A stretch of DNA of 64,000 nt, from the NCBI GenBank assembly GCA_022571515.1, contig JACZXQ010000014.1, forward strand, positions 27,913 to 91,912. The letters are read 5' to 3'. The notes under the pieces were generated by a model. That model did no database searches. It was given only the letters and a program-made list of their open reading frames with translations, and had not been told where the DNA came from. This DNA comes from Gemmatimonadota bacterium. Lineage in GTDB: Bacteria; Gemmatimonadota; Gemmatimonadetes; Longimicrobiales; Gaopeijiaceae. Below, piece after piece: positions 1-64,000 of the stretch. Each line of letters starts with the position of its first letter. Position 1 is the first letter of the stretch. Position numbers and translations under genes: made by a program.

Positions 1-391
1 GGTTCCCGTCGAACAGGAAGAAGTCGGGCGTGCAGGCGGCCTTGTAGGCCTTGGCCACCGATTGATCTTCGTCGTAGAGGTAGGGGAAGGTATACCCCAC
101 CTCGGCGACTTCGCGGACCATCGCCTCGGGTGAGTCGGAGGGATAGTGCTCGGCATCGTTCGAGCTTATCCCGACCACTCCGATCCCCTTCGCCTGGCAC
201 TCGCGGCCAAAATCTGCCAATTGAGCCCGTAGATGCTTCACGAACGGGCAGTGGTTACACATGAAGACCGCAAGGAATCCCCGCGCCGTCGCCACGTCCT
301 CCAAGGTCACCACGCGCCCGGATGTGTCCGGCAGGGCGAAGGCGGGCGCACTCATCCCCAGCGGCGGCATCGTGGACGGGATCTCGGCCAT
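1..391 (-). CDS. thioredoxin-fold (AhpC/TSA-like) protein, C-terminal part outside window
   Basis: My own reverse translation from the ATG at 389-391 gives MAEIPSTMPPLGMSAPAFALPDTSGRVVTLEDVATARGFLAVFMCNHCPFVKHL.... There is a CxxC (CNHC) in a thioredoxin-fold context. The frame stays open to the window edge and is not in the supplied ORF track. Confidence 0.6.
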   Translation of the reverse strand, partial: MAEIPSTMPPLGMSAPAFALPDTSGRVVTLEDVATARGFLAVFMCNHCPFVKHLRAQLADFGRECQAKGIGVVGISSNDAEHYPSDSPEAMVREVAEVGYTFPYLYDEDQSVAKAYKAACTPDFFLFDGN

Positions 392-434
392 GGGTCTCTC
401 TCTGGTGAGGGTAGACGGGTCGCGAAACCGACTT

Positions 435-938
435 TCACACCCCGGCTCTCGGCGGACGTTCCGCGCGCCATGGGCCGTCGCACAGCATCAACAGCAACGA
501 CTCCAGCTCGACCAGCGAGGCGGCGAATGCGGGAGGTGGGTCCCTCCCCTCTCCAGACCTGGCCACTACACGCAACTCCTGGATCGCCTTCGACAGTTTG
601 CGAACCGACTCCGGGAGCCCCTCATCGGCCGCCATGGCCTTCAAATGATCGTCGCTCAAACCCGGTCCGCCGCCCGTGAGGCGGCCTCGCAAGGATCTCG
701 TATCCAGGTCTGCGATGGTTCCTACGGGATTGCCGAGGTCGGTGAGCGCCCTGATCAGCTTCAACCGCTCGATATCGTCGGCACTGTAGAGCCTGAACCC
801 ACCCGGCGTGCGAGAAGGACGCACCGCCTGGTTGCGAGCCTCCCACGACCTCAACGTCTCGGGCGGGATGCCGGTCATCCGAGAAACCTGCCCGATTCGG
901 AAGCGACCCTGTGGGCCCGTGCTACTCGTCATGAGCAT
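435..938 (-). CDS. MerR family transcriptional regulator
   Basis: Contains the HTH FRIGQVSRMTGIPPETLRSWEARNQAVRPSRTPGGFRLYSADDIERLKLIRAL, typical of MerR N-terminal domains. The start was chosen at internal Met17 (MLMTSS); the track ORF runs to 986. Confidence 0.75.
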   Translation of the reverse strand: MLMTSSTGPQGRFRIGQVSRMTGIPPETLRSWEARNQAVRPSRTPGGFRLYSADDIERLKLIRALTDLGNPVGTIADLDTRSLRGRLTGGGPGLSDDHLKAMAADEGLPESVRKLSKAIQELRVVARSGEGRDPPPAFAASLVELESLLLMLCDGPWRAERPPRAGV

Positions 939-986
939 TGAACTGCAGTCTAGTACCGGTGTAGGCAAGGCCACCCGTGATTTCAT

Positions 987-1796
987 GTGCCGAATCGAGT
1001 CATGCGCCTGGTTTCCCTTGCGTGCTCAAATACAGAGATCGTAGCTGCCCTGGGACGCGCCGACCTCCTGGTAGGAGTAGATGACCACTCGGACTATCCC
1101 GCCGAGGTCGTCGGACCGTTGCCGAGGGTGGGCCCCGACCTTGAAGTCGACATCGAGAAGGTGGTGGCGCTCGAGCCCGACCTCGTTCTCGCCAGCCTGA
1201 CCGTGCCCGGTCACGAGGTCGTCGTGGACGGGCTCCGCGAGGCCGGCCTGCCCTTCATCGCCCCGCGCCCTGAATCTCTAGCGGACGTGTATGGGGACAT
1301 CCTGAGGATCGGCGGTCTGCTGGACGCAGAGCGAGAGGCGGCGGTCCTGGTCGGCGACATGCAAGGGGCGCTCGAGGGCGGGCCACCCATGGGCGATCCG
1401 CCAAGTGTGCTGGTGCAATGGTGGCCAAAGCCGGTGATCGCGCCAGGCGCTAAGAGCTGGGTAACCGATCTGCTGTGCGCCGTAGGGGGGAGGAACGTCC
1501 TCGAGGATGACGACTGCAAGAGCCGCCCGCTTACGGACGACGAGGTCCGTGAGCTCGCACCTGATGCGATCGTAATCTCCTGGTGTGGTGTCGCGCCCGA
1601 GAGGTACCGGCCCGACGTTGTGCTCGAAAAGAATGTATGGCAGGATCTGGAGGCGGTCGCCCGACGGCGGGTCTATTGCGTCCCCGAGGCCTACCTGGGG
1701 CGCCCAGGCCCACGGCTGGTCGAAGGCGCGCAAGCTCTGCGCAGGATTGTAGCGGGGTTGAGCGACCCAGCGAGGCGCCCGCCGGGGTCGAGATAG
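987..1796 (+). CDS. BtuF/FhuD-type (cobalamin/siderophore-like) binding-fold protein without an obvious signal peptide
   Basis: RLVSLACSNTEIVAALGRADLLVGVDDHSDYP...EPDLVLAS matches the helical-backbone periplasmic-binding fold. It is divergent from the MerR gene. The true start may be Met6 at 1002. Confidence 0.6.
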   Translation: MPNRVMRLVSLACSNTEIVAALGRADLLVGVDDHSDYPAEVVGPLPRVGPDLEVDIEKVVALEPDLVLASLTVPGHEVVVDGLREAGLPFIAPRPESLADVYGDILRIGGLLDAEREAAVLVGDMQGALEGGPPMGDPPSVLVQWWPKPVIAPGAKSWVTDLLCAVGGRNVLEDDDCKSRPLTDDEVRELAPDAIVISWCGVAPERYRPDVVLEKNVWQDLEAVARRRVYCVPEAYLGRPGPRLVEGAQALRRIVAGLSDPARRPPGSR

Positions 1797-1821
1797 GGCT
1801 GAGGATACCGGGAAGGAGACC

Positions 1822-2892
1822 ATGGGGGATTTCGTGACGTCGGGGTTCCACCACATCACGATGGTGGCACGCGATGCCCAGCAGACCGTGGATTTCTACC
1901 GCGACCGGTTGGGCGTTCCCATTGTCAAACGGACCGTAAACTTCGACGACCCCGACGCCTACCACCTCTACTTTGGACATGAGTCGGGAGCGCCCGGCAC
2001 CATCCTCACCTTCTTCGAGTGGCCCCATGCGTCCCGCGGCCAGTTCGGTATTGGTGGAATCCATCACCTGGCTCTCTCGGTCGAGACGGTCGAGGCCCAA
2101 CTCATGTGGAAGCGCTGGCTGAACGACGCCGGCACCCCAACCACCGGTCCGTACGACCGCGGGTGGTTCAGCAGTCTGTACTTTCGCGATCCGGATGGGC
2201 AGATCCTCGAGATCGCCACCGCCGGCCCAGGCTATTCCCTCGACGAGCCACCCGATGCGCTCGGTGAGCGGGAGATCGAGCCGGCGGTCGAGCGCACCCA
2301 CGGGCACCGCGACGAAGCCGCAATCGCCGCACTCACGCATCCGGAGCCGGTCGACGCCATGACGGACGCGATGACGCTTACGGGCATCCACCACATCTCC
2401 GGGATCACGACCGACCTCGAGCGGGCGAATGAATTCTACTCGGCGGCGCTCGGGCTCCGGCTGGTCAAACGCACGGTGAACCAGGATGACGGCTCCATGA
2501 GGCATCATTTCTGGGCGCATTACGACGGGCAGAATGTGGCAGCGCGGAGCTCGCTCACGCTTTTCGAATGGCTCGACGACGGCAAGCACGCCCGGGGAGG
2601 GTACGGGCAAACCCACCACATCGCGTTTCGTGCTTCTAGCGAAGACGAGCAGCTCGCGTGGCGAGACCACCTCATCTCGCTCGGCCTCGATGTCACCACC
2701 GTTCAGGATCGCAAGTACTTCAAGAGCATCTACTTCCGCGCGCCCGACGGGCTCCTGCTGGAGATCGCCACGGATAGTCCGGGCTTCACCCTGGATGAGG
2801 ACCCGGCCGATCTCGGTACCGACCTACAGCTTCCGGCCTGGCTCGAGGATCGGCGCGACGAGATCGCCGCCCGGCTCACGCCACTACGCTGA
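1822..2892 (+). CDS. two-domain VOC-family ring-cleaving dioxygenase (MhqO/MhqA-like)
   Basis: GFHHITMVARDAQQTVDFYRDRLG...YHLYFG...IHHLALSV is repeated in the second half (GIHHISGITTDLERANEFYSAALG...HHIAFR). Confidence 0.8.
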   Translation: MGDFVTSGFHHITMVARDAQQTVDFYRDRLGVPIVKRTVNFDDPDAYHLYFGHESGAPGTILTFFEWPHASRGQFGIGGIHHLALSVETVEAQLMWKRWLNDAGTPTTGPYDRGWFSSLYFRDPDGQILEIATAGPGYSLDEPPDALGEREIEPAVERTHGHRDEAAIAALTHPEPVDAMTDAMTLTGIHHISGITTDLERANEFYSAALGLRLVKRTVNQDDGSMRHHFWAHYDGQNVAARSSLTLFEWLDDGKHARGGYGQTHHIAFRASSEDEQLAWRDHLISLGLDVTTVQDRKYFKSIYFRAPDGLLLEIATDSPGFTLDEDPADLGTDLQLPAWLEDRRDEIAARLTPLR

Positions 2893-2900
2893 CGAACACG

Positions 2901-3545
2901 GTGCTCACGTACGAAATCCGGATTCCACATGATGTCCAGGACGGAGCGCGTCTGTGCGTCCTCCTCCACGGGCGGGGAACGGACCGTCACGATCTGCTCC
3001 CGCTCGCGACTCACCTGCCGTCGGGATCGATCGTGGTCACCCCCCAAGGGCCTCACCCTGGTGCACCGTGGGGCTATGGGGCCGGTTGGGCGTGGTACCG
3101 CCACGTCGAGGAGAATCGGGTCGAGTCGGAGGGGTTCCATGCGAGCCTCGCTGCGCTCGAGAGTTTTCTCGCCGAGCTTCCGGCTATCCTGCCTGTCGCA
3201 CCCGGACCGCTCGTCCTTGGCGGGTTCTCGCAGGGCGGAACCACCTCCTTGGCCTACGCGCTGACGAGGCCCGGGACCGTCGCCTCGGTACTCGATCTCA
3301 GCGGCTTCCTGGTGGACGATACCAAAGTGCCGGTGACATCGGACGCACTCTCGGGAACGCGTATTTTCTGGGGCCACGGCACGCTGGACATGGTCGTCCA
3401 CCATTCCCTGGCGGTCTCCGGGCGGGCACTGCTCCGGTCGCTCGACGCCGACCTTACCGAGCGAGACTACCCGATGGGTCACCAGATCTCCGCGGATGAA
3501 CTGGCAGACATCACGGCCTGGTTGTCTGGGGCCCCTAGGCGCTAA
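2901..3545 (+). CDS. phospholipase/carboxylesterase-type alpha/beta hydrolase (MhqD-like)
   Basis: LLHGRGTD...GFSQGG nucleophile elbow ...HG..D near the C-terminus. GTG start. Immediately downstream of the dioxygenase. Confidence 0.75.
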   Translation: MLTYEIRIPHDVQDGARLCVLLHGRGTDRHDLLPLATHLPSGSIVVTPQGPHPGAPWGYGAGWAWYRHVEENRVESEGFHASLAALESFLAELPAILPVAPGPLVLGGFSQGGTTSLAYALTRPGTVASVLDLSGFLVDDTKVPVTSDALSGTRIFWGHGTLDMVVHHSLAVSGRALLRSLDADLTERDYPMGHQISADELADITAWLSGAPRR

Positions 3546-3640
3546 ACTGTAGACCGAAGGTCAGCAGTATCAGTAGGGCGAGGGCGAAACTTACGGTCTC
3601 CCTAATCCGTCCATTTGGGGGACTCGATCGAGGAGTACGC

Positions 3641-3940
3641 ATGGGGCCGGAATTCTGGGTGGGGATCGCCGCAGTGTTCGTAAGCGGTGGAGCCCTTGGG
3701 GCGGGCGGCGCCCTCCTGACGCAGTGGATGATCCGAAAGGTCAGCAACGAACCCGATCGTTCCTTGAGATCCGCGGATCCGCGCGCTACCGAGTTGCTCA
3801 GGGCCGAGGTCGCCGACTTGAACGAGCAGTTGGCCTCCATCCATCAGCGTTTGGACTTCACTGAGCAGCTACTGGAGGGCGCCATCCCGCTTTCGCGCCC
3901 GACTCCGAGGGTGCTGCGAAATCGGACGGACGTGGACTAG
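3641..3940 (+). CDS. small membrane-anchored protein with coiled-coil tail, unknown function
   Basis: One N-terminal TM (FWVGIAAVFVSGGALGAGGALL) followed by a heptad-like segment. No family recognised. Confidence 0.4.
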   Translation: MGPEFWVGIAAVFVSGGALGAGGALLTQWMIRKVSNEPDRSLRSADPRATELLRAEVADLNEQLASIHQRLDFTEQLLEGAIPLSRPTPRVLRNRTDVD

Positions 3941-4425
3941 CCCCCCCCCTCGCCGTCCAATTGCTCGGGCAGGGTAATGAGTTCGATAATCTTGAACCGC
4001 CGCTCCCCGACAGGAAGCTGGATCACCACTTCCTCGTCCTTGCGCGCACCGAGGAGCCCCCTTCCGAACGGCGACGCCATGGACACGTGGTCACCGTCGA
4101 GGCTCATGAAATCTCCGGCAACGATGGTCAGCGAGAGCCTCTCGTCCAGGGCAAGATCTTGGATCTCGACCTTTGACCCGAAACCGACACGGTCGCTGGG
4201 CATCTGCGACACGTCGATCTTGGACAGCTCGGCCACACGGCTGGTGAGATGCCCGAGGCGGGCCTGCACGAACTGCTGCCGCTCCAGGGCCGACTTGTAC
4301 TCCGCGTTTTCTCGGAGGTCCCCCAACTCCACGGCCTTTTGGATCCGACCGGGAAGCTCGACGTTCAATTCGTGGGTCAGGCGGGCGATCTCGTCTTCGA
4401 GCCTTGCGCGAATTTCTTCGATCAT
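3937..4425 (-). CDS. greA: transcription elongation factor GreA
   Basis: MIEEIRARLEDEIARLTHEL...AVELGDLRENAEYKSALERQQFVQARLGHL...GSKV...SMASPFGRGLLG. Start taken at Met13 of the track ORF, which has a G-rich SD 7 nt upstream. Confidence 0.9.
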   Translation of the reverse strand: MIEEIRARLEDEIARLTHELNVELPGRIQKAVELGDLRENAEYKSALERQQFVQARLGHLTSRVAELSKIDVSQMPSDRVGFGSKVEIQDLALDERLSLTIVAGDFMSLDGDHVSMASPFGRGLLGARKDEEVVIQLPVGERRFKIIELITLPEQLDGEGGG

Positions 4426-4570
4426 GGCAAACCCCCCGCGCTGTGAGGTCTCCCGGACCAATCGGCTGGACAGAACTACGTCCCAACCGAAGCCACCGAG
4501 GGGACCAGCGAAAGAAAAGAGCCGCCACCCGGGGAGAATGTCCGCAGGGGAGGCTGGTACCGTATAAGAT

Positions 4571-4616
4571 AGCGTGCCCCCCCGGCGCCGTGAAAGTCCC
4601 TCTGGGGGGGGGCGCT
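4571..4616 (-). terminator. GC-rich hairpin downstream of the amidinotransferase gene
   Basis: The arms agcgtgccccccc (4571-4583) and gggggggggcgct (4604-4616) are near-complementary. On the minus strand the hairpin follows the stop at 4643 and precedes a moderately U-rich stretch. Confidence 0.4.
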
Positions 4617-4642
4617 TCAGACCTCAGGGCGGCAAGCGGGCG

Positions 4643-5518
4643 CTATGTATAGCGCTCTAGGGGCCTCGTGAGGCAAGTGGGTCCACCTGAGCCCTTGAGA
4701 CAGATCTCGCGCGCCTCGAACTCGTGAACTTCGACCCCGGCGGCGATGAGACGCCTCATGGTCTCGGGCGCACCCGCAGCCATCACGCACACCCGCGGCG
4801 CAACGGCCAGGACGTTGCAGGCGAGACCGTCGATCTCGCTCGGGTGCGCTTCGACCAACTCGACATCCCTCGAGAGCAGGAGCTGTCGAAACGGCACAGG
4901 CAGGAGCGGTGAGTGGACCAGGGCGAGGTCCCCGCCAAGCGGGCTGAGCATCGACATCAGGTGAAACACGTCGGACGGGCCCTTCCCGTGGAGTAAGGGT
5001 ACGAGAACCATCTCCACCCCTCCAGGAAGCAACGCCCCAAATTGGCGAGCACCCTCGGCATTGGTGCGGTAACCGAGGCCCACGGCCACCGTTCGGTCAT
5101 CCAACCAGACCACGTCGCCGCCCTCCAGTCGGCCGTTGCCCTCCACTCGACCGACTACGGGGATCCCCCACTTCCGGTAGGCAGCCTCGTGCGCTTCGGG
5201 CTCACCGGCGCGCGCCGGCTTGCCCATGTTGCACAGGACGACTCCCCGGTCGGTGACCACGGAGGCATCGCGAACGTACAACGAGTCCAAGCCCACGTCC
5301 GGATCGAGGGGCAGGAACAGGCATTCGATCCTGAACCGGTCGAGTACTGTGATGAAGTCGTCGAACTCCTGGACCGCACGCTCGTAGTCAGGCGGCCGTA
5401 GATAGCCGAGTTCCTTCCACCGGCGTTCAATGCACGGGAGATCGACAAACGCTTCGCGCGCGTGCTTCACAACGACACGCCGCAGCGTGCCCACCTCGGA
5501 GTGAAACGTCGTGGTCAT
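4643..5518 (-). CDS. amidinotransferase-superfamily enzyme (dimethylarginine dimethylaminohydrolase / arginine deiminase-like)
   Basis: DSLYVRDASVV...GGDVVWLDDRTVAVGLGYRTN...C-terminal GSGGPTCLTRPL carrying the catalytic Cys motif of the guanidino-modifying family. Confidence 0.75.
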   Translation of the reverse strand: MTTTFHSEVGTLRRVVVKHAREAFVDLPCIERRWKELGYLRPPDYERAVQEFDDFITVLDRFRIECLFLPLDPDVGLDSLYVRDASVVTDRGVVLCNMGKPARAGEPEAHEAAYRKWGIPVVGRVEGNGRLEGGDVVWLDDRTVAVGLGYRTNAEGARQFGALLPGGVEMVLVPLLHGKGPSDVFHLMSMLSPLGGDLALVHSPLLPVPFRQLLLSRDVELVEAHPSEIDGLACNVLAVAPRVCVMAAGAPETMRRLIAAGVEVHEFEAREICLKGSGGPTCLTRPLERYT

Positions 5519-5571
5519 GCGGGCAATGTTCGCCCCGGCCGCCGGAGCCGCCAGGGCTGTGCGGAGGAGGA

Positions 5572-6072
5572 CTACCTCTCGAGGCGCGGATCCGGATCGT
5601 CGAGCACCGCCTGGGTTCGACCCTGCCGGTACTCGCGTACTGCCTCCCGGATCTCCGGGTATTTGGACCCCATGATCTCGCCCGCGAAGACGGCTGCGTT
5701 GATCGCACCGGCCTTGCCGATGGCGAGGGTACCAACCGGAATACCGGCCGGCATCTGTACGATGGAGAGCAGCGAATCGAGACCCTGGAGCATCGACGTC
5801 ATGGGCACGCCGAGGACCGGAAGCACGGTCTTGCCCGCAGCCATACCCGCGAGGTGCGCGGCCCCACCGGCCCCCGTGATGATCACCTCCAGGCCGCGCT
5901 CTTCGGCAGTCGATGCGTACTCGAAAAGAAGGTCAGGCGTACGGTGCCCGGAGATGATCCGAACCTCGTGTGGAATGCCTAAAGTCTCGAGCGTGTCGAC
6001 GGCGTTGCGCATGGTCTCCCAGTCCGAACGAGACCCCATGAGCACGCCGACCAAAGGGGTCGGATCGTCCAT
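5572..6072 (-). CDS. purE: 5-(carboxyamino)imidazole ribonucleotide mutase
   Basis: VGVLMGSRSDWETMRNAVDTLETLGIPHEVRIISGHRTPD...ITGAGGAAHLAGMAAGKTVLPVLGVP. Confidence 0.92.
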   Translation of the reverse strand: MDDPTPLVGVLMGSRSDWETMRNAVDTLETLGIPHEVRIISGHRTPDLLFEYASTAEERGLEVIITGAGGAAHLAGMAAGKTVLPVLGVPMTSMLQGLDSLLSIVQMPAGIPVGTLAIGKAGAINAAVFAGEIMGSKYPEIREAVREYRQGRTQAVLDDPDPRLER

Positions 6073-6130
6073 GCCCGAGGAGGTAGCACGCGGGCCATGG
6101 TCCGGTCAAGGGGTGGGCACTCGACTGTAG

Positions 6131-6387
6131 GCACAGGTATACCTCATCCCCGAGGAGCGGGCCAAGTTGGACGAAGCGGCCCGAGAGCTGGCGTGTCCCG
6201 CTCCGAGACTCTGCGGCGCGGCATCGAGACCGTGCAACGCCCACGGGCGGCAGGAGTGTTCCGCGAGCTCGTGGACGAAGGCCTGCTCACACCAGCCCTG
6301 GCTCCCGGCAGCGGCCCACCCCCGTCCGCCCCCGTGGCGACGCTCGAGGTGTTGATGTGCGAGCTCGACGCTGATCGCGCGGAGTGA
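6131..6387 (+). pseudogene. ribbon-helix-helix (CopG/VapB-like) antitoxin, apparently frameshifted
   Basis: The strand/helix-1 part VYLIPEERAKLDEAARELA is in one frame, preceded by TAG and with no start codon. The helix-2 part VSRSETLRRGIETV... is in the frame that ends at TGA 6385-6387. The two join if one base is restored near 6195. Confidence 0.5.
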
Positions 6388-6710
6388 TCATATACCTCGA
6401 CACCTCGGTGGTCCTCGCCCACCTGCTTGCGGAAGACCGGCGTCCTCCGGCCGAGCTCTGGGGCGAGGAACTCGTGGCAAGCCGGCTCTTGGAGTACGAA
6501 CTTTGGACGCGCATTCATGCCCGAGGCCTGGCCCGATCACACTCCGATGCAGTGCGCCTGTCGCTCGCCCGAATCACGTTCTTGGATCTTGGCCGCTCCG
6601 TACAAACGCGGGCGCTCCAGCCCTTCCCGGTCGCCGTCCGAACCATGACGATGTCCCGGGAGGCGCGACCGATCATCGCCCTGTGGGACAGGCCCCACCC
6701 TAGTTCATGA
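6384..6710 (+). CDS. PIN-domain (VapC-like) protein, C-terminal half atypical
   Basis: MIIYLDTSVVLAHLL is a typical PIN N-terminus, and the start overlaps the upstream stop in a 4-nt overlap. The region where the LDALHLA-type acidic motif is expected reads RTMTMSREA. Confidence 0.5.
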   Translation: MIIYLDTSVVLAHLLAEDRRPPAELWGEELVASRLLEYELWTRIHARGLARSHSDAVRLSLARITFLDLGRSVQTRALQPFPVAVRTMTMSREARPIIALWDRPHPSS

Positions 6711-8382
6711 TCACCGACGGCAACGCCACGGGGGCCATCACCTTGTAGATCGGCACCACCGGTGGACCCGCCGGCCCACCTCGGCGACCGCCACGGCCCG
6801 GAGGGCCACCACGGTTGCCAGGCCGGCCACCACGAGCCCCTGCCCCACGCCCACCCGGGCCGCCGTCCCGCCGCCCGGCATTGGCCTGACCGTTGGCCTC
6901 GAGGGCGGCCTTGGGCAGCCACGCGTCCATCGTGTTCCAGTAGACCACGTTGTCGGCCGTCTCCGGCTCCAGCATGTGCGATACCAGACGGCCCAGCATC
7001 TGGCCGGTGGGTACCACGAAGGTGCCGGCCGGGAAGTCCCGCTCGAGCGTCACGACGTCGCCCAACTGGACGCGCACCGCCCCGGCGTGGTTGTAGGCCT
7101 GCTCGTACGTGACACCGGCGAGGGTGTACGCGGTCACCTGCACGGTCGCGGGCCGCGTGAGCACCTCCACGGTAATCCCATGGCGCTGTAGCATCGCCAC
7201 CGCGTCCACGGCGTCTCTGGGAAGCATGTACGCGTACGGCCTTGGCCGAGTCTTGGTGGCGATCGGCCGCTTCATGAGCGAATCACTCTGGACGGTGATC
7301 ACCCGGCGATCATCACCTTCCCCGATCCGGACCTGATACTCCACCGTGTAATCCTCAGGCCCGTACTCCATCTCCACGACGATGTCGCCCCGCGCGCTCA
7401 GACCCATTTCGATGGTCTCGATGCGGGCACGGTTCACCGTCTCGATCAACCGGTCCGCGTTGTCGCGGGCATACTCCAGCACGGCCTTGAACGCGAGAAT
7501 GCCCGACGCGACACCGTCGGACAGCTCCTGGGTCGTCGGCGACTCGAAGAGGATGCCCACAGAGTTGATGAAGCCGCCGTAGTTACGTCCGATGCGAGCC
7601 TCCGAACCTCCACCGTTCCAGCGGGTCTCTGTCCCCCGGCTGTAGTAAAAAGCCTGATAGCCATCGGCCTCCAGCCGAGCGTTGATGGCCGGGAAGATCT
7701 CCTGATCACACAGCAATGTGAGGCGCTGGTCCAGCTCGGCATGGCTGGGGCACTGGTAATTCAGGTTGTAGGGAAAGGCGCCACCGTTGTGTCCATCTAC
7801 GAATACGTGTGGACGCCAGCGTTGGATGACGTGCCGGGCGTACGCCGTGAGCGCCGGCTGCTCGAGCTTGACCCAGTCGCGGTTCATGTCGATGCCCCAC
7901 GCGTTTCCGCGCGTACTCCTGGGTGTCGCCTCGAAACCGTCGGGGTTGATCTGGGGGGCCACGAGGATCACCAGGTCGTCCAGCAGGGCGTTCGCTTCCG
8001 TCCCGGGCGTCGAAAGCTCCCTGATCAAGATCAGCAGGGACTCACGCAGGGTGCGCTCCCCGCCGTGCACGTTCGCGTTCAGAGAGACTACAGGTCGCCC
8101 CAGCACCGCGGCCTCCCACGGCTGGCTCACCAGCGGACGGCTGAAGATCGCATACGGAAGCTCCCTCCCCTCCCGGGACTTGCCGTAGACCCCGAGCCTC
8201 ATATCGGTGCTCGACGCCCGAACCTCGCGGAGGTAGGTCATCATGCTGTCATAGGCCGTGTAGACCGTGAACCCCGACGCCTCCGACTGAGTCCTGAGAT
8301 CCTGGGCGCCAAGCTGGGACGCGCCCAGGAGCGTACTCGCACCCAGCATGACGTGAAGGAAACGGAAACAGAGTGATCTCAT
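6700..8382 (-). CDS. secreted M14-family zinc carboxypeptidase with Gly/Arg/Pro-rich C-terminal tail
   Basis: Signal peptide, NANVHGGERT (HxxE zinc site), GIDMNRDW and DGHNGG. The tail reads GRRDGGPGGRGAGARGGRPGNRGGPPGRGGRRGGPAGPP. Confidence 0.8.
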   Translation of the reverse strand: MRSLCFRFLHVMLGASTLLGASQLGAQDLRTQSEASGFTVYTAYDSMMTYLREVRASSTDMRLGVYGKSREGRELPYAIFSRPLVSQPWEAAVLGRPVVSLNANVHGGERTLRESLLILIRELSTPGTEANALLDDLVILVAPQINPDGFEATPRSTRGNAWGIDMNRDWVKLEQPALTAYARHVIQRWRPHVFVDGHNGGAFPYNLNYQCPSHAELDQRLTLLCDQEIFPAINARLEADGYQAFYYSRGTETRWNGGGSEARIGRNYGGFINSVGILFESPTTQELSDGVASGILAFKAVLEYARDNADRLIETVNRARIETIEMGLSARGDIVVEMEYGPEDYTVEYQVRIGEGDDRRVITVQSDSLMKRPIATKTRPRPYAYMLPRDAVDAVAMLQRHGITVEVLTRPATVQVTAYTLAGVTYEQAYNHAGAVRVQLGDVVTLERDFPAGTFVVPTGQMLGRLVSHMLEPETADNVVYWNTMDAWLPKAALEANGQANAGRRDGGPGGRGAGARGGRPGNRGGPPGRGGRRGGPAGPPVVPIYKVMAPVALPSVIMN

Positions 8383-8748
8383 CTCGGGACTCTCATTCGT
8401 GTCGGGAAACGGCCTGAAACCGTGACAGTATCCGGCCTCGAGGGGTGGGCAAGCTCACCGCTCGGGGAGGGTGATGTTCTCGGAAACCTCGCCACCGGGC
8501 GCCAGTATCTCCAACGACACGAGCGTTCGCGTCGCCCTGGATAAACTCCAAGATGAGGCCACAATTGACAGCCTGAATGTCCGCAACCCCTTTAACGGCG
8601 CGTCGATTCCCCATGTCGGCCAAGCCTCGATCGCCCGGCAGGCGTACACAGTCCGAACCCCAGCGGAAGGAAACACTTGTTTTTTTTCCCGAAATGGCCG
8701 CATTTTCATTGGATTCCCTAACCGATTGAATCGCGGGAGGCTCGAAGG

Positions 8749-9765
8749 ATGGCTCGGAAAAGCATAATCGCCGGTTTGGTCGCCGCATTCGCACTTACTG
8801 CGGCATCGGCTGCGGCCCAAGATGACGACTACATCTTCGACAGGAACCGCCCCGATGGCTTCGGCCCTCCGGGCGTCTCGGGGCATTTCACGGTGGATGC
8901 CGGTGAGATCCTGTGGAGCTTCACGTACAGCCGCGACGATATGCTCGGCAACCGTGACGGCACCAACCCCCTCTTCCAGCAGGATGTGCTGGACCTCTTT
9001 ACGGTGGCGCCCATCTCCCTGCTTACCCAGACCCTTAATCTGGAACTTCGTCTGGGGATCACGGACGCTTTCACACTGGCCGTTTCCGCGCCCTACATCT
9101 TCCGGGACGACTTGAACGAAACCGAGACGGCAGTCTTCGGGGCTTTCACCGAGGACGTGGGTGACCTGAAGGTCAACACGCTCTGGAACCTCCTTGATCC
9201 GGGCCCCCACATTCTCACTCTCGGGATGGGCGTCTCCATCCCAACGGGGGAGATCGACGAGCGGGGTCCTACCGCTACCCGTTCGCGAGCCCAACTCCCG
9301 TTCAATATGCAGACCGGTTCGGGCTCGTGGGACCTGCTTCCCAGCCTGAGCTTCATGACCCAGAACGAGGTCGGCACCTTTGGTGGGCAGGTCAGTGCGA
9401 CCTTCCGCTTGAACGACAACGACCGGAACTACAGGCTCGGCAATCGCTTCGACATGACCACCTGGGTGTCGTACAACGTGAACGATTGGATCGCCGTTTC
9501 TGCGCGGGTCGTCTACGAGGAGTGGGGCTCGGTCACCGGCATCGACCCAGATACGGACGGCCTCGAAGATCCACGCGCCAATCCGTTCGCAACAGGGGGA
9601 GTTCGCACCCAGCTTCCGTTCGGCTTCACGCTGCACATTCGTGAAGGAGTCCTGAGGGGGCACCGCTTCTCGGTCGAGTACCTCACACCCATCCACGAGG
9701 ATTTGAACGGTCCTCAGTTGCAGGCGGACAACACGATCCTGCTGGGATGGCAGGTGGCGTTTTAG
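8749..9765 (+). CDS. outer-membrane beta-barrel 'transporter' family protein (MetA-pathway/phenol-degradation-like)
   Basis: Signal peptide ending AAAQD, alternating beta-strand pattern, GDLKVN...SIPTGE...TGSGSWD motifs, and C-terminal GWQVAF. Confidence 0.6.
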   Translation: MARKSIIAGLVAAFALTAASAAAQDDDYIFDRNRPDGFGPPGVSGHFTVDAGEILWSFTYSRDDMLGNRDGTNPLFQQDVLDLFTVAPISLLTQTLNLELRLGITDAFTLAVSAPYIFRDDLNETETAVFGAFTEDVGDLKVNTLWNLLDPGPHILTLGMGVSIPTGEIDERGPTATRSRAQLPFNMQTGSGSWDLLPSLSFMTQNEVGTFGGQVSATFRLNDNDRNYRLGNRFDMTTWVSYNVNDWIAVSARVVYEEWGSVTGIDPDTDGLEDPRANPFATGGVRTQLPFGFTLHIREGVLRGHRFSVEYLTPIHEDLNGPQLQADNTILLGWQVAF

Positions 9766-9772
9766 GCCGGAT

Positions 9773-11065
9773 TCACACGACCTCGACCAGGTGGTAGCGC
9801 TTCTTGCCCTTTCGTAGAATCAGATAGCGCCCTTCCACGGCGTCATCGTTGGTCAGGCAGGCGTCGGGCTCACTGACACGCCGATTGTTGGCATAGATGC
9901 CACCCCCCTCGATCGAGCGGCGTGCGTCACCCTTCGACGTGGCCACTCCGGCTTCCACGAGAAGATCGACGACCGGCTTTCCTTCGCCCTCCAAGTCACT
10001 CTTTGAGACCTTGCTCGAGGGCACGTCGGTGAAGATGTCCTCAATGTCGCCCGCCCCGAGCCCGGAGATGTCTCCTCCAAAGAGCGCGCGTGTGGCCTGA
10101 ACGGCCTTGTCCAACCCGCTCTCGCCGTGGACTGCCCGCGTCACATGCTCGGCCAGGGTCCGCTGTGCCGCACGCTCCTGAGGCTTCGACTCGAGGGAGT
10201 CCCCCAACTCGGCGATCTCGTCGCGCGAGAGTAGCGTGGAGAATTTCAGATAACGGATGACGTCAGAGTCTCCCGTATTGATCCAGAACTGGTAGAAGCG
10301 GTACGGGGAGGTGCGCTCAGGGTCGAGCCAGACGGCGCCCGCCGCCGTCTTGCCGAATTTCTCTCCTCCGGGGCCCGTGATGAGGGGTAACGTGATACCG
10401 TAGGCCTTTTCACCCCGCATCCGGCGGAGAAGGTCGATCCCCGCCGTGATGTTACCCCACTGGTCGCTGCCCCCCATCTGGAGGGTGCATCCGACCCTCC
10501 GGTTCAACTCGACGAAGTCGTACGCCTGAAGGAGCATGTAGGCGAACTCCGTGAACGTGATACCGGTGTCCTCCCCCTCCAGCCGGCGCCGAACCGACTC
10601 CTTGTTCATCATCGCGTTGATGGAGAAGTGCTTTCCGACGTCCCTGAGGAAGTCCACCATGGAGAGCTCACTCAACCAGTCGAGATTGTTCACGGTGATG
10701 GCGCCATTGCTCGACGCGTCGAAGTCCAGGAAGTGCTCGAGCTGCGCCTTGATCGCGGCCGAATTCTCGGCAGCGTCCTCCTTCGTGAGCAACTGCCGTT
10801 CGTCCGCCTTGCCCGACGGATCGCCGATGAGGCCAGTGCCGCCACCGGTCAAGATGATCGGCGTGTGCCCCGCCCGCTGGAGGTGGACGAGTCCCATGAT
10901 CGGCATCAGGTTGCCCACATGCAGGCTGCTGGCCGTAGGGTCGAAGCCGATGTATCCGCTGACCTGGCCGGCCGCGAGTGCGTCGGCCGTGCCTTCGGTC
11001 ACGTCCTGGAGCATTTCTCTCCAGGTGAATTCTTCGATCAGGTCCATGGGGCGGTTCGGGTTCAC
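9773..11065 (-). CDS. tyrS: tyrosine--tRNA ligase
   Basis: HVGNLMPIMGL (HIGH-type), GGSDQWGNI, KFGKT (KMSKS-type), and a C-terminal S4-like domain. Confidence 0.95.
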   Translation of the reverse strand: MNPNRPMDLIEEFTWREMLQDVTEGTADALAAGQVSGYIGFDPTASSLHVGNLMPIMGLVHLQRAGHTPIILTGGGTGLIGDPSGKADERQLLTKEDAAENSAAIKAQLEHFLDFDASSNGAITVNNLDWLSELSMVDFLRDVGKHFSINAMMNKESVRRRLEGEDTGITFTEFAYMLLQAYDFVELNRRVGCTLQMGGSDQWGNITAGIDLLRRMRGEKAYGITLPLITGPGGEKFGKTAAGAVWLDPERTSPYRFYQFWINTGDSDVIRYLKFSTLLSRDEIAELGDSLESKPQERAAQRTLAEHVTRAVHGESGLDKAVQATRALFGGDISGLGAGDIEDIFTDVPSSKVSKSDLEGEGKPVVDLLVEAGVATSKGDARRSIEGGGIYANNRRVSEPDACLTNDDAVEGRYLILRKGKKRYHLVEVV

Positions 11066-11152
11066 TCTTCGTCGCGAGCCGGTGCCGGAAGGTGAGCAAG
11101 GTGTCTTGGCAGGCCCGTTCCCGCCACCCCCGAATTCGGGGCAGCTACAGGC

Positions 11153-12574
11153 CTACCGCGACCCGGTGAGAAGATGACGGACCGCGGCCCGGTCTACCTT
11201 GCCGTTCGGTCGTTGTGGCAGTTCCTCGGCAACGCGTATCACGCGCGGAATCTTGGGGGCCGAGAGCCACGCCTCGAGCTGTTTCTTCACATCTTCTACA
11301 TCGGGTTGAGCCATCTGGTCCGGCACGATCAGAGCAGCCACCAGATCCCCCCACTCCGCGTCGTCGAGTCCGACAACACAGGCGTCGGCCACCCCTGCAA
11401 CCCGCCGGAGCGCCTCTTCGACCTCGATCGGGTCCACGTTTACGCCGCCCGTGACGAGTCGGCCGGAGCACCGCCCCGTAATCCACAGGTGGCCGTCCTC
11501 GTCCATGCGGCCCAAATCACCTGTAGCGTACCAGCCTTGCCCGTCCGCCAGAGGCGAGTGGTCACCGACGTAGCCCACCGCCACGGTGGGTCCACGCACG
11601 TGGATCTCGCCCTCCGCAGTCAGGCGGACCTCGAGACCCACGAGCGGACGGCCTACCGTGCCCGGCTTCTCGCGAACGAGCGAAGGTGATGCCGTCGCGA
11701 CTTGCGACGTCGTCTCGGTCATACCGTACGTGAGCGCCAACGGGTAGCCCAACTCCAAAGCCTGTGCGATCAACGAGGACGGGGCGTGCGCTCCTCCCAC
11801 CAGAAGGCATTTCAAGGTAGGCGGGGCGGGACGGCCTTCGCGATCGCCGAGAAGACGCTGGAGCATGGTGGGCACAAGAGAGGCATGGGTCACCGAACCC
11901 GCATCGACGAGGCTCGCCAATTCCTTCGCGTCGAACCGCCCGCGGGTCACCAGTGTCGCACGATGACCGACGGACCGGAGTACCGTCGCGAATCCTCCCA
12001 CGTGCCCCAGGGACAGCGACGCGTACCAGCGTGCGCCCGGGCCGCTGTGCAAGATGTCCCGGCTGGCCTCGCTAACCGCGTCGAACGCCTGGGAAGAGAG
12101 GCACACCCCGTGAGGTCGCCCGTCCGTACCCGAGGTCCAAAGAATGGCGAACGGCTCGGGCAACGGCGTATCGTCGCCCTCGCCCCCGCCCTCGTCCACG
12201 GGTTTGGGCAGATCATCCAACGAGGTCACCCAGGCCGGATCGAGGCCCGCCGCGTCCCGTGCCCGTCGGGTGGCGAGGATCATGTCGGGGCCGAGCGCGT
12301 CGAACGCGGCCTCGAACTCGGGTGGCCTCAGCCCGACGTTGAGGGGGGCCACGGTCGCACCGAGGCGGGAGGCTGCGAACAGCGCCTGCACGGCCAGCGG
12401 ACCTGGATGGGCCACGAGAGCGAGCGTGGCCCCAGGTACTGCCCCCAGCGGCGCCAACCTCCGAGCCATCCTGCTCGCCGCCGCGTCGAGCTCAGCGAAG
12501 GTCCACGTTCTGGTGCCGTCGTCCAGGCCCTCCGCATCGGGGCTATCGAGCGCGGCCTCCCGCAGGACATCCAC
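11153..12574 (-). CDS. menE: o-succinylbenzoate--CoA ligase (AMP-binding enzyme)
   Basis: LWTSGTDGRPHGV, YGMTETTS and GDLGRMDEDGHLWITGR motifs. Last gene of the men operon. Start set at the GTG 10 nt after the menA stop; the track ORF extends to 12652. Confidence 0.7.
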   Translation of the reverse strand: MDVLREAALDSPDAEGLDDGTRTWTFAELDAAASRMARRLAPLGAVPGATLALVAHPGPLAVQALFAASRLGATVAPLNVGLRPPEFEAAFDALGPDMILATRRARDAAGLDPAWVTSLDDLPKPVDEGGGEGDDTPLPEPFAILWTSGTDGRPHGVCLSSQAFDAVSEASRDILHSGPGARWYASLSLGHVGGFATVLRSVGHRATLVTRGRFDAKELASLVDAGSVTHASLVPTMLQRLLGDREGRPAPPTLKCLLVGGAHAPSSLIAQALELGYPLALTYGMTETTSQVATASPSLVREKPGTVGRPLVGLEVRLTAEGEIHVRGPTVAVGYVGDHSPLADGQGWYATGDLGRMDEDGHLWITGRCSGRLVTGGVNVDPIEVEEALRRVAGVADACVVGLDDAEWGDLVAALIVPDQMAQPDVEDVKKQLEAWLSAPKIPRVIRVAEELPQRPNGKVDRAAVRHLLTGSR

Positions 12575-12584
12575 CAGGGAACGC

Positions 12585-13445
12585 TCAGGCCCCCAACGCG
12601 AGTCCCAGCGCCAAGAGCGCGCCGTACGCGGCCACCAGGCGCGCGGTACCACCGAGAGCCGGGATCAGCTCGCTGGGATCGTCGGTCGTCATGATGCGAG
12701 ACATCGGTCCGATCGCGTACACGCCGGAAGCGAGCGCCAGGAGCGACGTGCGAGGCCATCCGGCCAAAGCCACCCCGAGCAGCGGGACCACGAAGGCGCC
12801 GGCAACGAGCGCAATGTACTGGACGCGGCTACCCGTGCGACCGATGCGGACGGCAAGCGTCCTCTTGCCCACGGCCCGGTCGCTATCGATGTCCCGGAGG
12901 TTGTTGGCCACCAGGATCGCCGTGTTGAGAGCCCCGACTCCGGCTCCGGCCAGAAGCAGATCGGCCGGGAAGTCGAGCGCTTGCACCCAATACGTTCCAC
13001 CCACGGCCACCAGCCCGAAGAACACGAACACGAAGACATCGCCAAGGCCATGATAAGCGAGGGGAAAGGGCCCACCCGTATACGCCACGGCACAGATGAG
13101 CGAGGCCAGGCCGATTACGACGATCGGCCATCCGCCGATCCAGGCCAGATAAACCCCTACGGCGAGGGCCAGCCCGAGCGTCACGAACATGCCGTTGCGC
13201 ACCGCGACGGGGGCGATGAGGCCGGCCTGGGTTACCCGCACGGGACCCACACGCTCCTCTGTGTCCCCGCCGCGCACGAAGTCGTAGTAGTCGTTCGCGA
13301 GGTTGGCGGTGATCTGGATGAGCAGGGCGCCCACCATCGCAGCCGTGGCCGGGAGGACCGTCAGCGCTCCGTGACCCGCCGCGAAGCCGGTGCCCACCAG
13401 TACGGGTGCCGCCGCCGCGCTCAGCGTCTTGGGCCGTATGGCCAA
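12585..13445 (-). CDS. menA: 1,4-dihydroxy-2-naphthoate polyprenyltransferase
   Basis: (M)AIRPKTLSAAAAPVLVGTG...NNLRDIDSDRAVGKRTLAV is UbiA-type. The likely start is TTG at 13443-13445. The upstream part of the track ORF lies antisense-shifted inside menB. Confidence 0.85.
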   Translation of the reverse strand: MAIRPKTLSAAAAPVLVGTGFAAGHGALTVLPATAAMVGALLIQITANLANDYYDFVRGGDTEERVGPVRVTQAGLIAPVAVRNGMFVTLGLALAVGVYLAWIGGWPIVVIGLASLICAVAYTGGPFPLAYHGLGDVFVFVFFGLVAVGGTYWVQALDFPADLLLAGAGVGALNTAILVANNLRDIDSDRAVGKRTLAVRIGRTGSRVQYIALVAGAFVVPLLGVALAGWPRTSLLALASGVYAIGPMSRIMTTDDPSELIPALGGTARLVAAYGALLALGLALGA

Positions 13446-13465
13446 GATCCAGACCGAGATCGGCC

Positions 13466-14302
13466 CTACGGCAGCCAGGGGTACTTCCGAAAGTCCGGTG
13501 GCCGCTTTTCGAGGAAGGCGTTCCTGCCCTCCTGGCCCTGCTCCGTCATGTAGAAGAGCAGCGTGGCGTTGCCGGCCAGCTCCTGCAAACCGGCTTGCCC
13601 GTCCAAGTCGGCGTTGAACGCCGCCTTGAGGCACCGGATGGCCAACGGGCTCTTGTCCAAGATGTCCTGAGCCCACTGCCAACCCTCGGCCTCCAACTCG
13701 GCCACCGGCACCACCTTGTTCACAAGTCCCATGTCGAGCGCTTCCCGCGCGTCGTACTGGCGACAGAGATACCAGATCTCCCGGGCCTTCTTCTGACCGA
13801 CGATCCGGGCCAGGTACGATGAGCCGAAGCCACCATCGAAGCTGCCTACCATGGGCCCGGTCTGGCCGAACACCGCGTTGTCGGCCGCGATCGTCAGGTC
13901 GCACACGACATGCAGGACGTGGCCACCCCCGATCGCGTAGCCGGCCACGAGAGCGATCACCGGCTTGGGCATGGTTCGGATGTAGCGCTGCAACTCGAGC
14001 ACGTTCAGGCGTGGCACACCATCGCTCCCAACGTACCCGGCCTCGCCTCGCACCCGTTGATCACCCCCGGAGCAAAAGGCGTACTTTCCGTCCCCGGCGG
14101 GTCCGTTTCCGGTAAAGAGCACCACGCCGATCGACGTGTCCTCGCCGGCGTCACGAAAAGCCTCGAGGAGCTCGAAAACGGTCTCGGGACGAAACGCGTT
14201 TCGGACCTCCGGCCGGTCGAATGCGATTCGGGCGACTCCGTCGCACTTATGGTAGGTGATGTCTTCAAAGTCCTTCACCACCTCCCAATCGGGCTGCGTC
14301 AT
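13466..14302 (-). CDS. menB: 1,4-dihydroxy-2-naphthoyl-CoA synthase
   Basis: [26 protein letters not shown]...[11 protein letters not shown]...[16 protein letters not shown]. Confidence 0.95.
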
Positions 14303-16089
14303 GCCAACACTCCTTTTCCTAGCTCAACCTTCACTGCGGCCGCCACGGCCGACACGACGTCCTGGCGGCGCCTGTAGCTCATCTCGCGGTCGAGCGGAAC
14401 TTCCAGAATCGCAGGGCCTTCTGTGTTCATTGCGTCCTCCAATGATTCCCCCAGGTCCTGGCTGCTCGTCACACGCCAATACGGAATCCCGTAGAGCTGC
14501 GCGACGCCACGGAAGTTGATCCCATGCGGTGTCAGGAAGTAGGACGTGAATTCCGGCTCGTGCTCGCGGATCGGTAACGCCTGAAAAATCCCACCTCCGT
14601 CATTGTGAATCACGATGAAGCTGACGTCGAGGCCGTACTTCGCCGCCGCGAGCAGCCCATTCATGTCGTGGTACATCGCGATGTCGCCCAGCACCGCGAC
14701 GGTCTTCCTGCCTGTTCCGACCTGCACCCCGAGGGCGCTGGACACAATGCCGTCGATCCCGCTCGCTCCTCGGTTTCCGTAGACGTGGACAACCTTGTCG
14801 GTCGGAGCCACGAACGCATCCAGATCCCTGACCGGCATGCTGTTGGATATGAAGAGGTTCCCATCGGTGGCAAGGCCGGCCACCGCCACCGCCACGACCA
14901 CTCCCTCGAACAAGCCTGCGGAAAGCGTCGTCTGGACCTCTGCTTGGGTGACTTCTTCTACGCGGGCCCATCCCTTTCGCCAGGAGTCCGAGGCGATCGC
15001 GTTGCTGAGACGGCCGCTCACGGCCTGGAGAAACTCGGCAGCGTCGGCCTCCACGTACTCACTGGCCACTGAAAGATGGTCCTTCCAGCGCCCCCCCGGA
15101 TCGATCACGACCTGGCGGGCCTCGGTGCTCTCTGCAAAGAGGCTGGCAAGCGACGCCGACGTCGGTGTGGCTCCTACGCGCAGAATCAGGTCCGGCCGCA
15201 TGCGCTTGCGGATGTCGGGGTCCCGCAGAAACAGGTCGTAGCCGCCGATCACGCTCTTGCAAGCACCCCCGAAACGCGCACCAGACAAAGGGTCGGCCAG
15301 GAGCGGGAACCCCGTCGCCGCGGCAAGACGCCCGGCCGCCATCCCGGTCTCATCCGGCGCCGCATTCGCGCCCACCACGATGATCCCGTTGCGCCGACTC
15401 CGACACAACTTTGCGACATGCTCCACGGCATCGCTCGGCACCGAGCGAGACCCCCGCACCACCCTCACGTAGGGATCCTCCTCCTGCCACCCACCGGGTT
15501 CACGCGTGACAGGACGCCCGCCAGGAGGATCCCCATCCGGACCGGACACGGGCTCGAGAGGCTTGGCAAACGGGAAGTTAAGATGCACGGGACCTGCCGG
15601 CGGGCCGGCCGCCACACTCACAGCGCGAGCGGCGAGCGTGCGGAGGTGCCGAAGCGCGGGCTCATCCGTGCTGGGTGGCGCCACCTCGTGGAACTCGCGC
15701 ACCTGCGTTCCGAACAGCCTGACTTGGTCGATCGCCTGGTTGGCGTCCGCGGCCCGAAGGCGATGGGGACGGTCGGCGGTCAGTACGATGAGCGGCACTT
15801 CGGCATGGAAAGCCTCGATAACCGCGGGGTGCAGGTTCGCGGCCGCCGTGCCGGACGTGGTGATAACCGCTGCGGGCATGCCCGTGGCACGTCCAATGCC
15901 CAGCGCGAAGAAACCTGCGGACCGCTCGTCGAGGTGCACGAAACGCTCGAAGCGGTCGTCTCTGGCCACGGCCATGACAAGGGGCGTCGAGCGAGATCCG
16001 GGTGCGATACAGACGTGGCGGACCCCGCAGGCCGCCAACTCCTGAACGAAGGCACGGGCCCAGGGAGTGTTCGCTCCACCAGGGTTCAC
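14299..16089 (-). CDS. menD: SEPHCHC synthase (ThDP-dependent)
   Basis: [31 protein letters not shown]...[10 protein letters not shown]...[12 protein letters not shown]. The GTG start overlaps the menF TGA (GTGA), and the stop overlaps the menB ATG. Confidence 0.9.
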
Positions 16090-17471
16090 AGGCGGGCCCC
16101 GCTGGCCTCGAGGGCACGCAGCACGGGCTCGAACTTGATGCCGGTCTCCTCCCACTCGAGTGCCGCGTCAGAGCCGGCGACGATCCCCGCTCCCGCGAAC
16201 AGCCGCCACTGCCTGCCGCGCACGACCGCACACCGTAGAGCCGGCGCAAACACGCCGTTGCCCGCGGCATCGAACCAACCGACCGGGCCGGCATACCAGC
16301 CGCGCTCGAACGGCTCCTGTCGGCTCAGAAACTCCAACGCCGCATCACGGGGTAACCCACACACCGCCGGCGTCGGGTGGAGCGCCTCTAGAATGTCGAG
16401 CACCCCGATCCCTTCGGGGATCCGGGCTTTGATTTCCGATTCGAGATGTTGGATCCTCGAGAGCGTCAGCACGTGAGGCTCGGCCTGAGCCTCGACGTCT
16501 TCAGCAAGGGGCGTCAGGCGGGCCACCATGTCATCCAGGGCAATCCCATGCTCCTCCCGATCCTTACGGCTGGACAGCAGGCGTTCGGCCAGGGCTCCCC
16601 GCTCTTCGGGGGTCGTTCCCACACCGATGGATCCGGCCACCGCAGTGGCTTGGAACGCACCATGCTGCAACGTCGCGACCGTCTCTGGGGCCGCCCCGAG
16701 GAGTGCGGCGCCCGGCCGAGGCTCGAACAGGAATACGTGCGTCCCGCGGTTTCGGTCCCAGAGGTGCTCGAGTACCTCGACAGGTCGCAGGAGTCCATCG
16801 GTTTTGAGATCGAGCGTACGCGCGAGCACTACCTTCGATACGGACGCCTCGCTGATGGCGGCGAGACTCGCCGAAATAGCCGCCTCCCATGCGGACCGGC
16901 CCGAGTCATTGCTATCGACGTCGATGGCGTGCTCGCCTGTGTGTTCTTGGCCTGCTTCGTGGGCAAGAGTCCGCCCGAACCGTTCGAGTCGCTCGCGAAG
17001 GTCTCTTGCGAGCTGGGACGGATCTTCGCCCACTCTGGCCAACGCATGGGCTCTCAGGGTGACCGGGCCTTCCCCGCCCGAAGCCTCTATGGACGGAAGG
17101 TGGAACAGCGCCGTCGGGAAGCCATCCCAGACACCGGCCTGTCGATGATCTGAGCGAAACGCGAAGCCTCCATAGAGCCGCGGTCCGCTCTCCCCGGGAG
17201 AGCCGAGTCCGAGCAACTCGCTGGCATCCGAGCGAACGGCTTGAAATCGGCCGTCCACGCCGGAAGTGGAGGCTGTAGCCACCACCTCGGCCGCAATTCC
17301 GGAGTGAGCGACCCAGTGTTCACCGCGCGCCCAGAACCCGCGCGCCTCCCCCTCCGCCGCCCTGAGGAAGGCCGAGGGTGACACGTCCGGCCCGGGCGCC
17401 GACACGGAGACCACGCGGCTCAGCGCCGCGGAAACCCCTACCCGCTCCATTGCGGGCTCGATTACAGACAA
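16086..17471 (-). CDS. menF: isochorismate synthase
   Basis: Chorismate-binding family: GAAPETVATL...SRKDREEHGIALDDM...LHPTPAVCGLP...RGWYAGPVGWFD...FAGAGIVAGSD. Confidence 0.85.
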   Translation of the reverse strand: MSVIEPAMERVGVSAALSRVVSVSAPGPDVSPSAFLRAAEGEARGFWARGEHWVAHSGIAAEVVATASTSGVDGRFQAVRSDASELLGLGSPGESGPRLYGGFAFRSDHRQAGVWDGFPTALFHLPSIEASGGEGPVTLRAHALARVGEDPSQLARDLRERLERFGRTLAHEAGQEHTGEHAIDVDSNDSGRSAWEAAISASLAAISEASVSKVVLARTLDLKTDGLLRPVEVLEHLWDRNRGTHVFLFEPRPGAALLGAAPETVATLQHGAFQATAVAGSIGVGTTPEERGALAERLLSSRKDREEHGIALDDMVARLTPLAEDVEAQAEPHVLTLSRIQHLESEIKARIPEGIGVLDILEALHPTPAVCGLPRDAALEFLSRQEPFERGWYAGPVGWFDAAGNGVFAPALRCAVVRGRQWRLFAGAGIVAGSDAALEWEETGIKFEPVLRALEASGARL

Positions 17472-17675
17472 CTGCTCGTCACGTCGAACGGGGACGCTCC
17501 CAGAGGTTAGTGCCGGGTGTGTCCGATCTCACGATCGGGACGGGAGACTATGAACGAAGAGAATATAGGGTGCTGCGGTGAACAACCAAGCCGTGAACGG
17601 CCTGACCGCTAGCTGTGGATGAGGTACGTGAGGAGCCACGCGACCGCCTGGGGTAGCATGTCGAAGGTGAAGAGC

Positions 17676-18059
17676 TCAGCTCCCACTGCGGTCAGCCTCT
17701 TGGATCATGTCCACCAGACGCTCCAACTCGTCGCGGTCCACCTCGTGTGCACGGACCAGGTGGCGGACGAGTGCCGAGGGGTCGCCCTCGAAGAGGCTCG
17801 CGGTCAGTTCGCGCACCTTGGAGTGGCGTACCTCCTTTTCGGTCACGAGCGCCCGATAGACGTACTGACGCCCCTCCTTGCGGTGAGACAAGACACCCCT
17901 CTTCTCGAGCCTCGAGAGCAGAGTCGCAACGGTGGTGAGAGCGAGACCCCGGACCTCCGCCATGGCGGCGTGGACCTGCTGGGTGGTAGCCTCTCCGCAC
18001 TCCCAGAGTATGTGGAGAATGGCGAGTTGGAGTTCGGTCAGGGCATGGCTATCCGTCAA
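17676..18059 (-). CDS. BlaI/MecI/CopY-family transcriptional repressor
   Basis: LTELQLAILHILWECGEATTQQVHAAM...LALTTVATLLSRLEKRGVLSHRKEGRQYVYRALV. Confidence 0.85.
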   Translation of the reverse strand: MTDSHALTELQLAILHILWECGEATTQQVHAAMAEVRGLALTTVATLLSRLEKRGVLSHRKEGRQYVYRALVTEKEVRHSKVRELTASLFEGDPSALVRHLVRAHEVDRDELERLVDMIQEADRSGS

Positions 18060-18224
18060 CGGCCTCTCCCGGTGGGAGATCTACTACGAGTGTATGACGT
18101 GCGGCCACCGCCGCGGGGTTGCCCCAGGGCGGGAGTAACCCCTGGTCCGGATCATGCAGTGTTCGCCATGTGGGTCCCGCAGCGTACCTTATGCGGGATC
18201 TTCACCGGTAGCGACGAGAATAGG

Positions 18225-19178
18225 ATGACACTAGTGGCTTCCAAGACAGCTTCGATTCGTTCTCAGTGCATGCGGAGAGCCAGACTCGCCGGGTGGATGG
18301 CCTGCGTGGCGGTTCCAGTGATCGCGGCTCCCACCGCAGCCCAGGCCCCCCCGGGGACCGACATCCTGATTGCAGACCTCGGCACCTTCAACGGCGTCTA
18401 CTACCTCGTCGGAGATCCCAAAAACGTCACGAAGAGGCCCGAGGCATACGACAATCAGCCGTTCTTCACGCCGGACAGCCGCTCGATCCTGTTCACGGCC
18501 GCCTACGAAGACGGTAACGACGGACAGACGGAGATCCACAGGTACTACCTCAGCGCAAGACGCACCGCCCGCATCACGCGTACCGCCGAGAGCGAGTACT
18601 CTCCCACTCCCGTGCCCGGCGATAGGGCCTTCTCAGCCATTCGCGTCGAAGCCGACTCGACTCAGCGACTCTGGCGCTTCACCATGGAGGGAATGGACCC
18701 GGAGGTCCTCTTGCCCAACCTCGACCCCGTGGGGTATCACGCGTGGGCTGACCCGAACACCCTGTTGCTCTTCGTTCTCGGTGAACCCTCCACCCTCCGT
18801 TTGGCCGACCTGCGCACCGCGCGTGTGGAGATCGTGGCCGAGAACGTGGGTCGTTCCATCCACAAGATTCCGACGAGGAACGCGTTCAGCTTCACCCAGC
18901 GTGTCTCGGACGACGAGGCCTGGATCACAGAGCTGGATCCGAACACGAAGGAGACGACCCGACTCGTCAGGACCCTTTCGGGGGGTGACTTCCACGCCTG
19001 GACGCCGGACGGTACGCTGCTCATGGCGGACGGTGGAAGCATCTACCAATGGAATCCCGGCCGGGCAAACGGTTGGCAGCGGATCGCCGACCTCAGCCGC
19101 ATGGGCCTCGAGTTCTCCCGGCTGGCCGTGAGCCCGGATGGGACGAAGATCGCGCTGGTCGGACAGGCGGCGAATTAG
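18225..19178 (+). CDS. periplasmic TolB-like beta-propeller protein
   Basis: Signal peptide (ACVAVPVIAAPTAAQA) and repeated F(T/S)PD(G/S) motifs (FFTPDSRSILF, AWTPDGTLL, AVSPDGTKIAL). The start is at Met 18225 or 18270. The upstream part of the track ORF is antisense to the BlaI gene. Confidence 0.6.
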   Translation: MTLVASKTASIRSQCMRRARLAGWMACVAVPVIAAPTAAQAPPGTDILIADLGTFNGVYYLVGDPKNVTKRPEAYDNQPFFTPDSRSILFTAAYEDGNDGQTEIHRYYLSARRTARITRTAESEYSPTPVPGDRAFSAIRVEADSTQRLWRFTMEGMDPEVLLPNLDPVGYHAWADPNTLLLFVLGEPSTLRLADLRTARVEIVAENVGRSIHKIPTRNAFSFTQRVSDDEAWITELDPNTKETTRLVRTLSGGDFHAWTPDGTLLMADGGSIYQWNPGRANGWQRIADLSRMGLEFSRLAVSPDGTKIALVGQAAN

Positions 19179-19474
19179 CGCGGCCGCGTGGTGCGCTCAG
19201 ACCGGAGAACGCCGACACTTACGTAATGAAGCTTTGTGGTCCAACCTGAGATCCCGGCTCTGGCACCCCTTCAGGTGAGATAGATGGGCATCAAGCAACG
19301 TCCCGCGTGCGGGGCCAACCTCCTACGACTCCCGAGTGCTGCCACCAATGCGGGGTGGATCCGGCCGATCATCCCCTCACCGCCGACCCTGGTGTGGCGT
19401 CTTGGATCTTGGGGAGCATGGACCTGGCAGCCATTGGGGCGGCCGTTCTCTGGCTGTACTTCTTCAACAACCTT

Positions 19475-19882
19475 CTAGGCCGGAAGCGCGCATTGGATCG
19501 ACCGCTCGCGACGTAGAAGCTCCGCCCCGGAGACCGTCAGCAGCACGTTCTTCCCCACCGTGACCCAGGGGGGCAGTGCCACCATGGTCCCAAGACAGCC
19601 ACAGCTTTCCCAGCCGGCAAGGGTTGCGCCCAGGCTCCCCACGAGGAACGCCGTCAGGAGTGCCAGCACGGCCCGATACACCGAGAGCCGGGGATACCCC
19701 ACCAGCGCCACCACCGCAGCGGACTCCACCATGACCAGACCGGCAGCGAGGAGCAGGCCGGCACGCAGGGAGACGGCGAGTCGCGCCGCGAAGAAGGCCC
19801 CGGCACCCTGGAGGTCCAACCCCTTGGCGAGGGCGCTGGCCATGAGAGCCGTGACGAGGACTGCCCGAAGGAAGGTGCTCAT
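19475..19882 (-). CDS. MauE/DoxX-family redox-associated membrane protein
   Basis: 135 aa with about 4 TM segments and LAKGLDLQGAGAFF plus the WESCGCLG motif typical of MauE-type proteins. Its ATG overlaps the upstream stop (ATGA). It is hidden in the distal part of track ORF 19475..20173. Confidence 0.7.
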   Translation of the reverse strand: MSTFLRAVLVTALMASALAKGLDLQGAGAFFAARLAVSLRAGLLLAAGLVMVESAAVVALVGYPRLSVYRAVLALLTAFLVGSLGATLAGWESCGCLGTMVALPPWVTVGKNVLLTVSGAELLRRERSIQCALPA

Positions 19883-20544
19883 ATGCCCAACCGCCGAAGA
19901 TAGAGAACGAGCCCCACCTGAAGGGCGTTGAACGTGAAGAAGAGCCCGCCCACGACGATGGCAGCCGCGCGTCGCCGGACGCCTTCCGTCCGCGCCAGCC
20001 CCGTGTAGAGGACGCCGAACCAGACCAGCTCGAACGCGGACAAGGATCCCGCCAGGGCGCTGGCGGATGCCTGGAGGCCAGGGAAGAATGTGTGAAGCGT
20101 GCCCAGCGGCCGATAGAACGCCTCTGCCGTGACGGCAGGCCCGTCGAGACCGGCCCGGTACCACAGTACCCACGCCAGTTGAGCAGCCAAGACCACCTGG
20201 GCCACGACAGCCACCCGGAACAGCCTGGCAAACGGCGCTTCATGGTTCTGGAGTGCCAAAGACAGTTGCAGGAGCAGCGCCACCAGCCCGACTTGGACCG
20301 CCAGTACGATGGGAGTGATGAGGTAGGACCAGCCGGCCATGCGCCGATAGAGGGCCCACTGGCGATCCATACCGACTCCGTCCATGGAGCCCTCCAGGAG
20401 CAGATCGTGGATCTGCCGTGCCATGACCACGTCCCTCGAAATCCAGTTCATCACCAGGTAGGCGAAGACGAGCCCAAGGAGAACCTGAAGCGTCGATACA
20501 TGGACCGGACCCAAGGATCGCGGCCAGGGGTAGCGTCGAGTCAT
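19879..20544 (-). CDS. polytopic membrane protein of unknown function (candidate immunity/accessory protein)
   Basis: 221 aa from Met47 of the track ORF (MTRRYPWPRSLGPVHVSTLQVLLGLVFAYLV...), with about 5 hydrophobic segments. It starts 11 nt after the exporter stop. No family recognised. Confidence 0.55.
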   Translation of the reverse strand: MTRRYPWPRSLGPVHVSTLQVLLGLVFAYLVMNWISRDVVMARQIHDLLLEGSMDGVGMDRQWALYRRMAGWSYLITPIVLAVQVGLVALLLQLSLALQNHEAPFARLFRVAVVAQVVLAAQLAWVLWYRAGLDGPAVTAEAFYRPLGTLHTFFPGLQASASALAGSLSAFELVWFGVLYTGLARTEGVRRRAAAIVVGGLFFTFNALQVGLVLYLRRLGI

Positions 20545-20555
20545 CTCGGCGCTGT

Positions 20556-22727
20556 TCACGGGTGCAGTCCAGGAGTGAGAGTTTCTGCAGCCACGCTGGC
20601 GAGTTCGAGGTGGGGCGGTTCGGAGCGTGGGGGTGCCCCGGGGCGGATCTGGCCACCGGAGAGCACAAAGATACGATCGCACTGCTCAAGGGTGTGGACG
20701 TCGTGCGACACCATCAGGATTGCATGATCCGCAGCATAGCGGCGTAACAGCTCACCCACCGCGAGCGCCGTCTCGGAATCGAGGGCATTGGTCCCCTCAT
20801 CGATCAGGAGCACCGCGGGCTCGTCCAGGAGAGCGCGCATCAGACCGACGAACTGACGCTCACCGGAGGACAGCCGGCGTCCCGCCTCTCCCACCAAGGT
20901 CCCGAGGCCGTGTGGAAATCGGTGCAGATGCCCCTCCAGGCCGACCTCCCGGAGGCGTTCGATCAACCGCGGCAGCTCCGCACCGCTCCGGCCCAGGAGA
21001 ATGTTGTCGGCGATGGTACCATGGAGAAGCTTCGCGTCCTCCGGAACCACGACCACGTTGCGGCGCCATGACTCCAGTTCCACGGCCTCGGCCGGCTGTC
21101 CGTCTAGTAGTAAGCTTCCAGCCGTCACGGAGTAGCTTCGGTCCAGGATCCGCACCAGTGTGCTCTTCCCCGATCCGTTTCGCCCCCAAAGGCCCACGAG
21201 CTCTCCCCGGTGAACATCAATGCTCGCTCCCTGGAGGATGGGCGGCGCTCCCGGCCAACCGAAGTGCACGTCGCGCAGGGTCACGGAGCGGCGGAGAACC
21301 AGTGGGCGACCCTCGTGGACGACCTCCGCCTCGGCGTGCAGGATATCGAAAAGCCTCTGCGCGGCCGCGGAGGCCTGACGCAACGCGATGTGCATCTCGG
21401 CCAGACGACCCACTGAGGGCAACATGGCTGCGAGGAGGGCATAGACGGCGAGCATCGCTCCTAGCGCGATCTGGTCGGCGAGGACGAGCACTGCACCGCT
21501 GAGCAGTACGCACACCACGACGGCGTTAGCGGCCAGCTCGGCCAGCACGCCGATGCGGGCCTGGGTCGTAGCGAAGTGGGCGAGGCGCCCCTGGAAAGTG
21601 CGATGGTACGCGGAGTTCAACCGCGCGAAGAGCGTGGCTGCGTTGAAGCTCCGCACCTCACGGGCGCCAAGGATGCCGTCCAGGGACGAGGCCTGGAGAG
21701 CGCCGTACGACTGAAGGACCTCCCGCTGCTGCGACCTCACGGACCGGGTCGTCCACGCCACCAGGCCGCCGTACACCGGCACCGCGGCGACGGCGATCCA
21801 GGCCAGAGGGGGCGCGAAGAGGAAGGCCGCGCCGATGGAAGCCGGCACCACCAGGAGGTCTACCACCGCACCGCCGGCGAGGAGGAAGACCGCGTTCTGC
21901 ACCACCACGGCGTCATCCACGCGAGCGGCGATGTCCCCTGCCTTGCGTCGGTCAAAGAAGGCCACAGGAAGGCGAAAGAGGTGGGCGAAAAAGTCGTCGA
22001 TCATCCCCACGCTCACCCGCTCGCGGAGGCCTATGAGGAACCTCTGGCGGAGGAGGTTCACGCCCGCCCGGATTCCCTGGATCCCGAGGAGCAGCAGACC
22101 CGTGAGAAGCAGAAGGTCGAGTTCTCGACGGGGAATGAATCGATCGACGGTGGCTTGGATAAAGAGAGCGGTCAGCAGGCCCAGGGCCGTGTAGGCGGCT
22201 CCCAGAAAGGCGGACTGCACGAGCCAGGTATGCTCCAGCCGCACGTACGCCCACAGCCACCCGGTCCATGGCTCGGGACGGCTCTTCGCGATCTCCTCGC
22301 CTGGCTCCAAGAGGAGAACAGTTCCGTCCCGCCACATCTCCTCGAACCGGCTCCGAGTGAGAGATCGGAAGCCCTGAGCGGGGTCCATGATCAGCACTCC
22401 GTCGGGTCGTGCCTCGTACACCACGACGAAGTGCGCCTGGCCGTCGTCCAGGACCACGTGGGCGATGCACGGGAGCGCGACCTCCTGGAGTGAGATGTAG
22501 TCTCCACGGGCACCGGAGGCCTGGAGCCCGACCGCCTGAGCGGCCTCCGCGATCCCAGCCAGGGAGCTACCGTCCGAGCCCGTGCCCGAGAGTTCCCGGA
22601 GCCTGGGAAGGGGCAGCTCCCCCCCGTGGTATCGGAGGACACTGAGAATCGCCGCCGGCCCACAGTCGGTTCTCTCGTTTTGAAGCACGATAAGCGTCTT
22701 CGGAAGTCTCATGGTCCAGGGTCTCAT
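20556..22727 (-). CDS. peptidase-C39-domain ABC exporter (bacteriocin/double-glycine peptide processing-export type)
   Basis: N-terminal LQNERTDCGPAAILSVLRYHGG...AHFVVVYE...MDPA (Cys/His/Asp of C39), a six-TM domain, Walker A GRNGSGKST, signature LSSGERQ and Walker B LLIDEGTNALD. The start is ambiguous (ATG 22727 or 22712; the track uses GTG 22772). Confidence 0.9.
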   Translation of the reverse strand: MRPWTMRLPKTLIVLQNERTDCGPAAILSVLRYHGGELPLPRLRELSGTGSDGSSLAGIAEAAQAVGLQASGARGDYISLQEVALPCIAHVVLDDGQAHFVVVYEARPDGVLIMDPAQGFRSLTRSRFEEMWRDGTVLLLEPGEEIAKSRPEPWTGWLWAYVRLEHTWLVQSAFLGAAYTALGLLTALFIQATVDRFIPRRELDLLLLTGLLLLGIQGIRAGVNLLRQRFLIGLRERVSVGMIDDFFAHLFRLPVAFFDRRKAGDIAARVDDAVVVQNAVFLLAGGAVVDLLVVPASIGAAFLFAPPLAWIAVAAVPVYGGLVAWTTRSVRSQQREVLQSYGALQASSLDGILGAREVRSFNAATLFARLNSAYHRTFQGRLAHFATTQARIGVLAELAANAVVVCVLLSGAVLVLADQIALGAMLAVYALLAAMLPSVGRLAEMHIALRQASAAAQRLFDILHAEAEVVHEGRPLVLRRSVTLRDVHFGWPGAPPILQGASIDVHRGELVGLWGRNGSGKSTLVRILDRSYSVTAGSLLLDGQPAEAVELESWRRNVVVVPEDAKLLHGTIADNILLGRSGAELPRLIERLREVGLEGHLHRFPHGLGTLVGEAGRRLSSGERQFVGLMRALLDEPAVLLIDEGTNALDSETALAVGELLRRYAADHAILMVSHDVHTLEQCDRIFVLSGGQIRPGAPPRSEPPHLELASVAAETLTPGLHP

Positions 22728-22742
22728 TTGGGTATGCGCGGT

Positions 22743-22767
22743 CCCGGGGGGCAAAGCACCCCCCGGG
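22743..22767 (-). terminator. GC hairpin between precursor gene B and the exporter gene (attenuator/stabiliser candidate)
   Basis: The arms cccgggggg (22743-22751) and ccccccggg (22759-22767) are perfectly complementary, with a 7-nt loop. There is no U-tract. Confidence 0.4.
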
Positions 22768-22779
22768 GGCACGTCGCGT

Positions 22780-22932
22780 TCAGCAGAGTAGAGCGCCGCC
22801 AGCCAAACCGATTAGGCAGGCCCCTAGCATAAGACTCGCGCAGGAGATGTTAGTGACGATATTCAGCATCATGCACAGTTTTGCGTTTCCGCCATGCACA
22901 TCCTGCATTTCTCGCAGTGTAAGGTCGGTCAT
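22780..22932 (-). CDS. double-glycine-leader precursor peptide B (50 aa)
   Basis: MTDLTLREMQDVHGG|NAKLCMMLNIVTNISCASLMLGACLIGLAGGALLC. GGAGAA SD 6-7 nt upstream of the ATG at 22930-22932. This is the last 50 codons of track ORF 22780..23160. Confidence 0.75.
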   Translation of the reverse strand: MTDLTLREMQDVHGGNAKLCMMLNIVTNISCASLMLGACLIGLAGGALLC

Positions 22933-22990
22933 GATATTTTCTCCATGTGCTTTAGTGCCGTCTTCGACGGACACCTCGTTGTTGGGGGGG

Positions 22991-23016
22991 GGAGGGAGAC
23001 GTGAGCCCCTCCCTCC
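22991..23016 (-). terminator. hairpin between precursor genes A and B (attenuator/stabiliser candidate)
   Basis: ggagggag (22991-22998) pairs with ctccctcc (23009-23016), giving an 8-bp stem and 10-nt loop. It starts 11 nt after the peptide A stop. On the mRNA it is followed by a C-run, not a U-run. Confidence 0.4.
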
Positions 23017-23026
23017 GGCTCGCGCA

Positions 23027-23179
23027 TCAGAAGGAGCAGAGCGCCACACCTCCCACCAGACCGAGCCCGCAGGCCCAAAGAAACCCGACCATGCAGGAGA
23101 TGGCTGTGATTGCTGCCAGGGTGGCGCAATTCGTGCCACCCTGGATCTGCAGCATCTCATGCGTTGTGAGCGTTGTCAT
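23027..23179 (-). CDS. double-glycine-leader precursor peptide A (50 aa)
   Basis: MTTLTTHEMLQIQGG|TNCATLAAITAISCMVGFLWACGLGLVGGVALCSF. GGAGGA SD 7 nt upstream of the ATG at 23177-23179. This is the last 50 codons of track ORF 23027..23506. Confidence 0.75.
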   Translation of the reverse strand: MTTLTTHEMLQIQGGTNCATLAAITAISCMVGFLWACGLGLVGGVALCSF

Positions 23180-23252
23180 GGTAATTCCTCCATCGGGAAT
23201 CGAGTTGCAGATTCGCTCCCGCCGAACGCGGGACGCGTGGGGCGCCGGGTGA

Positions 23253-23801
23253 TCAACCGGTGCTGCCCCTCGTTGAAGCCTCCGGAGCTCCAATCTTGTG
23301 TAGCCCAGCCAAGAGGGCGTCCAGCGTCTTCTGACCGAGCACTTTTCTAAGTAGGGTGCGCTGGCGTCCGAACACATAAAGCCCAGGTGTGCCCGGCAGG
23401 GGGAACGCCTCCTCGAGGGCGGCGTCGTCGGAGAGGACCCACTGGACTCGCGGAGACGAGGCGAGAGCCGGCCAATCCTCACGGAGCAGATCCACGACCT
23501 CCGCATCCTCGTCGGTGACCAGCGCGAGGGTCAGATCGAGTGTGGCGAACCGCTCCACGTCACCCTCGAGCATGCGCAGTTCTTCCACACATGCCGAACA
23601 GGTGGTGTGATAGACCATGACGACGAGTCGCGATGCCCCCCCTGTTCGGAACGTCGTGCCAACGCCCTCCAGGGTCCGGATCTCCAGGTCGGGCAGAACC
23701 GAGCCCAGTGGCATGGGGTCGGGCTTCGCCGCCTCCAAGAGGAGCCAGCCTGCAAGTAGCAACATCGTCACCGTCACTGTAGCTGCGAGAACTCTTCGCA
23801 T
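23253..23801 (-). CDS. membrane-anchored TlpA/ResA-like thioredoxin-fold oxidoreductase (MauD-like)
   Basis: N-terminal TM (VTVTMLLLAGWLLL), then LPDLEIRTLEG...LVVMVYHTTCSACVEEL with a CxxC in a redoxin context. Confidence 0.75.
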   Translation of the reverse strand: MRRVLAATVTVTMLLLAGWLLLEAAKPDPMPLGSVLPDLEIRTLEGVGTTFRTGGASRLVVMVYHTTCSACVEELRMLEGDVERFATLDLTLALVTDEDAEVVDLLREDWPALASSPRVQWVLSDDAALEEAFPLPGTPGLYVFGRQRTLLRKVLGQKTLDALLAGLHKIGAPEASTRGSTG

Positions 23802-23816
23802 CGGGCGATCCCCCTG

Positions 23817-24536
23817 TCAGTCCTCAACCAGTCGGCCGCGCTGACAGCGCAAGTGGGCCACGGCCGTGAGAACGGCGATGAGCACGAGAACCTGAGCCAC
23901 ACCCAGGAATACCACCTCGGGAGTCAGTTCGGTGGGGACGTATCCCTCGAAGGTTTCGCTCCACTCCGGGGGGATGAGCGCTCCCACCATGGCCGGGCCG
24001 AGCATGGCGGCTATCACGATCATCGCCAGGGTTTCCGAGGCTCGTCTCCCAGTGGGCACGTGGAGGGAGACCAGCACGCCGACCACCGTGACAAGGGCGG
24101 CGGCCAGTAGGCTTGCGGCGGCGGCCGCCAGGAGCACGCGCGCGTCGGCGCCTCCACCGCGAAGGACGCCCAGGACGACGCCGACGCCGGTGACGGCTAT
24201 GGCGATGCTCCAACCGTAGAGCACGTTGGCGATGATCTTGCCCAACAGGAGGCCTCGATCGGAGATGCGGCTGGCCAGCAAGGTCTCCAGGGTGTGGTGC
24301 TCCCTCTCTCCCGCGAAACTGTCACCTACCACCGGGAGGATGAACAACACGGCCAGAAGGGCGGAAACGATCGGCGTTATGCTGGACCTGCCAAAGTCTG
24401 GGCCCACGACCTGGGATACGACCAGGCCGAGAACCGCGAGGATTCCCAGCCGGGCGATGCCAAAGAACCTGCCGCCTTCTTGCCGGAAGAACTCGACCCA
24501 CTCTTTCCGGATCATTGCCGAGACGTCCTGGATCAT
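23817..24536 (-). CDS. ABC-2 type transporter permease
   Basis: 239 aa with six hydrophobic segments. Its start overlaps the ATPase stop (ATGA at 24533-24536). Confidence 0.7.
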   Translation of the reverse strand: MIQDVSAMIRKEWVEFFRQEGGRFFGIARLGILAVLGLVVSQVVGPDFGRSSITPIVSALLAVLFILPVVGDSFAGEREHHTLETLLASRISDRGLLLGKIIANVLYGWSIAIAVTGVGVVLGVLRGGGADARVLLAAAAASLLAAALVTVVGVLVSLHVPTGRRASETLAMIVIAAMLGPAMVGALIPPEWSETFEGYVPTELTPEVVFLGVAQVLVLIAVLTAVAHLRCQRGRLVED

Positions 24537-25468
24537 GTCTCATCCTCCAGAAGCGAGAGGAACACCTCTTCGAGCGACGCAGCGAAGCCCCGGACCTCGG
24601 AGATCTCCACGCCACGGCCGACCAGGAGCGCCACCAGCGGCGGAGCGTCAGCGCCTTCGGCCAGGTCGATCCTGAGGACGTCGCCGTCCAGGGCAACGTC
24701 CAGCACGTCGGGCCGGGCCCTGATATCGGCGACGATTTCGGGTGTCATGCCCGAACCGACCACTTCCACACCGGGCCTCGTAGCTCGCCGCCGCAGTTCC
24801 TCGGGGACGCCCATGGCCAGGAGGCGGCCCTCGCGGAAAATCCCCACCGAGTCGCAGATCTGCTCCGCCTCGCCGAGGTTATGCGTCGTCAGGAACACCG
24901 TGACATCTTCGGCCCGCACCAGGCGAAGAAGATCCTGGCGGAGTGCCGCCGCCGAGCGGGCATCCAACCCCGCCGTGGGCTCGTCCAGGAGAAGGAGGCT
25001 CGGCCGGTGCATCATGGCGCGGGCGATGGCCAGCTTCTGTTTCATGCCCTTGCTCCACGTGGAGACGCGGTCTCCACGGCGCTCCCAGAGCTCGAAGCCC
25101 TCGAGAAGCTCCTGCATCCGTGCCCTGGCCTCCACACAGCCCATCCGGTTGATACGCGCATAGAAGTCGAGGTTTTCGACAGCGGTCAGGCGCTCGTAAA
25201 GCCCGTGGTGCTCCAGGAGCGCCCCACACTCCGCCCTCACCGTCTCCCCCTCACGGCTGGGATCGCGCCCGAAGATCAGTGCGCGACCTCCCGTCGGCTC
25301 GAGCAGGCCGAGGAGGAGCCGGAGGGTCGTGGTCTTTCCGGCGCCATTGGGACCGAGGAATCCGAACACGGAGTTTCGGGGCACCACGAGGTCCAGGTGA
25401 TCCACTGCTCTGAGGGCCCCGAAGTCCCGAGTCAGACCCTCGGCGTGAACAGCTGGCCCGGCGCTCAT
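24533..25468 (-). CDS. ABC transporter ATP-binding protein (ABC-2/DrrA-like)
   Basis: Walker A GPNGAGKTT, signature WSKGMKQKL, Walker B LLLLDEPTAGLD and H-loop TTHNL. Confidence 0.9.
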   Translation of the reverse strand: MSAGPAVHAEGLTRDFGALRAVDHLDLVVPRNSVFGFLGPNGAGKTTTLRLLLGLLEPTGGRALIFGRDPSREGETVRAECGALLEHHGLYERLTAVENLDFYARINRMGCVEARARMQELLEGFELWERRGDRVSTWSKGMKQKLAIARAMMHRPSLLLLDEPTAGLDARSAAALRQDLLRLVRAEDVTVFLTTHNLGEAEQICDSVGIFREGRLLAMGVPEELRRRATRPGVEVVGSGMTPEIVADIRARPDVLDVALDGDVLRIDLAEGADAPPLVALLVGRGVEISEVRGFAASLEEVFLSLLEDET

Positions 25469-25581
25469 TTGCTTCCGCCGAGGAGTGCGTACGCCTGGCC
25501 TGGCCCAACCTCCAGATTCACATCGATCAGAGCGGAAATCGAGCCATAGCTCTTGTGAACGTGTCGTGTGCTAAGGTGCAT
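25465..25581 (-). pseudogene. 38-codon N-terminal remnant of a second ABC ATPase
   Basis: My own translation gives MHLSTRHVHKSYGSISALIDVNLEVGPGQAYALLGGSK*. It stops where Walker A should begin, and its TGA overlaps the ATG of the intact ATPase gene. Confidence 0.45.
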
Positions 25582-25991
25582 GGATCACCTCGGTTGTGTG
25601 TGTGACTCCACGGGCAAGAGGAGCGCCGACTCGCTCAAGGTACATCCGCTCAAACGACCAGCGCATAGCTGGATTGGACGACCTGCGGCCACCCAACAGT
25701 TTGAATTAAGGCCTGTTTTCTCTTACCCACTGCCAGCCTGGCGGTGGAGGGTCCGGCAGAGGCACGCCGGGGATCGACAGCCATTGGCGCTCAGAGATTC
25801 GGCAACAGCGCACCACGCCCCCATCATGGTCCGTCACCATACAGCTTGTCCGCCATTGTCTCCACCCCAGGCGAGGGAGATGGTCAGGATTGGGTCGACG
25901 GCCTCCGGCCGTCCGCCTATATTGCCCGCCGCCGCTCATACCGACCTCGCGAGCGGCTCGGGCAAGATGATCCTGGACCGTAGGAGGTGGA

Positions 25992-26978
25992 TTGAAGCGG
26001 ATTCTCGTGACGGGCGCCGGCGGACAGATCGGCGCATGGCTGGTCCCCGCCCTTCGGGAGAGGTACGGATCGGATGCCGTCCTGGCGACGGATATCCGTA
26101 CCGCGGATGACGACCAGCTGGGCGGAGGCCCCTTCCAGATCCTGGACTGCACGGACCAGAGCGCGCTGGGCCAGGCGACTATTCGCCACAACGCAGACGC
26201 GGTCTATCACCTGGCCGCCATACTCTCGGCGGTCGGGGAGAAGGATCCGCAGCTGGCCTACAACGTCAACATGGGTGGCCTGCACGCCGTCCTGGAAGTC
26301 GCCCGATCGCAGCGGTGCGCGGTGTTCACGCCCAGCTCGATAGGCGTATTCGGCGTCGAGACGCCGCGTGATCCCACACTCCAGGACACCATCACACGGC
26401 CGACCACCATGTACGGCATCACCAAGGTGGCCGGAGAACTGCTCTGCGACTACTACCACCGGCGCTACGACGTCGACACCCGCGGCGTGCGGTATCCCGG
26501 GTTGATCTCCTACGGCGCGCCACCGGGTGGGGGCACCACGGACTGGGCGGTGGACATCTTCCACGATGCGGTGCGCGAAGGCAGCTATACGTGTTTCCTC
26601 GGCGGGGACATCCAGCTCGACATGATGTACATGCCGGACGCCATCCGGGCTGCCATGGAGATCATGGAGGCGGACCCCGCCAAGTTGGTTCACCGCAACG
26701 CCTTCAACATCACCGCGATGCAACTCTCGCCGGAATCCCTCACGGCTGAGATCCGGAAACATCTCCCCGACTTCACGATCGACTACGACATCGATCCTGT
26801 GCGCGAGGCCATCGCCCGTACGTGGCCGCTGCGCCTCGACGACTCCGCCGCCCGCGAGGAATGGGGGTGGCAGCCCGATTACGATTTGGCTGCGATGACC
26901 GCCGACATGATCGAGCATCTCACGGCTGACGTCACCGATGGCCGCGGCCGCACGGAGAACCACGATGCCATTGAATAG
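25992..26978 (+). CDS. tdh: L-threonine 3-dehydrogenase, short-chain (UDP-galactose-4-epimerase-like) type
   Basis: MKRILVTGAGGQIG...YHLAAILSA...TMYGITKVAGELL. TTG start after AGGAGG. Followed by kbl. Confidence 0.8.
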   Translation: MKRILVTGAGGQIGAWLVPALRERYGSDAVLATDIRTADDDQLGGGPFQILDCTDQSALGQATIRHNADAVYHLAAILSAVGEKDPQLAYNVNMGGLHAVLEVARSQRCAVFTPSSIGVFGVETPRDPTLQDTITRPTTMYGITKVAGELLCDYYHRRYDVDTRGVRYPGLISYGAPPGGGTTDWAVDIFHDAVREGSYTCFLGGDIQLDMMYMPDAIRAAMEIMEADPAKLVHRNAFNITAMQLSPESLTAEIRKHLPDFTIDYDIDPVREAIARTWPLRLDDSAAREEWGWQPDYDLAAMTADMIEHLTADVTDGRGRTENHDAIE

Positions 26979-28191
26979 GCTGTCCCAGGTGCTCGCCACC
27001 CACGTGGCCGGCCTCGAGGAGGCCGGTACCGCGAAGGGCGCCGAATCGGTCGTGGTCGAGGTTCGGCCCGCGGAGGGCGACCGTGGGCCCCGGTTCCTTC
27101 TGCAAGGCGAGGGCGAGCGGGAGTTCATCCGCATGAACTCGAACTCCTATCTGGGCATGGGTCTCCGCCCCGAGGTCATCGAGGCGGAGGAGAGGGCCAC
27201 ACGTGCTTTCGGTGCGGGTCCGGGGGGGGTCCGGTTCATTTCGGGTACCTACCGGATCCACCTCGAGCTCGAGGCCAAGTTGGCGGCGTTCCATGGCCGG
27301 GAATCGGCCATGATCTTCTCGTCCGCGTACGCCGCAATCCTTTCGACGATCACGCCGCTGGTGACGGCGGACACAGTGCTGATCAGCGACGCGCTCAACC
27401 ACAACTGCATCATCAACGCCATGCGCCTCGCGAGACCGCAGGCGAAGGTGGTCTATCCCCATCTCGACCTCGAAGCCCTGGACAATGCGCTCGCGGACCA
27501 CGCCGGAAAAGCCAAGCGGGCGTTGGTGGTGACCGACGGGATCTTCAGTATGCGAGGGGACCACGCCCCTCTCGACGAGATCATGGAAATCGCCCGGCGC
27601 CACGACGACGCCTACGAGGAGAACGTGGTGGTCGTGGCGGACGACTCGCACGGCGTGGGCGCGCTCGGAGCCACCGGCCGTGGCGTAGAGGAGCTCACCG
27701 GCTCGGAGCCGGTGGACGTGCTGGTCGGGACGCTGGGCAAGGCGTTCGGCGTGAACGGCGGCTACGTGACGTCGAGCGCTGCGGTGATCGGCTTCCTGCG
27801 CGAGACCTCACCGATGTACATCTACTCGAACCCGATCACCGTGGGCGAAGCCAGCGCGGCATTGCGCTCGCTGGAGATCGTGGACAGCGATGAGGGCCGG
27901 GCCCTGCTAGACCGGCTGCGTTCGCTCACCAGGCGCTTCGAGGAGGGCCTGGGGCGCATTGGGATCGAGACCATTCCGGGCGAGCACCCTGTCGTGCCCC
28001 TCATGATCCGCGACACCGGCAAGACCCACGACCTGGTCCGCTACCTCTACGAGAACGGCGTGCTCGTGACGGGCCTCGCCTACCCCGTGGTGCCCAAGGG
28101 CGACGAAGAGATCCGCGCCCAGGTCAACACCGATCACACCGAGGCGGACATCGACCAGGTGCTGGATCTGCTGGCCGCGTACCAGGGTTAG
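26965..28191 (+). CDS. kbl: glycine C-acetyltransferase (2-amino-3-ketobutyrate CoA ligase)
   Basis: NSNSYLGMG...GGVRFISGT...DDSHGVGALGATGRG...GTLGKAFG (PLP lysine). Start at Met10 of the track ORF, overlapping the tdh stop. Confidence 0.9.
   Translation: MPLNRLSQVLATHVAGLEEAGTAKGAESVVVEVRPAEGDRGPRFLLQGEGEREFIRMNSNSYLGMGLRPEVIEAEERATRAFGAGPGGVRFISGTYRIHLELEAKLAAFHGRESAMIFSSAYAAILSTITPLVTADTVLISDALNHNCIINAMRLARPQAKVVYPHLDLEALDNALADHAGKAKRALVVTDGIFSMRGDHAPLDEIMEIARRHDDAYEENVVVVADDSHGVGALGATGRGVEELTGSEPVDVLVGTLGKAFGVNGGYVTSSAAVIGFLRETSPMYIYSNPITVGEASAALRSLEIVDSDEGRALLDRLRSLTRRFEEGLGRIGIETIPGEHPVVPLMIRDTGKTHDLVRYLYENGVLVTGLAYPVVPKGDEEIRAQVNTDHTEADIDQVLDLLAAYQG
28108..28191 (+). repeat. kbl 3' end, copy 1 of an 84-nt direct repeat
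   Basis: Manual alignment with 29606-29689 gives 76 of 84 positions identical, and both copies end at a stop codon. Confidence 0.85.
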
Positions 28192-28215
28192 GCCACGGAT
28201 CGAGGCCGGACGCCT

Positions 28216-28383
28216 ATGAGCTCCCTTCCCTTCCGCCAGTACGACGCGTTCACGCTCACGCCGCTCGAAGGGAACGCGTGCGCCATCATCTACGACGCGG
28301 ACGACCTGTCGGAGCCTGTGATGCAGGCGACTATTTCAGCCCGCACCTGTTCTGCCTGGAGGGATTCACCGAGGGCGGAGTAG
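28216..28383 (+). pseudogene. N-terminal fragment of a PhzF-family isomerase-like gene
   Basis: MSSLPFRQYDAFTLTPLEGNACAIIYDADDLSEPVMQA... matches the usual PhzF-family N-terminus (..F.qvDvFt..p..GN...v......l....MQ). It then loses similarity and stops at 28381-28383. Confidence 0.5.
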
Positions 28384-28800
28384 AGGTGTCGTGGGAGGAA
28401 CGGACGGAGCTTGTCAGAGAGATCAGGGAGGGTCTGCGGTTTTCCCCGAGATCGAAGAGGCCAAGCGGGTCGAACTCACCGAGCACATCACCGAGGGAAG
28501 CGCGGGCGAGGTTGTTCTGTTATCAACGCCTCGAATGGTCGATAGCTTCGAAGCTTCGTTGGGGCCGTTGCGATAGGGCCGTGGGATGTTCCTGAAGCAC
28601 ATATTCTGGATGGAGCTCCTCATGTACAAAGACAGTCCGTGCGTAGAGCATGGATAGGACTCGGAGGCTTCGCGAAGCAGCCGAGATGATCCTCTCGATC
28701 TTGAAAGAAGGCAGTAAAGAGGATGGGTGACGCCCCTTGGGCACCCTCGCATGCATAGTCTTTTTTTGCCGAAACCCTTAGCGGCGATGACATTACCAGC

Positions 28801-28989
28801 ATGGAACCGGATCGTACACTGGAATACGAGATCCTCCGCGCCATGTCCCCCGCGAAAAAGCTCGATGTCATGCACGCGCTAATCCGCCAGGCACGTGAGC
28901 TGAAAGCGGCGGCCATACGTGCATCCGAACCCGAGTTATCCTCGGATGAGGTAGAAGCGAGGATCAGAGAGATCTGGGCGCTTGACTGA
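28801..28989 (+). CDS. small helical protein, partner of the downstream nucleotidyltransferase-fold gene
   Basis: 62 aa. It overlaps the next ORF by 8 nt. No family recognised. Confidence 0.4.
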   Translation: MEPDRTLEYEILRAMSPAKKLDVMHALIRQARELKAAAIRASEPELSSDEVEARIREIWALD

Positions 28990-29548
28990 ACCGGACCTCA
29001 TTGGCCTTTTCGTCCGCCCCTTGGAGGCGTCGGGAATCCCGTACATGATCACCGGGGGTGTTGCATCGGTGATCTACGGCGAACCTCGTCTTACGCGTGA
29101 CGTCGACATCGTGCTGTCATTGAAGGTCCCAGACGTAGAGGGATTCGACGCCGTCTTCTCCAAAGACGAGTTCTACACCCCACCCATGGAGGCCCTGAGG
29201 CGAGAAGCCGGCCGGCCGCGACACGGACACTTCAACGTCATCCATCGGGACACGGCCCTTCGCGGCGACATCTACCTGCTCGGCGATGATCCTCTTCACG
29301 CCTGGGGGTTCGACCGGCGCTCACCGCTGCTGGTCGGTGCAGCCTCGATTTCGATAGCGCCTATCGAATACGTCATCCTCCGGAAGCTGGAGTACTTCAC
29401 GAAGTCTGGTTCGGATCGGCACGTCCGTGACGTGGCCATGATGCTGCGCATCAGTGGAGACTCGGCAAACCACGCCGACCTCGACTCGTGGATCGAGCGA
29501 TTGGGGCTGCGCGAGGCGTTTGACGCGGTGCTCGAGTTCCAGGAGTAG
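28982..29548 (+). CDS. nucleotidyltransferase-fold protein (MNT/AbiEii-like signature)
   Basis: ITGGVASVIYGEPRLTRDVDIV fits the GG/GS-x(9-13)-DxD minimal nucleotidyltransferase pattern. The C-terminal part reads KLEYFTKSGSDRHVRDVAMML. Confidence 0.55.
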   Translation: MTEPDLIGLFVRPLEASGIPYMITGGVASVIYGEPRLTRDVDIVLSLKVPDVEGFDAVFSKDEFYTPPMEALRREAGRPRHGHFNVIHRDTALRGDIYLLGDDPLHAWGFDRRSPLLVGAASISIAPIEYVILRKLEYFTKSGSDRHVRDVAMMLRISGDSANHADLDSWIERLGLREAFDAVLEFQE

Positions 29549-29605
29549 CCGTTTCCGACGGAGGAGCACTCGATCTAGCCTGGCGGTTGGAATTCCTATC
29601 CTCAC

Positions 29606-29689
29606 GAGATCCGCGCCCAGGTCAACGCCGATCATACCGAAGCGGACATCGACCACGTGCTGGAACTGCTCGCCGCGTACCAGGGATAA
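29606..29689 (+). pseudogene. orphan kbl 3'-end remnant (copy 2 of the 84-nt direct repeat)
   Basis: Encodes EIRAQVNADHTEADIDHVLELLAAYQG*, compared with EIRAQVNTDHTEADIDQVLDLLAAYQG* at the real kbl end. There is no kbl-like sequence upstream of 29606. Confidence 0.8.
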
Positions 29690-29711
29690 CCCCGCGGAGC
29701 GAGCCTTCCCC

Positions 29712-30098
29712 CTACGCCGATTCGAGATCGGTCTTCGGAAAGTCCTCCCCTACGAAGAGCAATGGCTCGCCCGACAGACGGGCCACGGCATAGGTGAGAC
29801 AATCCCCGAAGTTGAGTCCCGCCTGATCCTGCCCTCTCCCGAACCTTCGGTACGCCTCGACCGCCTCCCGCCAGTGCACACTCCCGAACGAGATCTCCTC
29901 TATGGCGAGCTCGTCGAGAAGTCGCTCGAGCAGACCGTGCGAGTCCGTGCCGAGACGGGCGTGGAGCACGATTCCCGCCTCCGCCAGCGTAGGACTCCCG
30001 GCGGCTACTATAGGTGCCGACAGGATCCGATCCAGGACGTCCTCAAAGCCGGCTTCCCGAAATACGATGGCCATCAACGCGGAAGTATCGACGATCAT
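29712..30098 (-). CDS. vapC: PIN-domain toxin VapC
   Basis: MIVDTSALMAIVF...GDCLTYAVARLSGEPLLFVGEDF. Start at Met30 of the track ORF, overlapping the vapB stop (ATGA). Confidence 0.85.
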   Translation of the reverse strand: MIVDTSALMAIVFREAGFEDVLDRILSAPIVAAGSPTLAEAGIVLHARLGTDSHGLLERLLDELAIEEISFGSVHWREAVEAYRRFGRGQDQAGLNFGDCLTYAVARLSGEPLLFVGEDFPKTDLESA

Positions 30099-30367
30099 AC
30101 GCCGTCCTGACCGAAGCCGAGGATGCGCTCTCGCTCCTCGCGGCTGGGAGGGCAGCCGAGTTGGGCCGCGGGGATCCGGGACCACACCTCCCGCGAGAGA
30201 AACCTCTCGATACGCTCGGCCCGAGCACTGTCCGACACGCGAACCCGTAGGCGTTGGTGTCGCTCGCTCAGTGCCTGCCGGACCGCCTCCGTCTTGGACT
30301 CGCCGGTGATTGCCGCAACCTCGGCCGCCAGCCGTTCGACCTCCGGATTCTTTATGTTGAGAGCCAT
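30095..30367 (-). CDS. vapB: VapB-family antitoxin
   Basis: MALNIKNPEVERLAAEVAAITGESKTEAVRQALSERHQRL is typical of the FitA/VapB-type antitoxins paired with PIN toxins. Confidence 0.8.
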   Translation of the reverse strand: MALNIKNPEVERLAAEVAAITGESKTEAVRQALSERHQRLRVRVSDSARAERIERFLSREVWSRIPAAQLGCPPSREERERILGFGQDGV

Positions 30368-30386
30368 GCGGCCTCCCGGAAGGTTG

Positions 30387-30409
30387 AATTACACCGTAAT
30401 GGTGTAATT
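30387..30409. promoter_or_regulatory. candidate vapBC operator: perfect 9-bp inverted repeat
   Basis: aattacacc-gtaat-ggtgtaatt lies 20-42 nt upstream of the vapB ATG. It is an AT-rich island in GC-rich DNA. Confidence 0.55.
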
Positions 30410-30468
30410 ATACCCCATAGAAACCGCCCCCACAAGTTCCAGAGCTGCCCAACCAAACCTCCCTTTGC

Positions 30469-31413
30469 CTATGGGACCAGCAGAACCTTGAGCACGCCCG
30501 GCCGGGCCGCGTGTTCGAAGGCGCGCAGGGCGTCTTCGAGGGGATACCGGGCCTCGATCATGAACTCCACGCTTATCTTTCCCTGTTCCAGGAGTTCGAT
30601 GGCAGGCTCAAACGGTCCGCAACGCGACCCCACGAGCGTGATCTCGTCCACCACGATCGCCGAGGCATCCACATCCAGCCGTCCGGCGTAGGTGCTTTTC
30701 ATCACCAGGGTGCCCCTGGGGCGAAGTGCGGCTCTCGCGGTCTTGAAACCGTTCGGGTCGCCGGTGCACTCGACGGCGATGTCAAAACCGGCGCCGTTGA
30801 ACTCGGCGGCCAGCTGGGTCGCGGCGAACGTCGAGCACCGTTCCAGCTTGCCGAGATGCTTTCCCACCACGGTGAGGTCGCACCCGGTCAGCGCCAGCGT
30901 CTGGGCGATGAGTTGACCCAGCTTCCCGTCCCCGATGATGAGAACCCGATCGTCCGCCGTCACGTCGATCTGTTCCTGGATCTCCAGCGCGGCGGCCAGC
31001 GGTTCGACGAATGTGGCGTCGTCGGTCGAGACATGGTCGGGAACTCGATGGAGGTTCGCAACCGGAAGGCTCAGATACTCGGCGAAGGCGCCATGCCGAT
31101 CGACGATCCCGAGAACCGTCCGCGTCTCGCAGTGAGTGGGTCGCCCCGCGATGCAGGTATCGCACGCACCACACGCCGCGTTGATCTCACCGACGACCCG
31201 TTGCCCCGCGAGCGCGTCGTCGCCCGCCTCCACGACGCCGACAAATTCGTGGCCGAGGATCCCCGTGTACGGGTAATAGCCGCGCACCAACTCCAGATCC
31301 GTGCTGCAGACCCCAGCGCGCACGACCCGCACGAGCGCCTCACCCAGGGCAGGGGACGGTACATCTACATCCCGCACGCTCAACGTGCGGTCTTCGAGCC
31401 AAAGCGCTTTCAT
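30469..31413 (-). CDS. zinc-dependent medium-chain alcohol/polyol dehydrogenase
   Basis: GVCSTDLELVRG...GHEFVGVV...CGACDTCIAGRPTHC (structural Zn)...IIGDGKLGQL. Confidence 0.85.
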   Translation of the reverse strand: MKALWLEDRTLSVRDVDVPSPALGEALVRVVRAGVCSTDLELVRGYYPYTGILGHEFVGVVEAGDDALAGQRVVGEINAACGACDTCIAGRPTHCETRTVLGIVDRHGAFAEYLSLPVANLHRVPDHVSTDDATFVEPLAAALEIQEQIDVTADDRVLIIGDGKLGQLIAQTLALTGCDLTVVGKHLGKLERCSTFAATQLAAEFNGAGFDIAVECTGDPNGFKTARAALRPRGTLVMKSTYAGRLDVDASAIVVDEITLVGSRCGPFEPAIELLEQGKISVEFMIEARYPLEDALRAFEHAARPGVLKVLLVP

Positions 31414-31516
31414 GACAGATCAAGATAATGAGATGGAGCGCCTTTGAATCTCCTGCCCGTTCCCCTGGGGGAGCCGGCCGAGGAAATCCCCGTGCTCCGC
31501 GAAAACCTCATCCGCC

Positions 31517-32118
31517 TTGCACTTGTTGACTTTTGGGTCTTCGGCTGCGGACCGTGGGACGATGATCTCATGGCTTCTTCTGGTCCTTCGGGCCCTCCAT
31601 GGCATGGCTCGATCCCGCATCTCTCTGGCGGCTGAGAACACCATCCTCAGTCAGCAACTCGCCGTGCTCCAGCGAGGACGGCCCAGGCCGTTGCTCCGAC
31701 CGGCGGACCGAGTGCTCTGGATCTGGCTCTGCCGACCCTCGAATCGGTGGCGCCAGGCACTGGTGCTAATCCAACCAGCCACGGTCCTGAGGTGGCACAG
31801 AGAAGGGTACCGCCGCTACTGGAGACGACGGTCCGTTGAGTTTGGCGGTTGACCCTGAATCCCTTGGAGCCACATCAGCCTAATTCGCCGCATAGCTCGG
31901 CTCATTCGCAATCACTGCGGCTGGCCCCTGCGGGCGCGGTCATTCCTGGGCATGCCCCAATGCCGGATTCTGACCTCGACAAGGCCCAACGTGTCCCCTT
32001 CGGCCGACGCTTGATCACCCAGGAATCAGGTCAGGGACATCGGTCCCGCGGTGCGAGACCAATAATGCCCCAAGAATCCGCGCGGATGGAGTCTTCGCGG
32101 AACACGGGGGTGCAATGA
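31517..32118 (+). pseudogene. degraded integrase-core (IS481-like) transposase gene
   Basis: The N-terminal part is intact-looking: LAAENTILSQQLAVLQRGRPRPLLRPADRVLWIWL...WRQALVLIQPATVLRWHREGYRRYWRRRS. It is then stopped at 31850, and only short recognisable bits remain in shifted frames (LIRRIAR...). Confidence 0.5.
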
Positions 32119-32133
32119 GAATACAGCCCCACG

Positions 32134-32553
32134 TCACTCCTCAGCTTCCAGGCCCCTGCGAGAATCGGCCCGTTCGCTTAGCACCACCATCATCTCGTTG
32201 AAGGCCGTCTCGAGTTCCCGCCAATGCTTATCGGCCCGTCGGAATCGTAGACGGCGATCCATGTCGCCGCGCCTGACATCCTCGAAGGCCCGTTTCAGCT
32301 GTACCGACGGCCCCGCCACTCGGTTGGTCGTTAAGATTGCGAGCCCCACGGCCGCCAACGCGATTACGGGCATTCGAGTAAGAAGGAAGAACCATACGTC
32401 TTTGTACGACGATTCCGGCACAACGCCGCCCAGCATCATGGCGACGGTGAGGACCGGCGGCGTCAGCACCACCACGACGACCCAGAAGGCAGAGAACGCC
32501 CACACGGCTCTTAGGTTGTGCTTGAATCCGCTTCCCCGGAGTTTCCGTTTCAT
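32134..32553 (-). CDS. small two-TM protein with HAMP-like linker
   Basis: Two TM segments, then VAGPSVQLKRAFEDVRRGDMDRRLRFRRADKHWRELETAFNEMMVVL (HAMP pattern). No output domain. Confidence 0.5.
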   Translation of the reverse strand: MKRKLRGSGFKHNLRAVWAFSAFWVVVVVLTPPVLTVAMMLGGVVPESSYKDVWFFLLTRMPVIALAAVGLAILTTNRVAGPSVQLKRAFEDVRRGDMDRRLRFRRADKHWRELETAFNEMMVVLSERADSRRGLEAEE

Positions 32554-32785
32554 CTTTGTCGTCTGCCTGTTCGCAGGTGAGACGTCTCAGTAGTGACGCG
32601 GTTGAGCTGCCACAAACCGAGGCGACTCCAACAGTACAAGGGTAGGCATCATAGGGGCCTGGCGTCCGCTACCGGTCCAACTCAACAACAAAGCAGCCCA
32701 AAGATGAAGAGGCGTTCTCCCCTCGGAGTGGGTGCACTTTCATTAGCGCAAGCAAGTAACCCACAGCGCGAGGAGGAGAACGCCC

Positions 32786-33571
32786 ATGGACAGGTATATC
32801 GGACTGGACGTACATGCGTCAAGCTGCACGCTGGCGGTGGTAGGACCGAGCGGAAAACGTCTGGGCACGCAGGTGGTGGAGACGAACGCACGGGCTCTGA
32901 TCGAGGTGCTGCGCGGGATCCCGAAGCGTCGCCACCTGTGCATGGAGGAAGGGACGTGTCGGGGTGGTTGCACGAAGTGCTGGAGCCTCACGTCGACGAG
33001 CTGGTCGTGACGGGTGTCGGCAAGAAGAGCCGGGGCCCGAAGAGCGAGGGCACCGACGCGAAGCGTTGGTCGGGACGCGTTCGGGCTTGCCGAGCAGCTC
33101 AGGATCGGCGCGATAGAGACGCGGGTCTACAAGGGGCGAGACCAGTTCGGGCGGCTGGGGAATCTGGCGAAGGCCTACGGCTTCCTGGTGGGCGACACCG
33201 TACGGGTGAAGAACAGGCTGAGGAGCGTGCTGCGCTCGAAGGGCGTGGCGTACGGAGCGGGGCAGTCGGTGTAGGCGAAGCGCGACCGGGAACAGTGGCT
33301 GGCGAAGCTGCCGGAATCGAGCAGGGCGCAGGCCCATCTACCGTACGAGGAGCACGACGCGCTCGTGGCTCTGCGTCAGAAGGCCGAGAAGACGATGCTG
33401 GCCGAGGCACGCAGGCACTGGGAGTGGCACGTACTGAAGACGTGCCCAGGTCTGGGCCCGATCCGGATCGCGGAGCTACTGCCGGTTGTGGTGACGCCGT
33501 ATCGGTTCAGAAGCCGGAGCGGGTTCTGGGGCTACTGCGGCCTGGGCATCGTGATGCGAAGCTCGTCGGAT
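32786..33571 (+). mobile_element. IS110-family transposase pseudogene (frameshifts, nonsense codon, 3' truncation)
   Basis: MDRYIGLDVHASSCTLAVVGPSGKRLG... (frame 1), WLHEVLEPHVDELVVTGV (frame 2), DAFGLAEQLRIGAIETRVYKG...RVKNRLRSVLRSKGV (frame 3). There is an in-frame TAG at 33272, then ...LKTCPGLGPIRIAELLPVVVTPYRFRSRSGFWGYCGLG, after which similarity ends. Confidence 0.7.
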
Positions 33572-33578
33572 CGCCAGC

Positions 33579-33716
33579 TCAATCCGAGTTCCCTCTGGGT
33601 TCCCTCTGGGGTGGGGCGCGGGCGGCGCTCAGGGGAGGAGGCCGACTGGGAAGATCGAGGTAGGTGAGGATGGAGCGGACGGGAGCGTGATCGGTGACGA
33701 AGGCGATGACGCGCAT
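33579..33716 (-). pseudogene. possible C-terminal fragment of an IS91-family (Y2) transposase
   Basis: MRVIAFVTDHAPVRSILTYLDLPSRPPPLSAARAPP resembles the conserved C-terminal ...RxIAxIT(D/E)xxVIxxIL.HLgL...PP tail as I remember it for that family. This rests on recognition only. Confidence 0.3.
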
Positions 33717-33983
33717 GGATCCGCCACGACCACGCTTCGCGCGGTGCCCGGGCATAGGAGCGAGACGGCGCCGATCCTGGACCCCGAGGCGGCGTAGCCG
33801 GCCGGGGCGGGCCGCGTGCACGTCCGGACGAGGGGAGCATCCCGGACGCTGGATTGAGCTGTGCGGCGTGCACATGTCCAAGGGGGACTAAAGGACGCGT
33901 GCTCCTGCGCCTGAGACAGCACTGGCTGTGGTCTTCCTGCCCTGTGAGGGACTCCGGTCTAGCGTGCCTCTGTGCCTCTACGC

Positions 33984-34757
33984 CTACGCCCTCGCGTGCA
34001 GCGCGAACGCCACCCCGTGGCAGTCCAAGCACTGCACGATCTTGTCGCCTCCGGGAACCTCCATGGGACCGTTGAGAATGGTCCCACCCAGCGCAGTCAC
34101 CTTCTCGGCGGCGGTGTCCACGTCGGGCACACGCGCGTAGTAGAGCCAGCTAGGCGGCTGCGGCATGTCGGGCGACTTGTTGAACATGCCACCCAACGTC
34201 AGGCCGTTGCGCCCGAACATCTGGTAGATGCCCATCTCCCCCATGTCCATCGACTCGGTCTTCTCCCATCCGAACAGAGCCGAGTAGAAGTCGAATGCGC
34301 CCTCCCAGTCCGACGTGATGAGCTCGTGCCAGGAAAACTCTCCTACGTCGGCCGGGCCTTCATGTCCGGGCGCTTCGGCCTCGGGAGTGAACGCGGCGAA
34401 CACCGCACCCTGAGGATCGGCGATGATCGAGATGCGCCCCACGCTGGGGATGTCCATCGGACCGTTCAGGATCGTGGCGCCAAGCTCGACCGCACGCCTC
34501 CCCGTCTCATCGACGTCGGGGGTAGCCACGTAGGCCAACCAGTGCGGAGGCGCACCCATGGCCTTGGCTTCCTCCGGTAGCTGCATCACGCCGCCGACCG
34601 GCGTCTCCCCATTCATCCACATCGTGTACGGCTCCGGGCCGTCGCCCCACTCGGAGGTGTCCCACCCGACGACCTCCTCGTAGAACGGCTGCGCGCGGTC
34701 CGGATCGTCGGTCAACAGTTCGTACCACACGAACCGTCCCAAAGGAACCTCAGACAT
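33984..34757 (-). CDS. two-domain VOC (glyoxalase/bleomycin-resistance fold) protein
   Basis: GRFVWYELLTDDPDRAQPFYEEVVGW... is repeated as FSWHELITSDWEGAFDFYSALFGW.... Start at Met8 (MSEVPLG). Confidence 0.75.
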   Translation of the reverse strand: MSEVPLGRFVWYELLTDDPDRAQPFYEEVVGWDTSEWGDGPEPYTMWMNGETPVGGVMQLPEEAKAMGAPPHWLAYVATPDVDETGRRAVELGATILNGPMDIPSVGRISIIADPQGAVFAAFTPEAEAPGHEGPADVGEFSWHELITSDWEGAFDFYSALFGWEKTESMDMGEMGIYQMFGRNGLTLGGMFNKSPDMPQPPSWLYYARVPDVDTAAEKVTALGGTILNGPMEVPGGDKIVQCLDCHGVAFALHARA

Positions 34758-34805
34758 GCCTACCTCCTTCCGTGCCATAAGGAAAGCCGTGTGGTCCCGC
34801 CGCGC

Positions 34806-37532
34806 CTATTCAGGCACGACGCTTACCGGGCACACCTTGAGTTCGGCGGTCTGGGTAATGGGGTCGTATCCACCACCCGTAAGCGCATTCACCGGAACGT
34901 CGGCAAAGCTGAAGGTCGTAAACACCGTGCCGCGTGGCGACCGTTTGGTGGCCTTCACGCGCACGCGCACCGAGCCTCGCCGGCTCGACATGATCGCCCA
35001 TGACCTGTCGGCCAGGCCCCACTCATCGACATCGTCGGGGTGGATCTCCAGCGACTCCTCCGACAGCAGGTAGTCGATGCCTGCCGAGCGCCCGGTCTGG
35101 GTACGCGTATGGTACGACGCCAGGCGGCGGCCCGTGGTGAGCCAGACGGGGTAGTCATCGTCCACCGTCTCGGCAGGATCGCGCTGCTCCACGAGATTGA
35201 AGATCCCCCGTCCGTTCACGAACTCGTCGGAGTGCAGCATCGGGGTCCCTGGGTGGCCGTCGAAGGGAACCGGCCACTGATACGCGCCCTCTTCGACCTT
35301 GTCCCAGTCGACGCCGTGGTAGATGGGCGATACCTCGCAGAGCTCGTTGAAGACCTGCTCGGCGCCCTCGTACTCGAAGCCCTGGAACCCCATGCGCTTC
35401 GCGAGCGCCGAGATCACCCACCAGTCGGGCCGCGCTACTCCGGGCGAGGGGACCGCGGCTCGGAGACGCTGGATCCGCCGCTCGGTGTTGGTCTGCGTGC
35501 CGTCCACTTCACCCCAAGCGGCCACGGGGAACACCACGTCCGCAAGCTCCGCGGTCTCGGTCAGGAAGAGGTCGGCGACGACCAGGAAATCGAGGCTTCT
35601 CAGGGCCTTCTCGCAGTGCGCTCGATCGGGGTCCGACACCAGCGTGTTCTCGCCATCGATGAACATCGCTCGAATCTGATCGCCGCACATCTCGAGGGCG
35701 GTCACCTTGGTGATGCCATTCTCGAGATCCACCTTCTTGCCGTACAACTTCTCGAACTTCTCCTGGTTCTCGGGATCGGTGACCGGCTGGAAGCCTGGAT
35801 AATTGTTCGGAAGGGCGCCCGCATCGCCCGCGCCCTGGATGTTGTTCTGGCCGCGCATCGGATTGATGCCGGTGCCCTCGCGGCCGATGTTGCCGGTCAT
35901 CAACACCAGGTTGCACAGGCCCTGCACGTTCTCGACACCGCAGATGTGCTCGGTCACACCTAGCGTGTAATAGATCGCGCCGCGCTCTGCCCGCCCGTAC
36001 CAGAGCGCTGCCTGTTCGATGTCGGCCGCCGGTACGCCCGTGATCTCTTCCGCCCACTCCGGCGGGAAGCGCTCCACGTGCTCGAGGAAGGCCATCCCTT
36101 CCGTCGTGCGGGCGTCCATGAAGGCCTGATCCACCAGCCCTTCACGCGCGATGACGTGCGCCATCCCGAGCAACAGGGCCGAGTCGGTACCGACCCTGAG
36201 CGGCAGGTAGACGTCCGCCAGGTCCGCGAGCACGATGTGCCGGGGGTCGGCGACGATCAGCTTCGCACCGTTGGCGAGGGCCCTCTTGATGCCCGTCGCC
36301 GCGACCGGATGACACTCCGTCATGTTGGTCCCGATGCAGAAGATCACATCGGGCTTGTCCATGTCCGCCAGCGGGTTCGACATGGCGCCCCGACCGATGC
36401 TTGCCGCCAGACCGGCGACGGTGGGGGCGTGTCAAGCACGGCTGCAGTTGTCGATGTAGCTCGTCCCCAGCCCCGCCCGCACAAACTTCTGCATCATGTA
36501 GGCGGCCTCGGTGGGCGCCCGCCCCGATGCCACCACGTAGAGGCTGTGCCGCCCGTGGTTGTCGACAGCCGCGAGCAGCCCCGCCGCCGCCTTGTCGAGG
36601 GCGTCGTCCCAGGTGGCGGGGTGAAGCTGGCCGTCGTCTCCGCGGACCAACGGCGTATCCAACCGGTCCTTGTGTCCGATGAAGTCGAAGGCGAATTGAC
36701 CCTTCACGCACAGCGCGCCGTGATTCGCGGGCCCATCCATGGCCGGCAGCACACCCACGACCTGATCGCCCCGCGTCATGAGATCGACGCTGCATCCCAC
36801 GCCGCAGTAAGGACAGATGGTGCGCGTGAGCTTGGTTTCACCCGGCACGTCCTTGCTTGCGAGCGCCTTCAAGTCGGCGAGCGCCCCCGTCGGGCAGGTC
36901 TGGATGCACTGCCCACAGAAGGTGCACGCCGAGTCTTTGAGGATTCCATCGAACTCGGTGGTGATCTGCGTTCCGAATCCCCGGTTCATCACGCTGATGG
37001 CGTAGTCGCCCTCCTGCTCGGCGCAGACCCGCACACACCGGAAACAGGAGATGCAGTTCTCATAATCCCGGAGGATGAAGGGGTTGGGGTCGTCCGGGTG
37101 GCTTGTGCCGGACTGCATACCGAGAAAGCGGCCGGTGCGCGCGTCGTAACGGTCGAGCAGCGTCGCCATCTCCCCCGACGCGTAGCCGCTCATCGGATCG
37201 ACGTCCAGATCGCGATTCTCTGACGCGACCAACTCCAAGAGCACGCGCCGATGCATGTCCAAGCGGCCACTCTTGGTGGTCACCTTCATGCCCGGGGCGG
37301 CCTTGGTCGTACACGAAGCCACCGGATTGTGGCTGCCCTCGACCTCGACGATGCACAGCCGGCATCCGCCGAAGGGCTCTAACCGCTCATCGTAGCAGAG
37401 TGTCGGGATCTCGCGCCGGTAGCGCTCCGACACCTCGTAGACGGTCTCACCCGGGGTAAAGCCGACGTCCTCTCCGTCCAACGTCATCGTGGAGAGCGCG
37501 CCGTTTCCCCCACCGTCGATGTTATCGCTCAT
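34806..37532 (-). CDS. fdhA: formate dehydrogenase catalytic subunit (FdsA/FdhA type with N-terminal 2Fe-2S/4Fe-4S domains), selenocysteine-containing
   Basis: Track ORFs 36432..37532 and 34806..36383 are in the same frame and are separated only by TGA 36432-36434. The read-through gives ...YIDNCSRA-U-HAPTVAGLAASIGRGAMSNPL, aligning with the ..ARV(U/C)H.P(S/T)VAGL...G.GAM(S/T)N active-site motif of formate dehydrogenases. Confidence 0.85.
36403..36419 (-). promoter_or_regulatory. SECIS-like hairpin 12 nt downstream of the in-frame UGA
   Basis: The mRNA reads GUCGCC-GGUCU-GGCGGC (6-bp stem including one G-U pair). The apical GGUC-containing loop resembles the E. coli fdhF SECIS mini-helix. 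Confidence 0.55.
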
Positions 37533-37533
37533 C

Positions 37534-39204
37534 TCACCTCACGCTAGTCACGTGTTGGGCGACCCTTTCAGGAAAGTACTTCACTAGGCTTTCACTGATC
37601 AGCGGTGCCGCCATGCCGAGGCCGCACGCGCTCGTCTCCTTCATGGTCTCTCCCAGGTCGCGTACCTCGTCCAGCCAGTCGGACAGTTCCTTGGGACCGG
37701 CCTTACCCGCCAGTCGCTCCGTGAGCCGTTGCGTGCCGATTCTGCAGGGGAAGCACTTCCCACAGGATTCGTGTGCGAAGAACTCCATTGCCGAATGGGC
37801 GACGTCGATCATGTCTCTCGAGTCGTCGAATACCATGATACCTCCCGCACCCAACATCGAGCCCCGCTCCCTTACGCTGGCCTCGTCCAAATCCACATCC
37901 AGGTCCTCACCCGCGAGGAAACCCCCGGAAATGCCGGCCATCGTGACGGCCTGCACATTGCGCCCCTCGTATGCGCCACCGGCCCAGTCGTCGATCAACT
38001 CGCGCAAAGGCAAGCCCAGTGGGATCTCGTAATTGCCGGGCCGCACGACATCGCCCGAGAGGCTGATGATTTTGGTGCCGGCGTTGTCACCTCGCCCAAG
38101 ACCTCGGTACCAGTCCGGCCCGTTCCTGAGGATCGGGGCACAGGCGGCCAGAGTTTCTACGTTGTTCACCACAGTGGGCAGTCCCTCGAAACCGTGCGTG
38201 ACCGGATAGGGTGGCCGGTTCCGCGGGAAGGGATGTTTTCCCTCCAGGCTGTTCAGCAAGGAGGTCTCCTCCCCGCAGATGTAAGCGCCCGCCCCTCGAC
38301 GTACGTAGAGCTTGAAGTCGACGTCGGATCCCAAGATGCCGTCGCCCAGCAGCCCTGCCGCCTCGGCCTCCGCGATCGCCGCCTCGAGTATCCCCTCTGT
38401 TTCCGGGTATTCGTAGCGGAGGTAGATGAATCCGCGCGTCGCCCCGGTCGCGAACGCGGCCAGCGCCATGCCTTCGATGACCGCGTGGGGATCGTAATCC
38501 ATAATGACACGGTCCTTGAAACAGCCCGGCTCACCCTCATCCGCGTTGCACACGATGGTCTTGGGGTCCCCGGCCGCATCGGCCACGGCACTCCATTTGC
38601 GGCCGGTGGGAAACCCAGCGCCACCTCGCCCGGCCAGCCCCGAGTCGGTGATCGTCCGGATGACCTCCGGCCCGGTCGACTCGAGCACCGCGGTCTTCAG
38701 CGCATCGTACCCTCCGCTGCTCCGGTACCCCTCCAGACCCGCGCGGCCTTCCGTTCGCATCTCGGCGAAGATGCACTCCTCGATACCCGCGGGTGCTGCG
38801 GGCGGTAGCGGTGACGGCCGGGACTCGAGGGCATCCGCGGCCAATCCGACCAGCGTGCTGCTTCCTCGCAACACCGGTACGGGCTCGTCGCAGCGGCCCG
38901 AGCACGGCATCGAGACCGCGCCGTCCAACGAGTCGAGCAGGTCCCCCGCCCCTCGCAATCGGCACACGGGCCCTGTGCAGACGCGCGGCGCCTCCAAGCC
39001 TCCGGGCTCACGCGCGAAGTGATGGTAGAACGTGACGGTGCCGAAGAGCTCCGCGATCGGAATGCGAAGGGCCTTGGCAACTCCCCGGAGCGCCTCCTCG
39101 GAGAGGTAGCCATCGCGCTCATGCAGCTCGTGCAGGAGCGGAAGCAGTGGCGCGGGTTGATCCCGCCAGCGCTCGTGCAGCTGTTCGTCGCTGGGACGTG
39201 TCAT
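37534..39204 (-). CDS. NAD-reducing formate dehydrogenase diaphorase subunit (NuoE-like plus NuoF-like fusion)
   Basis: N-terminal thioredoxin-like 2Fe-2S module (LLPLLHELHERDGYL...CTGPVC), then GLAGRGGAGFPTGRKW, CNADEGEPG and ESCGKCFPCR. Start at Met76 of the track ORF. The stop lies 1 nt before the fdhA ATG. Confidence 0.85.
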   Translation of the reverse strand: MTRPSDEQLHERWRDQPAPLLPLLHELHERDGYLSEEALRGVAKALRIPIAELFGTVTFYHHFAREPGGLEAPRVCTGPVCRLRGAGDLLDSLDGAVSMPCSGRCDEPVPVLRGSSTLVGLAADALESRPSPLPPAAPAGIEECIFAEMRTEGRAGLEGYRSSGGYDALKTAVLESTGPEVIRTITDSGLAGRGGAGFPTGRKWSAVADAAGDPKTIVCNADEGEPGCFKDRVIMDYDPHAVIEGMALAAFATGATRGFIYLRYEYPETEGILEAAIAEAEAAGLLGDGILGSDVDFKLYVRRGAGAYICGEETSLLNSLEGKHPFPRNRPPYPVTHGFEGLPTVVNNVETLAACAPILRNGPDWYRGLGRGDNAGTKIISLSGDVVRPGNYEIPLGLPLRELIDDWAGGAYEGRNVQAVTMAGISGGFLAGEDLDVDLDEASVRERGSMLGAGGIMVFDDSRDMIDVAHSAMEFFAHESCGKCFPCRIGTQRLTERLAGKAGPKELSDWLDEVRDLGETMKETSACGLGMAAPLISESLVKYFPERVAQHVTSVR

Positions 39205-39376
39205 CGTAGGGGTTTCAGGTACTGGTTGGGAGTTCAGATCGAGATCGCAGGAATGTACGGAGTCGTTAGCGCCCGCGCACGACCGCCTGGCTTGTCTCGT
39301 CTTCCCGCCTGTCCGATAATGCGATCGCACGCGAGGGACGTAGCCAATCAACGAACGCACGCGGAGCCTGCCGCTA

Positions 39377-40168
39377 ATGGAGCATGAACTCGCCGGGATC
39401 GACGGACTCCTCATCGATCTCGACGGCACGGTCTATCTCGGAGACCGCCTCCTGCCCGGAGCCGCCGACGCAATCGAATCCCTGCGGCGGTCCGGCATCC
39501 CGCTGCGATTCGGCACCAACACGACGCGCATGCCGCGCTCAGCCGTGGTCGAGGGCCTACGCACCCGAGGCCTGGAGCTGGCGGCCGACGAGATCTTCAC
39601 GGCCCCCATCGCGGCCTCGGGTTTGTTGGAGAAGCGAGGGTTGTGGAACGTTGCGCTCTATCTCCCCGAGGCGACGTACGAGGATTTCGATCACTTCACG
39701 CTGGATGACGCAGCCCCCCAGGCGATCATCGTCGGAGACCTCGGCCGTGGCTGGAACTTCGACTTGATGAACCGGGCGTTTAGGCAGATCCGTGGGGGAG
39801 CCGAATTCGTGGCCCTCCACCGCAACCGCTACTGGGAGACGTCCGAAGGACCGACCCTGGACGCAGGAGCGTTCGTGGCAGCTTTGGAGTTCGCGTCCGG
39901 CCAAGAGGCCACCCTGGCCGGCAAGCCCAGCCCAACCTTCTTTCAGTCCGCGGCCGACTCGATGGGGATCGGTCTGAGTGCGATGGCGGTCGTCGGGGAC
40001 GACATCACCACCGACGTCGCCGGCGCCCGTGCCTGCGGGGCGAAAGGCGTATTGGTGCGCAGCGGCAAGTTCCGCCCGGACGACCTGGAGCTGTCGGGGC
40101 CCAAGCCCGACCTGATCCTCGACTCACTGGCCGGGCTCCCGACAGCCCTCGGCGCCCCCTATGGATGA
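39377..40168 (+). CDS. HAD-IIA family hydrolase (NagD/LHPP-like)
   Basis: LLIDLDGTVY...RFGTNTT...GKP...VGDDITTDV. Confidence 0.75.
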   Translation: MEHELAGIDGLLIDLDGTVYLGDRLLPGAADAIESLRRSGIPLRFGTNTTRMPRSAVVEGLRTRGLELAADEIFTAPIAASGLLEKRGLWNVALYLPEATYEDFDHFTLDDAAPQAIIVGDLGRGWNFDLMNRAFRQIRGGAEFVALHRNRYWETSEGPTLDAGAFVAALEFASGQEATLAGKPSPTFFQSAADSMGIGLSAMAVVGDDITTDVAGARACGAKGVLVRSGKFRPDDLELSGPKPDLILDSLAGLPTALGAPYG

Positions 40169-40310
40169 CCGGGCGGTGGACACCAGCCTCGGCGTCCGAC
40201 TCGAGAGCTAGAGGCCTGTTGCGCGTTGCCTCCCACAGCGTGATCCATCAGAATTGGCGGCGTTCATCAGGCCTCAAACCCCAGCTCGTGACCCCGTCGA
40301 CGGAGGGAAA

Positions 40311-41333
40311 GTGACAAGACGGCCGGACCCGAAAGTCGCAAAGCATTGGAAGGCGATCCTCTCACCTTACTGGGGAGCGGACACTCGCCGAAGCGTCATG
40401 CAGGTCATCACCAGCGCGGTCCCCTTCTTCGTGCTCTGGTACGCCGCCTATCGCAGCTTAGAGGTCAGCTATTGGCTCACACTGACCCTGGCCGTCCCTG
40501 CCGGTGGCTTCCTCATTCGGCTGTTCATCATCCAGCATGATTGTGGTCACGGATCGTTCTTCAGGTCGCAGCGGATGGCGAACGTCCTCGGATCGGTCAT
40601 CGGCGTGCTCACGCTCACGCCGTACGCTTACTGGCGAAAGACGCACGCACACCATCACGCACACAGCGGAGACCTGGACTTCCGTGGGTTCGGCGACGTG
40701 GACACGTTCACGGTGCGCGAGTACCTGGCGATGACCCGCTTCCAGCGCCTCGGGTACCGGCTGCACCGTAACCCGTTCATCCTGTTCGGGATCGGGGCCC
40801 TGTTCCACTTCATCGTCAAGCACCGCTACCCGTGGGATATTCCCCACTCGTGGAAGGAGGCGTGGCGCAGTATCTGGCTCACCAACCTGGCCCTGGTGGG
40901 TGTGGTCGCCGTCATGTGGAGCCTGATCGGGTGGCAGGCCTTCTTGCTCGTGGAAACTCCGGTCATGGTGGTCACGACGTCGTTGGGGGTCTGGCTCTTC
41001 TACGTACAACACCAGTTCGAGGATGCGTATTGGTTGAATCACGAGGAGTGGGACTACTTCGACGCGGGCCTCCACGGCAGTACGCACCTGCTGCTGCCCG
41101 CTCCTTTCCAGTGGCTCACCGGAAGCATCGGACTGCATCACGTGCACCACCTGAGCGCCCGGATCCCGAACTACAAGCTGCAGCAATGCGTGGACGAGAA
41201 CCCCGAACTTCAGACGGCGACCAAGATCACCCCGTGGACCAGCCTGAAGACCCTGTCGCTGGCGCTTTGGGACGAGGACAAGCACAAGCTGGTCGGGTTC
41301 AGAGAGGTCAAGGCGGCACGAAGGGCCTCCTGA
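40311..41333 (+). CDS. membrane fatty acid desaturase
   Basis: His boxes HDCGHGS, HAHHHAHSG and HHVHHL. The preferred start is the GTG at 40311 after GGAGGG; the track ORF starts at TTG 40254. Confidence 0.85.
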   Translation: MTRRPDPKVAKHWKAILSPYWGADTRRSVMQVITSAVPFFVLWYAAYRSLEVSYWLTLTLAVPAGGFLIRLFIIQHDCGHGSFFRSQRMANVLGSVIGVLTLTPYAYWRKTHAHHHAHSGDLDFRGFGDVDTFTVREYLAMTRFQRLGYRLHRNPFILFGIGALFHFIVKHRYPWDIPHSWKEAWRSIWLTNLALVGVVAVMWSLIGWQAFLLVETPVMVVTTSLGVWLFYVQHQFEDAYWLNHEEWDYFDAGLHGSTHLLLPAPFQWLTGSIGLHHVHHLSARIPNYKLQQCVDENPELQTATKITPWTSLKTLSLALWDEDKHKLVGFREVKAARRAS

Positions 41334-41357
41334 CTCACCAAGCGGAATCGGCACCAC

Positions 41358-42026
41358 ATGTCACAGGAAGAGCACGAAGAGATCCTGGACCTCGGCTTCG
41401 GCTCCGTGGTATCCAGGGAGAGCACGCGGCGGCTCCTCAACCGCGACGGCACCTTCAACGTGCGCCGCAAGGGACTCGGGTTCTTCCGCTCGCTGTCTGT
41501 CTACCACTTCCTCCTCGACACTACTTGGCCGCGGTTCCTCGGCCTGACGGCCGCGTTGTACATCGCCCTCAACACGCTGTTCGCGTTGGGCTACGTTGCG
41601 CTCGGCCCGGGAGCTCTGGCGAGCGGCGACGGGTCCCCGGTGACGGGATTCGGCAGTGCCTTCTTCTTCAGCGTGCACACGCTCGCGACGATCGGGTTCG
41701 GCCACATCGTGCCGGGCACAGTCGGCGCCGACGTATTGGTCACGGTCGAGTCGCTGCTGGGATTGTTGAGCTTCGGGCTCGCTGCCGGGCTCATCTTCGC
41801 CAGGTTCTCGAGACCGACCGCCCGTATCATCTTCAGCGACCGCGCGGTCATCGCGCCCTACCGGGGCGTCACGGCGCTCGAGTTCCGGGTTGTGAACAGC
41901 CGCAGCAACCAGATCGTCGAGCTGCACGCTCGGGTGATCCTGGCACTACGGCGCGGGCAAAGCGTTGGACGGGCCGATGAAGGGACGGCAGATGCCCATG
42001 TACAACCTGCTGCTCGCCACGGTTGA
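41358..42026 (+). CDS. KirBac-like inward-rectifier K+ channel, C-terminal cytoplasmic domain apparently truncated
   Basis: Slide helix/TM1, pore TLATIGFGH (TIGFG filter), TM2, and the start of the Ig-like domain (FSRPTARIIFSDRAVIAPYRGVTALEFRVVNSRSNQIVE). Recognisable sequence is lost after about residue 197 of 222, whereas KirBac proteins are roughly 300 aa or longer. Confidence 0.65.
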   Translation: MSQEEHEEILDLGFGSVVSRESTRRLLNRDGTFNVRRKGLGFFRSLSVYHFLLDTTWPRFLGLTAALYIALNTLFALGYVALGPGALASGDGSPVTGFGSAFFFSVHTLATIGFGHIVPGTVGADVLVTVESLLGLLSFGLAAGLIFARFSRPTARIIFSDRAVIAPYRGVTALEFRVVNSRSNQIVELHARVILALRRGQSVGRADEGTADAHVQPAARHG

Positions 42027-42449
42027 GCAGACGCTGGACGGTGACCCGGACCTGATGGTTGCGATCTCCGACCGAGAAATCCGCGCGCGAAGCCGTTGGT
42101 CGCCGCTGACCGACCGGGTCAGGATGCTGTCCGACCGGATTCACCGTACCATGCGGGGCGAAGATCCGAGAAGGCCGGAGATGGACATCGGGCTGGGTGT
42201 CTGGACCAACGACACCCAGACGTTCTACCCCATGGAGGTGGTGAACGATAGGGGCGGTTTCCTGTTCGACCGTATGGACGGACGCGGCGTGCTCATCTAT
42301 ATCGAGCCTACCGCGAACACGGTCGCGGCCCTCTACACCGAAGCCACTGGAGCCAGCTGGGACGGCACCGTACTACGGATGAACAATGGCCGGCACGTGC
42401 GGGCCGGAGGACTTTTCGACGGCGACTCGGAAGTGCGCGCCGAGCGGGC

Positions 42450-42740
42450 GTGGCACGGGCCCTATACAATTCGCTCTTCGAGGCCCTCAAAGGGCAGGGC
42501 TTCGTGAACGCATATGCCGGAATCACGCTCCCCAACGAGGGAAGCGTGGGCCTGCACGAGGCTCTGGGCTTCGAACATTTGGGCGTTTACCGCAACGTAG
42601 GCCACAAAGACGGACGTTGGCACGACGTGGGGTGGTGGCAACTCGCCATCCAGGATCCGCTCGAGCATCCTGAACCCCCGACGCCGTTCAGGCTGTTTCG
42701 CGAGAGGGAGGAGTGCGGCGTCCCGACTCAGAACGAGTAG
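42450..42740 (+). pseudogene. C-terminal fragment of a GNAT (phosphinothricin-acetyltransferase-like) gene
   Basis: (G)VARALYNSLFEALKGQGFVNAYAGITLPNEGSVGLHEALGFEHLGVYRNVGHKDGRWHDVGWWQL corresponds to only the last two-thirds of a GNAT fold. There is no matching N-terminal part upstream. Confidence 0.5.
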
Positions 42741-44179
42741 TCCAACCTGACCCAGAGAGCGTGCGGACGCCGGAACGACGCCTGGTTCGTGCGCGTGTCC
42801 TTCAGAAACAGCTCAGCCTCGATCACGGCCCGGATGTTCTGCCGGACGAGAAACACCACACCGGGCATGATCCGGGTCTTCTCAGACCGGCCCGCATCGA
42901 AGGCCGGGCCCACGGCCTCGCTCGGAAGCGTTACCTGGAAGCGGTCGAGCTTGACCGATCCGATCAGCCACGGCAGACCCATGTACTCGAGCTTTCCGAA
43001 CCAGGACGAGATCTCGAGGGCACCGGGGATCTGGAGGCCCCACGGAGAATCGTGATGGCTGCGGACGTAGCCGACGCCCACATCGAGGGGCCCCTGTAAC
43101 GCTCTCACACTGACGCCGAAGGAACGGTGATCGTCATCGACACCCCCCCCTACGGGTTGGCCCCCGAAGTAGCCGAAATGTTCGATGATCAAAGAGCGGT
43201 CGAGGAGTTGCCCGCCAGCGCCCGGCACGGGCCCTCCCCCAGGATCGTACTTACCCCGGAGATTCAGGCCTCCGAACTTGTACCGGACCTTGTAGTACAC
43301 GTCTTTTCGGGTGTTGTCGTCGTCGGATTGAGCCGCCGTGCCCTGGGCGACTCCGAACCCATAATAGAGCCGGTCCGTGATGAGGCCGTTGATCTCGATG
43401 GCGGGCTGGGGCGTCGCCAGCTGAAAATCGCCCTCGGACCGGAGTTCGGCGCCGCCCTCCGACGCAAACGCCTCCACATCGGAGGACCGGAAGCCCTGCC
43501 ACGCGAATTTCTGTCGCGCTGCCCGATCAATCTGTCGATCAGCGAACGTAAACAGATAGAGATTCTGCTGTCCCACCCAGAGGTTCAGAAGACCCGAGGG
43601 AAGTGCAGTTATCGGGTTCTGGAAGGCGATCTTCGCCTGCAGCACCTCGAAGCCGTTCTCGCGAGTCCACTCCGACTCGAAGAACGCGCCGATTCCGGCC
43701 CCGAGCGGGGCGCCGGCCAGGAGGTAGATCTCGTGCGGAAAGCGGAACGTCGTGGCCGTCTCGCCTTCCTCGTCGCGTGTCACCCCAAAATCCGACTGAA
43801 CCCTCAACGCGAAGGGCGCCAGCCCGGGGAGTTCGCTCGGCCATATCGCCCGCGGCCACAGGTCTTTCCAAGGCTCGCTGCCGAGCGGAATAGGATCATC
43901 ACGACGCTCGAGCAACTCGCTATCGGGAAGGCGATATCCGTTCAGGCGGAACGCCTCGCCGAGAACGTTGAGTTTTGGGGCGGCATTATGGCATGTGGAG
44001 CAGGCTGTACCGTAAAGGCGGGCGAACGCCGGGATCGGTGCCGCTGCACTGCGGTGAACATCAACCACCTCCGCTGGCGGCCCGAAACCGGACGTAGCGC
44101 CGACCACCAGAACGCAACCCACTGCGATCGCTGGCCAAGTCAGCCCTCGTAGCGCCCCCTTACGACCCCGTTTCGTCAT
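42728..44179 (-). CDS. fused monoheme c-type cytochrome / outer-membrane beta-barrel protein (Cyc2-like architecture)
   Basis: Signal/TM segment, a single CxxCH (YGTACSTCHNAAPKLNVLGEAFRLNGYR) around residue 60, then about 400 aa of alternating beta-strand-like sequence ending VRLDYSF. Confidence 0.6.
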   Translation of the reverse strand: MTKRGRKGALRGLTWPAIAVGCVLVVGATSGFGPPAEVVDVHRSAAAPIPAFARLYGTACSTCHNAAPKLNVLGEAFRLNGYRLPDSELLERRDDPIPLGSEPWKDLWPRAIWPSELPGLAPFALRVQSDFGVTRDEEGETATTFRFPHEIYLLAGAPLGAGIGAFFESEWTRENGFEVLQAKIAFQNPITALPSGLLNLWVGQQNLYLFTFADRQIDRAARQKFAWQGFRSSDVEAFASEGGAELRSEGDFQLATPQPAIEINGLITDRLYYGFGVAQGTAAQSDDDNTRKDVYYKVRYKFGGLNLRGKYDPGGGPVPGAGGQLLDRSLIIEHFGYFGGQPVGGGVDDDHRSFGVSVRALQGPLDVGVGYVRSHHDSPWGLQIPGALEISSWFGKLEYMGLPWLIGSVKLDRFQVTLPSEAVGPAFDAGRSEKTRIMPGVVFLVRQNIRAVIEAELFLKDTRTNQASFRRPHALWVRLDYSF

Positions 44180-44802
44180 CGGCCGTCCTCACCATCGTCG
44201 AGTGTGACCCGAATGGTCCATCGCGAAATGCCTCCCGCGGGCACGTCCAACGTTCCGGCGTCACGCGTCCACCGCCGGTGCCAGATCCGCACCTCATAGG
44301 CTCCGGGTGGAACCGACTCCACTACGAAACCGCCATCACGGCGGGTGACGCCCGCGAAGGAGGTAGGAGAGACCACGACCCACGCGACCATCTCGGGGTG
44401 GACGTGGCACAGGATGACGTAGCTCCCCTCTTGGTCGAAGGTCCTGAACCGGCTCTGGCCCATCGGATACGTGCCGAGATCGAAAGCCGAGTCCGTCCGC
44501 CCGGGGCTGAACACGTTGTGCATGATCGGATCGCTGTTCAGGAACTCGACAGTCGATCCCACTTGAACGGGAACCACACGCGGGTTGAACCTCAGATGCG
44601 ACTGGTCGATGAGGGCCGTGTCCGCCCTGGGGTCTTCCCGCCGCCCAATCGGAATCAGTTGGACAACCGCAGAGGCCACCGTCTCGCGCCCGAGCAGAAG
44701 CGTGCCGCTCACCGTACCCTGCGCCCCGGCTTGATACGGTACGCTCAAGGCGACGGCGAGTACGCCGAGGGCTCTAGTTCTCATCATGGGCCGAACCGTC
44801 AT
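44176..44802 (-). CDS. periplasmic cupredoxin (type-1 Cu, amicyanin-like loop) with C-terminal carboxypeptidase-regulatory-like domain
   Basis: Signal peptide. Ligand set H (IMHNVFS) and C-x2-H-x2-M (ILCHVHPEM). C-terminal GGFVVESVPPGAYEVRIWH. The stop overlaps the ATG of the cytochrome-barrel gene (ATGA). Confidence 0.65.
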   Translation of the reverse strand: MTVRPMMRTRALGVLAVALSVPYQAGAQGTVSGTLLLGRETVASAVVQLIPIGRREDPRADTALIDQSHLRFNPRVVPVQVGSTVEFLNSDPIMHNVFSPGRTDSAFDLGTYPMGQSRFRTFDQEGSYVILCHVHPEMVAWVVVSPTSFAGVTRRDGGFVVESVPPGAYEVRIWHRRWTRDAGTLDVPAGGISRWTIRVTLDDGEDGR

Positions 44803-44862
44803 CGTCCTCCTTCACGTTCTTGATGTCGGCGAGCCAGCGATGCAAGGTGCGGCGGCTCACCT

Positions 44863-46077
44863 TGGCTGACGTGCCCCCTCCTGCGGTACCACTTGCTATG
44901 TTAGACCTGCAGCCATTTGCTCCCCCCCCAAACCTGATCCATCCTCAGGGTGAAAAACCGAGTCGATTGGAGCCTGGTATGAAGTGGCCACCGCCGCCGA
45001 AGTGGGTGGGGACCTGGTCGGCCAAACTGCTGTGGGGCCTCACGTTGTTGTACTCGTCCTTCCAGCGATGGAGTGTCGCAGGGCGTCCCTCAGATCGATA
45101 AACCAATGCTGTGATAGGCACTCTCGTCTGAGGCCGCCGTTGAACGCCTCAATGAACGGATTATCCTTCGGTTTGCCCGGCCTGCTGAAGCCGAGTTTGA
45201 CACGGTTCCAGTAAGCCCAGTGGTCCAGCCCCCCCGAGGTGAACTCCGTTCCATTGTCCACGGAGATCACCTTCGGCAAGCTCCCGCGCTTCTCTCCTAC
45301 CGCACTCAGAATGCAGCCCACGTCCTCGCCCCGAAAGCCCACTCCGGCCATAAGCGCGACGCACTCACGGCTGAACACATCAAGAATGGTCAGTACCCGC
45401 ACCGTTCGGCCGTTCGACAACGTGTCGTGCACGATGCCAATCGCCCAGCGCTCGTTGACGGCCGTGGCCGGAGCACCACGCTCTCGTCTCACGGCACTCC
45501 GACGTCGCTTGGGCTTTTTGCGCTTCAGCGTCAGGCCTTCTTCCCGGTACATGCGCTCGATGAGCTTCCGGTTCACCGGCGAGCCCGCAGCGGCTCTCTG
45601 GCCGGCCGCACGCTCCGGTAACGCACGGTCGATCGGGAGACGCCCATGGCCCTACATGCCCGACGCTCAGGTAGCCGGTAGGCCTCCCGTGGCCACGCGA
45701 CCCCTGATTTCCACTGCGTCAAGCTCACCATTTTTTTCTGAGCGCCTCCTGAAGGATCGTCTTGTCTAGCGACAGATTCGCCACCAGCGTCTTCAGCCGA
45801 CGGTTTTCTCCTCCCGGATCACCTTCAGCTCCCGGAGCTCCGAGGCCCCCAGGCCGCCGTATTTCCTCTTCCACCGATAGTACGTCTGCTCGCTGATCTT
45901 GATCCCGAGCTTGTGGATGATCTCCGCCCCTTGCGTTCCGACCTCGCCCTGGCGCAGTGCCATCGCGATCTGTTCCACACTGAATCTCGACTTCCTCATC
46001 GGGCTCCTCTACCCGCCCCTGGCGGGTCGTTTGGGGCCCTCAACCTAGCTTGTCTTTACGGTAGTCGCCCTGGACCA
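44863..46077 (-). mobile_element. degenerate IS3-family insertion sequence (ends approximate)
   Basis: OrfA MRKSRFSVEQIAMALRQGEVGTQGAEIIHKLGIKISEQTYYRWKRKYGGLG (45793..45999), with a frameshift in an A-run near 45815. A7 slippery motif at 45731-45737. OrfB has a DDE core (45040..45576: WAIGIVHD...ISVDNGTEFTS...GKPKDNPFIEAFNG), lacks its N-terminal part, and carries a further frameshift before WKDEYNNVRPHSSL. TG...CA ends are only tentatively placed. Confidence 0.75.
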
Positions 46078-46089
46078 GGAAACGGGGGT

Positions 46090-46269
46090 TGGCACCGCTA
46101 CCGCTGCAAGGCGTGTCACATGGAGCTTTTCGAGCCGTGAGCCCGCACCAACTCCATAACGATGCAGGACATCTCGGCCGGCCGCGCGTGCGGCCGCTGC
46201 CACAACACACGAGTCGCGCTCGCAGCCGGATTCGGCGAGTGCGAGCGCTGCCACATCTCGGAAAACTGA
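46090..46269 (+). pseudogene. 3' remnant of a multiheme (c3/c7-like) cytochrome gene
   Basis: ...RYRCKACHMELFEP-TGA-ARTNSITMQDISAGRACGRCHNTRVALAAGFGECERCHISEN* has three CxxCH motifs in one frame, interrupted by an in-frame TGA at 46138-46140. The 5' part is absent, at the IS3 boundary. Confidence 0.5.
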
Positions 46270-46304
46270 ACCCGAGTGTCTGTGGCGAACCGGAGGGTAC
46301 ACCG

Positions 46305-47009
46305 ATGCTGTGCCACACCGACAGCAAGCAGGGACACTGGCTCCGAGCGACACTCGTGGCCACGCTGCTGCTGGTTGGGGGCCCTCCCTGTGGGTGTGCC
46401 CAGGCCCGCCTGCGGCGCAGCAGGGCCGGCTCGGAGTCGGGATTTGACTTCGCCGGCTCGGAGTCGGGATTTGACTTCGCCGGCTCGTGGAGCCAGACCG
46501 GAAACAACCCCACCTCCTCGGAGCGGGCCTACCGTCAGTGGCTGACGGCGCCGCTGCGCTGCGCCATCATCAACCCTCTCCTGTTCTCGTACAAGCTGTC
46601 GGTGAGTCGTCGCCTCGCGCGCGCGGGCGGAACCGAGTTGCCTGATACCCTTAAGCACAGGACGTTCGGATGGACGGCGGGTGCCCAGATTCTACAAGCC
46701 CTTCCCGTCTCGATGAGCCTGAGCACTAGCCGCACGCGGGGCACGACCGGAGGTGGGTTCACTTCTCAAGGGGGGTTCTCAGCCTCGAATTTCAGCAGCT
46801 CTCTGAAGTACACGAACCGATATCTTCCGGCTTCCCTCACCCACTCCACCAAGGGTGGCAACTCGGACAGGTCGCTGGAAGCGGATATGAGCGCTGACAT
46901 GTCCGTCGGCGCTGTAACGCTTTCGGTGCGCTGCTTCTACAACGTCCGCTTCGAGCCGTCCTCGGCCACGCGGAGCCGTGTCACCGTCCGTGTGGTGCGC
47001 CGGTTCTGA
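46305..47009 (+). CDS. hypothetical secreted/OM-like protein with 9-aa tandem repeat
   Basis: Hydrophobic N-terminus (ATLVATLLLVGGPPCGCAQA), GSESGFDFA repeated twice, an S/T/G-rich beta-like sequence, and a C-terminal F. Weak call. Confidence 0.35.
   Translation: MLCHTDSKQGHWLRATLVATLLLVGGPPCGCAQARLRRSRAGSESGFDFAGSESGFDFAGSWSQTGNNPTSSERAYRQWLTAPLRCAIINPLLFSYKLSVSRRLARAGGTELPDTLKHRTFGWTAGAQILQALPVSMSLSTSRTRGTTGGGFTSQGGFSASNFSSSLKYTNRYLPASLTHSTKGGNSDRSLEADMSADMSVGAVTLSVRCFYNVRFEPSSATRSRVTVRVVRRF
46426..46487 (+). repeat. perfect 27-nt tandem duplication plus 8-nt partial third unit
   Basis: ccggctcggagtcgggatttgacttcg occurs at 46426-46452 and again at 46453-46479, followed by ccggctcg. Confidence 0.9.
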
Positions 47010-47147
47010 GCCGGGACCGTCCCAGCTAGCAGACGCTTCTCTTGCCCTCGCCTGACCCCGTCAGGCATGTTCTGCCGCGAATCGCAGCGGCGCGATACAG
47101 TCCAGGCCGGTCCGGCCGAGTGTGTTCGAAGGGGGTAAGACGGCACG

Positions 47148-47801
47148 ATGTCCTTGAAGTCCTCGATCCGCTCTCTCATGAGCATGGGCAAGGGTATGGC
47201 CCAAGGATTACCATACGCAGCGGCCGATCGGGATCCGATCGACCTGTTCGCGGAGTGGTTCGACGCGGCCCGAGAGTCTGGAATCCTTCTGCCTGAAGCG
47301 GTAACGCTGGCTACGGCGACACCGGATGGCAGTCCTTCGGCCCGCATGGTGCTCCTCAAGGAATTCAGCGATCGCGGCTTCGACTTCTATACGAACTTCG
47401 GCAGCAGGAAAGCCAAGGAGTTGGACCGGAATCCCAAGGCCGCGCTGCTGGCGTATTGGCCGGTCCTCCAGAGACAAGTGCGCATCGAAGGCACGGTCGA
47501 GCGAGTGTCGCCCGAAGAAGCGGACGCCTACTTCCGGACCCGGGCTCGCGGGAGCCAACTCGGCGCCTGGGCGTCGAGGCAGAGCGAGGAATTGGAAGCA
47601 GGCGACGATCTTCGCGCGCGCTTCGAGCGCTACGACAGGCAGTTTCAGGGCTCTGACGTGCCTCTACCGCCGTTCTGGGGTGGCTACCGGGTGAAGGCGG
47701 AGCGCATCGAGTTCTGGCAGGGCCGGTTGAACCGGCTGCACGACCGGCTCGTTTTTTGCCGGACGGAGTCGGGTTGGGAGCCCACCAGACTCTACCCCTG
47801 A
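47148..47801 (+). CDS. pdxH: pyridoxamine 5'-phosphate oxidase
   Basis: LATATPDGSPSARMVLLKEF...FYTNFGSRKAKEL...RVEG...YFRTRARGSQLGAWAS.QS...FWGGYRV...IEFWQGR..RLHDR. Confidence 0.9.
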   Translation: MSLKSSIRSLMSMGKGMAQGLPYAAADRDPIDLFAEWFDAARESGILLPEAVTLATATPDGSPSARMVLLKEFSDRGFDFYTNFGSRKAKELDRNPKAALLAYWPVLQRQVRIEGTVERVSPEEADAYFRTRARGSQLGAWASRQSEELEAGDDLRARFERYDRQFQGSDVPLPPFWGGYRVKAERIEFWQGRLNRLHDRLVFCRTESGWEPTRLYP

Positions 47802-48721
47802 ACCACGTCCGCCGCCTTCGACCCTTCCGCCACCCAGAGATCCCAGTAGCTCTCGAGCCTTGAAGCGTAGTCCCCGGACTCCTCCGCGAAGAACTCCTGT
47901 CCGAGGGAGCATGCGGCGTTGCAGAACGACACACGTTGGTCGGCGAGAAATCGGAACGCACTATCCGGCCCATCGAATCCGACCGGGTCGTGTAGCCGGG
48001 CCGCGGCTTCCAGGTGGTCGAGATCGTGGGCGTCACCCAGTAGGTTGGTGAGCCGATGGAGGTCATCGGCGGCCGTCACCATCTCCGGGGCGATGGGCGA
48101 GAGAAACTGCACCTGGTGCCGGACGTCCTTGGTCCGCTTCCGCCACGTGTGAAACGCCTCGGCATTCGCGCTGCCGCACACCGCATCCTTGGCTTTCCGG
48201 CCGCGACCGTACCAGTCTCCTATCCCAGCGCGGATCAGGTCGAAGTCGGTAGCGGACGGCTTCCACGCTTCAATGACGCGGCGTGCCGCATCGGTCTCCC
48301 GGGCGGCCTTCGACAGCGCCGCACCACCTCCCGCGGCGAACACCGATTCGCGCTCGGCCACGAGGAGCCGCTCCAGTCCGGCGAGTGACGCCGGGTCATG
48401 GGACGCGGGCAGATCAGCAACGGCTGCCCTCACGACCGTGACAATCACGTCGGCGTGGCGTAGCGGCGCCAGCAACCGCCCTGCATCCCGCAGGTTGATG
48501 AGTGGTGCCGCCATATGCCGGTCGCCCCCCCCGGAAGCGATCAGGCGAACCAGAGCTCGGATTTTCTTGAGCGTGCGCCGGGCAAGGTGCACTGCCCGGC
48601 CCAAGGTCTCCGGCTCGCTGTCCAGAGCGAGGGCGACGACATCCAGCTGCTCCATGAGCACGCGGCGTATGGCGGCCTCGAGCGTCTCGGAGCGGCGCAG
48701 TCCAAGAGGGGGCGTGAGCAT
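47792..48721 (-). CDS. CHAD domain-containing protein
   Basis: VHLARRTLKKIRALVRL...FHTWRKRTKDVRHQVQFL helical repeats, typical of CHAD. Confidence 0.7.
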   Translation of the reverse strand: MLTPPLGLRRSETLEAAIRRVLMEQLDVVALALDSEPETLGRAVHLARRTLKKIRALVRLIASGGGDRHMAAPLINLRDAGRLLAPLRHADVIVTVVRAAVADLPASHDPASLAGLERLLVAERESVFAAGGGAALSKAARETDAARRVIEAWKPSATDFDLIRAGIGDWYGRGRKAKDAVCGSANAEAFHTWRKRTKDVRHQVQFLSPIAPEMVTAADDLHRLTNLLGDAHDLDHLEAAARLHDPVGFDGPDSAFRFLADQRVSFCNAACSLGQEFFAEESGDYASRLESYWDLWVAEGSKAADVVQG

Positions 48722-48882
48722 CAGCGTCCTGAGTCGATCCTCCGGAAGTGCCAGGATGGCGTAGCCGTAGGCGGCTGGTTCGCTACGTCACACGGTATAG
48801 TGTGTCACGGTAGATTGTAGCTTCATACAGTGCGCTTCCCAACGGTAGGCCCACCAATGGCCCGGATGGCCGCAACCCTAGA

Positions 48883-49561
48883 ATGGTGCGCGATACCGTG
48901 AAACTCACGCGCCACGCCACTCGCGCCTCGTTCAGCGAGGCGGCGGAGTCGTTCTTGCTCGAAGCCGAAGCGGAAAACGGGCTGATGCTCGGCCTTCTCG
49001 GAGCCCTGCCCGAGCAAGCGGGAGTCGAGGGGCCCATTCCCGGGCTGGCCACCGTGGCGGTCGCGGGGCAGACCGTCGCTTGCGCCGTCAGAACGCCGCC
49101 ACACCGTGTGGTTGTCACGCGCGGACCGGACGAGGCCCTCGAGGTACTCGCCCGCGAGTTCGCCGAGACCGACTCTGACCTATCCGGTGTCCTGGGCTAC
49201 CTGGATCGAAGACTTCCAGGTGGGGGCGCCCCCACCCCATTCCGATCCCCGGGCCGCGGCCGAACAGCGCGTCGAGGAGGGCTCGATCTTCGTGTGGGAC
49301 GACGGACACGCCGTCTCAGTCGTGGGACTGTCCGGCCCGACGCCCAACGGGATTCGTATCAGCTTGGTGTACACGCCCCCGGCCTCCCGAGGCAAAGGCT
49401 ACGCATCGGCGCTGGTGGGCAGGCTCAGCCACCACCTCCTGGACGGCGGCAAGGAATTCTGCTTCCTCTATACCGACCTGGCGAACCCGACCCCGAACAA
49501 GATCTACCGGGAGTTGGGTTTCCGCCTGGTGTGTGACGGCGTGCTCGTGGACTTCGACTAA
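48883..49561 (+). pseudogene. GNAT-family acetyltransferase, frameshifted near 49200
   Basis: The N-terminal part is in frame 48883 (FSEAAESFLLEAEAENGLMLGLLG...ALEVLAREFAETDSDLSGVLG). The acetyl-CoA-binding part is in frame 49106 (IFVWDDGHAVSVVG...VYTPPASRGKGYASALVGRLSHHLL...LYTDLANPTPNKIYRELGF). The span is not a multiple of 3. Confidence 0.55.
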
Positions 49562-49569
49562 GCCGAGGA

Positions 49570-52164
49570 TTACTGCAGGTACGGCGCCAGGTCGAGCACG
49601 GTCACGTCGTCCCTACCTCGCAGGCGGTCGAGGAACCAGTACTTGTGGCCACCACCGAACGTGATCAGAATCCGCCTCCCCCGGTGATCCTCTATCGCGC
49701 GGTCGATGAGGCGATAGTGCGCCTCGTTGATGTTCGTCCAACCTCCCGGACCGATCAGGTCGTTCTGGAACTCGTCGTAGAGGTCGAGTTCGGCGCGCTG
49801 GCGTTGGTCGTAGGCATCGGAGTGGATGAATCGTGGGTCGTCTCCGGCCGCCGGCGCGTCCCCGATACGCCTCCTCACCTCGGCTCGACGGCTGGCGTAC
49901 TCCTCGCGTCGGGTGGCCCATTCATCCGTGGTGTTGAATTCCAGGATGCGCGCTCCCCGCAGGTCTGACATCTCCTGGGTCCATCCGGCGCAGGGCACGA
50001 TCTCGAAGCCCATCTCCACGGCCAGGTCCAGAATCGCGTCGGTGTATTCCGGGAACACACGAACCCTCGAGTCCTCGATCACGCCCCGTTCGGTGAAGTC
50101 ACTCCAGATGCGCTCCCAACGATCAGGGGCGATCTCGGTACACAACACGTCCGGCTCGAATCGCCTGATCGCGTCCTTGACCTGCTCCAGGCCCCACGTG
50201 TCGCTCTCGCGGTGCCGTCCGTGGATCATTCCCATGACCGCCACTTCCGTGACCGTCGAGATTCCGGCGGACGAGGGCTGGGGCTGCCGTAACCAGCGAT
50301 CCGGAATCCGGATGATGGACAGCTCATGGTTGCCTTCGGACGATACGAACAGTGTCTCGCCCGAGGGGTGTGCCCCCATGACGATGGGCTGCTCCCCAAT
50401 CGGGATACGCGCAATCACCCGCTTCTCGGGGAGGGCGATCACCGAGATGTCGTGGCTCGCAGTGTTGTTCACGAAGGCCAGGCGCCCGTTGGTCGACAGT
50501 ACGACGGAAAAAGGCGAAGCCCCGATTCCCTCGCTGAGGGAGCCCACCACCCGACGCGAAGCCGTGTTGATGAACGCGATGCGATCCTCGCCGCGCACGG
50601 CGACCGCGTACTCGATGTCTCCCGGTAGGACCACACCACCGCTGGGGTTTGCCCCGACCTCGACGGTGTCTAGAACGCGGTCGTTCCAGAGATCGATGAC
50701 TGTGACCGTTCCGTCGTCGTACCCTGGCACGAAGGCAAGCCGCCCGTCCGACGTAGCGGCCGGCGGAAAGGGTCGGTCACCGACCGAGTAGACCCGCTCG
50801 GCGCTCTCGGCGCCGGGATCCATGATGAGCAGCGCGTCGGTCTGCTCCACCGAGATGAGCCAGCGTCCGTCCGGGAGCGGTCCGCTGATGAGTGAGGCTC
50901 CGACGCCGGTGCTGTACCCGTCGAGGTAGGCCCCATCACCGAGTGCATAACGCGCGACCTCGTTTTTCTGGAAGCGGGTGACGGCCATCTCCTGGCCGCC
51001 GGGTAGCAGCACGACGCCCAACGGCGTGCCTTCCACCGCGATCGCCCGCACGAGCCGGCTCGTAGCCACGTCCACGATCGCCACATGGTCGGAACCGGCG
51101 ACCGCCACATAGGCCGTCCCGCCATCCGCGGAGAAGGCGATCTGATGGGGATTCAGGCCGACGTCGAGTCGCGCCACCACGTCGAACCCGTTGGTCTCAC
51201 CAGGTCCGGCCGGCCGGTTCGACAGCTCGCGCGCCACAGCCTCGGCGTTACCATCGAAGGTCGCTCCGTATTGGGGGAACTGAGCGAAGTCATCGAAGTC
51301 CTCGAAGTCGACCCGGCTCACGACCTCTTCCGGCGTTACGCCTGACGCCAAGGCCCTTCCGACCCGCTCCACCTGAGCCGCCATATAATCTCGGAAACGC
51401 ACTAGGTCCGCTCGGGTGCTGGGCCCAAAGTGCCCGGCCACCACGTGGTCCGGGGCTAGATCGATGAAGCCGTTCAGAACGTCGACCCAGACGATGGCGC
51501 TGCCCTCGCCCATGGAAGGACTGGCTTGGTGCATGAACACGTCCCCCGTGACGAGGAAACGCTCATCGGCCGACCAAACCACCAGATCACCCGCCGTGTG
51601 GGCGGCACCAGGGTGGAAGATCTCGACCGTGTGGCCCCCAAGATCGACCACTCGGCGCTCGGCCACGGTCTGATCGGGCAACTCGATGAGGCAGGCGGCG
51701 AAGTCGGCGGCCTCGGCCGGATCCGGAGCTGCCCCGGCCAGACGCTTCGCCTGCAGCGCTCCCTGCTCGGCCAGACGCCGTCGCGTCATCGGGTGAGCGA
51801 GCACCTCGAAGGAGCGATCGCCCAAGCACACTACGCCAAGCGCATGGTCCGGATGCCAGTGCGTGATCACGACGTGCGTGACAGGCTTCCCAGCCGCCTC
51901 TTCCGCCGCGCGGAGGAAGTCGCGCGCGATAGACGGCGTCAGTCCGGGGTCCACCACCAGCGCGCCCTCTTCGCCGACGAACAGCGCTCCGTTGGAGGTC
52001 CGCTCATCTTCGGCGAACCACGTCCACGTGCGCGCCGAGACTTGAACCAGGCGGCCCGCCGGGCTGGACTGGCCGAGGAGCGCCGCCGGGTCGGCGAGGA
52101 GCGTTACGGTTGCGATGAGAAGCAGCGCGACGCCACTCGCCCAGGATCGAAGGATCGGTACCAT
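49570..52164 (-). CDS. secreted three-module protein: MBL-fold hydrolase + YVTN-type beta-propeller + C-terminal TraB/GumN/ChaN-like domain
   Basis: Signal peptide. THVVITHWHPDH (HxHxDH). Repeated ...P.G.A.S.DG...YV.N..S..VSVID-like blades (NPHQIAFSADGGTAYVAV..DHVAIVD; SPFSVVLSTNGRLAFVNNTASHDISVI). The final ~230 aa (VAVMGMIHG...FEPDVLCTEI...FGGGHKYW) are assigned with less certainty. Confidence 0.6.
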   Translation of the reverse strand: MVPILRSWASGVALLLIATVTLLADPAALLGQSSPAGRLVQVSARTWTWFAEDERTSNGALFVGEEGALVVDPGLTPSIARDFLRAAEEAAGKPVTHVVITHWHPDHALGVVCLGDRSFEVLAHPMTRRRLAEQGALQAKRLAGAAPDPAEAADFAACLIELPDQTVAERRVVDLGGHTVEIFHPGAAHTAGDLVVWSADERFLVTGDVFMHQASPSMGEGSAIVWVDVLNGFIDLAPDHVVAGHFGPSTRADLVRFRDYMAAQVERVGRALASGVTPEEVVSRVDFEDFDDFAQFPQYGATFDGNAEAVARELSNRPAGPGETNGFDVVARLDVGLNPHQIAFSADGGTAYVAVAGSDHVAIVDVATSRLVRAIAVEGTPLGVVLLPGGQEMAVTRFQKNEVARYALGDGAYLDGYSTGVGASLISGPLPDGRWLISVEQTDALLIMDPGAESAERVYSVGDRPFPPAATSDGRLAFVPGYDDGTVTVIDLWNDRVLDTVEVGANPSGGVVLPGDIEYAVAVRGEDRIAFINTASRRVVGSLSEGIGASPFSVVLSTNGRLAFVNNTASHDISVIALPEKRVIARIPIGEQPIVMGAHPSGETLFVSSEGNHELSIIRIPDRWLRQPQPSSAGISTVTEVAVMGMIHGRHRESDTWGLEQVKDAIRRFEPDVLCTEIAPDRWERIWSDFTERGVIEDSRVRVFPEYTDAILDLAVEMGFEIVPCAGWTQEMSDLRGARILEFNTTDEWATRREEYASRRAEVRRRIGDAPAAGDDPRFIHSDAYDQRQRAELDLYDEFQNDLIGPGGWTNINEAHYRLIDRAIEDHRGRRILITFGGGHKYWFLDRLRGRDDVTVLDLAPYLQ

Positions 52165-52190
52165 GTTCCGTGCCTCTTCGTGGTCGTGTG

Positions 52191-54816
52191 CTAGACGGTC
52201 TTCATGGACTGGACCGGATCGACGTTGGAGGCCCGACGCGCTGGCAGGTAGCTCGCTAGGAACACCACGGCCATGAGTAGTGCGGAGGTGCCACCGAACG
52301 TCAGCGGATCCAGAGCCTCGGTACCGTACAACAGGCCCTGCAGCACACGCGTTAGCCCTACTGAGGCCAGGAGACCCAGGCCGAGGCCGATGGCAGCGAG
52401 CCGCACTCCCTGCATGACGACCATCTTGCGTATCGAACCGACAGGTGCACCTAGAGCGATTCGGACACCGATCTCCTGCGTGCGTTGGCTGACCACGTAG
52501 GACAGGACGCCGTACAGCCCCACCGCACCGAGTATGAGCGCAATGCCTGCTGAGATCGCGAGAGTGAGCATCGTGAACGAGAGGCGGACCAAATCATTGG
52601 AGACGAGCTCCTCCATCGTGGTCATCGTCGTGAGTGGAAGATCGGAATCCAGCTCCCACACCTGCGCCCTTACCAACGGACCGAGACTCTCCACTCCGCG
52701 CCCCCGAATCGTGTACGATAGGGACGACGCGCCCCAGCCGTCGTTACCCTGCGGCCCTACGATGGGAAGGTAGATCATCTCCGAAGGGTCCTCGCGAAGT
52801 CCCCGGTCCCGCACGCTGCCCACCACGCCCGCGATAGTCAGCCAGCCGTTCAGCGTGTCACCGGTGAACCGAATCCGCTTGCCGATGACGTCGGCGTTGC
52901 CGTCTCCCCAAAAACGTTCGACCAGCGCCTGGCTCACGACGATGGCGTCGGAACCTTCTTCGTGGTCCCTGGACTCGAAGGTACGTCTGGCCATGAGCGG
53001 GATCTTCATCGTCTCGAAGAAGCCGGCCGCCGTGAAGGTGTTCCAGAGTATCGGGGGTAATGTCCCCGCCTCGCTGGGGAACTCCTCAACGTCGAACGCG
53101 GTGCCGGAGGCGCCGCCCTGGAGCGGAATGTCCCGGGCCGAGCCCACCGACTCGACGCCGGGCAGGGCAGCGAGACGCTCCATCAAACGGGCATGAAAAC
53201 CAGCCTGGGCGAACGGCGTGTCGTACTTCCCTCCCGGCAGGATCAGCCGGAACGTGAGAACGTCTTCGGCCACGAAGCCCGGGTCGATCGACCGGATCTC
53301 CCAGAAGCTCCTGACCAGGAGCCCGGACCCCACGAGGAGCACCAGCGCCATGCCGGTCTGTGCAATCACCAGCAGGTTCCGCAAAGCGTGCCGGTCGGCT
53401 CCAGCCGTGCCTCGGCCTCCCTGCTTCAGCGTCGCAAGCAGGCGAGGCGACGTGTACCGGAAGACCGGCATCAGTCCGAACAGGAGGACCGCCAACCCGG
53501 TGATGCCGGTCGTAAAGCCGAGCACACCGGCATCCATACCGACCCCGTCCATTCGGGGCAGGTTGTCGGGCGCCAAACTCAGGAGCACGGGGACTCCAAC
53601 CCATGCCAGCGTGAGCCCAGCCAGGCCACCGAGCACCGCGAGCACCGCTCCCTCGGCAAGAAAGTGCCTGACCAGAGCGGACCGGCTCGCCCCCAGAGCC
53701 GAGCGGACGGCGATCTCCCGTTGGCGGGCCTCCGCCCGTACCAGGAAGAGGTTGGCCACGTTCGCGCATGCAATCATATAGTACGAACCCGACAGTGCCG
53801 AGCAGAATCCAGAGCGGACGCCGGAGATCGCCCACGACCTGCTCTTTGTAAAAGAGAAGCCGTGGAGCGTACTTCCCCTCGTCGAGGAACTGGACGAAGC
53901 TGGTCCCGCCCTTGCTCGCCTGTGCAGCGGAGTCGTCTCGTAACCTCTGCACGACCTGGGCCATTCGGGCCCGTACCTGGTCCAGTTCCGCTCCCTTCTT
54001 CAGGCGTCCAATGGACTGGAACAAGAACGAGCCGGGAGACGCGGTGGCGGGATCGATCGCCAGGGGCATCCAAAGCTGCGTGTCCTCGAAGGGGAACCCG
54101 AAGCTCTCGGGGCATGACGCCTACGATGTCGCGCGTCACTCCATCGACCTGGAGAGTGCGCCCAAGCACGTCACGAGACCCCGAGTACCGGGCCTGCCAA
54201 ACGGCATGGCTGATGACGACGACCTGAGGTCCTTCGGGCAGGTCCTCCTCCTCCGTGAAGTTGCGTCCCAAAAGCGGCGAAACACCGAGCGTGGGGAAGA
54301 GCGTCCGACTCGTGAAGCTGGCATCGATACGCTCTGGATTCCCGTCGCCGGTGACGTTCACCGCCGTCCTGTTCAAGAGCGCTAGTTCCTCGAAGATCTG
54401 GGCGTCGCTGTACTGGAAGTAAATACCCGGCGACAACGGGAAGTTGTCGTAGCCGAGTCCCGGCGCATCGCTTCTGACCGCCACTAGCTGATCTGGATCC
54501 TCGAACGGCATCGGCCTCAGGAGAACCCCGTTGACCACACTGAAAATCGCTGTGTTGGCGCCTATGCCGAGCGCCAGCGTCAGAGCTGCCACCGCCGTAA
54601 ATGCGGGAGTCCGGACCAATGCCCGGATCGCGTACCGAATGTCCCGTATCACCTGACTCAACATGCCATCCCCTCTTCCCCTCGCCCGGCGTCCACCCTC
54701 CGCTGGAACTCCTCCCGGAGGTCACCCAAAATGCTGCGGCCCGCGATGCTGCCTGGGAGCACGCTTCCGAGTAGCCACTCAGCGAGCCTCGGAGGCCCGG
54801 TCGGCCCTTTCGTCAT
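52191..54816 (-). pseudogene. PadR-associated duplicated FtsX/MacB-type permease (ADOP-like), three frame disruptions
   Basis: The prefix PPRLAEWLLGSVLP...ILGDLREEF (54658..54816) runs out of frame into MLSQVIRDIRYAIRALVRTPAFT... There is a frameshift in a C4 run near 54110 (VGVMP|ESFGFPFEDTQLWMPLAIDP) and another near 53777 (GTVGFVL|MIACANVANLFLVRAEAR). A second FtsX module follows to 52191. Confidence 0.75.
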
Positions 54817-55151
54817 CCGGCGCGCTCGCCAAAAACCTGGTCGAGGCCGGCCCACAGGTTGGTCAGGGCCTGTCGCGAAGTCCTGAGCGCCTCGACTCCG
54901 GCCTTCGTAACCTCGAAGCATCGCCTCGGATGTCCGCCACGGTCGGACGTCGCCGCCTCGACCTGCCAGCGCAGGAAGCCCTTGCCTTCGAGTCGATCGA
55001 GCGATGAGTAGAGCGCCCCTCGTGAAACGCGGCGGCCCGCCTTTCCCTCCAACTCGCGGCTGATGCTGGGCCCGTGCGCCGTATCATCGAGTTGCAACAC
55101 CGCCAAGAGCACCATCTGCTCGAACTCGCCCAGAAATCCCTGTCGGCCCAT
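54813..55151 (-). CDS. PadR-family transcriptional regulator
   Basis: GEFEQMVLLAVLQLDDTAHGPSISRELEGKAGRRVSRGALYSSLDRLEGKGFL. The stop overlaps the ATG of the permease prefix (ATGA). Confidence 0.85.
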   Translation of the reverse strand: MGRQGFLGEFEQMVLLAVLQLDDTAHGPSISRELEGKAGRRVSRGALYSSLDRLEGKGFLRWQVEAATSDRGGHPRRCFEVTKAGVEALRTSRQALTNLWAGLDQVFGERAG

Positions 55152-55163
55152 ACAATCTCCTAT

Positions 55164-55198
55164 CGTCTGGCTTGTAGACGCTGTTGGCAATGTAGACG
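55164..55198. promoter_or_regulatory. candidate PadR operator: CGTCT/AGACG inverted repeat and TGTAGACG direct repeat
   Basis: cgtct (55164-68), tgtagacg (55173-80) and tgtagacg (55191-98) lie 13-47 nt upstream of the padR ATG. Confidence 0.3.
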
Positions 55199-55515
55199 GT
55201 GGCCTGTGCGCGATCAAGGAGGACCCGGCACCGCGGCTTCAGATGTCGGTTGCGCCCGAGCCTCACGTGGGGCCATGCTTTCTCGAGAACTCTGACCCAC
55301 GAAGAGGCATGCATGGCCAAAAGCAAGTCACCCGCGCGCACCTGGCTCAAGGTTCTGGACCCCGGCGAGTTGCCGGGTCGAGAATTCCGAGGACGAGGAG
55401 GGCGCCCTCAGGGACGCGTTGGCGCACCGGGGTCCCGCGCTGGTCGAGATCAATCACCGACCCCCTGCTGGTGTGATCCTGATGCACCCTGGCCGAGCCA
55501 CCTGAGTCTCCCACG

Positions 55516-56427
55516 ATGAGAGTCGTCATCGCGTTGGGCGGAAACGCCCTCCTCCAGAGAGGCGAGAAGCCCACAGTGGAGGTTCAGCGGGGGCACATTC
55601 AACGAGCGGCCCGCGCCGTAGCGGAGGTGGCACGGGAGCACACCGTGGTCGTGACCCACGGCAATGGTCCACAGGTCGGCCTCTTGGCGGCGAGAGCGAT
55701 CGGGCAGAGAGAAACGGACGCATATCCGCTCGATGTTCTCGGCGCAGAGTCGATGGGCATGATAGGCTACCTGATCGAGCAGGCGCTCACGAACGAACTT
55801 CCGAGCCGGCGGATCGCGACGCTGCTCACCCAGGTCGAAGTTCGCTCCGACGACCCCGCCTTCCACAACCCCACCAAGCCGATCGGGCCCGTCCTCACGA
55901 AGCGCGAAGCAGAGCAGTTGTCGAATCGCCATGGCTGGTCGGTCGCGCCTGAAGGGGAACATTACCGGCGGGTCGTGGCATCACCCCACCCCGTGCGCGT
56001 GCTCCAGTCAGAGATCATCAAGATGCTCGTGGACGACGGAGTCCTCGTCATCTGTGGCGGCGGTGGTGGCATTCCGGTGGTTGCCGACGCGAGCGGCACC
56101 ATCTCGGGAGTGGAGGCGGTGATCGACAAAGATCTGACGGCTGCGCTGTTGGCCCGTTCGCTCGGCGCCGATGTCCTGCTACTGCTCACCGATGTTTCGG
56201 CCCTTCAGGACCGATGGGGCTCTCCGGATGCAGAATCCATCAGAACCACCAGCCCCGCGCGGCTGCGAGGCATGGACCTAGCTACGGGCTCCATGGGCCC
56301 AAAGGCAGATGCCGCCTGCCGCTTCGTGGAATCCGGACTCGGTTTCGCCGGCATCGGCGCCATCGACGACGCGGCGGCGATTCTGAGGGGTGAGGCGGGC
56401 ACCATCGTGCGAACCGGGGATGTGTGA
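55516..56427 (+). CDS. arcC: carbamate kinase
   Basis: MRVVIALGGNALLQRGE...VVVTHGNGPQVG...ICGGGGGIPV...AVIDKDL. Confidence 0.9.
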   Translation: MRVVIALGGNALLQRGEKPTVEVQRGHIQRAARAVAEVAREHTVVVTHGNGPQVGLLAARAIGQRETDAYPLDVLGAESMGMIGYLIEQALTNELPSRRIATLLTQVEVRSDDPAFHNPTKPIGPVLTKREAEQLSNRHGWSVAPEGEHYRRVVASPHPVRVLQSEIIKMLVDDGVLVICGGGGGIPVVADASGTISGVEAVIDKDLTAALLARSLGADVLLLLTDVSALQDRWGSPDAESIRTTSPARLRGMDLATGSMGPKADAACRFVESGLGFAGIGAIDDAAAILRGEAGTIVRTGDV

Positions 56428-56761
56428 AGCCTCGACTCCGGTCGACCGCGAACGAGGTCTCAACGCCCAACCGATAGCTCCGTCGAGCTTGCCTGCCCTA
56501 TTTGTCACCCCCGCGTGGTGAATCTCCCGACAACACGATCAGCGGACCCCCCACAGCTATTCCGCCAGGTGACGGGCATGATTGCCACCGTCCTTCGGCG
56601 ATCCTGAGTGCCGGCGGCACCATCGAGCGAGTAGAAAACGCATCAGATCACGCCTCGGAGGGTGTACCCATGTTCAGAGCCCGCACGATGGGGGGGGGTT
56701 GCGATGCCCGGCGTCGAACAGCATTTTTCTAAATGGGGATCCGCCGAAGTATGCAGCGTCT

Positions 56762-56809
56762 GGCACTACTACCTATCGATAAACGGGTCGGTCTGGACGT
56801 AGTAGTGCC
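56762..56809. promoter_or_regulatory. perfect 11-bp inverted repeat upstream of the SusC-like gene
   Basis: ggcactactac (56762-56772) and gtagtagtgcc (56799-56809) with a 26-nt spacer, ending 70 nt before the ATG at 56879. Confidence 0.35.
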
Positions 56810-56878
56810 CGGGCGGTGCGCCCATCACACTCGGATATCCCCCCAGACCCGCGTAACCCTCAACGTACGGAGCAAACC

Positions 56879-59869
56879 ATGAGAAGACATTTGTTTTCAC
56901 TTTGCTTACTGCTTCTGGCAGGGGTGGCTCTCCCGGCGGACGCGCAGCAGCGCGAGATCCGTGGGCGAGTCGTCTCCTCCCCAGAGCAGTTCGAGTTGCC
57001 CGGCGCCGTGGTAAGCGTCGTGGGCACGCAGATCGGAGCGATCTCCGGTCAAAACGGCGCGTTCCTGCTCTCCGCCCCAGCCGGTGAGGTGCGGATCCGC
57101 GTCACGATGCTGGGCTACAAGACCGGCGAGATGGTGGTGAGCGCGCAGCAAAGCAACGTCACGATCTCCCTCGAAATCGACGTGCTGAACATCGAGGGTG
57201 TCGTCGTGACGGGCCGTGCCACAGCGGTGGCACGCCGAAACCTCTCGATCGCCATCGCCACGATCCCGGTCGGAGAGATGGCCCGCGTGCCGGCGGAGTC
57301 GTTCGAGAAGGCGATTCAGGGCAAGGTCCCGGGCGCTGTTATCGAGACCAACTCGGGCGCCCCGGGAGGCGGTATTCAGGTGCGGCTTCGCGGTACATCT
57401 ACGATCAACGGAGGCTCACAGCCGCTCTACGTCGTGGACGGCATTATCACATCGAACGTCGCGATTCCGTCGAATCAGAACGCGATCAGCCTGGCCAGCG
57501 GTGGGTCCAACCCCTCGCTGACCCAGGACGCGCTGGTGAACCGCATCACCGACCTCAACCCCAACGACATCGAGAAGATCGAGATCCTCAAGGGCGCCGC
57601 GGCGTCCGCGATCTATGGGTCCAAGGCGGCCAACGGCGTGATCATCATCACGACCAAACAGGGCCGCCCGGGCAAGACTCGGTTCGAACTGACCCAACGC
57701 TTCGGCTTCTTCGACATCTCGAACAAGCTGGGCAGCCGCACGTTCGAGACCGTGGACGAGGCCGTGGGCGCCTTCGGGGAAAGTGCCCGAGCCGTGTTCA
57801 CACCGGGGGTGGCGTTCGACCACGAGGAGTTGCTCGGCGGACGTAACGACCTGTCGACCGAGACGATCTTCAGCCTCAGCGGCGGGACCGACCGCACTCG
57901 CTTCTTCGTGTCGGGCCTGTGGAAGAACGACGAGGGGATCATCGACAACACGGGCTTCGAGAAGCAGTCCGTGCGGGTAAATCTGCAGCAGCGGGTCGGC
58001 GATCGGGCCACGCTCACGTTCAACACGAATATTCTGCACACTCTTGCGCAGCGCGGCATCACGAACAACGACAACAGCGGCACCAGCTACTACATGGTGT
58101 TCCCGTTCACGCCCAACTTCGTGAACCTCAGCCGGCAAGCCGACGGCACGTTCCCGGTGAATCCGTTCGAACGCAGCAACCCACTCCAGACGGCCGCTCT
58201 CCTCAAGAACGACGAGGACGTGTGGCGGATGATCGGGTCGGCTGACCTCAACGTCGACGTGCTGAAAAGCACCACCCAGTCGCTCCAGTTCCGCTTTACG
58301 GCGGGTCTCGATTACTTCACTCAGGAGAACGAGATCTTCTCGCCACCCAACCTTCAGTTCGAGCCGAACGACGGGCTCGCGGGCACATCGCTGCTCAGTC
58401 GCAGCGACAACCTAAACCTCAACATCAACGGGAATCTGGTCCATAGCTACACACCCTCTTCGGGTTCCTACACGGCGATCACGTCGGCGGGTATCCAGTA
58501 CTCGGACCAGGACCTCAACGTCTCGCGTATCACCAGCCAGAACCTCATCGCCGGGCAGCCCAACGTGGATGCCGGGACGGTAGTGGGCGTCACAGAGTTC
58601 CGCCAACGTGTGAAGGACTTCGGTGCCTATCTCCAGGAAGAGCTGTTGCTTTTCGATGAGCGGCTCATGCTCTCTGGAGGAATCCGCGCCGACCGGAACA
58701 GCACGAGTGGTGAGCACGACAAGTTCTTCTATTATCCGAAGGCTTCGGCGTCCCTCCGCTTCCCGGACCTCGCGTCTGGAATCGACGAGCTGAAACTCCG
58801 CGTTGCGTGGGGCCAGGCGGGCAACCGGCCCCTCTTCGGCCAAAAGTTCACCGCCCTCACCGGGACAAACAACATCCAGGGAATCCCGACCATCATCGTG
58901 CAGGGTGCCGCAGGTGATGCTGCCCTGAAGCCGGAACGCCAGTCCGAGATCGAGGCCGGTATCGATGTCTCCTTCTTCGATGGTAACGCGAGTCTGGAGC
59001 TAACCGGCTTCCAGAAGAACATCACTGACCTGCTGCTCCGGCGGACGCTGGCGCCCTCCTCGGGCTTCGCCACGCAGATCTTCAACGGTGGCGAGCTCCG
59101 CGTCAGGGGTCTCGAGGTCGCGGTAGCGGCGACACCGATCACCACACGACGATTTTCCTGGGTTTCGAGAGCTACGCTGTACTTCGATCGCAGCGAAATC
59201 CTAGAGCTTCCGGTCCCGGCGTTCAACGCGGGTGGTGGATTCGGAACCTCGCTTGGGGACTTCAAGATCGAGGTCGGCTCGTCTGCCACGCAGATCGTGA
59301 CGAACCTCGGTTTGAACTCCGACGGGACCCAGATCGTCGGCAAGGTCGGCAACGCCAACCCGGACTTCAAGGTCTCCTGGGGTAACGACATCGAGTTCGG
59401 CAACTTCAGCATGTACGGGCTGTGGGACTGGCAACAGGGCGGTACCATAGTCAACCTGACCAAGCTGCTGTTCGACTTCGGCCAGAACTACGTCGATCAC
59501 GAAGATGTCGTCGACCCGGTCGACTTGGGTGACGGAACCATGATCGGCGGCACGAAGGGAGAGCAACGGCTCGGTCTCTGGTTGAACGGTGACAGCCGAG
59601 GCTACATGAACTCTGCCACTTTCCTCAAGCTCCGCGAGGTGTCCGTGTCGTACGAATTCCCGGCGGACGTGGTTTCGAATCTCTTCGGCTCTGCCGTTAC
59701 CGGCCTCACTGCGACGCTGAGCGGGCGGAACCTGCTCACGTTCTCGGAATACGACGGGCTCGATCCCGAGGTGAGCAACTTCGGCAACCAGGCGATCTCG
59801 CGTAACGTGGACGTTGCGCCATTCCCGCCGAGCCGGAGCTTCTGGTTCTCGCTCAACGTGAGCTTCTGA
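56879..59869 (+). CDS. SusC/RagA-family TonB-dependent outer-membrane receptor
   Basis: Signal peptide, carboxypeptidase-regulatory-like domain (IRGRVVSS...GAVVSVVGT...), plug (IEKIEILKGAAASAIYGSKAANGVIIITTK), a long barrel, and C-terminal FWFSLNVSF. Confidence 0.9.
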   Translation: MRRHLFSLCLLLLAGVALPADAQQREIRGRVVSSPEQFELPGAVVSVVGTQIGAISGQNGAFLLSAPAGEVRIRVTMLGYKTGEMVVSAQQSNVTISLEIDVLNIEGVVVTGRATAVARRNLSIAIATIPVGEMARVPAESFEKAIQGKVPGAVIETNSGAPGGGIQVRLRGTSTINGGSQPLYVVDGIITSNVAIPSNQNAISLASGGSNPSLTQDALVNRITDLNPNDIEKIEILKGAAASAIYGSKAANGVIIITTKQGRPGKTRFELTQRFGFFDISNKLGSRTFETVDEAVGAFGESARAVFTPGVAFDHEELLGGRNDLSTETIFSLSGGTDRTRFFVSGLWKNDEGIIDNTGFEKQSVRVNLQQRVGDRATLTFNTNILHTLAQRGITNNDNSGTSYYMVFPFTPNFVNLSRQADGTFPVNPFERSNPLQTAALLKNDEDVWRMIGSADLNVDVLKSTTQSLQFRFTAGLDYFTQENEIFSPPNLQFEPNDGLAGTSLLSRSDNLNLNINGNLVHSYTPSSGSYTAITSAGIQYSDQDLNVSRITSQNLIAGQPNVDAGTVVGVTEFRQRVKDFGAYLQEELLLFDERLMLSGGIRADRNSTSGEHDKFFYYPKASASLRFPDLASGIDELKLRVAWGQAGNRPLFGQKFTALTGTNNIQGIPTIIVQGAAGDAALKPERQSEIEAGIDVSFFDGNASLELTGFQKNITDLLLRRTLAPSSGFATQIFNGGELRVRGLEVAVAATPITTRRFSWVSRATLYFDRSEILELPVPAFNAGGGFGTSLGDFKIEVGSSATQIVTNLGLNSDGTQIVGKVGNANPDFKVSWGNDIEFGNFSMYGLWDWQQGGTIVNLTKLLFDFGQNYVDHEDVVDPVDLGDGTMIGGTKGEQRLGLWLNGDSRGYMNSATFLKLREVSVSYEFPADVVSNLFGSAVTGLTATLSGRNLLTFSEYDGLDPEVSNFGNQAISRNVDVAPFPPSRSFWFSLNVSF

Positions 59870-59925
59870 TCATGACTGCTATGCGAATGAATCGCCTTTC
59901 GAGTCTCAGCGAAGGATATACCAAA

Positions 59926-61272
59926 ATGCGTACACTACCTTTGCTGTCGGTGCTGGTCGGAGCTCTCATGCTGGCTGGATGCAGCGACGATCTCCTGATC
60001 CCCGACTTCAACAATCCGAGTCTGGAAGAGCTCCAGAACAACCCGACACGTGTGCTGGTGAACACCGCGGCCCAAGGCCTGCTGGTGGGAACCCGCGCGC
60101 AGATGGGCACCCGCAACGGATACGTCTCGTTGCTGGGCATTCTTGGCCGCGAATCGTACAACTTCGACGGCTCGGATCCCAGGTTCATCACCGAGATGCT
60201 GGATGGTGCGTTGGACCCGGGCAGCCCGGCGTTCGGCGCCAACCTGTGGACGCTCCGGTACAGAAACATCCGAAATGCCAATATCCTGCTCACCGCTCTC
60301 GTGGAGGTGCAGGGATTCTCCGGCGCGGAGCTCGAAGCGATTCGTGGCTTCGCCAAGACCATTCAGGCGTACGACCTCCTGATGGTCATCAACACCCGGG
60401 ACACGAACGGCGCGGTGATCGACACCGACCGCCCGCTCGATGCCGACCCCGCCCCGATCGTTGGGAGGGATCAGGTGCTTAGCGCCGTTGCTGGGTTGCT
60501 CGACGAAGCTCGCGGGCACCTCCAGGCCGGTGGAGGGAGCTTTCCGTTCATGCTATCCTCCGGCTTCGACGGTTTCGACACTCCCACGACGTTCGTGATG
60601 TTCAACCGTGCCCTCAAGGCACGCGTTGACGTCTACATGGGCAACTTCAGCGCCGCTTTGACGTCGCTGGACACCTCATTCCTCGACAAGGGTGCCGACC
60701 TGTCCTTGGGCGTCTATCACAACTTTGGAGCGGCTTCGGGGGATACCCGAAACAACCTGTTCGATCCTACGCAGACCCCGGACATACTGGCGCACCCGTC
60801 GGCCGCAGCCGCGGCTGAACTCAAGGGGAACGGTGATATCGACGACCGGATCGCCGCGAAGATCCGCACCATACCGGGCCAAACTCAGTTGGGCGTGACG
60901 TCCAGCGAGGCGTTCAGCATCTACCAGAGCACGAGTGCCTCTGTACCGTTCATTAGGAACGAGGAGCTCATCCTACTTCGGGCCGAAGCGAACGCCGGGC
61001 TCGGAAACGTTGCCGACGCCGCGGACGATATCAACTTCATTCGTACGACTTCGGGCGGATTGGCTGCCCGGACCGACATCACGGCGGCCAACGTTCTCGA
61101 CGAGGTCCTCAGGCAGAAGTGGTTCTCGCTCTTGTTCGAGGGCGGGCATCGGTGGATCGACCTGAGGCGGTATGGCAAGCTCGGCGAGCTTCCTCTCGCG
61201 GTTCCGTCGCATCAGGTAAACGCAATGTTCCCCATTCCGGAGGCTGAGACGCTGGCCCGACAGGGCGGCTGA
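59926..61272 (+). CDS. SusD/RagB-family outer-membrane lipoprotein
   Basis: Lipobox LMLAGCS, TPR-like helical sequence, and C-terminal KWFSLLFEGGHRWIDLRRYG typical of SusD-like proteins. Confidence 0.85.
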   Translation: MRTLPLLSVLVGALMLAGCSDDLLIPDFNNPSLEELQNNPTRVLVNTAAQGLLVGTRAQMGTRNGYVSLLGILGRESYNFDGSDPRFITEMLDGALDPGSPAFGANLWTLRYRNIRNANILLTALVEVQGFSGAELEAIRGFAKTIQAYDLLMVINTRDTNGAVIDTDRPLDADPAPIVGRDQVLSAVAGLLDEARGHLQAGGGSFPFMLSSGFDGFDTPTTFVMFNRALKARVDVYMGNFSAALTSLDTSFLDKGADLSLGVYHNFGAASGDTRNNLFDPTQTPDILAHPSAAAAAELKGNGDIDDRIAAKIRTIPGQTQLGVTSSEAFSIYQSTSASVPFIRNEELILLRAEANAGLGNVADAADDINFIRTTSGGLAARTDITAANVLDEVLRQKWFSLLFEGGHRWIDLRRYGKLGELPLAVPSHQVNAMFPIPEAETLARQGG

Positions 61273-61293
61273 TTGTCTCCGCACGTTGTTCTG

Positions 61294-61321
61294 CACCCCC
61301 GGGGTACGTCCCCCGGGGGTG
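61294..61321 (+). terminator. GC hairpin after the SusD-like gene
   Basis: cacccccgggg (61294-61304) pairs with ccccgggggtg (61311-61321), with loop tacgtc. It lies 22 nt after the stop, with no T-tract. Confidence 0.45.
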
Positions 61322-61518
61322 GCAGGGCGGCTCCCACCCCCATCTTGAGTCCATGTACGCTGTTCGTGTGATTTCGCACGACTGAAGGGCTGCCCTCGGC
61401 CACACCCTATCGCCTAGAGATCTCTTCCCTCACCTTGGCCCCTTGTCATCGGCTGGAGCCGGCGTGAGGTAATGCGCGGCGCTCCGTCGATCGAACTCTG
61501 CCTTGGAGGAACTTAGGT

Positions 61519-62391
61519 ATGGTGAGGAGATTGAGCATTCTTGCGGTCATGGGCTTCTTGGCCCTTCCCACCCTCGGTAACGCACAACAGGTAGGTCCGG
61601 CCCGTGGCTCGCTGGTCATCGTCGGCGGCGCCATGCGCGACCCGGCGATATTGCAGCGGTTCATCGAGCTCGCAGGAGGCCCGCACGCAGCGATAGTCAT
61701 CATCCCGACAGCCGGTGGCGGCGACGACTACGATCAGTTCTATGGCGGGCTCAACGCCTTCCGGACGCAAGGTGCGACCAACCTGACGGTCCTGCACACC
61801 AACGACCGTGCAGTGGCCGATTCACCGGAGTTCGTGAAGCCGATCACGGAGGCCACCGGTGTCTGGTTCCCCGGAGGCCGGCAGTGGCGGCTCGTGGACG
61901 CCTACGGAGGAACCCTCACCGAGGTGGAAATCCATAAGGTCCTCGGTCGGGGAGGTGTCATCGGGGGATCCTCGGCAGGGGCCTCGATTCAGGGTTCCTA
62001 TCTCGCGCGTGGCGATTCGCAAACCAACACGATCATGATGGGGGACCATGAGGTCGGCTTCGGCTACCTCAAGAACACCGCCATCGACCAGCATGTGCTG
62101 AGGCGCAACCGGCAGTTCGATTTGATCGAGATCATCGAGGCGAGACCCGAGCTCTTGGGAATCGGCATCGACGAGAACACGGCCATTGTGGTCACGGGAG
62201 ACCGGTTCGAGGTGATTGGCGAGAGCTACGTGCTCATCTATGACAATCAGAAGACGGTCAACGGCAGTGGCAGATTCTACTTCCTGGCTCCGGGCGATCG
62301 TTTCAACCTGGCCACCCGCGAAGGATCGCGGCCCACGCGCTCGACTCAGCCGGTGGGCCCACAGGAGCGGAACCCGTGGCCGGGAGGTTGA
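61519..62391 (+). CDS. secreted S51-family peptidase (cyanophycinase-like)
   Basis: Signal peptide, GSLVIVGGAMRD, WFPGGRQWRL, and GGVIGGSSAGASIQ (nucleophilic Ser in GxSAG). Confidence 0.75.
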   Translation: MVRRLSILAVMGFLALPTLGNAQQVGPARGSLVIVGGAMRDPAILQRFIELAGGPHAAIVIIPTAGGGDDYDQFYGGLNAFRTQGATNLTVLHTNDRAVADSPEFVKPITEATGVWFPGGRQWRLVDAYGGTLTEVEIHKVLGRGGVIGGSSAGASIQGSYLARGDSQTNTIMMGDHEVGFGYLKNTAIDQHVLRRNRQFDLIEIIEARPELLGIGIDENTAIVVTGDRFEVIGESYVLIYDNQKTVNGSGRFYFLAPGDRFNLATREGSRPTRSTQPVGPQERNPWPGG

Positions 62392-62442
62392 GCCCGGGAG
62401 CCTGTCTTGGTCATGGGGCGACCCGTGTCAGCGGACAGGCTC

Positions 62443-62900
62443 CTATCGCGGCAATCGGTCGGGCAGATCGGCGACCACATAGGCTATCACGGCCGACGCT
62501 GAGTCCCACCTCACGGGGGTCGAGCTTGTCGATCGTGTCCGCATGGGTGTGGTGATACCAGAAATAGCGCGTGCCGTCGACCTGAAGTCCCATGACCGGC
62601 ACTCCGTCCCTCTGGAGGGGCCCGATATCGGCCCCGCCGCCTCCACGACTGATCCGGCCCGCATCAATCCGGTCCAGCAAATGCCCGATGCGCTGCATAA
62701 TCTCAAACGCCTCGTCAGACCCGGTAAACCCGAACCCGAGGGGACGAAACACGCCGCCGTCGGACTCCATGGCCGCCACGTGGTCGCCGACCTCCTCCAA
62801 ATGCGTGTCGCGGTAGCCGTTACCACCCGCCCGGTGGAGTTCCGACGCTGCCGCCGAGGCCGAGCATGGGAAGCTCCTTCTGGCGCGGCAGAAGCATGTG
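62443..62900 (-). pseudogene. C-terminal fragment of an M28-family aminopeptidase, frameshifted near 62495
   Basis: ESDGGVFRPLGFGFTG...GGGADIGPLQRDGVPVMGL...YFWYHHTHADTIDKLDPREV is in one frame, and the expected end AVIAYVVADLPDRLPR* is in another. The N-terminal two-thirds are absent. Confidence 0.6.
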
Positions 62901-62953
62901 GATGGACTCTTCGCCACGAACCCAGTGAGGCACCAAGACTTGTTCTCGACACG

Positions 62954-64000
62954 TCAGAGAGCCCCGTGGGTTTCGAACGCCGAGATGAAGGTCGCGCAGC
63001 TTCCGGGCTTGGTCTGGCTGCCGAGCACGATGGTCAAGATCCGTGAAAGAAGCCCGACTTCCTGAACGAGGTTGGTCACGCCCGAACTGGCCAGCTCGAA
63101 CAGCGGAGCCTCGCCCGGGAAGCGAACGAGCGCAGCCTCACTCCGTAGAAGCCATTCATCGTAGGTTTCATCCGGACCGAACACCATCTTGTGGAGGTTT
63201 ATACACGGCGCCAGCATGTTGAACGTCGCCAGGTACTCCCACCGCAGACCTCGTAGCGCGGATTCGTCCTCGACGATACTGGGAATGCCCTTCAGCACGG
63301 TATGGATGTCGTCCTCGTTCACCCCTAGCCTGGAGGCGTGCGCGGCCGCCGCGGCCGACTCACGAGCCCACCTGAGCGTGCTCAGGTCCTCGGTACGGCC
63401 ACGGACCTGGTATAGCCCTTCCAGGGCGTCTCCGCCGAGCCCCACGATAACCACACCCATCAGGTTGTCGATGAGCGTTGGCCCGTGATCGACCAGAAGG
63501 AAGCCCGCCGAGATCAGCTGATGAAGCGTCTGCTCCGCTTGGACCGGGTTTCCGTCCATGACCTCCACCGCCGCCCGGCTGACGTTCGCCAAAGCGGCGT
63601 AGCGAATTTCAGTGAAATGGGGGAGCGGGATCGTGAACATGGACAGCGTGTCCGGGAACGGCACCTGCCAGCGAGTGCTCACCATGTCGGCTTCCCCGGC
63701 ACGCGCCAGAATCTCGAGCTCACCCTGTCCCGGATGGGCGGCGGCCTGCCGAAGCGCAGCCAGCTCGTCGGTGTCGAATCCACTGCCTGTCCGAAGCATG
63801 AGGTCCCTGGCCACATCCTCTTGGAAGATGTTCGGGAATATGCCGGGGTTCGGGAACCAGTGCTCTGGATAAGGCCGGGTCGGCGCTAGCTCGAGTTGCT
63901 CCGCTTCCGGCACCAAGCCCACGAAAGCGAGGTTGTTCAAGGCCAGCCCTGCCTGCACAGGGCTTATTGAAGGGTCCACCTCGACGCGGAACCGGCGCAG
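62954..64000 (-). CDS. hypothetical protein, N-terminus probably outside window
   Basis: A long ORF with codon usage like its neighbours. The frame stays open upstream of the GTG at 63979 to the window edge. No family recognised. Confidence 0.4.

Follow-up and report, generated by a model that had tools for sequence, protein, structure and literature searches.

Does a TGA that interrupts a formate dehydrogenase gene end it, or is it translated? In a Longimicrobiales MAG, two called minus-strand ORFs, in frame with each other, are separated only by this TGA and 48 nt (16 codons) (Table 1). The original prediction was that they form one fdhA gene, split at the in-frame TGA, and translation bears out the frame, the position of the TGA and the 16-codon gap. 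Read-through yields 908 residues, ...NCSRA-U-HAPTVAGLAASIGRGAMSN..., and the continuity of the gene is directly supported. We consider it highly probable that the whole reading is correct, i.e., that a single 908-residue FdhA, with UGA 367 decoded as selenocysteine (Sec) via SelB and an mRNA hairpin, belongs to an NAD(P)-linked two-subunit formate dehydrogenase (FDH).

The FdhBA enzyme and the position of the UGA

FdhA has an N-terminal NuoG-like 2Fe-2S/4Fe-4S region followed by Molybdop_Fe4S4, Molybdopterin, and Molydop_binding domains (Pfam); Fer2_4, Fer4_Nqo3, and Molybdop_Fe4S4 together occupy residues 15–285, and the molybdopterin domain residues 290–713. The protein matches the NCBIfam model for Mo/W-bis-MGD FDH (TIGR01591) over the full length of the profile (1–672 of 672) with 729.7 bits, above the equivalog cut-off of 666.25. 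Its closest PDB relatives are 7vw6/7e5z and 6tg9 (E = 8e-191 and 3.5e-183; residues ~11–907). In an FDH alignment, U367-H368 falls on Sec140-His141 of Escherichia coli FdhH (1aa6) and on the Cys-His of Thermoanaerobacter kivui FdhF (7qv7_S) and Methylorubrum extorquens FDH1 (7vw6_A), in which the Cys is the metal ligand. The UGA is thus located at the catalytic Sec/Cys position, as had been proposed.

Immediately upstream, fdhB encodes a NuoE-NuoF fusion with 2Fe-2S_thioredx, Complex1_51K (FMN/NAD(P)-binding), SLBB, and NADH_4Fe-4S domains (Pfam), so that the proposed enzyme type, NuoG-fused and NuoE/F-partnered, is found in both subunits. FdhB also matches the NCBIfam models nuoF_fam and formate dehydrogenase gamma, both under their equivalog cut-offs. 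The TGA stop codon of fdhB lies one base ahead of the fdhA ATG, and the two genes are translationally coupled. fdhB probably starts further downstream than the GTG at 39429; the poribacterial FdhB homolog has 558 aa. At one poribacterial locus, a plasmid pRiA4b ORF3-like gene is present between fdhB and fdhA. A reading of these genes as complex I subunits was rejected: the neighbors encode a HAD hydrolase, a glyoxalase-family protein, a fatty-acid desaturase, and an ion channel, without nuo genes. The fdhBA product is predicted to be a cytoplasmic two-subunit NAD(P)-linked, Mo- or W-dependent FDH, with the NAD(P) linkage and the metal taken from homology only.

Table 1. Features of the fdhBA locus (positions in the window, the whole 64-kb stretch of DNA that was analysed)
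Feature	Position	Strand	Description	Basis
fdhB	37534..39429	-	NuoE-NuoF fusion	Pfam, NCBIfam, junction sequence
fdhA	34806..37532	-	One 908-codon gene, formate dehydrogenase alpha subunit	Translation, Pfam, TIGR01591
Called ORF	36432..37532	-	366 aa	
Called ORF	34806..36383	-	525 aa, from ATG 36383	
UGA read as selenocysteine (U367)	36432..36434	-	Predicted Mo/W ligand	Alignment to 1aa6, 7qv7_S, and 7vw6_A; TGA conservation in orthologs
Candidate SECIS upper hairpin	36403..36419	-	GUCGCC-GGUCU-GGCGGC; 6-bp stem, 5-nt loop, 12 nt after TGA	
Stretch matching whole Rfam SECIS_3 model	36379..36437	-	UGA, lower region, and apical hairpin	RF01989
fdhA stop codon	34806-34808	-	TAG	

Conservation of the TGA and of the downstream hairpin

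TGA is present at the same fdhA codon in all 28 orthologs examined, which derive from independent assemblies of five phyla (Gemmatimonadota, Poribacteria, Latescibacterota, Syntrophomonadaceae, and Chloroflexia) and descend to 40% identity. Homologs from the same order with 37–42% identity carry TGC or TGT at this position. Purifying selection is seen on both flanks of the TGA and within the 16-codon gap. In the gap, codons +2 to +4 encode Ala, Pro, and Thr across the orthologs with all four synonymous codons in use; retention of the amino acids with synonymous variation indicates that the gap between the called ORFs is translated.

The hairpin GUCGCC-GGUCU-GGCGGC was confirmed in sequence and place, and, with the U of UGA as nt 1, G23 and U24 fall at 36412 and 36411. 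Its loop is invariant in the 28 orthologs, and 99.4% of the helix cells in their alignment are paired, vs. 17–73% in slid controls. Pair 3–15 is CG in 17 sequences, UA in 10, and GC in one; three more pairs change on one side yet remain paired, and RNAalifold recovers the same helix unprompted. The helix therefore appears to be held by compensatory change, though double changes occur at one pair and are common to related sequences, representing few independent events. Codon choice points the same way: positions +5 to +9 each use a single codon in 9 of 9 in-family sequences, which holds for 1 of the 29 remaining conserved degenerate columns (Fisher p = 2e-5). The GGT and CTG codons occur in 28/28 orthologs whereas other conserved Gly codons vary, and Cys-type genes coding VAGLA employ codons different from those of the fdhA hairpin region.

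The fold of the single sequence is uninformative because this is GC-rich (64% GC) coding DNA: for the 61 nt around the TGA, z = -0.5, 61 of 200 shuffles are at least as stable, and the MFE structure has a different apical pairing. Taken alone, the predicted hairpin is no better than chance, and its significance comes from comparative evidence only. Moreover, U17, which is bulged in fdhF-type SECIS elements, is present but paired with G31 (A31 in three sequences) in the supported helix. A putative lower SECIS helix (CGCCCC/GGGGCG in the MFE structure) is unsupported in a constant register across phyla: in the poribacterial sequences its equivalent pairs only when the register is shifted by 2 nt, and it is absent from the RNAalifold prediction.

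At Rfam gathering thresholds, no SECIS match is found in the whole 64-kb window. In a permissive search of 141 nt, RF01989 (SECIS_3) matches over the full model (1–59 of 59) with 39.8 bits (E = 3.5e-8), below its gathering score of 63, and RF01988 (SECIS_2), the fdhF-like model, gives 17.6 bits against a gathering score of 70. The consensus letters of RF01989 around UGAC.CG.CCC.AC and GCC.GUC.GGC are near-identical to fdhA. However, five model pairs are non-canonical in fdhA, including two below the bulged U of the model; the Rfam register that bulges U17 leaves two non-canonical pairs.

Selenocysteine machinery and alternative explanations

All four genes that the reading demands and that were to be sought in the same genome are found above curated cut-offs (profile searches): selA (546 bits), selB (316 bits), selD (383 bits), and tRNA-Sec (68.4 bits). 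SelB has the Beta-barrel_SelB, SelB-wing_2, and SelB-wing_3 domains (winged-helix, mRNA-binding), and the tRNA has the anticodon UCA, an 8-bp acceptor stem, and a long variable arm. SelD is itself a selenoprotein (SHGAG-U-ASKLG); in the region after its UGA, a search for an fdhA-like hairpin found no GGUC, and two other hairpins are present, one with a GGUUC loop. FdhD is also encoded. Among relatives, selA is present in 9 of 10 genomes with TGA-type fdhA and in 15 of 30 others (p = 0.03); this co-occurrence is only modest because Sec use is widespread in the order, with selA in 25 of 41 Longimicrobiales genomes.

With these components, SelD would supply selenophosphate, from which SelA would make Sec-tRNA-Sec; SelB carrying the charged tRNA would bind the fdhA mRNA hairpin via its C-terminal winged-helix domains and bring Sec to the ribosome at UGA 367 in competition with RF2. 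Sec367 would then be a ligand to the Mo or W of the bis-MGD cofactor, and the 4Fe-4S/2Fe-2S chain in the NuoG-like N-terminal region would carry electrons from formate to the FMN of FdhB, from which they would reach NAD(P)+. In this scheme, the UGA position, the presence of the machinery, and the conservation and covariation of the hairpin are directly supported; we infer that Sec is actually inserted and that SelB binds, as well as which metal (Mo or W) and which nucleotide are used and in which direction the reaction runs physiologically.

Three other explanations of the TGA were weighed. It might stem from an error in sequencing or assembly or from a recent nonsense mutation, fdhA being a pseudogene or the real codon TGC or TGT, and the genome is indeed a MAG of 95 contigs. 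Against this, the codon recurs in every ortholog across independent assemblies and five phyla, an identical record of the 366-aa product ending at the TGA occurs on seven contigs from three sources (NCBI, ENA, and Logan assemblies), selection has acted on either side of the TGA and in the gap, and a full Sec machinery is encoded; we assign this explanation a negligible probability. It is extremely improbable, too, that the enzyme is genuinely split, with UGA terminating a 366-aa Fe-S protein that assembles with a 525-aa molybdopterin protein (from ATG 36383) without a Cys or Sec ligand. Public collections do list both fragments as separate proteins, one of them named '(2Fe-2S)-binding protein', but the 16 gap codons are conserved at the amino-acid level and hold the catalytic His368 and the VAGL motif seen in solved FDHs. 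The break would furthermore sit inside the molybdopterin domain with loss of the metal ligand, and this reading would offer no explanation for the downstream hairpin or the Sec machinery.

The third possibility is a UGA read through as Trp, Gly, or Cys, whether through near-cognate suppression or a code change across the whole genome; some bacteria can insert Cys or Trp at Sec-UGA under low selenium. TGA, however, closes 984 of the 1741 long frames of the genome and is its commonest stop, ending the adjoining fdhB as well; since it is otherwise a normal stop, the recoding in fdhA is not a change of the genetic code. The 64% GC genome has a dedicated tRNA-Sec(UCA) with SelA, SelB, and SelD, and the UGA occupies the canonical Sec/Cys ligand position, so that insertion of an amino acid other than Sec is very unlikely. 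The apparent internal stop of fdhA is almost certainly decoded as Sec, aided by the conserved RNA hairpin.

Distribution among phyla and comparison with known systems

FdhA proteins of Longimicrobiales, Candidatus Poribacteria, and Candidatus Latescibacterota form one tight clade (67–80% identity; stem support 100/100) in a tree that leaves out one locus, L063, with five stops in its translation. Because this clade is tight while Cys-type homologs of the same order are only 37–42% identical, the Sec-type fdhB-fdhA cassette, SECIS included, could have moved between phyla, a possibility to which we give slightly less than an even chance. The variable SECIS stem pair is C-G in most Gemmatimonadota and U-A in Latescibacterota and most Poribacteria; had such transfer occurred, the stem may have co-evolved in its course. 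Selenoprotein gene and recoding signal would then travel together as a portable unit between uncultured lineages in which the Sec trait is already present.

The main value of the present analysis is a correction of annotation. As fdhA is recorded as two proteins, annotation overlooks both formate metabolism and selenium dependence in MAGs of Longimicrobiales, Poribacteria, and Latescibacterota. In addition, Sec decoding is documented as common in this order of Gemmatimonadota, and a well-conserved SECIS variant is added in which U17 is paired rather than bulged and which scores below Rfam curated thresholds. Existing knowledge of selenoproteins or of FDHs is not changed.

Among bacterial selenoproteins, FdhA is the most widespread. 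The fdhA product shares with E. coli FdhF (FdhH; 1aa6/1fdo) the Sec-His motif (SRA-U-HAPTVAGL and, in E. coli, ARV-U-HGPSVAGL), and in both genes the SECIS lies within the coding region directly 3' of the UGA. The fdhF-like spacing that had been claimed holds: in fdhA and in the verified E. coli fdhF sequence alike, GGUC is located at nt 22–25 counted from the U of the UGA, and the fdhA hairpin is conserved and covaries. However, in the E. coli hairpin U17 is bulged and an A-U pair closes a loop of 4 nt, whereas that of fdhA has a 5-nt loop (or GUC closed by G.U) and a paired U17. E. coli FdhF also has no NuoG-like Fe-S region at its N-terminus, and it serves the formate hydrogenlyase complex rather than pairing with a NuoE/F subunit.

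In domain structure, FdhA resembles M. extorquens tungsten FDH1 (Fdh1A/Fdh1B; 7vw6, 7e5z) and Rhodobacter capsulatus FdsA (6tg9), which combine a NuoG-like N-terminus with the FDH catalytic module; FDH1 also has a NuoE/NuoF-type partner subunit. Unlike fdhA, these enzymes have a ligand Cys (TRL-C-HASSVAAL), and their genes have no SECIS. The original prediction that well-studied examples of this type use Cys therefore stands for the solved structures, but the novelty it implied is overstated, since Sec-containing FdhAB has already been published (PMC5736913). The NADP-dependent FdhAB of Moorella thermoacetica (Moth_2312-2314) and the FdhAB of the Chloroflexi SAG An-B22 are cytoplasmic, heterodimeric, NAD(P)-dependent, and selenocysteine-containing (PMC5736913). 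By description, the domains of the An-B22 beta subunit follow the same series as those of FdhB (thioredoxin-like 2Fe-2S, NAD(P)/FMN, SLBB, and 4Fe-4S), and the M. thermoacetica beta subunit is described as dissimilar (PMC5736913); both systems, likened here by description, come from phyla other than Gemmatimonadota. Sec-type NAD(P)-linked FdhAB is thus already known, and fdhA adds another example of a well-known recoding.

The split call of fdhA and its repair

The formate dehydrogenase alpha gene fdhA truly encodes a selenoprotein, and its SECIS is real; the gene is ordinary in kind, and the chief worth of the finding is the repair of a split gene call. The minus-strand sequence reads GAC AAC TGC AGC CGT GCT TGA CAC GCC CCC ACC GTC GCC GGT CTG GCG GCA AGC ATC GGT CGG GGC GCC ATG TCG AAC, and translation of the TGA as selenocysteine (U367) gives a 908-residue protein with no further stop. 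The original prediction, which described a selenoprotein gene with a SECIS-like hairpin, split by the ORF caller, is correct, and its positions for the ORFs, the TGA and the hairpin agree with the sequence read-out. The two halves (36435-37532 and 34809-36383, minus strand) are filed as separate proteins in public collections; in a 97%-identical relative, the N-terminal half is labelled '(2Fe-2S)-binding protein' (MCH7565680.1). The identical 366-aa product up to the TGA recurs on seven contigs across assemblies in NCBI, ENA and Logan, which partly stands in for a read-level check of the codon.

Coordinates of features in the window, in the genome to which it belongs and on a poribacterial chromosome (L050)
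Feature	Position	Strand	Description
Upstream ORF	36432..37532	minus	366 aa, terminates at the TGA (ORF call)
In-frame TGA	36434..36432	minus	sequence read-out
Hairpin	36419..36403	minus	GUCGCC-GGUCU-GGCGGC, 12 nt after the TGA
Downstream ORF	34806..36383	minus	525 aa, same frame, start 16 codons past the TGA (ORF call)
fdhB	37534..39429	minus	NuoE-NuoF fusion; 2Fe-2S_thioredx, Complex1_51K, SLBB, NADH_4Fe-4S (Pfam)
selD	G000:C15:16834-17754	minus	outside the window; selenoprotein gene, in-frame TGA, SHGAG-U-ASKLG
L050 fdhB	760-2436		
L050 intervening gene	2822-3820	plus	332 aa
L050 fdhA	3974-6691		Sec-type

FdhA has the Pfam domain order Fer2_4, Fer4_Nqo3, Molybdop_Fe4S4, Molybdopterin and Molydop_binding, and passes the curated cut-off of NCBIfam TIGR01591 (formate dehydrogenase subunit alpha; 729.7 bits, cut-off 666.25). 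fdhB lies upstream and is translationally coupled to fdhA, its TGA stop standing one base ahead of the fdhA ATG. The mechanical fdhB ORF (631 aa, GTG start) extends about 70 residues beyond the N-terminus of a poribacterial homolog (558 aa) and its first Pfam domain begins at residue 85; the real start probably lies further downstream. The genes on either side encode a HAD hydrolase, a glyoxalase-family protein, a fatty-acid desaturase and an ion channel; the pair has no other nuo genes beside it, and fdhBA is therefore a stand-alone two-gene unit.

Conservation of the UGA and the means to decode it

Named relatives assign the organism to the order Longimicrobiales of Gemmatimonadota. Among 40 relatives, every site-spanning ortholog at 71-97% identity has exactly one in-frame TGA, and homologs at about 40% identity have none. 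TGA is present in all 28 orthologs of an alignment that spans Gemmatimonadota, Poribacteria, Latescibacterota, a Syntrophomonadaceae MAG (43% identity) and a Chloroflexia MAG (40% identity), and the aligned codon is TGC or TGT in Cys-type homologs of the same order. At codons +2 to +4, inside the 'gap' between the called ORFs, Ala, Pro and Thr are kept while all four synonymous codons are used, and translation therefore runs through the UGA. Codons -2 and -1 (36435-36440, minus strand) are nearly fixed (CGT for Arg in 26/28, GCC for Ala in 24/28), which may reflect a context requirement of UGA recoding or a part of a lower SECIS stem. An ortholog on a 1.38-Mb contig of a Longimicrobiales MAG (L063:4001-6711) has five stops besides the Sec codon, probably frameshift errors of long-read assembly or a decayed gene.

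The genes named in the original prediction as a check on the genome are all present in this 3.84-Mb assembly (95 contigs, 96% complete, 64% GC): selA (546 bits), selB (316 bits), selD (383 bits) and tRNA-Sec (68.4 bits, gathering score 47). The 642-aa SelB has the beta-barrel and both winged-helix domains, and the tRNA has a UCA anticodon, an 8-bp acceptor stem and a long variable arm. FdhD is also encoded. Elsewhere in the genome TGA serves as the most frequent stop, at the end of 984 of 1741 long frames. A genome-wide code change is excluded. selA occurs in 9/10 relatives that carry TGA-type fdhA versus 15/30 others (Fisher p = 0.03), the lone selA-less carrier being an 88%-complete, 830-contig MAG. 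Among 41 genomes of this Gemmatimonadota order, selA is found in 25, 15 of which are without TGA-type fdhA, and other selenoproteins must therefore be used in the lineage.

The fold stability of the hairpin on its own is unremarkable (local z = -0.5 against dinucleotide shuffles). In the 28 sequences, the GGUCU loop is unchanged and 99.4% of the cells of the 6-bp stem are paired, versus 17-73% after a shift of the 3′ partner by 1-3 columns. At pair 3-15, 17 sequences have C-G, 10 have U-A and one has G-C; pairs 2-16, 4-14 and 5-13 have one-sided changes that keep pairing, with a single G.G exception, and RNAalifold recovers the helix from the entire 264-column alignment. The VAGLA codons (+5 to +9) are each represented by one codon in 9/9 in-family sequences, whereas elsewhere only 1 of 29 conserved degenerate columns is so restricted (p = 2e-5). 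In 28/28, GGT encodes Gly+7 and CTG encodes Leu+8, whereas Gly+13 and Gly+15 have three or four codons. Cys-type genes encode the same peptide by other codons (GTG GCC GGA CTG GCG or GTG GCC GGG TTG GCT), so that the codon constraint lies at the level of the RNA rather than the protein.

Two hairpins follow the selD UGA (ACUCGGC-AUG-GCCGAGU, nt 12-28; GCGCA-GGUUC-UGCGU, nt 31-45); both lack the GGUCU loop seen in fdhA, so one SelB would need to accept a different SECIS here. In another family of the order (L039, genome G026), a homolog with the same TGA has the hairpin GUCGUC-GGUCU-GGCGAC, in which the changes preserve pairing. This homolog is shorter and FdhF-like, without the NuoG-like N-terminus (match from query residue 287, 694-aa open frame, 44% identity).

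A Sec-type clade across phyla

In a maximum-likelihood tree, Sec-type FdhA of Longimicrobiales, Candidatus Poribacteria and Candidatus Latescibacterota forms one tight clade (stem 1.62, 100/100), as drawn from the named loci L046-L062, from L022-L028 and from alignment A4. Its members are 67-80% identical, whereas identity is 37-42% for the Cys-type homologs of the same order, which branch outside it. This pattern suggests transfer of the fdhBA(Sec) cassette between phyla, which is plausible. In the poribacterial L050, a gene of the plasmid pRiA4b ORF-3-like family (PF07929, E = 1e-65) separates fdhB from fdhA, whereas the window pair is coupled.

Comparison with known formate dehydrogenases

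Counted from the U of UGA, GGUC occupies nt 22-25 in E. coli fdhF, as in the window fdhA (the E. coli sequence used is found at 100% identity within the annotated fdhF of 5419 genomes). In the E. coli SECIS model U17 is bulged, whereas in the window element U17 is paired and the loop has 5 nt. In a search of 141 nt, the Rfam SECIS_3 model aligns over its full length at 39.8 bits (E = 3.5e-8), under its gathering score of 63, and SECIS_2 gives 17.6 bits.

The best full-length solved relatives of FdhA are the alpha subunit of the M. extorquens tungsten FDH1 (7vw6/7e5z; E = 8e-191) and R. capsulatus FdsA (6tg9). The residue of E. coli FdhH that matches U367 is Sec140 (printed X in ARVxHGPSVAGL); in T. 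kivui FdhF (ARLCHAPTVAGLA) and M. extorquens FDH1 (TRLCHASSVAAL) it is the ligand Cys. The alignment at this residue upholds the earlier remark that solved examples of the type use Cys. Sec in a NuoE/F-partnered architecture is already known and is not new. Purified formate dehydrogenases of Eubacterium acidaminophilum and Clostridium autoethanogenum contain Sec and W and have NuoF-like flavin subunits (PMC6288185). The heterodimeric, NAD(P)-dependent FdhAB described from Chloroflexi shares the domain series of its beta subunit with the window FdhB, and SAG An-B22 has a Sec form of this enzyme (PMC5736913).

Follow-up and report, generated by a model that had tools for sequence, protein, structure and literature searches.

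The 64,000-nucleotide stretch of Gemmatimonadota DNA analysed here (the window) holds an intact, translationally coupled gene pair, one member encoding a predicted secreted copper protein and the other a Cyc2-like fusion of a single-heme cytochrome with a porin, and the same pairing recurs in genomes labelled as other phyla. On balance we consider it probable that the two products together make up a conduit carrying electrons from the outer membrane into the periplasm, one that would probably oxidise dissolved Fe(II); we infer both the substrate and the direction of flow. The two genes are laid out as follows.

44176..44802, minus strand: copper-protein gene, 208 aa, for a predicted secreted type-1 copper protein (cupredoxin nested in a CarboxypepD_reg-like beta-sandwich)
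42728..44179, minus strand: gene for a putative Cyc2-family fused monoheme cytochrome-porin, 483 aa

Both open reading frames, and the overlap of stop and start described in the earlier note, are present on the minus strand at these positions, the ATG of the porin gene and the stop of the copper gene having the four bases ATGA in common, and GAAGGAGGA lies at 44805-44813, directly ahead of the first ATG of the copper gene. Homologs of the 483-aa protein are found with E values down to 0, its family profile matches 2,444 cluster representatives at E <= 1e-3, and homologs of the 208-aa protein are 36-94% identical to it. As homologs are this plentiful, and as the heme-binding CxxCH is invariant in alignment A1 (n=32) and the four copper ligands in an alignment of 38 sequences, both are genuine genes rather than chance open reading frames. 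The observation of a cupredoxin and cytochrome-porin gene pair is therefore confirmed.

The copper protein divides into four parts.

44722..44802, minus strand: predicted signal peptide, residues 1-27, ending ...YQAGA before QG (by inspection)
44644..44721, minus strand: N-terminal two strands of the split CarboxypepD_reg beta-sandwich, residues 28-53
44368..44622, minus strand: cupredoxin domain, residues ~61-145, with a short C-x2-H-x2-M loop
44203..44367, minus strand: C-terminal part of the CarboxypepD_reg beta-sandwich, residues 146-200

Judged by sequence and model, the 208-aa product is a type-1 copper protein whose cupredoxin lies inside a split CarboxypepD_reg-like sandwich. Pfam Copper-bind (PF00127) scores the whole protein at 29.4 bits (cutoff, 21.2) and the excised cupredoxin domain at 32.9 bits. 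The AF2 model has a mean pLDDT of 88, with low pLDDT and no secondary structure in residues 1-28, and its best Foldseek matches are the C-terminal cupredoxin of NirK, amicyanin, and plastocyanin. The short-loop ligand site CHVHPEM that had been read from the sequence (C132-x2-H135-x2-M138) proves to be part of a complete copper site, with H95, C132, H135, and M138 as the invariant ligands. A CarboxypepD_reg-like domain, as proposed, is probably present too, although it is not purely C-terminal, since it is split into pieces before and after the cupredoxin. PF13620 matches native residues 145-199 at 22.1 bits and, once the cupredoxin is removed in silico (28-53 joined to 145-208), the joined halves at 30.5 bits, in both cases against a cutoff of 32.3; the joined halves cover positions 2-81 of the 82 in the profile, and precomputed PF13620 matches exist on many homologs. 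The suggested kinship to rusticyanin did not survive beyond the common fold, as no rusticyanin model is found among the NCBIfam matches and no rusticyanin chain among the PDB sequence or Foldseek matches. The amicyanin equivalog TIGR02657 reaches 24.2 bits against a cutoff of 110.2, leaving loop type and fold as what is common to the two.

The features of the 483-aa protein, from its N terminus, are these, together with a homopolymer in its gene.

44087..44179, minus strand: leader, residues 1-~31, a basic n-region and then a hydrophobic helix (inspection and AF2 helix)
43976..44032, minus strand: Cyc2 signature P50-A-F-A-R-L-Y, x3, C60-S-T-C-H64, x3, P68-K-L (alignments and the motif of PMC8406198)
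43826..43933, minus strand: clade-specific conserved segment between the heme motif and strand 1, residues 83-118, ending ...PLGSEPWKDLWPRAIWPSELPG
42731..43822, minus strand: predicted 16-strand beta-barrel, residues 120-483, ending in the beta-signal-like V-R-L-D-Y-S-F (AF2, Foldseek)
43143..43150, minus strand: G8 homopolymer within the barrel coding region, at which the open reading frame is broken in two related assemblies

The signal or transmembrane segment, single CxxCH, and terminal F reported earlier are all there, the C terminus reading ...LDYSF. The basic n-region and hydrophobic stretch of the leader read WPAIAVGCVLVVGATSG; AF2 places a helix at residues 6-30, and the signal peptide was judged by inspection. 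The protein contains exactly one CxxCH (C60-H64, 43988-44002, in the context YGTACSTCH), which is invariant also in alignment A3 (52 diverse sequences) and in all 135 full-length heme-bearing representatives. P50, F52, R54, C60, C63, and H64 are invariant in A3. In neither A1 nor A3 is there an invariant Met, or a further invariant His, that could serve as the sixth ligand of the heme. Within the clade-specific segment, W104, W108, P109, R110, I112, W113, and P114 are invariant in A1, and residues 83-118 form an unaligned gap relative to the proteobacterial Cyc2 profile. The predicted barrel of the earlier note is borne out by an AF2 model of 16 strands with pLDDT mostly 77-95 per 10-residue block, in which the heme-domain part (residues 29-118) stays below 50. 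Foldseek matches the barrel best to OprP (2o4v) and OprO (4rjw), and also to 4rjx, at E ~1e-12, with no Cyc2 structure among the 50 best matches. Among curated profiles, the 483-aa protein has a sub-threshold Porin_4 match alone in Pfam and none in NCBIfam, and a PDB sequence search returned nothing useful.

Placement of the 483-aa protein in the Cyc2 family is largely supported by the published motifs, by its fold, and by its homology to relatives in proteobacteria. Keffer et al. (2021, PMC8406198) define the signature as PxFAR[Q/K][T/Y]-x3-CxxCH-x3-PxL, describe Cyc2 by a signal peptide, a single CxxCH, a length of at least 365 aa, and a 16-strand OprO/OprP-like porin, and give OprP and OprO as the closest structures. 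The one departure of the window protein from strict PxFAR[Q/K][T/Y] is L55, where Q/K is expected; the strict motif occurs in 59/117 close homologs and 94/135 representatives, the remainder being off at one position. The motif spacing is that of the Methylocystis and Ralstonia 'FARQT' proteins, and PxL begins at the fourth residue after CxxCH in the window (H64-N-A-A-P-K-L), as it does in 117/117 close homologs. When A3 was compared by hhalign with A6, an alignment of Cyc2-type proteins from Methylocystis, Ralstonia, Caballeronia, Ideonella, and Acidiphilium, the two aligned end to end over 385 columns (99.3%, E 3.3e-20). The Cyc2-like architecture that had been suggested is largely supported, with one substitution in the signature. 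The bridge to accepted Cyc2 consists of plasmid- and chromid-borne proteobacterial homologs; Ralstonia and Burkholderiaceae are among the proteobacterial proteins compared here, and Burkholderia and Ralstonia are among the genera of the Keffer et al. set (PMC8406198). An MtrB/PioB-type porin with a separate cytochrome was ruled out, because heme motif and barrel belong to one polypeptide and the barrel is 16-stranded.

Cyc2 homologs have already been reported in Gemmatimonadota by FeGenie-based surveys, and more widely in FCB-group phyla, Acidobacteriota, and Planctomycetota (PMC11316326, PMC9769843). About 75% of the homologs in PMC9769843, mostly from heterotrophic phyla, fall in its cluster III, largely in one subclade with Leptospirillum and Tenderia. 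Keffer et al. consider function uncertain for homologs distant from the characterised proteins (PMC8406198).

Conservation of the pair, a check proposed in the earlier note, proved far wider than could be foreseen from the window. The copper and Cyc2-like genes are adjacent, that is, on the same strand and no more than 700 nt apart, in 74/80 genome loci, which belong to Gemmatimonadota or to MAGs that carry the labels of about eight other groups; because A1 served as the query of the genome scan, these 80 loci are biased toward the present clade. The copper gene lies upstream in 45/48 Gemmatimonadota loci, and in the other phyla it is adjacent in 29/32 (28 downstream, 1 upstream). Of the six nonadjacent loci, three have the copper gene elsewhere in the locus and in three it was not found, two of the latter having the Cyc2-like match at a contig edge. 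In relatives, the pair usually has genes for a PAS histidine kinase and a sigma-54 response regulator beside it: the regulator is present in 44/48 Gemmatimonadota loci, and its stop overlaps the copper-gene start in L001, L003, L005, and L095. In the literature searched, we did not find a description of the adjacency of Cyc2-like and copper genes or of the adjoining PAS kinase and sigma-54 regulator. A sigma-54 -24/-12 pattern was seen upstream of the pair in a few non-Gemmatimonadota loci alone and not in the window, and neither a sigma-70-like promoter nor an intrinsic terminator was found around the window pair. Many of the organisms that carry the pair are described as heterotrophs.

In the conduit that we favour, the 483-aa protein would form a 16-strand outer-membrane barrel with one covalent heme c predicted on its N-terminal extension, and the 208-aa protein would be exported to the periplasm and there hold a predicted type-1 copper centre. 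The heme, located in or at the pore, would oxidise a dissolved extracellular reductant, most likely Fe(II) by analogy with the rest of the family, and would hand the electron to the copper centre, from which soluble carriers would take it to a terminal reductase. The two proteins presumably make physical contact, for which the CarboxypepD_reg sandwich and the clade-specific porin segment WPRAIWPGELPG are candidate docking surfaces. In relatives, the pair is cotranscribed with, or lies next to, the genes for the PAS histidine kinase and sigma-54 response regulator. Copper sites of the amicyanin/plastocyanin type typically have potentials of ~+250 to +370 mV. As a value of +208 mV is given in PMC8406198 for the Cyc2 of strain PV-1, heme-to-copper transfer would be downhill.

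A bolder reading, which we regard as possible but lean against, is that the two proteins are obligate subunits of a distinct and undescribed porin-cytochrome-cupredoxin complex with its own PAS kinase and sigma-54 regulator and a multi-phylum spread, which could take in Gemmatimonadota, Bacteroidota/Ignavibacteria, Calditrichota, KSB1, Acidobacteriota, Desulfobacterota, and Myxococcota. On that view, the first periplasmic protein to accept electrons from neutrophilic Cyc2-type conduits in these mostly heterotrophic lineages would be a copper protein rather than a cytochrome, and the four-gene module would flag an inducible extracellular redox metabolism more sharply than cyc2 does by itself.

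The same proteins might instead work in reverse or on another substrate, exporting electrons to Fe(III), Mn(IV), or humic substances, or taking them up from other donors, in concert with neighbouring multihemes. We consider this unlikely. What speaks for it is that, beyond the pair, ~11-15/48 Gemmatimonadota loci continue with a second plastocyanin-like cupredoxin, an NHL beta-propeller, c7-type multihemes, and a ~630-aa protein, a composition that resembles, by gene content, the Uet cluster of Ca. Tenderia electrophaga; the c7-type multihemes and NHL protein beside the pair in Gemmatimonadales count against a plain Fe(II)-oxidation reading, and a c7-type cytochrome fragment survives in the window. 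Homologs of DFE_0461-0465, which may correspond to the present clusters, are reported in marine Gemmatimonadota MAGs, where oxidation and reduction could not be distinguished (PMC11316326), and a paper on mine tailings counts dfe genes among its iron-reduction markers. However, the multiheme cluster is missing from most pair-carrying loci, a single-heme porin whose copper partner has a high potential is ill suited to reducing Fe(III) oxides, and all biochemically tested Cyc2 proteins are Fe(II) oxidases (PMC8406198).

The surroundings of the window copy raise a different question, namely, whether this pair is a silent relic heading to decay, left after rearrangements around an IS3 element removed its regulators and electron-transfer neighbours.

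44774..44869, minus strand: remnant of a sigma-54-dependent response regulator, 3' end, ~31 codons plus stop, ending ...SAKVSRRTLHRWLADIKNVKEDDDGSAHDEN, overlapping the copper-gene start
44880..46060, minus strand: decayed IS3-family element, approximate bounds (Pfam and six-frame translation), with an HTH_Tnp_1 orfA at 45793-45999, an rve fragment at 45040-45576, and a transposase C terminus in another frame, ending at 44945
46096..46266, plus strand: c7-type multiheme cytochrome pseudogene, last 57 codons, three CxxCH, in-frame stop
46371..46721, plus strand: truncated homolog of the ~630-aa protein (tblastn 24%/117 aa, E 6e-6, a weak match)

The regulator remnant aligns with the regulator C termini of relatives; the regulator is intact in L095, a 78%-identical relative, and in L097, a 94%-identical one, at least its last 65 codons are present, up to the contig edge. 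Bounds of the IS3 are approximate because no terminal inverted repeats of at least 14 nt were found at its ends. The multiheme-cytochrome remnant noticed earlier beyond the IS3 is real, with the correction that it lies on the plus strand and has three CxxCH and an in-frame stop; it is 61% identical (E 1e-19) to the C terminus of a 284-aa cytochrome at L003 13030-13884, and the ~630-aa homolog follows it in the order of the Gemmatimonadales clusters. Downstream of the pair, a GNAT gene persists only as a fragment. A deletion adjoining the decayed IS3 took out the kinase and spared no more of the regulator than its last ~31 codons. With the regulator so reduced, the kinase gone, and the multiheme cluster destroyed, the window pair is therefore an intact but orphaned copy.

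We think it quite improbable that this orphan is already silent, even though the wreckage around it, the lack of a promoter-like site upstream of the window pair, and the poly-G breaks in two related assemblies all point that way. Both open reading frames are full-length and keep every family-invariant residue. Relative to the nearest relative, dN/dS is 0.27 for the copper protein and 0.22 for the Cyc2-like protein, and with more distant relatives it is 0.12-0.20. An identical 483-aa protein is encoded on contigs from several samples; at the four places listed, both genes are intact in 4/4, and the three with upstream sequence have the same IS3 context (3/3). The poly-G breaks, moreover, may be homopolymer sequencing errors. 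A sensor or protective device, serving Fe(II)/Cu(I) detoxification or redox reporting to the adjacent two-component system, is very improbable. Tight linkage of the pair to the PAS kinase and sigma-54 regulator across phyla would favour it, as would carriers mostly described as heterotrophs, but one would expect a linked regulator just as much of an inducible respiratory module, and the window copy persists without regulators.

The proposed Fe(II)-oxidising conduit remains our preferred reading, and it matters because iron oxidation in metagenomes is inferred mainly from cyc2 as the genomic marker. Doubts are openly voiced about what this gene means outside the classical iron oxidisers (PMC8406198). 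In the present clade, almost all loci examined, across many phyla, also carry a copper-protein gene and a sigma-54 two-component system. This gives a defined candidate electron acceptor and a regulatory handle to test, the latter through the signal that switches the module on, as well as a multi-gene signature by which real conduits might be told from stray homologs. For surveys based on gene presence, the window is a warning: they would count it as Cyc2-positive although its regulators and electron-transfer neighbours have been deleted.

Among known systems, the closest to the window protein are the Cyc2 proteins of Mariprofundus ferrooxydans PV-1 and Acidithiobacillus ferrooxidans and Cyt572 of Leptospirillum, which have a leader, a single N-terminal CxxCH, and PxFAR..Y/PxL at the same spacing. 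Cyc2 is also alike in length, about 450-480 aa, and in its 16-strand barrel nearest OprP/OprO (PMC8406198). It differs in that the window has L for Q/K at one motif position, and the proteobacterial type lacks the ~35-residue segment between heme motif and barrel. The partner gene differs too, being a cupredoxin in the present clade and a c-type cytochrome, encoded by the gene after the Cyc2-type gene, in Caballeronia, Ideonella, Methylocystis, and Acidiphilium. Whereas characterised Cyc2 proteins have Fe(II) oxidase activity, the present clade is known from sequences and models.

The rus operon of Acidithiobacillus ferrooxidans likewise encodes a periplasmic type-1 copper protein with Cyc2, as the proposed electron acceptor. 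There, however, rus stands at the far end of its operon, whereas the window copper gene is immediately adjacent and translationally coupled. In contrast to rusticyanin, the window cupredoxin has a short amicyanin-type loop, is nested in a CarboxypepD_reg sandwich, and gives weak NCBIfam matches to amicyanin, pseudoazurin, and plastocyanin only. These three and the C-terminal cupredoxin of NirK have the same fold and the same His-Cys-His-Met C-x2-H-x2-M site and are its best sequence and structure matches. The window domain differs from that group in being inserted in another domain and in scoring far below the equivalog cutoffs, and its partner would be an outer-membrane cytochrome-porin instead of methylamine dehydrogenase, a photosystem, or nitrite reductase. 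The Uet cluster and DFE_0461-0465-type clusters, likened here by composition, combine c7-type multihemes, a cupredoxin, and NHL-repeat proteins, as found beside the pair in some Gemmatimonadales; such genes are not in most pair loci, are fragments in the window, and do not define the two-gene module. MtrCAB and MtoAB also transfer electrons across the outer membrane through a barrel, but there a wider barrel and decaheme cytochromes are separate proteins, whereas the window protein would have one heme fused to a 16-strand porin (PMC8406198).

The copper protein and the Cyc2-like porin are encoded by two ORFs joined by a four-base overlap (ATGA), bearing out the earlier note's claim that the cupredoxin stop overlaps the cytochrome-porin ATG:

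44176-44802, minus strand, copper-protein gene (ORF of 208 codons)
42728-44179, minus strand, Cyc2-like gene (ORF of 483 codons)

The sequence GAAGGAGGA lies just 5' of the copper-protein ATG. Homologs of the 483-aa protein reach 100% identity, many with E < 1e-148; among representatives of 50%-identity clusters, its family profile (32 homologs) matches 2,444 at E <= 1e-3 and 696 at the stricter E <= 1e-10. All of the nearest named homologs come from Gemmatimonadota MAGs. Judged from sequence, both ORFs are real genes.

Cyc2 proteins are defined by a signal peptide, a single CxxCH, and a minimum length of 365 aa, with AxPxFAR[Q/K][T/Y] before the heme site, PxL after it, and a porin part of 16 strands to which OprO and OprP are most alike (Keffer et al. 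2021, PMC8406198). The 483-aa protein has a basic and then hydrophobic leader, only one CxxCH (C60-H64), and a C-terminal end reading VRLDYSF, while its alignment-based AlphaFold2 model places 16 strands in residues 120-483 (block pLDDT mostly 77-95), in agreement with the signal or TM segment, single N-terminal heme site, and F-ending barrel read earlier from the sequence. Foldseek comparison to the PDB ranks OprP (2o4v) and OprO (4rjx and 4rjw) at the top (E ~1e-12), followed by general 16-strand porins. The heme region, P-I-P-A-F-A-R-L-Y-G-T-A-C-S-T-C-H-N-A-A-P-K-L, departs from the Cyc2 motif solely by L in place of Q/K, with the same spacing as in a Methylocystis protein (AVPSFARQTGQPCATCHTAFPEL) and its Ralstonia equivalent. 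Of 117 close homologs that are full-length with the heme site present, 75 have K or Q at the Q/K position and 16 have L, while M and R occur in 12 each; the strict motif is complete in only 59, because some others read FSR instead of FAR. All of 52 sequences with 24 to 72% overall identity share P50, F52, R54, C60, C63, and H64.

The link to the Cyc2 family was made indirectly, through proteobacterial relatives, with the window family and the proteobacterial Cyc2-type proteins aligning end to end in profile-profile comparison (385 columns, 99.3%, E 3.3e-20). The Methylocystis protein was found by tblastn against plasmids and has full-length homologs on Ralstonia megaplasmids and in Caballeronia, Paraburkholderia, Ideonella, and Acidiphilium; Burkholderia and Ralstonia are heavily sampled genera in the Cyc2 data set of Keffer et al. 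(PMC8406198). Between the heme motif and strand 1, the window's clade has a conserved segment of ~35 residues (83-118, ending WPRAIWPGELPG), which the proteobacterial proteins lack. Motifs, fold matches, and profile alignment thus back the Cyc2-like reading of the earlier note and support assignment of the 483-aa protein as a predicted Cyc2-family fused cytochrome-porin. Cyc2 homologs are on record, from surveys run with FeGenie or comparable tools, for Gemmatimonadota, Calditrichota, KSB1, Bacteroidota, Acidobacteriota, and Planctomycetota (PMC9769843) and for marine Gemmatimonadota MAGs (PMC11316326). The MAG names of several of our retrieved loci follow the style of the latter study's bins, suggesting a shared data set. 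The 483-aa protein adds one more member to a family with earlier records in Gemmatimonadota.

The 208-aa protein has a leader ending AGA|QG and a copper loop, C132-H-V-H135-P-E-M138, of the C-x2-H-x2-M type previously claimed. It scores 29.4 bits against Pfam Copper-bind (cutoff, 21.2), and all 38 homologs compared keep the ligands H95, C132, H135, and M138. In the PDB, sequence comparison places it nearest to the C-terminal cupredoxin domain of some NirK-type enzymes, to plastocyanin, and to amicyanin; its confident AlphaFold2 model (pLDDT 88) matches the same structures. It scores far under the amicyanin equivalog cutoff. As for the "rusticyanin-like" part of the earlier label, there is no rusticyanin match among the NCBIfam profile matches. 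The proposed C-terminal CarboxypepD_reg-like domain gives a match at residues 145-199 (22.1 bits) that is limited to profile positions 22-81. Fusing residues 28-53 to 145-208 in silico lengthens it to positions 2-81 of 82 (30.5 bits; cutoff, 32.3), and the intervening stretch on its own reaches 32.9 bits against the cupredoxin profile. The domain therefore appears to be split, with the cupredoxin lying between the second sandwich strand and the rest. From sequence and model, the 208-aa protein is a predicted secreted type 1 copper protein, its cupredoxin nested in an Ig-like sandwich. Elsewhere in the window (56816-61272, plus strand), a SusC-like TonB-dependent receptor, followed by a SusD-family protein, carries CarboxypepD_reg in its more usual setting, the N terminus of an outer-membrane barrel.

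A pattern scan of one genome per species (185,579 species) yielded 554 relatives, and neighboring genes were scored by tblastn in the best 80 of these loci, 48 from Gemmatimonadota and 32 from other phyla (labeled Deltaproteobacteria/Desulfobacterota, Ignavibacteria, Bacteroidota, KSB1, Calditrichaceae, Acidobacteriota, Myxococcales, and TA06). A copper-protein gene lies within 700 nt on the same strand in 45/48 Gemmatimonadota loci, always upstream, and in 29/32 others (28 downstream and 1 upstream). The gene is elsewhere in the locus in three of the six nonadjacent cases and was not found in three, two of which have the Cyc2-like match at a contig edge. This check of conservation, suggested in the earlier note, shows strict genetic coupling of the porin and the copper protein. 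A sigma-54 response regulator is present within 44/48 Gemmatimonadota and 8/32 other loci, and a PAS-type histidine kinase within 34/48 and 17/32, respectively; in loci with called genes, the regulator stop overlaps the copper-protein start. Sigma-54-type matches (TGGCAC-N5-TTGC-like) occur just 5' of the Cyc2-like/cupredoxin genes in four loci (L066, 2030; L078, 7477; L084, 7462; L045, 9639); the window and 14 further Gemmatimonadota loci that were scanned gave none. In L007, a relative with 72% identity, kinase and regulator sit downstream of the pair, followed (15683-17533) by a 616-aa multicupredoxin protein matching Cu-oxidase_2, SoxE/sulfocyanin-like, and Copper-bind families and then a diheme cytochrome c, a likely-partner set that differs from the multiheme/NHL cluster of other Gemmatimonadota.

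We propose that a dissolved donor, most likely Fe(II), would reduce the porin's heme in or at the pore and that the electrons would then pass to the copper center and onward. Amicyanin- and plastocyanin-type copper sites typically have potentials higher than that of Cyc2 from strain PV-1. With the latter given as +208 mV (PMC8406198), inward flow would therefore be downhill. Docking may involve the CarboxypepD_reg sandwich and the segment particular to this clade. In about one-quarter of Gemmatimonadota loci, a second plastocyanin-like cupredoxin, an NHL propeller, c7-type multiheme cytochromes, and a ~630-aa protein lie 3' of the pair; outward transfer, or transfer involving a different substrate, as part of a larger multiheme system is a less probable reading that deserves some weight beside inward flow from Fe(II).

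The window pair is an orphaned copy with both genes intact. Directly upstream of the copper-protein gene (44774-44869), the frame reads SAKVSRRTLHRWLADIKNVKEDDDGSAHDEN and then a stop, matching the Fis-type HTH C termini of relatives' regulators. DNA homology to L095, the nearest full locus, ends at ~44875, past which lies a decayed IS3 with orfA, a short rve fragment, intervening stop codons, and the transposase C terminus in another frame. Beyond the IS3, on the plus strand, are a truncated homolog of the ~630-aa protein and the multiheme cytochrome remnant noticed earlier, which comprises the final 57 codons of a c7-type cytochrome gene and carries an in-frame stop. The scanned large ORFs of the window included neither a kinase nor a sigma-54 regulator nor any other respiratory partner. 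The regulator was therefore lost recently: it is intact in L095 (Cyc2-like protein 78% identical), and L097 (copper protein 94% identical) retains at least its last 65 codons, which run into the contig edge. That the pair is a silent relic in this genome is unlikely: beside the missing partners stand dN/dS values of 0.27 and 0.22 for the two genes against L097 and 0.12 to 0.20 against L095 and L007, and an identical 483-aa protein on contigs from several samples, with the same IS3 context wherever upstream sequence is present. A sensing or detoxifying role seems very improbable.

Other features were noted around the pair. A G8 homopolymer (43143-43150, minus strand) lies at codons ~344-346 of the Cyc2-like gene, and the ORF is broken near it in two related NCBI assemblies, giving a 348-aa product ending QPVAGGGR on L097 and a 117-aa C-terminal fragment on a contig of 100.9 kb; either homopolymer sequencing error or slipped-strand on/off variation could explain the breaks. 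The truncated ~630-aa homolog contains a perfect 27-nt tandem duplication (46425-46487; 2.3 copies, 100% match) encoding repeated SESGFDFAG. Gene decay around the pair shows again in a GNAT acetyltransferase of which only the C-terminal third is present (42450-42740, plus strand; Acetyltransf_4 positions 94-155 of 155); it is convergent with the Cyc2-like gene, with a 13-nt overlap at the stop of the latter. Farther away, on the minus strand, an ORF run at 11153-17471 has Pfam matches (chorismate-binding enzyme, TPP enzyme, UbiA prenyltransferase, and AMP-binding enzyme) consistent with menaquinone biosynthesis, and an 864-aa protein (49570-52164) combines a metallo-beta-lactamase domain and a weak Cytochrom_D1-family match (residues 457-509) with a long C-terminal region lacking a family match.

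No description of a cupredoxin/sigma-54 linkage with Cyc2 was found in the open-access papers searched, and the nested cupredoxin, Cyc2-like porin, PAS kinase, and sigma-54 regulator, spread over many phyla, look like an undescribed module variant. In contrast, the proteobacterial Cyc2-type genes of Caballeronia, Ideonella, Methylocystis, and Acidiphilium are followed by c-type cytochromes and not a cupredoxin. The cupredoxin/NHL/multiheme/~630-aa gene set of some Gemmatimonadota loci resembles the Uet cluster of Ca. Tenderia.
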